Origin: Chloroflexia bacterium
Lineage (GTDB): Bacteria > Chloroflexota > Chloroflexia > QHBQ01
Length of the DNA stretch: 29,594 nucleotides
Reading direction: 5' to 3'
NCBI GenBank assembly: GCA_038239995.1
Contig: JBBSEE010000001.1
Coordinates: forward strand, 1 to 29,594
Part shown: piece by piece, positions 1 to 29,594 of the stretch
Layout: each line of letters begins with the position of its first letter
Position numbering within the stretch: position 1 is the first letter of the stretch
Notes under the pieces: generated by a model
Database searches by the model: none
What the model saw: the letters and a program-made list of their open reading frames with translations, nothing else
Told to the model about the DNA's origin: nothing
Made by a program: the position numbers and the translations under genes

Positions 1-486
1 CAGGCGGTGCAGCAAGCCCTGAACCTAACCCGCGCCAACCTAGAGGAGACCCGCCGTTCGGTGCTGGACTTGCGGGCCGCCCCGCTGGAAGGGCGCAGCC
101 TTGCCGAGGCCCTCACCGCGCTGGCTGAGGCGTTGAAGCAGCAACACGTGCAGGTGGCCCTCACCACCGTAGGGGCGAACCAGCCGCTGCCGCCCCGCAT
201 CGAAGTGGGGATGTACCGCATCGCCCAAGAAGCCCTCACCAACATCGTGCAGCACGCCCACGCGCGGCGGGTCAACATCGAACTGAGCATCAGCGCGGCG
301 GGGGTGCGACTGCTGGTGCAGGACGATGGGGCAGGCTTCGCCCCCGACACAGTGACGGCGGGCCGCTACGGGCTGATTGGCCTCAACGAGCGGGCGCGGC
401 TGCTGGGTGGGCGGCTCGACTTGCAGACCACCCCCGGCGCGGGCACGCGGCTGGAAGTGAACGTGCCATTGGACAAACGTACATGA
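1..486 (+). CDS. Sensor histidine kinase, C-terminal part (HisKA_3/HATPase_c, NarX/LiaS-like); 5'-truncated by the window edge
   Basis: Frame is open from base 1. Motifs ETRRSVLDLR, YRIAQEALTNIVQH (N box), DDGAGF (G1), GLIGLNER (G2), GAGTRL. Stop overlaps the regulator start (ATGA). Confidence 0.9.
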   Translation, partial: QAVQQALNLTRANLEETRRSVLDLRAAPLEGRSLAEALTALAEALKQQHVQVALTTVGANQPLPPRIEVGMYRIAQEALTNIVQHAHARRVNIELSISAAGVRLLVQDDGAGFAPDTVTAGRYGLIGLNERARLLGGRLDLQTTPGAGTRLEVNVPLDKRT

Positions 487-1136
487 GCGAACCGATACGT
501 ATCCTCGTCGCCGACGACCATCCCGTGGTGCGCGAGGGGTTGGTGGCGATTCTCAGCACCCAACCCGACTTCCTCGTGGTGGGCGAAGCGGTCACGGGGC
601 GGGAGACGGTGGAGCGGGCCTTGACCCTGCGCCCCGACGTGCTGCTGCTCGACCTTGCGATGCCGGAGCTAGACGGAGTGGAGGCCTTGCGCCGGATACG
701 GGCGCGTAACCCCGCGATACATGTGATTGTGTTCACCGCCTTCGACACCGATGAGCGCATCCTCGACGCGGTGCGGGCGGGGGCGCAAGGTTATCTGCTC
801 AAGGGTGCCCCCCGCGAGGAGATATTCCGCTCCATTAGGGTGGTCAGCGCGGGTGGGGCGTTGCTGCAACCGATGGTCGCCTCCCGTCTGCTGCACCACC
901 TCAGCGAACGCGATGGCGACCTGCCCGGCCAGCGGCTAACCCCGCGCGAGCAGCAGGTGCTGGAACTGCTGGCGCAGGGCAAGGCGAACAAGGAGATTGC
1001 CGCCGCCCTCGTGGTCAGCGAACGTACCGTCAAGTTCCATGTCAGCACGGTGATGAAGAAGCTAGGGGCGGCCAATCGCACCGAGGCGGTCAGCATCGCC
1101 GCCCAGCGTGGGCTGATTGCGCTACACATTGCCTAA
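483..1136 (+). CDS. NarL/LuxR-family response regulator (REC + HTH)
   Basis: ADDHPVVREG, LLDLAMP phospho-Asp, GYLLK; C-terminal LTPREQQVLELLAQGKANKEIA...TVKFHVS. Confidence 0.95.
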   Translation: MSEPIRILVADDHPVVREGLVAILSTQPDFLVVGEAVTGRETVERALTLRPDVLLLDLAMPELDGVEALRRIRARNPAIHVIVFTAFDTDERILDAVRAGAQGYLLKGAPREEIFRSIRVVSAGGALLQPMVASRLLHHLSERDGDLPGQRLTPREQQVLELLAQGKANKEIAAALVVSERTVKFHVSTVMKKLGAANRTEAVSIAAQRGLIALHIA

Positions 1137-1137
1137 A

Positions 1138-1155
1138 CCTGTACCAAAGTACAGG
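1138..1155. promoter_or_regulatory. Palindrome CCTGTAC-CAAA-GTACAGG, candidate response-regulator binding site
   Basis: Perfect 7-4-7 inverted repeat about 94 nt upstream of the ankyrin gene. No U-tract follows, so a terminator is less likely. Confidence 0.45.
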
Positions 1156-1248
1156 CGGCAAACTGGCCCGATGCGCGATGCAGGCGGGCCGCGCAATTTG
1201 TTATCCTATAAGCGTGGCTAGCGAGACGCAGCCAGAGAGGGGACGAAA

Positions 1249-1743
1249 GTGAACAGTATTGACGATTTGATGACCGCCATCAAAGCGGGCGACGAGGCGA
1301 AGGTGGAGAAGTTGCTGGCGGATGACCCCCAGCTAGCTAGCGAGTACGACGCGCGAGGCCGCACCCCGCTGCACATCGCCGCCTACCTCGGCCACCGCGC
1401 GATTGCCGATTTGCTGCTGGTCAGCGGCGCGGACCTCCACGCCCGTTCGCGCAACGAGCTAAACAATCAGCCCCTGCATATGGCGGCGGCGGGTGAACAG
1501 GGCGAGATGCTGGCCCATCTCATCAGCAAGGGCGCGGATGTGAACTCACGCGAGATAGACGGCTACACCTGCATCCACGAGGCCGCCTTGCTGGGGCAAC
1601 TAGACATGGTGGAAACCCTGCTCGCCAACGGGGCGGAGATAAACAGCCGTAAGGATGACGGCAAGACTCCTTTGACCCTAGCAATCGAGAAGGGGCAAGA
1701 GCAGGCCGCCGCGTGGCTACGCCAACATGGCGGCATCGAATAG
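1249..1743 (+). CDS. Ankyrin repeat protein (about 4 repeats)
   Basis: GRTPLHIAA, QPLHMAA, YTCIHEAA, GKTPLTLA. GAGAGGGG Shine-Dalgarno (SD) sequence before the GTG start. Confidence 0.92.
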   Translation: MNSIDDLMTAIKAGDEAKVEKLLADDPQLASEYDARGRTPLHIAAYLGHRAIADLLLVSGADLHARSRNELNNQPLHMAAAGEQGEMLAHLISKGADVNSREIDGYTCIHEAALLGQLDMVETLLANGAEINSRKDDGKTPLTLAIEKGQEQAAAWLRQHGGIE

Positions 1744-1755
1744 AGGAGCGTAACG

Positions 1756-2469
1756 ATGAGCAAAGTTGCATTGATAACTGGCGCGAGTCGGGGGCTGGGT
1801 GAGGTGGTTGCCAGCTTCCTTGCCGCGCAGGGGTACGATGTGGTGATTACCGCGCGGGGCGAGGCCGCATTGCAGGCGGTGGCGGATAGGCTACGCGGCT
1901 ACGGTGGCGCGGTGGTCGCCCTAGCCGGGGATGTGGCCGACCCCGCGCATCGGCAGCGGCTGGCGCAGGCGGCGGCAGAGTTGGGCGGGCTGCACCTGCT
2001 GTTCAATGGCGCGTCTGACCTCGGCCCCAGCCCGATGCCCTATTTGGCCGACTACGACCTCGCGCGGCTGGCCGAGGTGCTGAAGGTCAACCTGCTATCG
2101 CCGCTGGGGCTGATACAGCAGACCCTGCCGCTGCTCAAGGATAGTGGCGGGCTTGTAGTGAACATCTCCTCCGACGCAGCGGTGGCGGGCTACGAGGGCT
2201 GGGGCGGCTATGGGGCTAGCAAGGCGGGGCTAGACTTGCTCTCCCTCACCCTTGCCCACGAACTGAGCGGCAGCGCGGTCAGTGTGGTGGCAGTTGACCC
2301 CGGCGATATGCGTACCCAGATGCACCAAGATGCCTTCCCCGGCGAGGACATCTCCGACCGCCCCCTGCCCGATGTGACCCTGCCCTTCTGGGCGTGGCTG
2401 CTGGGCCAAGAGCGGGCGGCGATAAACGGCAAGCGTTATCAAGCCCAAGCGGAGCGGTGGGAGGTTTAG
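1756..2469 (+). CDS. Short-chain dehydrogenase/reductase (SDR)
   Basis: TGASRGLG Rossmann motif, NISS, YGASK catalytic motif, DPGDMRT. SD AGGAG. Confidence 0.93.
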   Translation: MSKVALITGASRGLGEVVASFLAAQGYDVVITARGEAALQAVADRLRGYGGAVVALAGDVADPAHRQRLAQAAAELGGLHLLFNGASDLGPSPMPYLADYDLARLAEVLKVNLLSPLGLIQQTLPLLKDSGGLVVNISSDAAVAGYEGWGGYGASKAGLDLLSLTLAHELSGSAVSVVAVDPGDMRTQMHQDAFPGEDISDRPLPDVTLPFWAWLLGQERAAINGKRYQAQAERWEV

Positions 2470-2470
2470 G

Positions 2471-3547
2471 GTGAAGAGTGATGTGCTATACTTCGACCGC
2501 CCCGCCGCCCTGCAAGCGACCGCCCCCGCCGAGACGCGGGGATTGGCGCGGGACGAGGTGCGCCTGCTGGTCAGCACCCCGCGCGGCCACACCCACGCCC
2601 GCTTCGACGAACTGGCCCGCTTCCTCTGCCCCGGCGACCTGCTAGTGGTGAACACCAGCGCGACCCTGCCCGCCAGCCTGCCCGCCGCGCACAAGGATGG
2701 TGAGTTCATCGTCAATCTATCCACCCGCTACGGCGCGGGGCTGTGGCTGGCCGAACCGCGCTACAGTGCCGCCCAACCCGGCCCCCTCCCCCTATACGCG
2801 GGCGACAGGCTGCGGGTGGCCGATTTGCCCGCGCGGCTGGTCGCCCCCTATCCCGCTATCCCCCGCCTGTGGTTCATCCACTTCGACGGCGATATCGCGA
2901 CGGCGATGGCGCGGCATGGGCAGCCGATACGCTACGGCTATATGCCGCATCGCTACCCCCTATCCGCCTACCAGACCATCTTCGCCCACGTGCCGGGCAG
3001 CGCGGAGATGCCCTCAGCGGCCCGCCCCTTCACCCCCCGCGTGCTGGACTCGCTGCGGGCGCGGGGGGTGGCCCTTGCGGAGATTACCCTGCACACCGGG
3101 GTGAGCAGCCTCGAAGTGGAGGCGGAGGAGATAGAGCAGCACCCCCTCTACGCCGAGCCGTTCGCTGTCCCCGCCACCACCGCTGAGGCAGTCAACGCGA
3201 CGCGGGCAGGGGGGCGGCGGGTCATCGCGGTTGGCACTACCGTGGTGCGGGCCTTGGAGTCGGCGTGGGATGGCGGGCAAGTCCGCGCCGCGCGGGGCTT
3301 CACCCGCCGCTATGTGCATCCCGCGCAAGGGGTGCATACGATTGATGGGCTGCTCAGTGGCCTGCACGACCCGATGGCGAGCCACTTGGCGATGCTCTAC
3401 GCGGTTGCGGGCGAACCGCTCATCCGTGAGGGTTACGCGGCAGCGATTGCCGCAGGCTACTTGTGGCATGAGTTCGGCGACAGTCATCTGATATTGCCAG
3501 AGAGGAAGATAAACCATGAACCGAGCCGAGTTCGGGGCGTGGATTGA
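2471..3547 (+). CDS. S-adenosylmethionine:tRNA ribosyltransferase-isomerase (QueA) family protein, divergent QueA-like paralog
   Basis: RDEVRLLV, GDLLVVN, YQTIFA, TLHTG, IAVGTTVVRALES and FGDSHLI map onto QueA blocks, but several core QueA motifs are altered (see findings). Confidence 0.88.
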   Translation: MKSDVLYFDRPAALQATAPAETRGLARDEVRLLVSTPRGHTHARFDELARFLCPGDLLVVNTSATLPASLPAAHKDGEFIVNLSTRYGAGLWLAEPRYSAAQPGPLPLYAGDRLRVADLPARLVAPYPAIPRLWFIHFDGDIATAMARHGQPIRYGYMPHRYPLSAYQTIFAHVPGSAEMPSAARPFTPRVLDSLRARGVALAEITLHTGVSSLEVEAEEIEQHPLYAEPFAVPATTAEAVNATRAGGRRVIAVGTTVVRALESAWDGGQVRAARGFTRRYVHPAQGVHTIDGLLSGLHDPMASHLAMLYAVAGEPLIREGYAAAIAAGYLWHEFGDSHLILPERKINHEPSRVRGVD

Positions 3548-3890
3548 GCGGCTGGGACAGGCATGGGAAGCGAGTGACCCCGACGCGGCCACCGCCCTGT
3601 TCACCACCGATGCCCGCTATCACGAAAACCCTTTCGCCGCCCCAATGCAGGGCCAAGCAGCCATCCGCGAGTATTGGGCCGATGTGCCGCGCAGCCAGCG
3701 CGAGATTAGCTTCCAGTTCGACATCCTGCTGGTCGAGGGTGATAGCTGCATCTTCCACTGGCGGGCCAGCTTCACCCGTATCCCCAGCGGCGCGGCGGTA
3801 CGGCTGGACGGCGCGACCCTCATATCGCTGAACCCGCAAGGCCAATGCTACCTCCTGCGCGAGTGGTGGCACCGGGAAGAACAGTTATGA
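3516..3890 (+). CDS. NTF2-like / SnoaL-like domain protein
   Basis: AWEASDPDAATALFTTDARYHENPFAAPMQGQAAIREYW and the C-terminal LREWW pattern. Overlaps the upstream gene by 32 nt. Confidence 0.85.
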   Translation: MNRAEFGAWIERLGQAWEASDPDAATALFTTDARYHENPFAAPMQGQAAIREYWADVPRSQREISFQFDILLVEGDSCIFHWRASFTRIPSGAAVRLDGATLISLNPQGQCYLLREWWHREEQL

Positions 3891-3907
3891 GTTTTGAGTT
3901 TTGAGTT
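3889..3907 (+). repeat. Heptamer tandem repeat (GAGTTTT)n directly at the stop codon
   Basis: gagtttt gagtttt gagtt. Confidence 0.8.
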
Positions 3908-3912
3908 ATAAT

Positions 3913-3995
3913 AGGAGTTACGCAGGTGGCGGGTGGAATTATGCCTAATGACGTAGGGGCGAATCGCATCCGCCCTGCCCAACTGCGTAACTCCT
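3913..3995 (+). mobile_element. MITE family A copy 1 (16-bp TIRs, internal GTAG REP)
   Basis: AGGAGTTACGCAGGTG...CAACTGCGTAACTCCT. Flanks TTATAAT/ATATAAT. REP gtaggggcgaatcgcatccgccc at 3953-3975. Confidence 0.8.
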
Positions 3996-4002
3996 ATATA
4001 AT

Positions 4003-4042
4003 AGGAGTTACGCAGTTGCAGGCGGATTATGCCGGTTGGCGG
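4003..4042 (+). mobile_element. MITE family A truncated copy (left end only), in tandem with copy 1
   Basis: AGGAGTTACGCAGTTG followed by caggcggattatgccggttg, similar to the 18915-18996 copy. No right TIR found. Confidence 0.6.
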
Positions 4043-4060
4043 TCATCCACGTCTAATTAG

Positions 4061-4328
4061 GTAGGGTGGGCGGCCTGCCCTGCTGAAGAGTATCAATTGC
4101 CACTTGGAGCCAGCAACATAGACAGTTATACCAATTAGCTGAGGAGATGGTATAATTTGTGTAGGGGCGCAGATTTATTGCGCCCATCCGTTTTTCCCAG
4201 CACCATAACTAATTGGTAACAGTTATTATCCTGTCCGCTTGTCCGCTTTCAAGTCCGCTGGCGGTAAGTTCGTCGCTCAAGATGAACATTGATATAGGCT
4301 AACAGGGTGGGCCGCCGCCCACCCCTAC
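4061..4328. repeat. Inverted pair of GTAG REPs (4061-4080 +, 4303-4328 -) bracketing MITE B; REP-doublet-like
   Basis: gtagggtgggcggcctgccctg on + and gtaggggtgggcggcggcccaccctg on -. Confidence 0.6.
4129..4218 (+). mobile_element. MITE family B (10-bp TIR TACCAATTAG, 7-bp flanking direct repeat ACAGTTA, internal GTAG REP)
   Basis: ACAGTTA at 4122-4128 and 4219-4225. TIRs at 4129-4138 and 4209-4218. REP at 4161-4185. Confidence 0.7.
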
Positions 4329-4388
4329 CCATCCGTTGGCGCGTCCGTTTTCTACCAACTGCGATTGTAACGTAAAAGGGAGGAACCG

Positions 4389-5204
4389 ATGTGGAATCCG
4401 GAGCAGTACCACCGCTACAGCGACGAGCGTAGCCGCCCCTTCTATGAGTTGCTGGCGCAGGTGCGGCTTGACGATCCGCGCGTGATTGCCGACCTCGGCT
4501 GCGGGTCGGGCGAGTTGACCGCCGTGCTAGCCCAACGCTGGCCGTCCGCCCGCATCTATGGAGTGGACAACTCGGCAGAGATGCTGGCCGCCGCCCAGCC
4601 CCACACCATTGCGGGGCGGCTCACCTTCGCGCATGGCGACCTCGCCACATGGTCGCCGCCCGCGCCGCTGGACTTGCTGTTCTCCAACGCGGCCCTCCAC
4701 TGGGTGCCGGAGCATCACCAACTGCTGCCCCACCTAGTCGGCCTGCTCGCGCCTGCGGGGGTACTCGCCTTCCAAGTGCCGGGTAACTTCGACCAGCCCA
4801 CCCATACTATTCTGGCGGAGCTACGCACCAGCCCGCGCTGGGCCGCCCAAGTGGGCAACGGGGTAGTCCGCAGCGGCAGCGTACAGTCGCTGGCATGGTA
4901 CTTCGAGTTGCTGACGGGGTTGGGGATGAGGATGGATGCGTGGGATACTACCTACCTGCACGTGCTGCAAGGCGAGGATGCCGTCCTAGATTGGGTGAAG
5001 GGCACGGCACTACGCCCCGTGATTGCCGCACTGGATGAGGCCGAGCAGGTCGAGTTCATCGCCGAGTACGCGGCGCGGCTGCGTGATGCCTACCCTCGCC
5101 GCGACTATGGCACCCTACTCCCCTTCCGCCGCCTCTTCGTGGTAGCAGAAAAGATTTTAGATTTTGGATTAGGGTTACGCGGTTGCGGGTGGATTTGTAC
5201 CTGA
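4389..5204 (+). CDS. tam: Trans-aconitate 2-methyltransferase; last ~16 codons come from the repeat element
   Basis: MWNPEQY...ERSRPF, DLGCGSG, SNAALHWV, WVKGTALRP, PFRRLFVVA. SD AGGAGG. Confidence 0.93.
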   Translation: MWNPEQYHRYSDERSRPFYELLAQVRLDDPRVIADLGCGSGELTAVLAQRWPSARIYGVDNSAEMLAAAQPHTIAGRLTFAHGDLATWSPPAPLDLLFSNAALHWVPEHHQLLPHLVGLLAPAGVLAFQVPGNFDQPTHTILAELRTSPRWAAQVGNGVVRSGSVQSLAWYFELLTGLGMRMDAWDTTYLHVLQGEDAVLDWVKGTALRPVIAALDEAEQVEFIAEYAARLRDAYPRRDYGTLLPFRRLFVVAEKILDFGLGLRGCGWICT

Positions 5205-5265
5205 TGACGTAGGGGCGAATCGCATCCGCCCTGTCCAACTGCGTAACTCGTATCCAAAATCTAAA
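5156..5265 (+). mobile_element. MITE family A copy 2 (5170-5251) with inverted heptamer flanks
   Basis: Same REP core at 5209-5231. Degenerate left TIR, right TIR CAACTGCGTAACTCGT. Flanks TTTAGATTTTGGAT / ATCCAAAATCTAAA are a perfect 14-bp inverted pair. Confidence 0.75.
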
Positions 5266-5780
5266 CTCGCCTTCAGCCCCACCGCCTGTATCAGTGACTT
5301 GTTTACCCCCGCCACCGGGGCTTGCATGGTGATATGCGGCTTGGCGAGGAAGCTGATGTTCACATCGGTAATCGGGGTGAAGTTCACGCCGGGCAGTTCC
5401 AGCAGCACGTCGCGGATGTTCATGCTGACGTTGGCAAAGTGGGCACTGCCGCTCATCTCAAAGTTGGGCAGGATGAAATAGAGTGGCACCTGCTTCTTGG
5501 CAACGTAGGCGTAGAACCGCTGGCGAGGCGATTGGTCGAGGTCATCGTGGGGGATGATGAACAGAATGGCACTCTTGTTAATCCGCAGGGCACTGATAGA
5601 CATCGCTTGGGTGAGCGAACCGTGCAGGTTGGTGCTGGTCACGTCACTGAGCATCAGGGCCGAGGTCGAGGTATTCATCTCATCGAGCAAGCGGGTCTGG
5701 CGCGAGGTGGTGTAGCCAGTGATGCGGTGGTCAACCGTGAACAACTCCACCATCATCCGATTCTCTGGTGTAGGGTACAT
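5175..5780 (-). CDS. Hypothetical protein (resembles DUF6812-type two-repeat proteins); C-terminus extends into the MITE
   Basis: GGAGG SD 5 nt before ATG. Two similar beta-rich halves (HRITG...RLLDEMN; FEMSGSAH...RDVLL). Family name is from memory only. Confidence 0.7.
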   Translation of the reverse strand: MYPTPENRMMVELFTVDHRITGYTTSRQTRLLDEMNTSTSALMLSDVTSTNLHGSLTQAMSISALRINKSAILFIIPHDDLDQSPRQRFYAYVAKKQVPLYFILPNFEMSGSAHFANVSMNIRDVLLELPGVNFTPITDVNISFLAKPHITMQAPVAGVNKSLIQAVGLKASLDFGYELRSWTGRMRFAPTSSGTNPPATA

Positions 5781-5854
5781 AAACGCCTCCCATCATCGGG
5801 GAACAAGCCGATAATATAGCATTATAATGCAGGCTGATGAAGAAGGCAAGAGGG

Positions 5855-7165
5855 CTAACGTATCACCTCGCCAGTAAGCGGCGGCGGGGCAATCGGTTGG
5901 GGGCTGAATTGGTAGGCGGCCAGCAGTTGGGGGGCGATATGCTGCGCCGTCGCCTCGTCAGCGGCGTGGATGGTGAGCAGCGGTTCGCCCGCTTGCACCG
6001 CATCGCCCACCTTCTGGTGCAACACGAAGCCGACCCGTAGGTCTATCTGCGCCCCTTTCACCGTGCGCCCCGCCCCCAACGCGACACTGGCCCGCCCCAG
6101 CATCTCCGCATCTAGTGAGGATATGTACCCTGTGGACGGGCTGGGCAGCGGGGTCTGCTGCGGGGCGGTGGGCAGCCGAGCGGGGTCGTCAATCACCCGC
6201 ACATCGCCGCCCTGATTGATCACCATCTGGCGCAGCATCTCTAGGGCTGCCCCCGATGCGCGGGCTTGATTGAGGCGAGCATCCGCATCGGCTGCATCGC
6301 CCGCCACCCCTGCCATCAGCAACAACTCGCGGCCCAGATGTACCGCCTCGTCCCAAAGGTCAGCAGGCCCACCCCCACGCAAGGTCTCCACCGCCTCCCC
6401 CACCTCTAGCGCGTTGCCAATCGCCCACCCCAGCGGCTGGTCCATGCCCGACAGCACCGCGGCCACAGGTAGGCCCACCTGTCGGCCCAACGCCACCATC
6501 TGCGCGGCCAGCGCGGTGGCCTGCTCAAGCGTCTTCATGAACGCGCCCCGCCCATGCTTCACATCCAGCACCACCCCGCTCGCCCCTGCCGCTATTTTCT
6601 TCGACATGATGCTGGCGGCAATCAGCGGTAGCGCGTCCACCGTGCCGGTCACATCGCGCAGGGCATACAGCTTGCCGTCCGCGGGGGCGAGGGCGGCGGA
6701 TTGAGCGGTAATCACGAGGCCAACCCGCCGTACCGCGTCAATGAATTGGTCGGGGTCGAGGTTGACGTTGAAGCTGGGGATGGACTCCAGCTTATCAATC
6801 GTGCCCCCGCTGAAGCCGAGGCCGCGCCCGCTCATCTTGCCAATCGGCACCCCCGCGGCGGCGACCGCGGGGGCGACTACCAATGTGGTCTTGTCGCCCA
6901 CCCCGCCGGTGCTGTGCTTGTCGCCAATGAAGGGTAGGCCGGTGGCACGGCGTAGGTCGAGGTGTTCGCCGCTGGCTACCATCTCCATCGTCAAGGCGGC
7001 GGTTTCGGTCGGGTTCAGCCCCCGCAGCACGATTGCCATCAGCCATGCGGATATTTGGTAGTCGGGAATGTTGCCGCGCGTGTAACCCTGTATCATGTAG
7101 GAGATTTGCTCACGGCTGAGGGTCTGACCATCACGCTTGGCGATGATGATGTCCACCGCGTTCAT
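5855..7165 (-). CDS. pdp: Pyrimidine-nucleoside / thymidine phosphorylase
   Basis: DKHSTGGVGDK, MSGRGLGFSGGTIDKLE, DGKLYALRDVTG, ASIMSKKIA. Confidence 0.96.
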   Translation of the reverse strand: MNAVDIIIAKRDGQTLSREQISYMIQGYTRGNIPDYQISAWLMAIVLRGLNPTETAALTMEMVASGEHLDLRRATGLPFIGDKHSTGGVGDKTTLVVAPAVAAAGVPIGKMSGRGLGFSGGTIDKLESIPSFNVNLDPDQFIDAVRRVGLVITAQSAALAPADGKLYALRDVTGTVDALPLIAASIMSKKIAAGASGVVLDVKHGRGAFMKTLEQATALAAQMVALGRQVGLPVAAVLSGMDQPLGWAIGNALEVGEAVETLRGGGPADLWDEAVHLGRELLLMAGVAGDAADADARLNQARASGAALEMLRQMVINQGGDVRVIDDPARLPTAPQQTPLPSPSTGYISSLDAEMLGRASVALGAGRTVKGAQIDLRVGFVLHQKVGDAVQAGEPLLTIHAADEATAQHIAPQLLAAYQFSPQPIAPPPLTGEVIR

Positions 7166-8463
7166 CGCGCGTCCTCCTCGGCGGGCAAGGGGGTGGTGCC
7201 GCGCTTGAAGCTCACTTCGGTGCTACGTACCGGCTGGGGGAGGGTGGGCGATGCTCCCTCCGGCACAGCGGGCAGGGCTTCGCTGAGGCTGAGGTCTTCG
7301 CGGCCCAACAGCGTGGTGGCGTTCACCAGCGTGCCACCCCGATAGTAGAGGCGCGGCAGGCGGGGGGCGAGGGCGCAGCTAAGTTCGTAGCTAATCGTGC
7401 CACATAGCTCGGCCAGTTCGTCCAGTCCGATGTACTGTTCGCCCTGCGCCCCCACTATCACCACCTCATCTCCCTCGGCCACATGGGGAAGGTCGGTCAC
7501 ATCGGCGGCGGACTGGTCCATGCTGATGCGGCCAATCAGGGGGGCGGATTGGCCGCCAATCAGCACACGGCCACGCCCCCCCAACTCGCGCCGATAGCCG
7601 TCGGCATAGCCAATCGGCACGGTGGCGACAAGGGTGGGGCGGGTGGCAATGAAGGTGCGACCATAACCGACGCTGTCGCCGGGGGCAATTTGGACGAGGC
7701 GGGCGACATGGCTACGGATGCTCAACACGGAAGTGAGGGCCACTTCGCTGGCGGCGCGGACGGCGGGCGAGGGGTAGAGGCCGTGCAGCAGCAACCCACA
7801 GCGCACGAGGTTGAAGTGACCGGCGGGGGCGGTGATAGTGGCCGCGCTGTTGTCGGCATGAAGGATGGGGAAGCGCAGTCCGCGTTCGGCCAGCATCTCG
7901 CGCCCCGCGTTGAAGTGGGCAAGCTGGGTGTGGACGAAGCTCTGGTCGGCATCGTCGGCGGTGGCAAGGTGGGTGTACAGCCCCTCGGTATGCAGGTTAC
8001 GCATGGTGGCGAGGGCGGTGGCAAGTTCGCTCAGTTCGGGGGCGGGGCGGCCAAAGCGGTGCAACCCACTGTCCAGCTTGATATGCACCGGGCTGGTCAC
8101 GCGACACTGGAAGGAGATGTTGTCTAGGGTGTGGGCCAGTTCGAGCGAGTTGACCGTGAGGGTAAGGTGATGCGCGACTGCCGCCCCTGCCTCGGAGGGG
8201 GCGGCGTGGCCCATTACCAAGATGGGGTGGCGGATACCGGCGAGGCGCAGTTGCACCCCCTCGTCCACCAACGCGACCGCCAGCCAAGTCGCCCCACTAT
8301 CCAGCGCGGTGCGGGCGAAGGCGGGTGCGCCGAGGCCATAGGCGTTGGCCTTGACCACCGCCATCAGTTCCACCTCGCGGCCTAGCCAACCCTTCAGGCT
8401 ACGCACGTTGGCGGAGAGGGCATCGAGGTTGACTTCCGCTCTGGTGACTCGGCCAGACCACAT
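7162..8463 (-). CDS. alr: Alanine racemase
   Basis: VVKANAYG (PLP lysine), HIKLDSGLHRFG, VGYG catalytic Tyr, GYADG, GRISMDQ, TISYEL. Confidence 0.96.
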   Translation of the reverse strand: MWSGRVTRAEVNLDALSANVRSLKGWLGREVELMAVVKANAYGLGAPAFARTALDSGATWLAVALVDEGVQLRLAGIRHPILVMGHAAPSEAGAAVAHHLTLTVNSLELAHTLDNISFQCRVTSPVHIKLDSGLHRFGRPAPELSELATALATMRNLHTEGLYTHLATADDADQSFVHTQLAHFNAGREMLAERGLRFPILHADNSAATITAPAGHFNLVRCGLLLHGLYPSPAVRAASEVALTSVLSIRSHVARLVQIAPGDSVGYGRTFIATRPTLVATVPIGYADGYRRELGGRGRVLIGGQSAPLIGRISMDQSAADVTDLPHVAEGDEVVIVGAQGEQYIGLDELAELCGTISYELSCALAPRLPRLYYRGGTLVNATTLLGREDLSLSEALPAVPEGASPTLPQPVRSTEVSFKRGTTPLPAEEDAR

Positions 8464-8468
8464 TCGGT

Positions 8469-10199
8469 TTACTCCAATACACTGAGGGCAAGGGGGATGT
8501 ACATCAGCAAATCACCGGCCAACAGGCCGACTGCGCGGCTGAGGCCCATGCTCTCGGCCCCCAACTGGGCGGCGCGGGCGTGCAGGTAAACCCCCGCGAC
8601 CGCCGCTTCGGGCGCGGTCAACCCCTGCGCCAGCAGCCCGGCGATGATACCGGCCAACACATCGCCGCTGCCCGCAGTGGCAAGTAGGGCACTGGCGTAA
8701 TCGCTGCGGGCGTAGCGTACCTGTCCGCCCTCTGCGCTGGCTATCAAAGTGTGCGCCCCCTTGAGGATGATGGTGTGCCCGAAGCGGCGCACCGCCGCGC
8801 CAATCGCCGCCGCGCGGTCGCGCTGCACGCTCTCTGCACTGTACTCCTTACCCAGCAGGCGGGCCAGTTCGCCGGGGTGGGGGGTCAGCACCGTCTCGGC
8901 GGGGAGATGCTCCCACCACTTGTCGCCATCCAGCGCGGCCACCGCGTTCAGCCCATCAGCATCCAGCACCATGCGGTCGGGCAAGGCAGGCTTGCTGGGC
9001 TGCTCCTTACCCTCACTCTTCTTTTCGTTGGTGGCAGGGCGATTGAAGCCGAGGCCGGGCGAGTTCGCTTTGTGGCTCCGCGCCGCCTCGCGCTGCACCC
9101 CCAGCAGGCGGTAGACGAACGCCTGCGTCTCCTTCTCTTGCCCAATGCCGGGGCCGAGCAGCAGCACGTTGTAGCCCTTGTCCGCAATCGCCTTCGCCAC
9201 CATCTCGTCGGCGCGAGTGGCAATCACCCCCATATCGGTAGGCAGGGGCAAGAAGGTGGACTCGGTGAGCTTAATCTGGAACAGTTCCAGCAAATCGCCT
9301 GCGGTCGCCAGTGTGGTCAGCCCCGCGCCCACCCGCATCGCCGCGCTGGTGGCTAGATACGCCGCGCCGGTGTAGTTGATGCTGCCCGCGACCACCAGAC
9401 ACTTGCCGAAGCTGCCCTTGTTCGCGTCATCCTTGCGCTCCGGCAAGAGGCGGGCGACCCAATCGGGGGTGATGTCTTGCCAATTGCTCATCTGCACATC
9501 TCCTATCCAAAACAATCCAAAATCTAAAATCCCAATGTCCAGCACCTCGACCTTGCCCGCCGCCTTCGCCCCCTCGCCTTGCAGCAGTCCGGGTTTGAGG
9601 TAGGCGAAGGTGCAGGTGAGGTTGGCCCGCACATAATCGGGGCTAATCGCCGCGCCGGTATCCGCGTCTATGCCGGTGGGGATGTCTACCGCGACCAGCG
9701 GCGGGCGGCTCTCCTCCATCTCGCCTTGTACGTTGAGGAGTTCGCCCAATACATCTTCAAGGTCGGCGGGAAACGGGCCGTGCTGGCCGGTGCCGAGGAG
9801 CGCATCTACTACTATATCGGCGGCGTAGAGCAAGTCGTTCAGCTTCTCTTGATGATAGTCGCGGGCGGCAAGGTAGATAGGCAAGCCCGCCGCGATTGCC
9901 TCGCCCAACGGCCAATCGCTCTCCGCCGCAGGGTTGGTATTGCGCTTCCAGATGTATAGGCAGATATGGGCAGGGTCCAGCTTGGCGGCTAGTTGCCTAG
10001 CGCAGACGAGACCGTCACCCCCATTGTTGCCGGGGCCGATTAGCACCAACACGCGAGGGTCGGCTTTGCCCTCTAGCAGATGCAGCACATGGTCGGCCAC
10101 CCCTGCCCCCGCCCGCCGCATCATCTCGTCGTAGCTGAGACCGCGGGCGTTGGCAGCGGCTTCAAGTTCGCGCATCTGGGCACTGGTTACGGTTTGCAT
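8469..10199 (-). CDS. nnr: Bifunctional NAD(P)H-hydrate epimerase/dehydratase (NnrE-NnrD)
   Basis: GPGNNGGDG, VDALLGTG, AVDIPTG; KGSFGK, GPGIG, VLDADGL, LTPHPGE, TAGSGDVLAG. Start moved to ATG 10199 because of a GAGGA SD. Confidence 0.94.
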   Translation of the reverse strand: MQTVTSAQMRELEAAANARGLSYDEMMRRAGAGVADHVLHLLEGKADPRVLVLIGPGNNGGDGLVCARQLAAKLDPAHICLYIWKRNTNPAAESDWPLGEAIAAGLPIYLAARDYHQEKLNDLLYAADIVVDALLGTGQHGPFPADLEDVLGELLNVQGEMEESRPPLVAVDIPTGIDADTGAAISPDYVRANLTCTFAYLKPGLLQGEGAKAAGKVEVLDIGILDFGLFWIGDVQMSNWQDITPDWVARLLPERKDDANKGSFGKCLVVAGSINYTGAAYLATSAAMRVGAGLTTLATAGDLLELFQIKLTESTFLPLPTDMGVIATRADEMVAKAIADKGYNVLLLGPGIGQEKETQAFVYRLLGVQREAARSHKANSPGLGFNRPATNEKKSEGKEQPSKPALPDRMVLDADGLNAVAALDGDKWWEHLPAETVLTPHPGELARLLGKEYSAESVQRDRAAAIGAAVRRFGHTIILKGAHTLIASAEGGQVRYARSDYASALLATAGSGDVLAGIIAGLLAQGLTAPEAAVAGVYLHARAAQLGAESMGLSRAVGLLAGDLLMYIPLALSVLE

Positions 10200-10287
10200 A
10201 GTTTTATCCTCGGTAATCTGGCAAAGCCGCCAGCGGACTTGAAAGCGGACAAGCGGACGGCGTTGATGCGGGGCACGCGGTGATTTC

Positions 10288-10614
10288 CGATGAGCATTGA
10301 TGCGCTTCAGCAGGGCGGATACAATTCGCCCCAACGCCAGCCGCAGTCTCCGCTGCTCCGCTGAACTTAATCCGCTGGCGGGTCGGCGGGGCGTGATAAA
10401 TCCGCGCCCCTACGCTAGCCAATCCGTTTATCCGTTTTTTCAATCCGTTGGCCGTAGTCACGATGAGCATGGGTGAGCCTCGGCAGGGCGTGATAAATCA
10501 CGCCCCTACGTCAAGCCTTCCGCGTTTTCCGCACTCTTCCGCGTTTTCCGCGATTCTAAACCCTCGATGCACCTTGATGCGCGTCAGCAGGGCGGGATAA
10601 ATCCGCGCCCCTAC
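10288..10614 (-). repeat. Cluster of four GTAG-type REPs plus short CCGCGTTTT / ATCCGTT repeats
   Basis: REPs at 10311-10335 (GTTG variant), 10388-10413, 10484-10509, 10588-10614. Two carry the tail CCTGCTGAxGCGCATCAA. Confidence 0.8.
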
Positions 10615-10625
10615 TAAGCCTCTAA

Positions 10626-10664
10626 CTCAAACCTCAAACCTCAAACCTTACTCATGCCTCATGC
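10626..10664. repeat. Heptamer arrays (CTCAAAC)3 and (CTCATGC)2 downstream of the acpS stop
   Basis: Read directly at 10626-10646 and 10651-10664. Confidence 0.8.
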
Positions 10665-10665
10665 C

Positions 10666-11136
10666 TCATTGCTGGTCACGGGCGAAAGCATCGTATGCCC
10701 CCTCGCCGCTGGCGGCCATCACCATCGCGATGCCGATAGTGCGCTCGTGGGTGAGGCTGACCGCCCAACGGGTGAGGTTGATTTGGCGGGCGCGGGCGGC
10801 AGCTTGACCGTGCAGGTAGACCATCGGTCGCCCGCGGCGGTCAATGATAATCTCGATTTCCTGCCAGCGGATGCCGCGAATGCCGGTACCTAGCGTCTTG
10901 CTGACCGCTTCTTTGGCGGCAAAGCGCACCGCTAGCTCGGATACCCGCCCGCGACAGTATTGCCGCTCCGCCTCAGTGTAGATGCGGTGCAGGAACTTGT
11001 CGCCCCACCGCTCGATGACCTCGATGATGCGCGGTATCTCGATGATGTCCACCCCGCATTGCAGGTTGTCGGTGACGAACGCCTCGGTATCCACGCGGGC
11101 GATGAAGGGGGGAAGGTTGGCGGAGAAAGGGAACAT
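10666..11136 (-). CDS. acpS: Holo-[acyl-carrier-protein] synthase
   Basis: GVDIIEI, RFAAKEAVSKTLGTG, GRP, VSLTHE. Sits in the usual acpS-nnr-alr order. Confidence 0.94.
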   Translation of the reverse strand: MFPFSANLPPFIARVDTEAFVTDNLQCGVDIIEIPRIIEVIERWGDKFLHRIYTEAERQYCRGRVSELAVRFAAKEAVSKTLGTGIRGIRWQEIEIIIDRRGRPMVYLHGQAAARARQINLTRWAVSLTHERTIGIAMVMAASGEGAYDAFARDQQ

Positions 11137-11138
11137 GG

Positions 11139-12437
11139 TTAATTCCTACCCATGCCCGCGTACTCGAAGCCCGCCTCGCGGATTTCCGCCGGTTCGTACA
11201 GGTTGCGGCCATCCACCAATAGCGGGCGGTGCATACCCTGCTTCACCCGCTCCATGTCCAGTTGCTTGAACTCGTTCCACTCGGTGAGCAGTAGCACTGC
11301 ATCCGCCCCCGCCGCCGCCTCATAAGCATCAGTGCATAGCTGGAGGGCGGGGAACTGGCGGCGGGCCACATCCATCGCCATCGGGTCGTAGGCGCGGACC
11401 GTCGCCCCGCCCGCCAGCAAACCCGTGATAATGTCAATCGAAGGAGCCTCGCGCATATCGTCGGTGTTCGGCTTGAAGCTGAGGCCCCAGAGGGCGATTT
11501 GCTTGCCCTTCAGGTCGCCGCCCAGTAGCTTCTTCACCTTGTCCACGAAGTAACCGCGCATCGCATTGTTAATCGTGATAATCGAGTGGAACAGGGTGGC
11601 ATCCACATTGTGGTCGGCGGCGACCATTGCCAGCGATTTCACATCCTTGGGGAAGCAACTCCCACCATAGCCGATACCGGCGTTGAGGAACTGGGGGGCG
11701 ATGCGCTTGTCGTAGCCCATCCCCTGCGCGACTTGCTTCACATCCGCGCCGAGGTGTTCGCACATTAGGGCGATTTGATTGATGAAGCTGATGTAGTTGG
11801 CGAGGATGGCGTTGGAGGCGTACTTAATCATCTCCGCGGTGCGTAGGTCGGTGATGAGGATGGGAGCCTTGAGCGGCTCGTACAGCTTGGCGACTGCTTC
11901 GGCGGCGGTGCGGTCGGCAGAGCCAATCACCACGCGGTCAGGGTTGAGGAAGTCGGCAATCGCTTGGCCCTCGCGCATGAACTCTGGGTTGGAGACCACC
12001 GCGTAGGTTTGGCTGTCGTTGACATGCTGGGCGATAATCTCATGCACCCAATCGCCCGTGCCAATCGGCACCGTACTCTTGTTCACAATCACGGTGTGGC
12101 CGTGCAGGTGCTGGGCAATGGCGGTGGCCGCGGATTCGACGTAGCTCATGTCGGTATGGCCGTCCGGTGCTTCGGGGGTGCCTACCGCGATGAACACAAA
12201 GTCGGCATCAGGTATCCCCTCGGTATAGTCGGTGGTGAAGTAGAGGCGACCCGCCTTCTGGTTGCGATGCACGATTTCCTCCAGCCCCGGCTCGTAGATG
12301 GGCATCTCGCCGCGCCGCAGTTGCTCCACCTTAGCAGCGACCACATCTATGCAGGTGACATGGTTGCCGAGGTCGGCAAAGCAGGCGGCGGCGGGCAGGC
12401 CCACGTAGCCGGTGCCTACAACGCAAATCTTACTCAA
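11139..12437 (-). CDS. ugd: UDP-glucose 6-dehydrogenase
   Basis: GTGYVG, NKSTVPIG, SNPEFMREG, KYASNA, GYGGSCFPKD, FKPNTDDMRE. TTG start. Confidence 0.96.
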   Translation of the reverse strand: MSKICVVGTGYVGLPAAACFADLGNHVTCIDVVAAKVEQLRRGEMPIYEPGLEEIVHRNQKAGRLYFTTDYTEGIPDADFVFIAVGTPEAPDGHTDMSYVESAATAIAQHLHGHTVIVNKSTVPIGTGDWVHEIIAQHVNDSQTYAVVSNPEFMREGQAIADFLNPDRVVIGSADRTAAEAVAKLYEPLKAPILITDLRTAEMIKYASNAILANYISFINQIALMCEHLGADVKQVAQGMGYDKRIAPQFLNAGIGYGGSCFPKDVKSLAMVAADHNVDATLFHSIITINNAMRGYFVDKVKKLLGGDLKGKQIALWGLSFKPNTDDMREAPSIDIITGLLAGGATVRAYDPMAMDVARRQFPALQLCTDAYEAAAGADAVLLLTEWNEFKQLDMERVKQGMHRPLLVDGRNLYEPAEIREAGFEYAGMGRN

Positions 12438-12478
12438 GGTTCATGTTCCTTTCTCTATGCACGGATAACTGCCGCAAG

Positions 12479-13897
12479 TCAGCGGGCTTGCAGCGAAACG
12501 TTGGTAACTACGGAGTGATAGTCGTGCCCAGCGGCGTATATCTCTAGCTTGACGATGCGCTTCATCCCCTTCAGCCCCGGCAAATCCAGCAGGTTGGCTA
12601 TCTCCACGTGTACCCACTGGTCGCCCGCGATTTGCTGGCCGATGTTGGGGTCAATCGGCTTGGGGCCGGGAGTGAAGTAGTAGCGGTACTCCCACGGGAT
12701 TTCGTTGTCGCTATCGCCGGTCTTATAGGTGAACTTGAAGATGAGCGGGGCTTCCACCCCCGCGTCGCCGAGGCCTGCCACAGTTTGGGCAAGCAAGCGT
12801 ACATCGGCGGACAGGCGAATCTTGCCCGCCGGGATGTAGGGGCTGAGGTCGCGGTCGAGTTGCTGGCCGATGGCGATGGAGGCGTAGTCAGTGGTGCCGC
12901 AGCAGCGGTAGAACTCGGCGGCGTGGACGCGGGCGTTGACTAGGGTATTCAGCGTGTCGGTAATCGCCACCTGTCCGTTCAGGTTGCCGCCGTCCAGCCC
13001 TTGATTGGGGATGGGCTGGCCCCAATGTTCCAGCTTATCGGTGAAGGTGCCGTCTACGATGAACTCATCCCACGCCTCGGCGATGCTAGGCAGACCCATT
13101 CCGCCAGTGCCCACCGTCGCCATTTGGTAGAGACCGATACCGACGGGCGGGACGCTATCCTGCGCGTTGGTCATGGTCGCGCCGCCTTGCAACACGGTGG
13201 CGCGGCTATAGAAGTAGTATTGCTGGGGGCCGGAGCGGAGCGCGGAGTTGGGGTCGGAGGCGGTGGAGATACGCACTGTGCTGGCGGGGTTAACCTCGAC
13301 ATGGGCGAGCAGCGCGGCGCAGGCGAGGTTGGTCAGTTCCGCGCAGGTGTTCACCACTACATGGCTGTTGCGGTAGCCGTTGTTCGGCTGCGAGGGTACG
13401 CCCACGATGATATAGCTGCCGGGGTTGCTGTTGAGGTTGAGGAAGGGCTGCTGGGTGAGGGTGATGTTGACCTGCTCGTGGCTGAAGCGGCTGGCCTGTA
13501 TCTGGTTGACGGTGATTTGGGTGTTGGGGAAGACCTGTACGAGGCTGCCGTCGGGGAGGATGAGGCGAGCTTGGGTGTCCACCCCGGTGCGAATGGTGTC
13601 GCCATCGCCGATTTCGCTCTTCACCGCCCCACTGGGGTCAGGGGCGGGGGCGGTATATTGCGCGGAGATGACCTTCTTGATGGTCAGGTCGGTGCCGGTG
13701 TCGCGCACCACGGTGGCGGTTACTGCGCTGGTGGCGTTGGCATAGACGGAATAGCCGAACTGTACCAGCCCGTAGACAATCAGGCAGAACACCGCGAAGC
13801 CGAGTAGCATCACCACCCACGCGATGGTGCGGTGGCGGCTGGCCTCACGCGGCGAGGAGGTTGGTTTGGCTAGTTGGTCGATCGCGCTCAATCTCAT
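12479..13897 (-). CDS. Membrane-anchored hypothetical protein with a FecR-like beta domain
   Basis: N-terminal hydrophobic helix (IAWVVMLLGFAVFCLIVYGLV). GDTIRTG...ARLILPDGSLVQVFPNT resembles FecR N-terminal strands. Confidence 0.7.
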   Translation of the reverse strand: MRLSAIDQLAKPTSSPREASRHRTIAWVVMLLGFAVFCLIVYGLVQFGYSVYANATSAVTATVVRDTGTDLTIKKVISAQYTAPAPDPSGAVKSEIGDGDTIRTGVDTQARLILPDGSLVQVFPNTQITVNQIQASRFSHEQVNITLTQQPFLNLNSNPGSYIIVGVPSQPNNGYRNSHVVVNTCAELTNLACAALLAHVEVNPASTVRISTASDPNSALRSGPQQYYFYSRATVLQGGATMTNAQDSVPPVGIGLYQMATVGTGGMGLPSIAEAWDEFIVDGTFTDKLEHWGQPIPNQGLDGGNLNGQVAITDTLNTLVNARVHAAEFYRCCGTTDYASIAIGQQLDRDLSPYIPAGKIRLSADVRLLAQTVAGLGDAGVEAPLIFKFTYKTGDSDNEIPWEYRYYFTPGPKPIDPNIGQQIAGDQWVHVEIANLLDLPGLKGMKRIVKLEIYAAGHDYHSVVTNVSLQAR

Positions 13898-13904
13898 ACC
13901 TCAG

Positions 13905-13930
13905 CAGGGCGGGATAAATCACGCCCCTAC
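13905..13930 (-). repeat. GTAG REP filling the acylphosphatase/FecR-like gap; its TAG is the acylphosphatase stop
   Basis: gtaggggcgtgatttatcccgccctg on the - strand. Stop TAG at 13927-13929. Confidence 0.8.
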
Positions 13931-14238
13931 AGGCTTAATCGTACCTCGAAGGTGGTGAACTGGCCGAAGCTGCCCCACTCCACCTTGACCTCACGCACCC
14001 TTGCGGCGGGGGGGCCGAGGTACAACTGGCGGAGCAGCCCCTCTAGGGCGTTACGCGGGCCAGCGGCGACGACCTCGACTTGGCCGCCGCTCTCATAGTC
14101 CTCGCCGCCGGGCAGGTTGCGGACGTAGCCAGCAAGACCGAGGGCGCGGGCGTGGGCGATTACGAAGTAGCGGAAACCCACCCCTTGCACCCGTCCGCTA
14201 ATCACGGCGCGGAACTGTTGCTCTTGCGCCTCTACCAC
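13927..14238 (-). CDS. acyP: Acylphosphatase
   Basis: GRVQGVGFR, GYVRN, GPPAARV. GGAGG SD before GTG 14238. Confidence 0.93.
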   Translation of the reverse strand: MVEAQEQQFRAVISGRVQGVGFRYFVIAHARALGLAGYVRNLPGGEDYESGGQVEVVAAGPRNALEGLLRQLYLGPPAARVREVKVEWGSFGQFTTFEVRLSL

Positions 14239-14277
14239 GTTCCTACCTCCCGCTAGGCTGCTGCACGTTCGCCGCAT

Positions 14278-14286
14278 ATTATACCA
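14278..14286 (-). promoter_or_regulatory. Extended -10 element TGGTATAAT for acyP
   Basis: TGnTATAAT about 40 nt upstream of the start codon. Confidence 0.6.
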
Positions 14287-14407
14287 CATTCGCCGATTTT
14301 GTTGCTGCTAGACAATCAAACCCCTTCCGCCTTTCCGCTATTCCGTCTTTTCTGTAGTTCTATCGCACCGGCTTTGCACATATGGCGGTCAATTTGCCGA
14401 AAACCTC

Positions 14408-14436
14408 TTGACAAAGCGTATGCTCAGTGGTAATGT
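14408..14436 (+). promoter_or_regulatory. Sigma70-type promoter TTGACA-N17-TAATGT for the lipoprotein islet
   Basis: TTGACA at 14408-14413, 17-nt spacer, TAnnnT at 14431-14436. Confidence 0.55.
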
Positions 14437-14511
14437 ATACGGGGGGAGGTAGTATGCAATGCCTCTCTGTCCGTAACCTTATGCTGTAACAGTGGGGAAG
14501 GGGGCACGGTT

Positions 14512-15846
14512 ATGTCGAGCAAAGCAAGCGTCGGGCGCATTACGTTGATGCTCGTGCTGTTGATGGTGCTGACCAGTTGCGACCGCGCCACCCCCGCCAC
14601 CCCCCAGCAGGCCGCGATTGCCACCCTTGTAAGTTCGCCCCTTCCCGCCGCCACGAACCCCGCCCCCTTGCCCACCCCCCAAGCCACCGATACCGTACTG
14701 CTGCCCACCCCCGGCCTGACTGTCGAGCCACCCACGTTCACCCCTGATCCGACTGCGCCAAGTGTAACTCCTATGCTACCTACTCCGCCTACACCGCCTA
14801 CAGCTATTGCGCTCTCCACTGAACCGATCAGCTCTAGCACTAGTGTTACTCCGTTGGTTTGGGGCGCACAAGCTAATAGCGTACTAACTATCTGGCTGGG
14901 CTATCTTAGTTCAATGCCTACTCCCGCTCTTTCCGATGCTCACCCTATTGTCCAAATCAGCGGGATTTACTTCCTTGATGACATTAAGGTATCACCCGAC
15001 CTAAAGCGCATAGCGGTTCTCGTGGAAGATAATGCCAACATTGGGGAAGCAGGTGATAATAATAGGTGGGTCGTAGTGGCGGATTTGAACACGAACGCAC
15101 CTTATGTTATCCCCGACTACTCACGGCAAGCCTACTCATATACGACCGCGCTTTATATCCAAAATATTCTTGCTTGGATAAGCAACGACAAGATTGCGGT
15201 TCAAGGGAAGAGGGCGGTAACAATAAACGCCGCTGATGGCACGATTGCATCACAATGCTCAACACCTCCCGGCAATCTGAGGTCGGATACGATGGCACTT
15301 TCAGCTGACCATACTACCCTGTTTTACTGGATAGTAAGCGTAGACAGCTACGCAGGCTACTGGTTGCAAGGGCTAGATTGTAGCAACCCGCATAAAATAG
15401 TTGCTGATGCCGATACAGTAGCAGGAATGGCCTTTCCTAGCTGGTCACCTGATGGTAGGTACATTAGTTTTGTCTCTGGCACACACCTATGGTTGTTGGA
15501 TACCAACGACAACTCCGTAAGGATGACACCCGCAGATAGGGTGGCTACAAGCGCACAATATTGGTCTCCAGACAGCAAGTACATAGCTTTTCTTCGCGAT
15601 AACGACCTAGCGCACCCCGGTTCTAACACCGATGTGTTCATGCTAAGGATGGCCGACATGGGTATTAGCCAGCTAACTAGCAGCGGAGGACATAAAGGTA
15701 ACTTGCAGTGGTCCGCAGATGCCAGCCAAATCATCTTTGACAACTCTGACAGCATCGTTGCTACTTCAACCAAAGATGGACAACCAACCAACCTTATTAG
15801 TAGGCTTACCGGGACAACCATTAGTCGTCCTACACTTTTCCGCTAA
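14512..15846 (+). CDS. Lipoprotein with Pro/Thr linker and TolB/PD40-like beta-propeller
   Basis: Lipobox VLTSC after a hydrophobic stretch; PTP-rich linker; repeats VSPD, SWSPDG, YWSPDS, QWSAD. Confidence 0.82.
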   Translation: MSSKASVGRITLMLVLLMVLTSCDRATPATPQQAAIATLVSSPLPAATNPAPLPTPQATDTVLLPTPGLTVEPPTFTPDPTAPSVTPMLPTPPTPPTAIALSTEPISSSTSVTPLVWGAQANSVLTIWLGYLSSMPTPALSDAHPIVQISGIYFLDDIKVSPDLKRIAVLVEDNANIGEAGDNNRWVVVADLNTNAPYVIPDYSRQAYSYTTALYIQNILAWISNDKIAVQGKRAVTINAADGTIASQCSTPPGNLRSDTMALSADHTTLFYWIVSVDSYAGYWLQGLDCSNPHKIVADADTVAGMAFPSWSPDGRYISFVSGTHLWLLDTNDNSVRMTPADRVATSAQYWSPDSKYIAFLRDNDLAHPGSNTDVFMLRMADMGISQLTSSGGHKGNLQWSADASQIIFDNSDSIVATSTKDGQPTNLISRLTGTTISRPTLFR

Positions 15847-15880
15847 CCATGTAGATAAACCAATGTTGGGAGGGAAAGCT

Positions 15881-17407
15881 ATGAAACGTCTTGCGATGCT
15901 TTACCTGTTGTCATGCCTACTAGTAGTCATGACAATAAATAATAACCTTCAAAATAAGCCCGCAAAGGCTTCAACACTTCCTCATATTAGCACGAAAGGG
16001 TTTTATCAAGGTGTGGACGCAACACCTACATCTACCCCCCGCTTCATACTAAGTTACCCACTTGCCGACCCTATGCAGTATGGCTCCTACGTGGACCATT
16101 ACAATCCTAACGGCTTCTATCCCATACCAACTGACGGCATAGTAGAGCCTTATACAGGTGAAATCGCCAATAAAAACTATCTCGCTCCCGGTTGTGCCTA
16201 TACTGCCCCGGGACGCAGCGATCCATATCCGACCCCAGTAATCGCTGCCACACCACAGGGACGAGGCTATTACTGTTATGAGGGACACTCAGCACTGGAC
16301 CTCAATGCTGATGAAGGTACGTCCGTGTATGCAGCGAGTCGAGGTAGAGTAGTTGCAATGTCCACCATAGCACCACTACCCACCCCTCGGCCAAGGGGAT
16401 ACGGTAATAGAGTTATCGTTCAGGACTCAACGAACGGCTCCTTTACTCTGTATGCCCATCTCTCAACACCAGAAGTTGCGGTAGGTGCTTATGTGAGTCG
16501 CGGGCAGGAAATAGGGAAGAGTGGCTGGACTGGACTTGCTACTCCTAGTGATGCACATCTACACTTTGGCCTCTATGCTAGCACATATCCGCCGGGTGCT
16601 GATTATGCACCGAATGTACTTGACCCATACGGATGGTATGGTAGTGGCACCGACCCACTTGGTTCTTCTTATCCTCAATATAAATGGGCCAGTGGCTATG
16701 CGCCTACGAATGTCACCACCGACCCAATAAACTGGAACGAGGGTACGCTCATTGGCAACACTTATAAGGACAAGAACCGCATCGCTGGTACTGCCCACGC
16801 AGTAGGAGTAGGGGTTCATGCCGATACCAATAACGAGATTGATACGTGGTGGAGCGACAACTACGGCTCGGCGGGGGTGCCATTGAGCGATGTAACTGCT
16901 GGTAGCGGTGGATATTACTATCAGGACTTTGAGGGGGGACGCTATACCACCAACTTTGCGGGCAGCCACAGCTACACTCCCTACGACCCCGGCAGTGGGG
17001 CGTTCAATGATACCCCCATTACCTACTGGGCACAGCGATACATTGGTTGGCTCAGGCGCGAGAACATCACGCACGGCTACGTGGGCAGTCAATGCACCGC
17101 GCACGGAGTAGCTAGCCCCTGCTATCTGCCCGACCAGCCCATTCGCCGTGACGAGTTCGCTCATATGCTCCGTGCTGGCTTTGGTTTGCCTACCCACATC
17201 CCTGACACATCAACTTATTGCGACGTACAACCATTCCCCAGCGACCCGTATTACAACATCTTCTACGTGGACATTGAATCACTATACAACTTGAATATAA
17301 TGAAAGGGGAGGTAGGGGCGTACTGCAACGACCCCGGTGATTCCCGACCAATATTTTCATCCCACACGCAACATCAGCAGACAAGAAGTAAGCCGCGCTA
17401 TTATTAA
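15881..17407 (+). CDS. Secreted M23 peptidase + LGFP-like repeat + SLH domains; main ORF ends early after a frameshift near 17336
   Basis: Signal peptide MKRLAMLYLLSCLLVV with GGGAGG SD; HSALD (HxxxD), YAHLS, HLHFG (HxH); AGVPLSD...YQDFEGG; FNDTP...YLPDQPIRRDEF SLH-like unit. Confidence 0.82.
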   Translation: MKRLAMLYLLSCLLVVMTINNNLQNKPAKASTLPHISTKGFYQGVDATPTSTPRFILSYPLADPMQYGSYVDHYNPNGFYPIPTDGIVEPYTGEIANKNYLAPGCAYTAPGRSDPYPTPVIAATPQGRGYYCYEGHSALDLNADEGTSVYAASRGRVVAMSTIAPLPTPRPRGYGNRVIVQDSTNGSFTLYAHLSTPEVAVGAYVSRGQEIGKSGWTGLATPSDAHLHFGLYASTYPPGADYAPNVLDPYGWYGSGTDPLGSSYPQYKWASGYAPTNVTTDPINWNEGTLIGNTYKDKNRIAGTAHAVGVGVHADTNNEIDTWWSDNYGSAGVPLSDVTAGSGGYYYQDFEGGRYTTNFAGSHSYTPYDPGSGAFNDTPITYWAQRYIGWLRRENITHGYVGSQCTAHGVASPCYLPDQPIRRDEFAHMLRAGFGLPTHIPDTSTYCDVQPFPSDPYYNIFYVDIESLYNLNIMKGEVGAYCNDPGDSRPIFSSHTQHQQTRSKPRYY

Positions 17408-17690
17408 ACTAGGCGCACAAGAAGGATGGCTGCCCGATGCCAGCATCTACGGTTTCAACATCGTAGGCGGACCAGACTACAGCGATGTGCCAGTGCCGAA
17501 CCCAGTAGGTACGCCTATCCCCGGCTCGGCCTTCTATGGATATATCGAGACCATGTATAATCAGGGCATCATCCACTTCCGTAGCGCAAGAGCCTACAAA
17601 CCGGGTTTGGCGGCGACCCGAGGACAGATTACCTACTTCTTCCACGAACTGGTCTACGCCCCCAGCCCCCGCTACTTCCCCGACCCCTAA
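17337..17690 (+). pseudogene. Out-of-frame C-terminal SLH portion of the M23 protein
   Basis: The +1 frame gives FHPTRNISRQEVSRAI and YSDVP...YIETMYNQGII...YKPGLAATRGQ, completing the second and third SLH-like units. Confidence 0.75.
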
Positions 17691-18899
17691 TCGCCCCTGC
17701 TTAATCCGCGCCACCCTTGCCGACCGCTGGGCTGCATCCGCCTCGCGGTCGGCCACTTGGTAGTCGGCAAGGAAGGCGGCCTTGTACGTGGTGAACTCGC
17801 CATTGATCACCGCAGTGCGTATCTGGCGGGCAAGGTTGACCATGAAGTGGACGTTGTGGATAGTGTTGAGCCGGTAGGCAAGCAACTCCTCGGCGCGGTA
17901 CAGGTGGTTGAGGTAGGCAAGGGAGAAGTTGCGGCAGGTGTAGCAAGCGCAGCCCGCTTCGATAGGCGCATCCACGCGGGAGTAGCGGGTACTCTTGATT
18001 GGCAGGCGGCCCTGTCGGGTGAGCAATGCGCCATTGCGGGCGAGGCGGGTGGGCAACACGCAGTCGAACATATCAATCCCCCGCGCGACGCACTCAAACA
18101 AGTCTTCGGGGCTGCCCACCACCATCAAGTAGCGGGGCTTGGCGGCGGGGAGCAGCGGGGTGGTATGCTCCAGCACGCGGTGCATATCCGCTTTGCTCTC
18201 CCCCACGCTGAGGCCGCCTACCGCGTAGCCGGGCAAGTCGAGGGCGACCAACGCCCTCGCCGAGTCGGCCCGCAGGTCGAGGAAGGTGGCCCCCTGCACG
18301 ATGCCGAACAGCATCGGGGCGGGGTTGGGCCAGTCGCCCCGCTGCGCCCGCAATTCCGCGAAGGCGGCCTTGCATTCCGCCGCCCAGCGATGGGTGCGAC
18401 GTAGGGCGGCCACGTTGTAGGCGTGGTCGGAGTCGCCGGGGGTACACTCGTCGAGGGTCATGATCATGTCCGCGCCGAGCAGCAGTTCGGTCTGCATCAC
18501 GCTGGCGGGGGTGAAGGTGTGGCGGCTGCCGTCGAGGTGGCTGCTGAAGATGACCCCCTCGTCGGTCAGCTTGCGGCGGTGGGCGAGGCTGAACACTTGG
18601 AAGCCACCGCTGTCGGTCAATATCGGACCATCCCAACGCATGAAGCGATGCAGCCCCCCCAGCGCGGCGATAGTGTCGGCACCGGGGCGGAGATAGAGGT
18701 GGTAGGTGTTGGCGAGGATAATCTGGGCACCGAGTTCGCGCAGGTCGTCGGGGGCAAGGGCCTTGACCGTCGCCTGCGTGCCCACTGGCATGAACACCGG
18801 GGTCTCCACTGGCCCATGCGCGGTCCCCAGCGTCCCCCAACGGGCGAGGCTGCCGCTGCTATCCGTCCCTTGTAGGGTAAAACCAATATCATCGTTCAT
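17409..18899 (-). CDS. tgt: tRNA-guanine(34) transglycosylase (queuine tRNA-ribosyltransferase) with an abnormal C-terminal read-through
   Basis: FMPVGTQ, NTYHL, TDSGGFQVFSL, LDEC, GGLSVGE, DMFDCVLPTR, CACYTC...H zinc site. Homology appears to end near 17700. Confidence 0.95.
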   Translation of the reverse strand: MNDDIGFTLQGTDSSGSLARWGTLGTAHGPVETPVFMPVGTQATVKALAPDDLRELGAQIILANTYHLYLRPGADTIAALGGLHRFMRWDGPILTDSGGFQVFSLAHRRKLTDEGVIFSSHLDGSRHTFTPASVMQTELLLGADMIMTLDECTPGDSDHAYNVAALRRTHRWAAECKAAFAELRAQRGDWPNPAPMLFGIVQGATFLDLRADSARALVALDLPGYAVGGLSVGESKADMHRVLEHTTPLLPAAKPRYLMVVGSPEDLFECVARGIDMFDCVLPTRLARNGALLTRQGRLPIKSTRYSRVDAPIEAGCACYTCRNFSLAYLNHLYRAEELLAYRLNTIHNVHFMVNLARQIRTAVINGEFTTYKAAFLADYQVADREADAAQRSARVARIKQGRLGVGEVAGAGGVDQFVEEVGNLSSGRRQTRFVGSCATEVDDALIIHGLDISIEGRAGDRRTYWVRHWHIAVVWSAYDVETVDAGIGQPSFLCA

Positions 18900-18914
18900 C
18901 GGCTTTAATCGCGT

Positions 18915-18996
18915 AGGAGTTACGCAGTTGGACAGGGCGGATGCGATTCGCCCCTACGTCAACCGGCATAATTCCAGATGCAACTGCGTAACTCCT
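18915..18996 (-). mobile_element. MITE family A copy 3, perfect 16-bp TIRs and 7-bp flanking direct repeat ATCGCGT
   Basis: ATCGCGT at 18908-18914 and 18997-19003. TIRs at 18915-18930 and 18981-18996. REP at 18933-18957. Confidence 0.85.
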
Positions 18997-19014
18997 ATCG
19001 CGTAAAATGACGAA

Positions 19015-19041
19015 CAGCCCCCGAAACCTCTGCGGGGGCTG
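19015..19041 (-). terminator. Probable intrinsic terminator of the cold-shock gene
   Basis: 9-bp stem CAGCCCCCG/CGGGGGCTG, followed on - by TTCGTCATTTT. Confidence 0.55.
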
Positions 19042-19097
19042 CTGACTGGCCTTGCGGCCATATAGGGGCGAAGGGGTTAGCTGCCCCTGTTGGTGGC

Positions 19098-19340
19098 TTA
19101 GTAGCTGTCCTGATAGCCGTTGCTCTGGGGAGCAACGCCCACGGGAGTGACGTTGACCGCCTGCTGGCCCTTAGGACCCTGCACTAGCTCGAACTCTACC
19201 GCTTGGCCCTCAGCGAGGGTCTTGAACCCGTTGCCTTGAATGGCCGAGTAGTGAACGAACACGTCGTTGCCGTTCGGCTGGCTGATGAAGCCGTAGCCCT
19301 TAGCATCGTTGAACCACTTAACTGTACCTGTAATCCGCAT
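19098..19340 (-). CDS. csp: Cold-shock domain protein (CspA family)
   Basis: [15 protein letters not shown] (RNP1), DVFVHYSAI (RNP2), GPKG. Confidence 0.96.
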
Positions 19341-19602
19341 TGGTAATGCCTTTTCCTTTCATAACAATAGAAACGGTCTACATCTGCCGCAAGCAGGCGA
19401 TGCGAGGCATCGGGGTGCGGTAGACCGGATTGACACGCGGTGGTGCGCCATGCTTTTGGGGGCGGGGGTACCAGTGTCTTACGGGCTTTGCGGCAGCAAA
19501 GCGAGCAAATCGCAGTGGGCTAACGGGGCGGTACGATGGGGTTTTGTTTGGTTCCCAACAACTTGCCTTACCCAAATCTACAATCTTACTGCTTCAGGGG
19601 TA

Positions 19603-19631
19603 AGTATACGTTATGTCTTGCGATTTGTCAA
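19603..19631 (-). promoter_or_regulatory. Near-consensus sigma70 promoter of csp: TTGACA-N17-TATACT
   Basis: On - strand, -35 at 19626-19631, -10 at 19603-19608, exact 17-nt spacer. Confidence 0.8.
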
Positions 19632-19654
19632 GAAATTGGCGGCCTATTTTGAAC

Positions 19655-20593
19655 CTACTGGCGGGGCCGCAGTGGCTTGAACCCTTGCCCCATCACCTCT
19701 TGCGCTTGGCTGATGATGACGAAGGCGGCGGGGTCGGCCTCGTGGATGAGGGCGGTCAGCACGCTCACCTCACTGGGCAGCACCACCACCAGCAGCATGG
19801 GCCGCTCCTGTCCGGTGTACGCGCCGGTGGCAGGCAGGATAGTGACACCGTGTCCGGTGCGCTCCATGATCTCCTGCGCCACCGCTTGCGGATTGGCGGT
19901 GATAATCATCGCCATGCGGGTGTAGCTCATCCCCTCTTGGATGAAGTCCACCATCCGACTGGAGGCGAAGGAGACGGTCAGGCCATACAGCACCTTCTCC
20001 AGCCCGAAGAAGTAGCCCGCGAAGGCGAACACCGCCGCGTCGAGGATGATGAAGGCGGTGCCGATGCTCAGGGGGGTGAAGCGGTTGAGTAGCCGCGCCC
20101 CAATGTCGCTGCCGCCCGTCGTCCCTTTGGCACGGAACACGATGCCGGTGCCCGCCCCGTTCAGCACCCCGCCGTAGAGGATGTAGAGCAGCGGTTCGCG
20201 CACGGTCAGGGCTTGCTCCAAGTCGGGGAACTGGTGCAAGAGGGCCGGTATCTGGTCAATCACCGCGGCGAGCAGCAGCACGGCATAGAGGGTGCGGAGC
20301 GCGAAGGAGAGGCCGCCCAGCCAGCGCAGCCCCACGATAAAGAGGGGGACATTGACCGCGAGGATGACGGTGCCAATCGGCGCACCGAGCAGGTTGTGCA
20401 GGATAATCGCTACCCCACTCGCCCCGCCCGTGACTACCTGATTGGGGGCGAGGAACAGGTCAATCCCCAGCGCAAGGATGAACACCCCCACGGTGATAAG
20501 CAGATAGTCGCGGATAACGGGCAGGGCGTTGCGCCGCATCGTGCGACTGATGCGGGTGACGGGTCCGGGGTGGGAATGGGAGGGAATGGACAA
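19655..20593 (-). CDS. YitT-family membrane protein (DUF161 + DUF2179); start uncertain (TTG 20593 or ATG 20539)
   Basis: GGASGVAII, NVPLF, GTTGGSDI, IQEG...MIIT, GVTILPATGAYTG. Confidence 0.9.
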   Translation of the reverse strand: MSIPSHSHPGPVTRISRTMRRNALPVIRDYLLITVGVFILALGIDLFLAPNQVVTGGASGVAIILHNLLGAPIGTVILAVNVPLFIVGLRWLGGLSFALRTLYAVLLLAAVIDQIPALLHQFPDLEQALTVREPLLYILYGGVLNGAGTGIVFRAKGTTGGSDIGARLLNRFTPLSIGTAFIILDAAVFAFAGYFFGLEKVLYGLTVSFASSRMVDFIQEGMSYTRMAMIITANPQAVAQEIMERTGHGVTILPATGAYTGQERPMLLVVVLPSEVSVLTALIHEADPAAFVIISQAQEVMGQGFKPLRPRQ

Positions 20594-21780
20594 GGTGGTA
20601 ACTTACCTTCCTCAAGCGAAATCCTAATTTCTTCCCGCACCCGTTCGTCCTGCTCCACTGCCAGCCGCTGCTGCAAGGCAGTAGTGGCCGCATCCCCGCC
20701 AATGCGCCCCAATGCCCATGCCACGTGTTCGCGCACGAGGGGCGAAGGGTCGGCGAGGGCGGTAATGAGCGCGGGGACAGCAGCGGGGTCGCCGATATTA
20801 CCGAGCGCGATGGCGACATTGCGGAGCAAGCCGTCCCGCTTCGCCCGCCGCAGCGGGGTGCCGCGAAATCGGGCGCGGAAACCCTCATCATCGAGCGCGA
20901 GCAGGGGGATGAGTTCGGGGCTAGGGCCAATCCCCCCCCGCCATTCGGTATGACCGCGCCCCGCTTCAGGCAGGCGGGTGGCGACGCGGGCGTTGTGCGG
21001 GCAAACGTCTTGGCAGATGTCGCAACCAAAGATGTTATCACCCATCTGCGGACGCAACTCGCGCGGTATCGGCCCCCGCTCTTCGATGGTCAGATAGCTG
21101 ATGCAACGCTTGGTAATCAGTTCATACGGGGCGTTAGGGTCGAGCGCGGCGGTAGGGCAGGCGTGGAGGCAGAGGTCGCAGGAGCCGCAATCGCGGGCAA
21201 TCGGCTGGTCGTAGGCGAGGGCTACGGGCAAGAGTATCTCGCCGAGCAGCACCCAGCTACCGTAGCGGCGGGTAAGGATGTTGGTGTTCTTGCCGTACCA
21301 GCCCAGTCCCGCCTGTTCTGCCGCGGCGCGGTCGGCGATGCGGGCGGTGTCCACCAGCAGGCGGGCCTCATCGCTGCCAGTGTGAGCGACCAGCGCGGCG
21401 CGGATTTGCGCGAGCAGGGCGGCCATCTTCTGCTTGAACACCTCATGATAGTCGCGAGCAGTGGCGTACTTGGCAACCCGTCCGCGCGGCATCCCCGGCT
21501 GACTAACCACGCTCGGCTCATCGGTGAGATAGCAGAGGCCGACGCTGACCACCGATTTCGCCGCGGCCATCAGGTTGCGGGGGTCGGCGGCGATTTGGGC
21601 GCGTTCCGCGGTGAACCAATCCAGCCCATCGAGCAGGCCGCGCTCCACCGCCGCCCCCAGCCGCTCCGCCGCGTGGGGGAAGGGCTGGGCGGCAGCCACG
21701 CCCACGAGGTCGAAACCCGCCGCATAAGCCGCCTGCTTGATGCTCTCAGTAAGCTGCTCGACTGTGTTATATTCTATCAT
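20434..21780 (-). CDS. queG: tRNA epoxyqueuosine(34) reductase with HEAT-like tail; ORF reads about 160 nt into yitT
   Basis: RDYH, VDT...DR, AGLGWYGKN, CGSCDLCLHACP, RCISYLTIE, FGCDICQDVCP (eight Cys), RNVAIALGN. Confidence 0.94.
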   Translation of the reverse strand: MIEYNTVEQLTESIKQAAYAAGFDLVGVAAAQPFPHAAERLGAAVERGLLDGLDWFTAERAQIAADPRNLMAAAKSVVSVGLCYLTDEPSVVSQPGMPRGRVAKYATARDYHEVFKQKMAALLAQIRAALVAHTGSDEARLLVDTARIADRAAAEQAGLGWYGKNTNILTRRYGSWVLLGEILLPVALAYDQPIARDCGSCDLCLHACPTAALDPNAPYELITKRCISYLTIEERGPIPRELRPQMGDNIFGCDICQDVCPHNARVATRLPEAGRGHTEWRGGIGPSPELIPLLALDDEGFRARFRGTPLRRAKRDGLLRNVAIALGNIGDPAAVPALITALADPSPLVREHVAWALGRIGGDAATTALQQRLAVEQDERVREEIRISLEEGKLPPCPFPPIPTPDPSPASVARCGATPCPLSATICLSPWGCSSLRWGLTCSSPPIR

Positions 21781-21833
21781 CGTTTGGTGTGGGGATTAGG
21801 GATAAGCAAGGCGAACGTGGATGCGCTTCAGCC

Positions 21834-21856
21834 GGGAGCGTGCAACCCGCCCCTAC
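21834..21856 (-). repeat. GTAG REP (one of a direct pair flanking MITE C)
   Basis: gtaggggcgggttgcacgctccc with tail ggctgaagcgcatc. Confidence 0.7.
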
Positions 21857-21859
21857 GGC

Positions 21860-22069
21860 ACCTAAGTTTCGTACCAACGAAAAATAAGAGAAAACTCGCG
21901 GGTGTCTGGGGGGTTGACGCCCAGCGGGTGATGGGGCGCACGCCAGTCGTAAGCTAATCCCCTGACCGCGCCCGCGCTCCGAGGAGCATATCGGCGGGTC
22001 AGCTTCTGGGGGTCAACCCCCCAGACCCCCGCGCCTCTCCCTTGCTATGCGGTTGTACGAAACTTAGGT
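21860..22069. mobile_element. MITE-like family C, 210 bp, perfect 15-bp TIRs plus nested 22-bp inverted repeat
   Basis: ACCTAAGTTTCGTAC at 21860-21874 and its complement at 22055-22069. Inner IR 21897-21918 / 22012-22033 with one mismatch. Confidence 0.7.
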
Positions 22070-22111
22070 ACGTCATGGTTGGCGGTTGCGATGGGCATTA
22101 GCGTGACAATT

Positions 22112-22134
22112 GGGCGAGTGCAACCCGCCCCTAC
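22112..22134 (-). repeat. GTAG REP
   Basis: gtaggggcgggttgcactcgccc. Confidence 0.7.
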
Positions 22135-22149
22135 ATCCGCCATTCGCCG

Positions 22150-22229
22150 TTTACCATTTACCTTTACCATTCATCACTCATCACTCATCACTCATCACTA
22201 ACTCAAACCTCAAACCTCAAACCTCAAAC
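22150..22229. repeat. Compound heptamer array: TTTACCA-like x3, (TCATCAC)4, (CTCAAAC)4, directly after the ALDH stop
   Basis: Units at 22171-22198 and 22202-22229. Stop TAA at 22231-22233. Confidence 0.85.
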
Positions 22230-22230
22230 C

Positions 22231-23724
22231 TTACTTGCGCTTGTACAGTAGGTTCATCATCGCGCGAAGCAGGCGGGGGGTGCGCTTGTTGTAGGGGAAC
22301 CAGTAGACCTCTGAGCCGAGGCCGAAGCGGTCAATCACGATGGACTGGGGGCGAGTGTAGCGGCGTAGGCTCTCCGCCCCGCCGTGTCGGTAGCCAATGC
22401 CGCTATCCTTGATGCCGCCAAAGGGTATCTCCGGCGCAATGTAGTGGACCACCACCTCGTTGATGAGGGTGGAGCCAGCTTCGATGCGGCGGGCAAGACG
22501 TTCACCGCGCTGCTTGTCCCGCGTCCACAACGAACTGCTCAGGCCGAAGCGCGAGGCGTTGGCGAGCCGTATCGCCTCCTCTGCGTTCTGCACCTTAATC
22601 ACCGGCAGGATGGGGCCAAAAGTCTCCTCCTGCATCAGTAGCATATCGTCGTTCACCTCGGTCAGCACGGTGGGGGCATAGAACCAGCCGGGGCCAGCTA
22701 GCCGCTTGCCGCCGGTCAGCACCTTCGCCCCCTTCGCCACCGCATCGTCCACTTGCTGCTCGACGATGTGCAACTGCCGCTCCATGGTCATGGGGCCGAT
22801 GTCCACGTTGTGCTTGCCGTCGGGGTCGCTGCCCACCCGCAGCTTGTCCACCTTCGTGACCAAACGTTGCACGAACTCATCGTAAATCGGGGCTTCGACG
22901 TAGACGCGCTCCACCGCGATGCACACCTGCCCCGCGTTCACCATCCCGCCGTACACCGCGCCATTGACCGCGCGTTCGAGGTTGGCATCCTTCAGCACAA
23001 TCATGGGGTCTTTGCCGCCTAGCTCCAGCAGCAGCGGGGTAAGGGTCTGGGCTGCCCGCATCGCCACCTTCTTGCCGGTGGGCACACTGCCGGTGAAGGC
23101 AATCATATCCGCCGCGTCAATCAGGGCCGCGCCGGTATCGCCCATGCCCGTCACCACTTGCAGCACATCTTCGGGGAAACCGGCCCGCCGCGCCCAGTCG
23201 GCCAGCAGCAGCGCGGTCATCGGGGTATACTCGGACGGCTTGATAATCACCGCGTTACCGGCGAACAGCGCGGGGATGGCATCACCGGCGGTGAGGATGA
23301 GCGGGAAGTTCCAAGGCGAGATCACCCCCACCACCCCGACCGGATGGTGGGCGACCACCGCCCGCTTGGTCATCATCAAGTGCAGGCGCACCTTGTCGTC
23401 GGCGAGGAACTTGTGGGCGTGCTTGGCATAGTAGGTGATGATGTCGGCAAGGTAGATTAGCTCGAAGGCGGCCTCGATACGGGGCTTGCCGTTCTCTGCC
23501 ACGATGGTCTCAATCATCTCCTCTTGCCGTTCCATGGCGATGCGGCGGAAGTTCCGCAGCAGCTTGACCCGCCCCTCCACGCCGAGGGCCTGCCACTGCT
23601 GCTGGGCAAGGCGGGCGCAACGTACCGCCTCTGCCACCTCTGCCGCCGACATGATTGGCAAGCTGGTAATCACGTCGCCGTTCGCCGGGTTCGTCACCTC
23701 AAAGGTGGTCGGCTGCTTCATCAT
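22231..23724 (-). CDS. Aldehyde dehydrogenase family protein
   Basis: SPWNFP, KPSE, FTGS, LELGGKD (catalytic Glu), GQVC (catalytic Cys), EETFGP, PFGGIKDSG. AAGGA SD before ATG 23724. Confidence 0.95.
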   Translation of the reverse strand: MMKQPTTFEVTNPANGDVITSLPIMSAAEVAEAVRCARLAQQQWQALGVEGRVKLLRNFRRIAMERQEEMIETIVAENGKPRIEAAFELIYLADIITYYAKHAHKFLADDKVRLHLMMTKRAVVAHHPVGVVGVISPWNFPLILTAGDAIPALFAGNAVIIKPSEYTPMTALLLADWARRAGFPEDVLQVVTGMGDTGAALIDAADMIAFTGSVPTGKKVAMRAAQTLTPLLLELGGKDPMIVLKDANLERAVNGAVYGGMVNAGQVCIAVERVYVEAPIYDEFVQRLVTKVDKLRVGSDPDGKHNVDIGPMTMERQLHIVEQQVDDAVAKGAKVLTGGKRLAGPGWFYAPTVLTEVNDDMLLMQEETFGPILPVIKVQNAEEAIRLANASRFGLSSSLWTRDKQRGERLARRIEAGSTLINEVVVHYIAPEIPFGGIKDSGIGYRHGGAESLRRYTRPQSIVIDRFGLGSEVYWFPYNKRTPRLLRAMMNLLYKRK

Positions 23725-23772
23725 GGAACACATCCTTTATCGCTAGTGAGATATAAGTTGGGGTTTAGGTCT

Positions 23773-23781
23773 ATTATACCA
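23773..23781 (-). promoter_or_regulatory. Extended -10 TGGTATAAT for the ALDH gene
   Basis: TGnTATAAT about 50 nt upstream of the start. Confidence 0.6.
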
Positions 23782-23788
23782 CAGCGAA

Positions 23789-23816
23789 GGGGCAAGCAGC
23801 TTGCGCCGCCTGCCCC
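23789..23816 (-). terminator. GC-rich hairpin with GCAA loop after the parvulin gene
   Basis: GGGGCAGGCGGC-GCAA-GCTGCTTGCCCC, 12 pairs including G-U; weak U-tract. Confidence 0.5.
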
Positions 23817-23839
23817 GCTTATAACTTATGCCTCGTGGT

Positions 23840-24211
23840 TTACTTCAGCCGCTTGACGATGTGCCAACCGTAGGGGCTGGTGCGGGGGTCGTAGTCAGCG
23901 ATGCCGATTTCGCCCACCGCGAGGGGGAAGCCGGTGTTGCCGAAGGCGGGCACCATCTTGTTGCGGGCATATTCGCCCTCAGCGGGGGTCACGCCGAGGT
24001 TGGACATCCCATAGATGCCGGGGTGGGAGTCGTTGGTGTGCTGCTTCACCAGTGCGTCAAAGTCCGCGCCGCTCTGCGCTTGGGCCAGCAGGTCGTAGGC
24101 GAGGGCGCGGGCCTGCTCCTTGTTGCGGCCTATCTTCTCGCCGGGGATGCTGCCATCGAAGGCGATGAGCAGGTGCTGCACCTCAATGTGTTCGGGTTCC
24201 GGGTTTGCCAT
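23840..24211 (-). CDS. Parvulin-type (PpiC) peptidyl-prolyl isomerase
   Basis: HLLI, DFDALVKQHTND, MVPAF, SPYGWHIVKR. AAGGAG SD. Confidence 0.88.
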   Translation of the reverse strand: MANPEPEHIEVQHLLIAFDGSIPGEKIGRNKEQARALAYDLLAQAQSGADFDALVKQHTNDSHPGIYGMSNLGVTPAEGEYARNKMVPAFGNTGFPLAVGEIGIADYDPRTSPYGWHIVKRLK

Positions 24212-24254
24212 GTGTGGGTTCGCTCCTTTCGGGTGATGGGGTGATTATACGCGA

Positions 24255-27200
24255 TTAGCTGCACCCGCTGGTCGCGCCGCAGCTATCGCACTTCAGGCAG
24301 GTGCCGTTACGCACCATGGTGAAGCAGGCGCATTCGGGGCAGGCTTCACCCTCGTAGCCCTTGATGCGGGCCTCGGCCAGTTGCACATCTTGGATTGACT
24401 GGGTGGAGGTATGGCCGGAGCGGGGCATGGCGTAGGCGACGGTACTGAGCAGCGGGTTGACCTCGGCACTGGCGTGGCCGTTACCGTTACCGTTGCTGTG
24501 GTTGTGCAGTGGGTCCATGTGCAACGACGGGGTGGCTGCCGCTGGGCCTGCGTTAATCATAATCGCGGTTGATGGCTCAAGCTGGCGCACCGCGTCGGGG
24601 CGGTTCTCCTCGGCATCGGGCGGCAGGTGGGCGAGGTCGAAGCGGTCGAGGTAGGAGATTGCCAGTTCGCGGAACACGTAGTCAATCACCGAGGTGCCCA
24701 TCTTGATGTGGTCGTTGCCTTGCACCATACCGGAAGGCTCGAAGCGGGTGTAGACGAAGGCATCGACGTACTCCTCCAGCGGCACGCCGTATTGCAAGCC
24801 GAGGCTGATGGCTATCGCAAAACAGTTCATTAGGCTGCGGAAGGCCGCGCCCTCCTTGTGCATATCAATGAATATCTCGCCCAGCCGACCGTCGGCGTAC
24901 TCTCCAGTGCGTAGATACAGCTTGTGGCCGCCGATGCGGGCCTTCTGGGTGTAGCCGCCACGACGGTTGGGCAGGCGGTCGCGCTGGGCTGCCGCCCGCT
25001 GCAATTGTTCGGCGGCTAGCCCGGCCAGCGCGTAGGTTTGGGCTACAGGAGTGGCCGCGGCTAGCTCCTCCTCGTCCTCCTCCTCATCTGCGCCCATGCT
25101 GTTCAGCGGCTGGCTCAGTTTGGAGCCGTCGCGGTAGAGGGCCACCGCCTTGAGCATCAGCTTCCAGCTTTGCAGGTGGGCATCCTCGACCTCGGCGATG
25201 GTGGCATGGTTGGGCATATTGATGGTCTTGGAAATCGCCCCGCTGATGAACGGCTGGGCAGCGGCCATCATCATCAGGTGGCTCTGGGGGCTGAGGTAGC
25301 GCACCCCATTCTTGCCGCAGCGATTGGCGCAATCGAACACCGCCAGATGCGTAGCCTTGAGGTGGGGCGCACCCTCGACCGTCATCGTGCCACATACGTA
25401 GTCGTTGGCGGCGGCAATGTCCGCCTTGCTGAAGCCCAGCGCGGACAAGAGGCTGCCGCTGCTGAGTTGCGCGTCGCTGAGGCCTAGCGTGGTATGGCAG
25501 AACTCCTCCCCTAGCGACCAGACCGAGAAGGCGAAGTCAAGCTCGAAGGCGGCCCCCAGCCCGGCCTCGACCCGCGCCAACGCCGCATCATCGAAGCCAC
25601 GTTCCTTTAGGGTGTCATGGTTGATGGCCGGTGCGCCCTTCAGGGTGGCGGTGCCAGTGGCGTAGCGCACGATGTCCTCGATTTGCGCCGTACTGTAGCC
25701 CAGTCGCCGCAACGCCGGGGGGACGCTCTGGTTGATAATCTTGAAGTAGCCGCCCCCCGCCAGTTTCTTGAACTTGACGAGAGCGAAGTCGGGTTCGATG
25801 CCGGTAGTGTCGCAATCCATTACTAGGCCGATAGTACCAGTCGGGGCTAGTACACTGACCTGTGCGTTGCGGTAGCCGTGCTGCTCACCCTTTGCTAGCG
25901 CATCGTCCCACGCTTGCTTGGCGGCGGCCAGCAAATCTGCCGGGCATTGTGCCGGGTCAATCCCCAGCGGGGTCACACTCAGGCCCTCGTAATCGGCGGT
26001 GGGGGAACTATAGGCGGCGCGGCGGTGGTTGCGGATGACGCGCAGCATCGGCTCTTTGTTCGCCTCGTAGCGGCTGAAGGGGCCAAGTTCGCCCGCGATT
26101 TCCGCCGAGGTCGCGTAGGCCACGCCGGTGAGGATGCTGGTCAACGCCCCACACAGGGCGATGCCGCGCGGCGAGTCGTATGGTACGCCCAATTGCATCA
26201 GCAACGCGCCGAGGTTGGCATAGCCGAGGCCGAGGGTGCGGTAATCGTAGCTGCGCTGGGCAATCTCCTTGGCAGGATACTGGGCCATCAGCACGCTAAT
26301 CTCCAGCACGGTGGTCCACAGGCGGATGACGTGTTCGTAGCGGGCGATGTCTACAGTCGCAGCTTGATTTTCGCCCATCATTGCCACTAGATTAACGCTT
26401 GCCAGATTACAAGCAGTATCATCTAGGAACATATATTCAGAGCATGGATTACTAGCATTTATAGGACCATCGTTGGCGCAGGTGTGCCACTCGTTGATGG
26501 TGGTGTCGAACTGAAGGCCGGGGTCGGCGGAGGCCCACGCGGCAGCGGCAATCTTCTCCCACAAGCTGCGGGCGGGCATCGTCTTGCTCACCTTGCCGTC
26601 GGTACGGCGGGTTAGCTGCCAATCCTTGCCCTGCTCCACCGCTTGGAGGAAGGCGTTGCTGACCCGCACGCTGTTGTTCGAGTTCTGCCCCGCTACGGTT
26701 AGATAGGCCTCGCTGTCCCAGTCCACGTTGTAGGTGGGGAAGTCGAAGCTATGGCCCTGCGTGGCGGCCTGCAAGGCCCGCTGTATCATCCCATCGGGGA
26801 CACCACTGCGCCTCGCCTCGCGCACCGCCCGCTTGTGTTCGCTCATCAACCCATCGCGTTCGCCGTTCAACCCCGCCGCGTTCGCCGCGCGGTAGGTGGC
26901 GATTACCTTGTCAAGCTGCTGGCGGCAGAGGCGGCTCCCCGCCACCAGCGCGGCCACCTTCTGCTCCTCGACTACCTTCCAGTTGATGAAGTTCTCGACG
27001 TCGGGGTGGTCAACGTTGACGATGACCATCTTGGCGGCGCGGCGAGTAGTGCCGCCCGACTTGATCGCCCCCGCGGCGCGGTCGCCGATACGCAGGAAGC
27101 TAATCAGCCCGCTGGATTTACCGCCACCGGAGAGCGGCTCATTCTCGCCGCGCAGGGCACTGAAATTGCTGCCCGTGTTGTGGATAGCGACCAAGCCAGT

Positions 27201-29285
27201 CTCGCCCGCAAGGTAGTTCGAGCTATTTGCCACCGTCATGTCATAGAAGTCGGGATTATCGGTGCATGGCTGCACCGAGGTGACGAAGGCCAGTGAACCG
27301 GCTACGCGGGTAAGAAACTCGGTGTCCGGCTCTGGTGCTTCCAGCAGGGCGGTGGCCCGTTCCAGCTTCAGGGGGTTAATCAGCCCGTTGTAATGGAGGC
27401 GGCCCAAGTGCAGGGTTTCGCCACCCACTGGCAGCTTCAGCCAATCACCTGCCCGATGCTGACCAAAGAGTTGCTCGGCCCACGCCTGCGACAGGGGCAT
27501 ACAGAACTTGCGCTCGTGGGGGGGTTGATAACCCAGCAGCTTTTCGCGACGGGAGGGGTGGGTAAGGTGATGGGCGAGGGCGGCACGTTGCTCCGGGCCA
27601 GCCGAGCGGTGCAGCACCGTGACCTTGACATGGTCCTTGCCCGCTATGTAGCCACCACCGATACCGTACAGCGAGGCTAGCACCGCCACATCTTTAGCAA
27701 ACTCGCGGCTAACCGTCGAGTAGATCGCCCGACCAGCGGCAAAATTGCCGTCTGAATCAATCAACCCTGCAAGGAAGGCAAGGGCAATCTCCCGCCCCCC
27801 TTCCCACACGAACGCGGGCATCCGTAGGGAGTAGGCTTTGCGCCCCGGCTGAGAGAGTTGGGCGAAGAAGGTAGTGACCTTGCGCCCCACGTAGCTGATG
27901 TGCTTGCCACGACTACCGCGCCCATCTTCTTGGATGGCCGAGCTTTCACCAAAGACCCGCGCGACAATCGCTTGCACCCGCTGTAGCGTCTCTTCCGTCT
28001 CATCGTGGAAGCGCAGCCGCAGGCCATCATACACGTAACGGCGGCCTTGCTTATTGGTGGTGGCGGGGCGAACCCGCCCCAAACTGCCATCCCCCATAAA
28101 ATACCCGCATAGCCATGCCAAATCTTCATCGATCGTGACTGTGTGAGGTTCGCGGTGGCCGAAGTAGGTAGTTTGATATTCAATCGTAGCGAGGCGGCTA
28201 GGGATCGCGGCGACCGCGGTTTGATTAGGCGCAAGCACGGCATCGCTGCGGCGTAGCTGGTCGGCACGGCGTTCGACAATCTGTTCGCCATCCCATACCA
28301 TGAAGGGGTGCCATGCGGATACAGTTGCCTTCGCCCCAGTGTCGAAGCTAACCGTGAGCTTGTCTTCAGACGATACATCGTATTGCCACACCTTCAACAC
28401 CCGGTCGAGGCTGTAGGCAGCGGTATCAGGGTCCATAGACAAGGTGAACACATCCGCATCTGCAACGTTGATATATTGCCCCCGGCCATCGAAGTCGTGA
28501 ATGGGGCGGCCCTCATCGCGGAAGCGGTTATACAGGTCGCGCAGCCGGACGAATCCCTGCCCCTGCACGTATACGCGGCTCTCGCCAGAGGTGCAGCCGC
28601 TGCCGTACTTGAATATACGTGCCTCCCGCACCCACAAGTCCATAATCCCGCCCTCGTTCACAAGGTCATCTTGGATTGACTGGATGAAGCAGGCGGAGGG
28701 TTGGGGGTGTTCGTAGGCCGAGGTGGAGCGCAGCAGTTCGCCCGTCTTGCCGTCGTTGTAGTAGTGGCCCTGCGCTGGGCCAGCGATGCCATAGGCCCAG
28801 TGCAGACCAGTGTTGAACCACTGCGGCGAGTTGGGAGCGGCATACTGCTTGGCGAGCATGAAGCACATCTCATCGTAGAAGGCCCGCGCATCATCCTCGC
28901 TGCTGAAGTAGCCGTGCTTCCAGCCCCAGTACGTCCAGCACCCCGCGAGGCGGTGGAACACTTGGCGGGAATCGGTCTCCGCGCTCTTGCGCTGGTCGGC
29001 GGGGAGGGCAGCCAGCTTGTCCTCATCCGGCTGGTTTCGCCACAGCCACGCCGGTACCCCCTTCTCGCGCATCGGCTTGAGCGCGGCGGCAATCCCTGCC
29101 TTGCGAAAATACTTTTGGGCAAGGATGTCGGTTGCCACCTGCGACCACGTATCCGGCACCATCACGTTCTCGGCAAGGAAGACGACGCTGCCGTCAGTGT
29201 TGCTGATTTTCGAGGTGCGCGGCACGAAGTTGATGCCAGCGTAGGGGTCTGCGCCCTTCTTGGTGAACAGGCGTTCAATTCTCAT
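24255..29285 (-). CDS. nrdJ: Class II (adenosylcobalamin-dependent) ribonucleotide reductase containing an intein
   Basis: [59 protein letters not shown]-terminal CPEC...CDSC...GCS. AAGGA SD before ATG 29285. Confidence 0.96.
27177..28595 (-). mobile_element. 473-aa intein with LAGLIDADG homing endonuclease in nrdJ
   Basis: KYGSG|CTSGESRV ... SAWHPF ... GYFMGDG ... LAGLIDSDG ... FYDMTV ... AIHN|TGSNFS. Removal restores FKYGSGTGSNFS. Confidence 0.94.
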
Positions 29286-29435
29286 GGCCGGTATTCCTTT
29301 CCACAATAAAGGTTGATAGTAGGGATGCGCCCGCACAGGGGCGCGATAATTAAAATCAGCGGCTACTGAGTTATGTAGCACCAGCCGCAACGCAGCTAGC
29401 CACCCCCATAAGATGGTGGGTGGCGGCAGTTTGGG

Positions 29436-29594
29436 TTAGCGTCGCCCCCGCTTCACGCTGGTGCGGCGAGGGGAGGAGCGGCGGGTTTCCTCGGCAGACG
29501 CGCCATTCGCCCCCGGCTTGGCCCCCTGCAATTGCTCCACCTCGGCGCGGAGACTTTCGATGTCGTGGAAGTCGCGGTAGACGCTGGCGAAGCG
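29436..29594 (-). CDS. nrdR: Transcriptional repressor NrdR, 3' end only (52 aa), absent from the ORF track
   Basis: My translation from 29594 reads RFASVYRDFHDIESLRAEVEQL...KRGRR*, the characteristic NrdR C-terminal motif, directly upstream of nrdJ. Confidence 0.88.
   Translation of the reverse strand, partial: RFASVYRDFHDIESLRAEVEQLQGAKPGANGASAEETRRSSPRRTSVKRGRR

Follow-up and report, generated by a model that had tools for sequence, protein, structure and literature searches.

Canonical QueA, which transfers and isomerizes the ribosyl group of SAM onto preQ1-tRNA, is the closest described relative of the protein considered here, and 35-40% of residues are identical between that protein and canonical Chloroflexota QueAs, which share its two-domain fold family. 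A second point of reference is provided by the SoxR regulons of non-enteric bacteria such as Pseudomonas aeruginosa and Streptomyces coelicolor, consisting of a few oxidoreductases, monooxygenases and pumps that are induced by redox-active metabolites. To our knowledge, no QueA-family enzyme has been described in any SoxR regulon.

The locus lies at the start of a 29,594-nucleotide stretch of a Chloroflexia contig, called here the window. As the first-pass annotation had described, six genes occupy one strand (the forward strand), and open reading frames and Pfam families agree on their identities and spacings. The contig begins within the gene of a HisKA_3-type sensor histidine kinase, of which the C-terminal part is present (1-486; Pfam HATPase_c); full-length orthologues (in L003, L004, L149 and L150) consist of GAF, HisKA_3 and HATPase_c domains within about 376-393 amino acids. 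The kinase gene overlaps by 4 nt that of a NarL/GerE-family response regulator (483-1136; Response_reg and GerE). There follow the genes for an ankyrin-repeat protein of 164 amino acids (1249-1743; Ank_2 and Ank), after a 12-nt gap a classical SDR (1756-2469; adh_short), 1 nt further on a QueA-family paralog of 358 amino acids (2471-3547), and, overlapping this by 32 nt, a SnoaL_2/NTF2-like protein of 124 amino acids (3516-3890; SnoaL_2). A terminator-like hairpin with a T-run on the same strand (4165-4185), found by a consensus scan whose sites are no commoner than in shuffled sequence, is a possible end of the operon, and an unrelated gene for a Tam-like methyltransferase starts beyond it at 4389.

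The QueA-like protein belongs to the Queuosine_synth superfamily, matching PF02547 over residues 7-341 (248.4 bits, against a gathering cut-off of 25), and phmmer matches it to 1wdi, 1vky and 1yy3. However, it falls below the curated cut-offs of both NCBIfam QueA equivalog models, scoring 179.5 bits against 324 for NF001140 and 147.3 against 267.45 for TIGR00113. The search for a second, canonical queA in the genome, proposed along with the first-pass annotation, located one on another contig (C234:3126-4262), adjoining ruvB and passing both models (426 and 382 bits, respectively). In an IQ-TREE phylogeny of 126 rows, made by a quick search and rooted by canonical QueAs alone, the canonical proteins make up one side of the tree (SH-aLRT 91), and 107 paralog rows form a clade with support of 98. 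The window protein lies outside the canonical clade, which together with the missed cut-offs bears out the view that it is a paralog and not the housekeeping QueA. Judged by its sequence, the gene is a member of a large sister family of QueA present in many bacteria and some archaea; the 102 loci compared are spread over at least 10 bacterial phyla, the Thermoplasmata and the Bathyarchaeota. The paralog clade itself has a small sister group, including P0254, whose gene is followed by one encoding a PqqD-like peptide-recognition protein.

None of five canonical signatures (PLPPYI, S.AAPTAGLHF, HVG.GTF, TNFHLP and YRF.SFGDA) is found in the window protein. In their place, alignments to the solved QueA structures 1wdi and 1vky and to 14 canonical Chloroflexota QueAs put IRYGYM, SAEMPSAARPF, HTGVSSL, SGLHDP and (for canonical YRFYSFGDA) YLWHEFGDS, so the systematic rewriting of motifs noticed earlier is real. 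Nor is it drift, because the variant motifs are conserved in about 100 paralogs, with the consensus [IV]RY.Y[VL], SAEMPSA[GA]RPF, HTGV[SA]SL, TG[FWL]HEP and YLWHEFGD.

The SDR encoded next to the paralog carries a TGASRGLG motif, Arg34 (a residue of the NADP(H) type), the triad Ser139/Tyr152/Lys156 and a family-specific tail, VDPGDMRT.MHQ.AFPGEDISDRP; mean column identity in the SDR family alignment (A2) is 53%. In every one of the 99 compared loci that have upstream DNA, the gene immediately before the QueA-like gene encodes an orthologous SDR, and the linkage on whose conservation the first-pass annotation had staked its interpretation is therefore invariant. In L101 and L102, a single in-frame open reading frame covers both genes, and P0220 (589 amino acids) and P0245 (606 amino acids) are full-length in-frame fusions of SDR to QueA-like protein. 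The two proteins probably bind each other in a physical complex, to go by a model of the pair that scored 0.89, as against 0.38 for the best control. The score is the model's own confidence, at a mark that 58 of 80 solved complexes attain, as do 2 of 110 mismatched pairs; these counts hold roughly, as custom-made alignments were used and SAM and NADP were included. Three runs agreed in at least 97% of contacts, with partner pLDDT of at least 95, and the C-terminal tail of the SDR is predicted to dock on the beta-barrel of the QueA-like protein (residues 87-137). The SDR and QueA-like module is a family proposed here, no paper describing the pair having been found, and the window has a member of it, with the SDR gene 1 nt upstream and all of the paralog motifs in place.

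It is this two-gene core, not the six-gene operon envisaged earlier, that recurs as a unit. An ankyrin homologue adjoins the module in 0 of the 101 other loci, the closest relatives included; the ankyrin gene is a lineage-specific insertion between regulator and SDR, and its suggested role as a partner in the pathway is not supported. The NTF2-like protein fares little better as a constant partner. On the P0004 contig a SnoaL gene follows the QueA-like gene, in L052 one precedes the SDR gene, and in L003 SnoaL forms the N-terminal part of a fusion with the SDR, but SnoaL was not found in most of the compared loci and is a sporadic accessory component.

The linkage to a two-component system does recur: 33 of 102 loci have a kinase/NarL pair beside the module, placed in one of three ways (upstream in the same direction, divergent, or downstream); a response regulator orthologue, at 120-290 bits, is adjacent in 32 of 102. 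The best NCBIfam matches of the two-component proteins (MadR/MadS, NarL and MctR) are all far below cut-offs. Of the signal-induced pathway that had been put forward, the two-component pair stands, but as one of three interchangeable types of regulator: SoxR adjoins the module in 15 of 102 loci and a SufR-like Fe-S regulator in 16, while about a third of loci are without an identified regulator. These alternatives point to redox stress rather than to a generic signal. The SoxR-like proteins have CIGCGCLSL..C in 15 of 15 cases (that of L125 scores 173 bits against TIGR01950, whose cut-off is 116.9), and the SufR-like proteins have three conserved Cys in common. Also, an Fe/Mn superoxide dismutase gene lies downstream of the module in two Rubrobacteraceae loci.

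Upstream sequences carry corresponding signals. In 11 of 14 SoxR-adjacent loci, and in 6 further loci lacking an adjacent soxR, a SoxR box with a preceding TTGAC stands 46-99 nt ahead of the SDR gene; shuffled sequences gave a mean of 0.03. In these 17 loci the box lies between -35 and -10, as in SoxR regulons, whereas within 5 mismatches the box is absent from the window and from all 28 two-component loci searched. The window has instead an 18-bp palindrome, CCTGTAC-CAAA-GTACAGG (1138-1155), just past the stop codon of the response regulator gene and some 95 nt ahead of the ankyrin gene, the single match to its pattern in the whole window. It is not terminator-like, because no T-run follows. 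L035, L037 and L041 have palindromes resembling CTGT[AC]C..G[TG]ACAG in the equivalent position, and inspection by eye picked out looser ones in L081, L097 and L147; the window's palindrome is probably an operator for the response regulator. In actinomycete loci, palindromes resembling GG[TA]CCTAGG[AT]CC lie upstream of the SDR gene.

On balance, we lean toward reading the whole as an inducible redox-stress module consisting of a non-queuosine enzyme of the QueA sister clade and an obligate SDR partner. The earlier interpretation is in this way upheld in part, the observation behind it in full. The SDR and QueA-like pair would then be a widespread, stress-inducible two-enzyme module, most likely called on when cells meet redox or oxidative stress or redox-active compounds, although for the window this draws on the regulators of other lineages. 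The QueA-like enzyme probably applies SAM-ribosyl chemistry of the QueA type to a small molecule. In the window, the module would be driven by the adjacent kinase and NarL-type regulator, the orthologues of the kinase having a GAF sensor domain, and in other lineages it would stand behind SoxR-type promoters or beside a SufR-like Fe-S regulator. The QueA-like enzyme would deprotonate SAM at C5', the ribose ring would then open, adenine and methionine would leave, and the carbocycle would pass to a nucleophile. The acceptor may be a small molecule, accommodated in a pocket that the switched residues have reshaped. Inside the complex, the SDR could make or consume a labile substrate or product of its partner, and the SnoaL-like protein, where present, perhaps handles an epoxide or an isomerization.

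Whether the ancestral chemistry survives can be approached through the family alignment, in which 49 positions are common to paralogs and canonical QueA at 85% or more. Among them are R27, D28, D56, N61, YQT167-169, H208, E229, GTT255-257, R260, E263, H299 and FGD335-337, and because they include most of the invariant polar residues of QueA, the sulfonium-ylide chemistry is probably kept. Against these stand 12 invariant positions, within the five signature motifs, that are switched in the paralog (R132, Y155, E179, M180, S182, R185, H305, E334 and others). Neither set can be assigned to contacts with SAM, since we know of no SAM-bound QueA structure. Perhaps SAM-ribosyl transfer has been lost, and together with the SDR the protein has become an isomerase or lyase of another kind, whose substrate is a sugar, a nucleoside or a damaged metabolite; repair or salvage of an oxidized thioether nucleoside would be one example. 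The charged or metal-binding type of the residues brought in (E179, R185, H305 and H333-E334) would suit such an enzyme, and redox-stress regulators would suit damage control, but the retained positions argue that the core chemistry was kept and make the loss of transfer unlikely.

The recurrence of the kinase and regulator in three arrangements has another possible meaning: that the pair of enzymes makes a SAM-derived cyclopentanoid signal sensed by the GAF kinase, an autoinducer-like loop comparable to CqsA/CqsS. Binding of small ligands is a property of GAF domains, and the AHL, AI-2 and CAI-1 signals are all made from SAM. However, the SoxR and SufR-like proteins that take over elsewhere would read redox state through Fe-S clusters, with no dedicated ligand, and no kinase was seen beside the module in the archaeal loci. 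Palindromes upstream of the SDR gene suggest moreover that the module is a regulated target, although feedback would still be compatible with them. We consider a signal loop improbable.

About equally improbable is that the module modifies a macromolecule other than preQ1-tRNA, such as an amine on another RNA, DNA, a protein or a peptide. The family's ancestral action on tRNA, the PqqD-like gene in the sister group and the protein-binding ankyrin module of the window lend this some appeal. Yet genes for nucleic acids or peptide precursors are not conserved beside the module, the proteins are acidic (in 9 of 10 same-genome pairs with a canonical QueA, the paralog is the more acidic member), the beta-barrel domain is taken up by the SDR in the model of the complex, and an SDR partner is better suited to the redox chemistry of small molecules.

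Queuosine itself is a poor candidate for the destination of the pathway. A tgt gene lies in the window (17409-18899), but TGT does not accompany the paralog throughout the family: it was not found in 45 of 67 paralog-bearing Actinomycetota genomes. In Amycolatopsis rifamycinica, Nonomuraea glycinis and a Streptomyces isolate, the paralog is the sole PF02547 gene, and all three are without TGT and QueF, their QueC matches (22-25 bits) being spurious. With no TGT or deazaguanine pathway to supply it, preQ1-tRNA cannot be the substrate in many hosts, as the earlier proposal of another substrate had anticipated. The QueA-like module probably carries out a new reaction unrelated to the queuosine of tRNA. 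Among Chloroflexota, canonical QueA accompanies the paralog in about 69 of 73 genomes, and two 92%-complete genomes (G208 and G368) have TGT with the paralog as their only QueA-family gene; within the phylum, a function connected with Q would be compatible with this pattern too. Assignment as a functional equivalog of QueA was considered and is contradicted by sub-cut-off scores, replaced motifs, a separate clade and TGT-free carriers. A second, stress-specific QueA isozyme, converting preQ1-tRNA to epoxyqueuosine-tRNA or a variant whose product the SDR modifies on the tRNA, could appeal to the PF02547 fold with its shared residues, the nearby tgt and the Chloroflexota genomes just described, but is scarcely credible in view of the carriers without TGT, the archaeal ones (archaea make archaeosine, not Q), the missed cut-offs, the switched positions and the greater acidity.

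Set beside SoxR regulons, the SDR and QueA-like module is alike in the 15 loci that lie divergent from or beside a SoxR gene with a TTGAC and SoxR-box promoter, and in having an NAD(P)H oxidoreductase (the SDR), as is typical of such regulons; the window differs in that its regulator is a kinase/NarL pair. That pair shares with DevS/DosT-DevR (DosR) the domain order GAF-HisKA_3-HATPase_c and a GerE-type regulator, and DosT and DevS are weak PDB matches of the kinase's ATPase domain; the palindromes ahead of the SDR gene in actinomycete loci are a further likeness. However, the kinase orthologues have one GAF domain where DevS and DosT have two, and the PDB sequence search gave no match over the GAF domain, on whose resemblance to the haem-binding GAF domain in DevS it is therefore silent. 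The window SDR has TGxxxGxG, the Ser-Tyr-Lys triad and the NADP-type Arg in common with sepiapterin reductase and YciK-like classical SDRs, from which its family-specific C-terminal tail sets it apart. Among solved structures, 3i1j, an SDR that is itself uncharacterised, comes closest (112 bits), whereas sepiapterin reductase (72 bits) matches no better than FabG-type reductases. As for canonical QueA, that of the window's own genome adjoins no regulator gene, whereas the paralog adjoins one in about two thirds of loci and is always paired with an SDR or fused to it.

The first 3.9 kb of the window carries six genes, all on the forward strand: the 3' part of a histidine kinase gene cut by the start of the contig (1-486), a NarL/GerE response regulator (483-1136), an ankyrin-repeat protein (1249-1743), a classical short-chain dehydrogenase (SDR; 1756-2469), a QueA-like protein of family PF02547 (2471-3547), and a SnoaL_2 protein (3516-3890). 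The first-pass annotation saw here an operon linked to a two-component system and built around a QueA-like enzyme with rewritten motifs, and the spacings it gave for the last four genes (12 nt, 1 nt, and an overlap of 32 nt) are exact. The motif changes are borne out by alignment of the protein to solved QueA structures and to 14 canonical QueAs from the same phylum, and with 179.5 bits the gene falls well short of the cut-off of 324 set for NF001140, the NCBIfam QueA equivalog. The same annotation raised the matter of a separate canonical queA. One is present: contig C234 carries a second gene, in which every canonical motif is intact and which scores 426 bits, so the genome also has a normal queA. 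Its tgt, encoding tRNA-guanine transglycosylase (TGT), lies within the window (17409-18899) but on the reverse strand and 14 kb from the QueA-like gene, hence not in the same operon. The TGT is 496 amino acids long; its TGT domain ends at residue 381 and is followed by a C-terminal extension of about 115 amino acids that has no Pfam match.

The QueA-like protein belongs to a clade of the QueA family separate from the canonical enzymes. A word-indexed search gave thousands of relatives, the best 120 of which are 63-74% identical to it, several of them named from Chloroflexi, Caldilineaceae or Anaerolineae MAGs, and when representatives at 50% identity were searched exhaustively with HMMER, 797 clusters matched at E ≤ 1e-30. 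The variant motifs are kept across about 100 of these paralogs, as [IV]RY.Y[VL], SAEMPSA[GA]RPF, HTGV[SA]SL, TG[FWL]HEP, and YLWHEFGD. A maximum-likelihood tree with 126 rows places the canonical QueAs on one side (SH-aLRT 91); 107 paralog rows group together in a clade with support 98, and four more rows make up a small sister group to it. The two families conserve the same residue at 49 positions, and at 12 others (T65, R132, Y155, E179, M180, S182, R185, S213, G297, H305, L309, and E334) each family is conserved but differs from the other. Where source databases give the paralogs a name, it is QueA or "queuosine biosynthesis protein", which is probably wrong.

The sister group, a third within the QueA family (proteins P0200, P0248, P0254, and P0271; loci L151:430-1972 and L152:395-1937), has the motifs S.E.P[ST]AGRHF, TNFHGP, and Y.FYE[FL]GD. 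No SDR gene lies upstream; downstream are a gene for a PqqD-like (peptide-recognition) protein, an ORF of 64 amino acids, and then UDP-glucose dehydrogenase, GT4, and PIG-L genes. This group may represent a peptide- or glycan-linked use of the QueA fold. In one database protein, P0250 (573 amino acids), the first two thirds of a QueA-like sequence run into the GAF-HisKA_3-HATPase portion of the kinase, a joint that is probably an artefact of assembly or frameshift rather than a real fusion.

The paralog is widely distributed. Among 401 sampled Chloroflexota genomes, about 73 gave matches of the paralog class, at 190-320 bits as against 130-165 bits for canonical copies. In the Actinomycetota sample of 301 genomes, 68 had a match at E ≤ 1e-55 (67 of 300 when the unpublished genome G525 is set aside). 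At least 577 loci came out of a pattern scan across species-representative genomes, in Chloroflexota, Acidobacteriota, Deinococcota, Alphaproteobacteria, Bacillota, Gemmatimonadota, Eremiobacterota, and many Actinomycetota, and in cultured isolates that include Amycolatopsis rifamycinica, A. albidoflavus, Nonomuraea glycinis, Acrocarpospora, Planomonospora, and Streptomyces spp. It also found the paralog in archaeal MAGs labelled Thermoplasmata, Bathyarchaeota, and Methanobacteriota; a survey from 2005 had QueA homologues confined to bacteria. Three paralogs from the Actinomycetota sample (G487:C89:108148-109194, G413:C16:25362-26390, and G515:C74:18259-19293) are 59-62% identical to the window protein, while Chloroflexota species representatives reach at most 56%, and the family codes are scattered in the tree. 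Both observations suggest that the module (the SDR gene together with the QueA-like gene) has moved between phyla by horizontal transfer.

One might suppose that the paralog is simply an isozyme of QueA, acting in queuosine synthesis. It is true that in Chloroflexota canonical QueA nearly always accompanies it, and that two genomes, G208 and G368 (92% complete), have TGT and only the paralog. But in three actinomycete isolates the paralog is the sole PF02547 gene, no TGT or QueF was found, and matches to QueC were limited to fragments of 22-25 bits inside larger proteins. Of the 67 paralog-bearing Actinomycetota genomes, sampled at a minimum completeness of 90, 45 have no TGT match at E ≤ 1e-10. 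The two archaeal MAGs tested have TGT matches that are only weaker (233-259 bits, as against 390-515 bits for bacterial TGT) and probably represent the archaeosine TGT. TGT is needed to put preQ1 into tRNA, and QueC and QueF to make preQ1 in the first place, so in hosts lacking them the acceptor of the paralog cannot be preQ1. Free preQ1 as a general acceptor is likewise ruled out, since QueF and a convincing QueC are missing from the three isolates. The paralog family is thus independent of the queuosine pathway.

What does accompany the paralog is the SDR. Two sets of loci were compared, 22 and 80, for a total of 102, and the linkage to the SDR claimed at the outset held throughout: an orthologue of the window SDR lies directly upstream of the QueA-like gene in all 99 loci with upstream DNA, although the orthologue is sometimes split, fused, or truncated by a contig end. 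The SDR family is itself well conserved, with a mean column identity of 53%, and shares Arg34 (NADP type), the triad Ser139/Tyr152/Lys156, and a specific C-terminal tail. Identification of the SDR as sepiapterin reductase specifically was dropped, as the match (72 bits) is no closer than to many FabG-like SDRs. Two proteins, P0220 and P0245, are full-length fusions of SDR and QueA-like protein, and at loci L101 and L102 a single in-frame ORF spans both genes. The complex of the two window proteins was predicted from family alignments with SAM and NADP included. The model scored 0.89, the best control 0.38; the mark it reached is attained by 58 of 80 solved complexes and 2 of 110 mismatched pairs, a calibration that is only rough here because our own alignments and small molecules were used. 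Contact agreement between runs was at least 97%, and partner pLDDT at least 95. The predicted interface comprises the beta-barrel domain (residues 87-137, plus 227-228, 264, and 274-280) of the QueA-like protein and helix 20-26 and the family-specific tail (203-237) of the SDR. The model supports binding of the two proteins, though the score may stem from the model's memory; no QueA-SDR complex is known to us to have been solved. The QueA-like protein and its SDR are an obligate pair and probably form a physical complex.

The other proposed partners fared less well. No ankyrin gene adjoins the module in the other 101 loci, closest relatives included, and the ankyrin protein is therefore ruled out as a conserved partner. 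In one close relative (L149:6025-6240), an ORF of 71 amino acids belonging to no Pfam family occupies the place between regulator and SDR that the ankyrin gene has in the window. The SnoaL_2 protein, also put forward as a partner, does recur, but sporadically and in differing arrangements. It lies downstream in the window and on the contig of database protein P0004, precedes the SDR in L052, and in L003 forms the N-terminal part of an SDR fusion. Among proteins with an NTF2-like fold are epoxide hydrolases and isomerases. A SnoaL_2 protein handling an epoxide product of QueA-type chemistry would fit, though this is only a lead.

Neighbouring genes were clustered and scanned with Pfam and NCBIfam; as six-frame ORF clustering lumped antisense shadow ORFs together where the DNA was GC-rich, the analysis kept just those clusters that one of the two had confirmed. 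The recurring neighbours are regulators of three kinds, so the two-component linkage first described is real but only one version of the arrangement. A GAF-HisKA_3 kinase with a NarL regulator, the combination present in the window, adjoins the module in 33 of the 102 loci. SoxR does so in 15, all with CIGCGCLSL..C (the regulator of L125 scores 173 bits against TIGR01950, cut-off 116.9), and a SufR-like winged-helix protein in 16, including most archaeal loci with upstream DNA. The SufR-like protein scores 100 bits against TIGR02702, below the cut-off, and has three conserved cysteines. In two Rubrobacteraceae loci, a gene for Fe/Mn superoxide dismutase lies just downstream.

The upstream DNA differs with the regulator. 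We scored sites by mismatches (up to 5) to the 18-bp sequence CCTCAAGTTAACTTGAGG, which we take to be the soxS-type SoxR box, with TTGAC ahead of it. Of 14 SoxR-adjacent loci, 11 have such a site 46-99 nt ahead of the SDR start, while none of 28 two-component loci does. Another 6 loci have it too, both Amycolatopsis isolates among them, and shuffled sequences gave a mean of 0.03 matches. The two-component loci have other palindromes in its place: CCTGTAC-N4-GTACAGG in the window (1138-1155), with similar ones in several Chloroflexota, Acidobacteriota, and Rubrobacteraceae loci, and sites like GG[TA]CCTAGG[AT]CC in actinomycetes. Acidimicrobiia loci with the SufR-like gene carry ACAAGG-N5-CCTTGT. 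From regulators and sites together, it would seem that the SDR/QueA-like pair is what the local regulator, of whichever type, controls. The module thus has dedicated regulators, often redox-sensing: two of the three types are Fe-S redox sensors. As for the signal sensed by the kinase, a PDB sequence search matched the kinase core only, the GAF domain having no match.

The genes that follow the module look like unrelated housekeeping: on the forward strand a Tam-like methyltransferase (4389-5204; 314 bits, just below the cut-off of 320), and on the reverse strand (5855-13897) pyrimidine-nucleoside phosphorylase, alanine racemase, a fused NAD(P)HX epimerase/dehydratase, UDP-glucose dehydrogenase, and a 472-amino-acid protein with no Pfam match. 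Between 15000 and 17400, G+C drops to 0.47-0.53 from about 0.62-0.68 elsewhere, over a PD40/DPP-IV-like protein (14512-15846) and an M23 peptidase (15719-17407); this region may be acquired DNA. A very long ORF (1711 amino acids) lies on the reverse strand at 24255-29390.

How might the module work? QueA-type SAM-ribosyl chemistry would appear to be retained, since most invariant polar residues are kept; a loss of SAM chemistry, which the rewritten motifs would suit, is less probable and would have to accommodate them. The 12 switched residues may have remodelled the pocket for an acceptor that would be a small molecule. Less probably, the paralog would modify a macromolecule, as QueA itself does; in net charge the paralog tends only weakly to be more acidic than the canonical copy, with the window's own pair the exception. 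Equally improbable is that the pair synthesizes a signal for the adjacent kinase; two of the three regulator types sense redox state. In the favoured reading, the SDR would supply or consume a labile partner, and the physiological role would be in coping with redox-active compounds or oxidative stress. We lean, if only slightly, toward this package as a whole. A more specific version, in which the complex carries out a second and hitherto unrecognized reaction of the QueA fold, is unlikely: the SDR would reduce a quinone, phenazine, or similar redox cycler to a nucleophile sensitive to oxygen, and the QueA-like subunit would cap it at once with a carbocycle derived from SAM ribose, the whole serving as a detoxification or modification system under SoxR, SufR-like, or two-component control.

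About one in five of the Actinomycetota and Chloroflexota genomes sampled has the module, as do some archaea, and control by SoxR or SufR-like proteins in many lineages gives it a concrete, testable setting, redox-active compounds or oxidative stress. Cultured hosts exist, such as Amycolatopsis rifamycinica DSM 46095, Nonomuraea glycinis, and Streptomyces spp. We found no description of this paralog in the searchable full-text literature. To our knowledge, QueA is the only enzyme that transfers and isomerises the ribosyl group of SAM, and its fold has one known reaction. If the SAM-ribosyl chemistry is retained, the module would open up a further branch of SAM biochemistry and add a member to SoxR regulons.

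Follow-up and report, generated by a model that had tools for sequence, protein, structure and literature searches.

Why does a ribonucleotide reductase gene in a GC-rich genome switch, for 40 codons placed over its active site, to codons that mostly end in A or T? The stretch lies in a window of 29,594 nucleotides (positions 1 to 29,594 of contig JBBSEE010000001.1, assembly GCA_038239995.1, Chloroflexia bacterium), which belongs to a MAG of 1001 contigs that is 84% complete, has a GC content of 61%, and is referred to here as G000. Three features of the window set out the problem:

24255..29390, minus strand: nrdJ, class II (adenosylcobalamin-dependent) ribonucleotide reductase, the longest open reading frame
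27177..28595, minus strand: resident intein of 473 aa, LAGLIDADG type, at site 1 (KYGSG|C...HN|TGSNF)
26352..26471, minus strand: the patch, 40 codons (aa 974-1013), 30 of them A/T-ending, in frame

The called start of NrdJ is the ATG at 29285, inside the open reading frame 24255-29390, and the Pfam domains found are Ribonuc_red_lgC (PF02867, 3.7e-118), Ribonuc_red_2_N (PF08471, 6e-44), and TSCPD (1.4e-10), the class II assignment resting on the detection of both the RNR barrel domain and the class II N-terminal domain. Neither a second copy of nrdJ nor loose intein fragments turned up in the G000 assembly, and G001 to G004 hold a single nrdJ copy or none. That the gene already hosts an intein, as had been claimed from the letters of the window, is borne out by the 473-aa element at site 1, which has matches to Intein_splicing, LAGLIDADG_3, and the PI-PfuI endonuclease subdomain (Pfam), shows a GC3 of 0.69 versus about 0.83 in the G000 exteins, and is absent from the family members G001, G003, and G004. 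Its nearest homologues, all within NrdJ, are at most 65% identical, and the element was therefore dropped as a pointer to a shared donor. On the antisense strand a weak hairpin resembling a terminator lies at 26344-26360, as chance alone would predict.

The patch covers two motifs, DDTACNL and the thiyl-radical NPCSE. A/T endings occupy 30 of its 40 codons and 1 of 16 on each flank, GC3 is 0.25 in the patch and 0.76 in nrdJ as a whole, and among all 40-codon windows of the gene this one is the A/T maximum. Given its amino acids and the codon usage of G000 genome-wide (about 827,000 codons), 8.2 A/T endings would be expected (Poisson-binomial P(≥30) = 1.7e-14). A genome-wide scan returned it as the sole window with at least 24 A/T endings, clean G/C flanks (1/20 and 2/20 A/T), and a real domain, the other high-scoring windows having mixed flanks or implausible translations. 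Among the degenerate codons of the patch 81% end in A or T, the 28-codon core holds zero amino-acid changes, and NPCSEY (aa 981-986) is intact and the same in all relatives compared; the tract as a whole is short, has defined ends, and differs mostly synonymously. The counts given in the sequence-only reading (30/40 in the patch, 1/16 before it, and a return of G/C endings after it) are reproduced here, together with its statement that the conserved protein motif is intact, and we confirm that the A/T-wobble island over the nrdJ active site is real in G000 as assembled.

When scored against each gene's own per-amino-acid codon usage, 174 nrdJ orthologues had a median z of -0.3 at the patch locus, where G000 reached 10.1 and the next-highest values were 4.6 (G031), 4.5 (G001), 3.5 (G034, unpublished data), and 3.1 (G030), and 130 GC-rich nrdJ genes had a mean of 5.1 A/T endings observed versus 4.8 expected. 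A GC3 scan of orthologues had been put forward in the sequence-only reading as a check on its account of the patch, and the scan finds that orthologues do not in general carry A/T-ending codons here, the outcome that would have spoken against that account. The A/T-enriched nrdJ genes belong nearly all to the order of G000, which is the order that carries the inteins described below, and many members of that order have only 0-4/40 A/T endings at this locus. In the pooled order-wide A/T profile the patch locus is merely one among several peaks of ~1.5x, which indicates that the extreme signal is specific to the genus (G007, G015, and G034, which are unpublished, enter only within the ~27-29 order genomes tabulated or pooled, and no key claim rests on them).

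One answer would be functional codon choice, in which rare codons slow translation while the active-site finger loop folds, or in which the stretch serves as an RNA or DNA signal. A/T-ending codons are rare in the G000 genome, and the patch lies on catalytic motifs, as does a second, smaller cluster in the same gene:

25806..25865, minus strand: mini-patch, aa 1176-1195, 11/20 A/T endings versus 4.1 expected (z=3.9), with flanks of 5/20 and 3/20

The rare codons are, however, not conserved by position across the 174 orthologues, which excludes a conserved rare-codon cluster, and the nearby and equally conserved TINEWHTC has 0 A/T endings. Scans of the patch for promoter-like sites, a terminator, Rfam matches, and RNA structure (z=0.22) were all blank, and we regard a functional role for the codons themselves as highly improbable.

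A comparison of G000 with 40 relatives, by DNA and protein matches followed by translation, places the patch on an intein hotspot. The relatives' matches split, breaking within the patch, and in same-order relatives three distinct intein insertion points, packed into 12 codons, all fall inside it. In G000 these sites are empty:

26442..26447, minus strand: empty site A, NP|C (CCA|TGC), just before the thiyl-radical Cys
between 26442 and 26441, minus strand: empty site A', NPC|S, one codon downstream of site A
26409..26414, minus strand: empty site B, TA|C (GCT|TGT), in DDTACNL

G026 has a LAGLIDADG intein of 355 aa at site A, G013 and G035:C354 have an HNH+NUMOD3 intein of ~447 aa at site A', and G009, G011, G032, G035:C306, and G026 have a LAGLIDADG intein of ~403-425 aa at site B; G035 contains three nrdJ allele types (empty, A'-occupied, and B-occupied). 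The patch directly adjoins sites used by homing-endonuclease-bearing elements in relatives, reaching 9 codons upstream of the A/A' sites and 19 codons beyond site B. The insertion points of 97 multi-intein NrdJ proteins cluster at SAC|F, GSG|T, GGT|T, NPC|S (19 inserts), TAC|N (about 7), and PTGTI|GLVMD (9), the last of these being a site that is empty in G000 and lies under the mini-patch:

between 25830 and 25829, minus strand: empty intein site PTGTI|GLVMD, straddled by the mini-patch

No RNR site hosts inteins more often than NP|C, directly N-terminal to the thiyl-radical Cys, and the split intein NrdJ-1 sits one residue downstream, at NPC|S (Dassa et al. 2009, PMC2677866). Just as in that hotspot, NP|C and NPC|S are filled in the relatives G026, G013, and G035, whereas in G000 both are empty, and the order uses in addition a third site, TA|C, 11 residues downstream. 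The sequence-only reading had described the RNR active site as a recurrent intein target and had pointed to NP|C as the place to look for an intein in relatives; the published site and the three filled sites agree with the first point, and the second led to the intein of G026, with further inteins at NPC|S and TA|C.

The codons around these inteins give a first indication of how A/T wobbles might have reached the locus. In relatives GC3 is 0.56-0.74 in the inteins versus 0.77-0.94 in the exteins, and an excess of A/T endings marks the extein codons beside inteins in G013 (odds ratio 9.9, p=1e-4) and G032 (4.8, p=0.001), is marginal in G035:C306, and is absent from the intein-bearing G009 and G011. 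At the HNH intein of G035:C354 all 25 upstream codons end in G or C and the downstream flank opens with an A/T cluster, an asymmetry that resembles classical co-conversion tracts (PMC3192709). The G000 patch, at a GC3 of 0.25, lies far below all inteins and intein flanks seen, whose GC3 is 0.56-0.74, and its upstream half is without counterpart in A/A'-occupied alleles, the upstream flanks of the A/A' inteins being of the G/C type, unlike the patch.

A small number of rare codons may link the patch more directly to occupied alleles. At patch codon 16, YTA, a rare codon for Leu, is found in 3/3 alleles that carry an A/A' intein versus 2/27 that carry none (Fisher p=0.0025, with the relatives non-independent and Fisher tests therefore overstating significance), the two intein-free carriers being G000 (CTA) and G030, and TGT at patch codon 21 is restricted to the two HNH-intein alleles and G000. 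Over patch codons 11-25, compared by eye, G000 is identical to the intein-linked flank of G013 at 8 positions and to G001 at 9. G030 carries a second, smaller A/T island at an empty site (11/28 core codons, versus 1/30 and 3/30 on the two sides), and an exact 20-nt AT-type core is common to this genome and G000.

The anomaly, the three filled sites in relatives, the A/T-enriched intein flanks, and the shared rare markers lead us to read the patch as a co-conversion footprint, built up in several steps, of inteins moving through a hotspot that now stands empty, a reading to which we give a probability of roughly 0.5. Intein endonucleases targeting NP|C, NPC|S, and TA|C would cut intein-free nrdJ alleles, and the break would be repaired from an intein-bearing or otherwise different allele, so that the donor's flanking codons are copied along; later loss of the intein, or repair that did not keep the intein, would then leave the synonymous haplotype alone. 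We infer that conversion of this kind produced the G000 tract and that an intein was once present there.

The congener G001 adds depth in time to this picture. It has 17/40 A/T endings in a patch that starts and ends where that of G000 does, its A/T codons are all nested within the G000 set, and the shared four-fold codons are identical (GCT, CCA, GCA, GTT). Where both genomes encode the same amino acid within the patch, G000 has A/T and G001 G/C at 13 codons and the reverse is found at 0, versus 54 and 64 in the same comparison outside the patch, and at Ser979 the two use different codon families (AGT in G000, TCT in G001). The switch of codon family at Ser979 suggests allele replacement and not drift. 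Within the patch G000 and G001 are identical at 47-48/60 nucleotides per bin, a level no lower than elsewhere, and the distances of the two to the outgroup G003 are symmetric. Polarising the 13 sites by eye with G003/G004 suggests ~4 losses in G001 and ~6 gains in G000, four of the latter lying at codons 16, 19, 20, and 21, beside site B. Simple symmetric amelioration was also considered and does not fit the 13:0 asymmetry.

These comparisons suggest that the patch has a history of two or more layers, with an older tract already present in the ancestor of the genus and later change in G000. Read as a co-conversion footprint, the first layer would be the older A/T-enriched tract whose boundaries are common to G001, and the second would be the G000 additions at codons 16-21 near site B, which match the haplotype linked to the NP|C and NPC|S inteins.

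The sequence-only reading had likewise proposed a gene-conversion scar, and had named as its source an AT-rich donor, either a phage or another lineage. The intein hotspot, the A/T-ending intein flanks, and the shared rare markers favor the scar, and the AT-rich donor found no support. Import from a truly AT-rich foreign genome would fit the sharp edges of the patch and its GC3 of 0.25 within a gene of GC3 0.8, and nrdJ genes and inteins are common in phages (PMC3653736). However, a 57-nt IUPAC signature describing the AT-type allele had 0 matches among 2.9 M viral contigs and among 185,579 species genomes, and in 241 M metagenome records the exact 30-mer that separates site A from site B also had 0 matches. 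Protein searches lead back to the genus: among at least 160 loci listed by protein-guided retrieval the nearest relative was about 74% identical, the best non-self matches of the patch region among 5.8 billion proteins were 88% (G001-like) and then 77%, and a 91-aa fragment reached 78% at best, with no identical protein or fragment elsewhere. At the DNA level the nearest match to the patch core is G001, at 82%.

The patch amino-acid sequence is itself lineage-specific, with a variable tail common only to G000 and G001, and AT-rich homologues resemble the patch only through composition, their flanks being about 55% identical. The three Leu codons of the patch in G000 are CTA, CTG, and CTA, all of the CTN family, whereas AT-rich homologues have TTR at 10/13, 5/13, and 6/13 of these positions and CTA almost never. 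Taken together with the weaker patch of G001 inside the same boundaries and the undiminished G000-G001 identity across it, these results make a donor of this kind very unlikely. A transition-partner test for in-place C>T/G>A change was uninformative, as 5/9 clear four-fold sites matched, the same as in the AT-rich homologues (31/59).

The extreme version of the patch in G000 stands on a single assembly and is unverified, the contigs of the public run stopping at the patch edges. That run, X1, a soil metagenome, is the only public one with identical flanks, and two of its contigs, which match with 0 mismatches at a depth of ~8.5-9, stop at 26362 and 26484; the word share of the run, 0.60, equals the fraction of words lying outside the patch, and the patch 31-mers are in no indexed public run, one unrelated run having 2/15 words. 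Such contig ends would be expected from an assembly or strain-mixture artefact, in which the 120 bases would come from another allele or organism in the sample and no one molecule would carry the patch together with these flanks, and G000 is a MAG of 1001 contigs whose protein and patch fragment have no identical counterpart anywhere else. Against this, the patch is in frame, has perfect junctions, and carries genus-specific residues common only to G001, and the independent assembly of G001 shows a weaker version (17/40) that is nested within it and has the same boundaries. The independent weaker patch and the genus-specific residues make a chimera across organisms unlikely. The G000 assembly has no alternative copy, and k-mers could form a bridge only where the flanks are identical, as in an allele from the same population. 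A motif shared across organisms can by itself break de Bruijn contigs, and the X1 break at 26484 adjoins a motif common to many organisms of the sample (depth 373); the break at 26362 could reflect population polymorphism, low coverage, or a bridging error. On this evidence we consider an artefact quite unlikely.

A further alternative needs no donor, in that selection by the host against three homing endonucleases might have recoded the wobbles in place. It would explain why the amino-acid sequence is vertical and the differences fall at silent positions only, why the three Leu codons are all still CTN, and why donor searches gave 0 matches; in a background of GC3~0.85, moreover, a silent change in a two-fold codon necessarily leads to A/T. 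Measured against homing sites reconstructed from joined intein flanks, the empty sites of G000 have 9+9 mismatches in 2x36 nt versus 2-6 per site in most relatives, which fits lower cleavage but follows automatically from the wobble shift. The tract, however, runs 19 codons past site B, beyond a typical recognition site of 14-40 bp, the figure of 81% A/T-ending degenerate codons is directional and far exceeds what escape would need, and many G/C-type empty alleles survive in the same order. G000 also bears the flank markers of occupied alleles and would be expected to be a good target, not a poor one, which argues for a scar and not an escape allele. Recoding in place by host immunity appears unlikely in this light, and a purely synonymous immune allele, in which nearly all wobbles would have been recoded over three endonuclease targets in a population that is maybe polymorphic, as the X1 contig breaks at the patch edges could hint, seems rather improbable. 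If such an allele did arise, invasion would have been escaped at a site with unchangeable amino acids.

For the co-conversion footprint that we favor, the closest precedent, by analogy, is the tract kept after loss of the cox1 group I homing intron in angiosperm mitochondria, where a rare intron-less gene retains the full co-conversion tract (PMC3192709). Just as in nrdJ, the cox1 tract is short, lies beside a homing site, and is defined by synonymous differences at third positions; it extends unequally to the two sides of the insertion point, moves together with the element, and can outlast it (PMC3192709). In contrast to cox1, the elements here are inteins in bacterial nrdJ with three insertion points in 12 codons, the tract is denser (30/40 codons versus 1-9 diagnostic sites) and visible as a compositional island, and it is tied to an element-bearing donor by a few shared markers only.

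A second parallel is the haloarchaeal MCM, in which neighbouring inteins co-convert flanking extein codons and invasion-resistant alleles occur (PMC10643990). Both systems have several close intein sites in one essential gene, with flanking codons carried along at invasion, and the empty MCM alleles vary in invadability, which we count as a further likeness to nrdJ. Resistance in MCM is due to an amino-acid change, a Pro after the site, that blocks splicing (PMC10643990), whereas the nrdJ changes are all silent and any resistance they confer is putative. Inteins are thought to persist by targeting residues that hosts cannot change, which makes host immunity hard to evolve and means that loss of the element must be precise (PMC2814812).

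An empty triple hotspot covered by a dense silent island offers a concrete case in nature for two questions that are seldom approached except through models, namely, whether co-conversion tracts remain as lasting footprints of lost bacterial inteins, as they do with plant cox1, and whether silent changes alone can shield an essential active-site sequence from homing endonucleases. Our observations also suggest a possible cheap mark of past intein traffic in GC-rich genomes: local islands of shifted wobble composition within conserved motifs. In the spliced extein of G000 (1,202 codons), A/T-wobble enrichment is absent at SAC|F, at the occupied site 1, and at GGT|T, and the two halves of the patch, together with aa 1176-1195, take the first three places among 20-codon windows. 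Across the intein loci of this extein, defined from protein data, A/T wobbles are in excess (permutation p=0.006), and the excess persists when the patch is left out (p=0.012).

The active-site region of nrdJ, the class II (B12-dependent) ribonucleotide reductase gene, occurs in three versions within a single MAG from a relative in the same Chloroflexota order (G035; completeness of about 62%, contamination of 1%). The versions differ at the intein insertion points that, in the window, lie empty within the patch of mostly A/T-ending codons over the NPCSE motif:

Contig C273 (locus L009): empty
Contig C306 (locus L029): TA|C occupied
Contig C354 (locus L196): NPC|S occupied by an HNH intein

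These alleles reflect either one population that is polymorphic for intein presence and absence or several close strains that were binned together. In a second relative, G026, NP|C and TA|C are both filled at one locus (L024 on contig C43) by two LAGLIDADG inteins lying back to back, with an extein spacer of only 11 residues between them, and 5 of the 10 codons between these inteins end in A or T.

In the public soil metagenome run that best matches this sequence, the exactly matching contigs stop at 26362 and 26484, that is, at both edges of the patch, and the flanks that they carry show no mismatches to the window. These contig ends could reflect population polymorphism located exactly over the patch.

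Many of the gene calls among proteins P0122 to P0241 are only 100 to 160 aa long and span the NPCSE region, and the contigs that carry them are long, reaching 6.8 Mb. Such calls suggest that in various genomes nrdJ has been disrupted or divided close to the active site, whether by fracture of the gene, frameshifts, or unrecognized insertions. A partial NrdJ of 1,275 aa from a Nitrospira sp. MAG at NCBI (P0002) contains the entire active-site region twice, in near-identical sequence, with NPCSEY at residues 377 and 951; this repeat stems either from tandem duplication or from an artifact of assembly.

Two further features were noted in or beside nrdJ:

26344-26369, plus strand: hairpin resembling a terminator, with a T-rich run after it; the element is antisense to nrdJ and coincides exactly with the patch's 3' edge
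29286-29390, minus strand: upstream extension of the nrdJ ORF, 35 codons ahead of the called ATG

One terminator-like site was observed versus 0.6 expected, and the hairpin is therefore probably due to chance. Judging from codon endings, with 21 of the first 40 ORF codons (the 35 upstream of the ATG and the next 5) ending in A or T, the extension is probably an untranslated leader.
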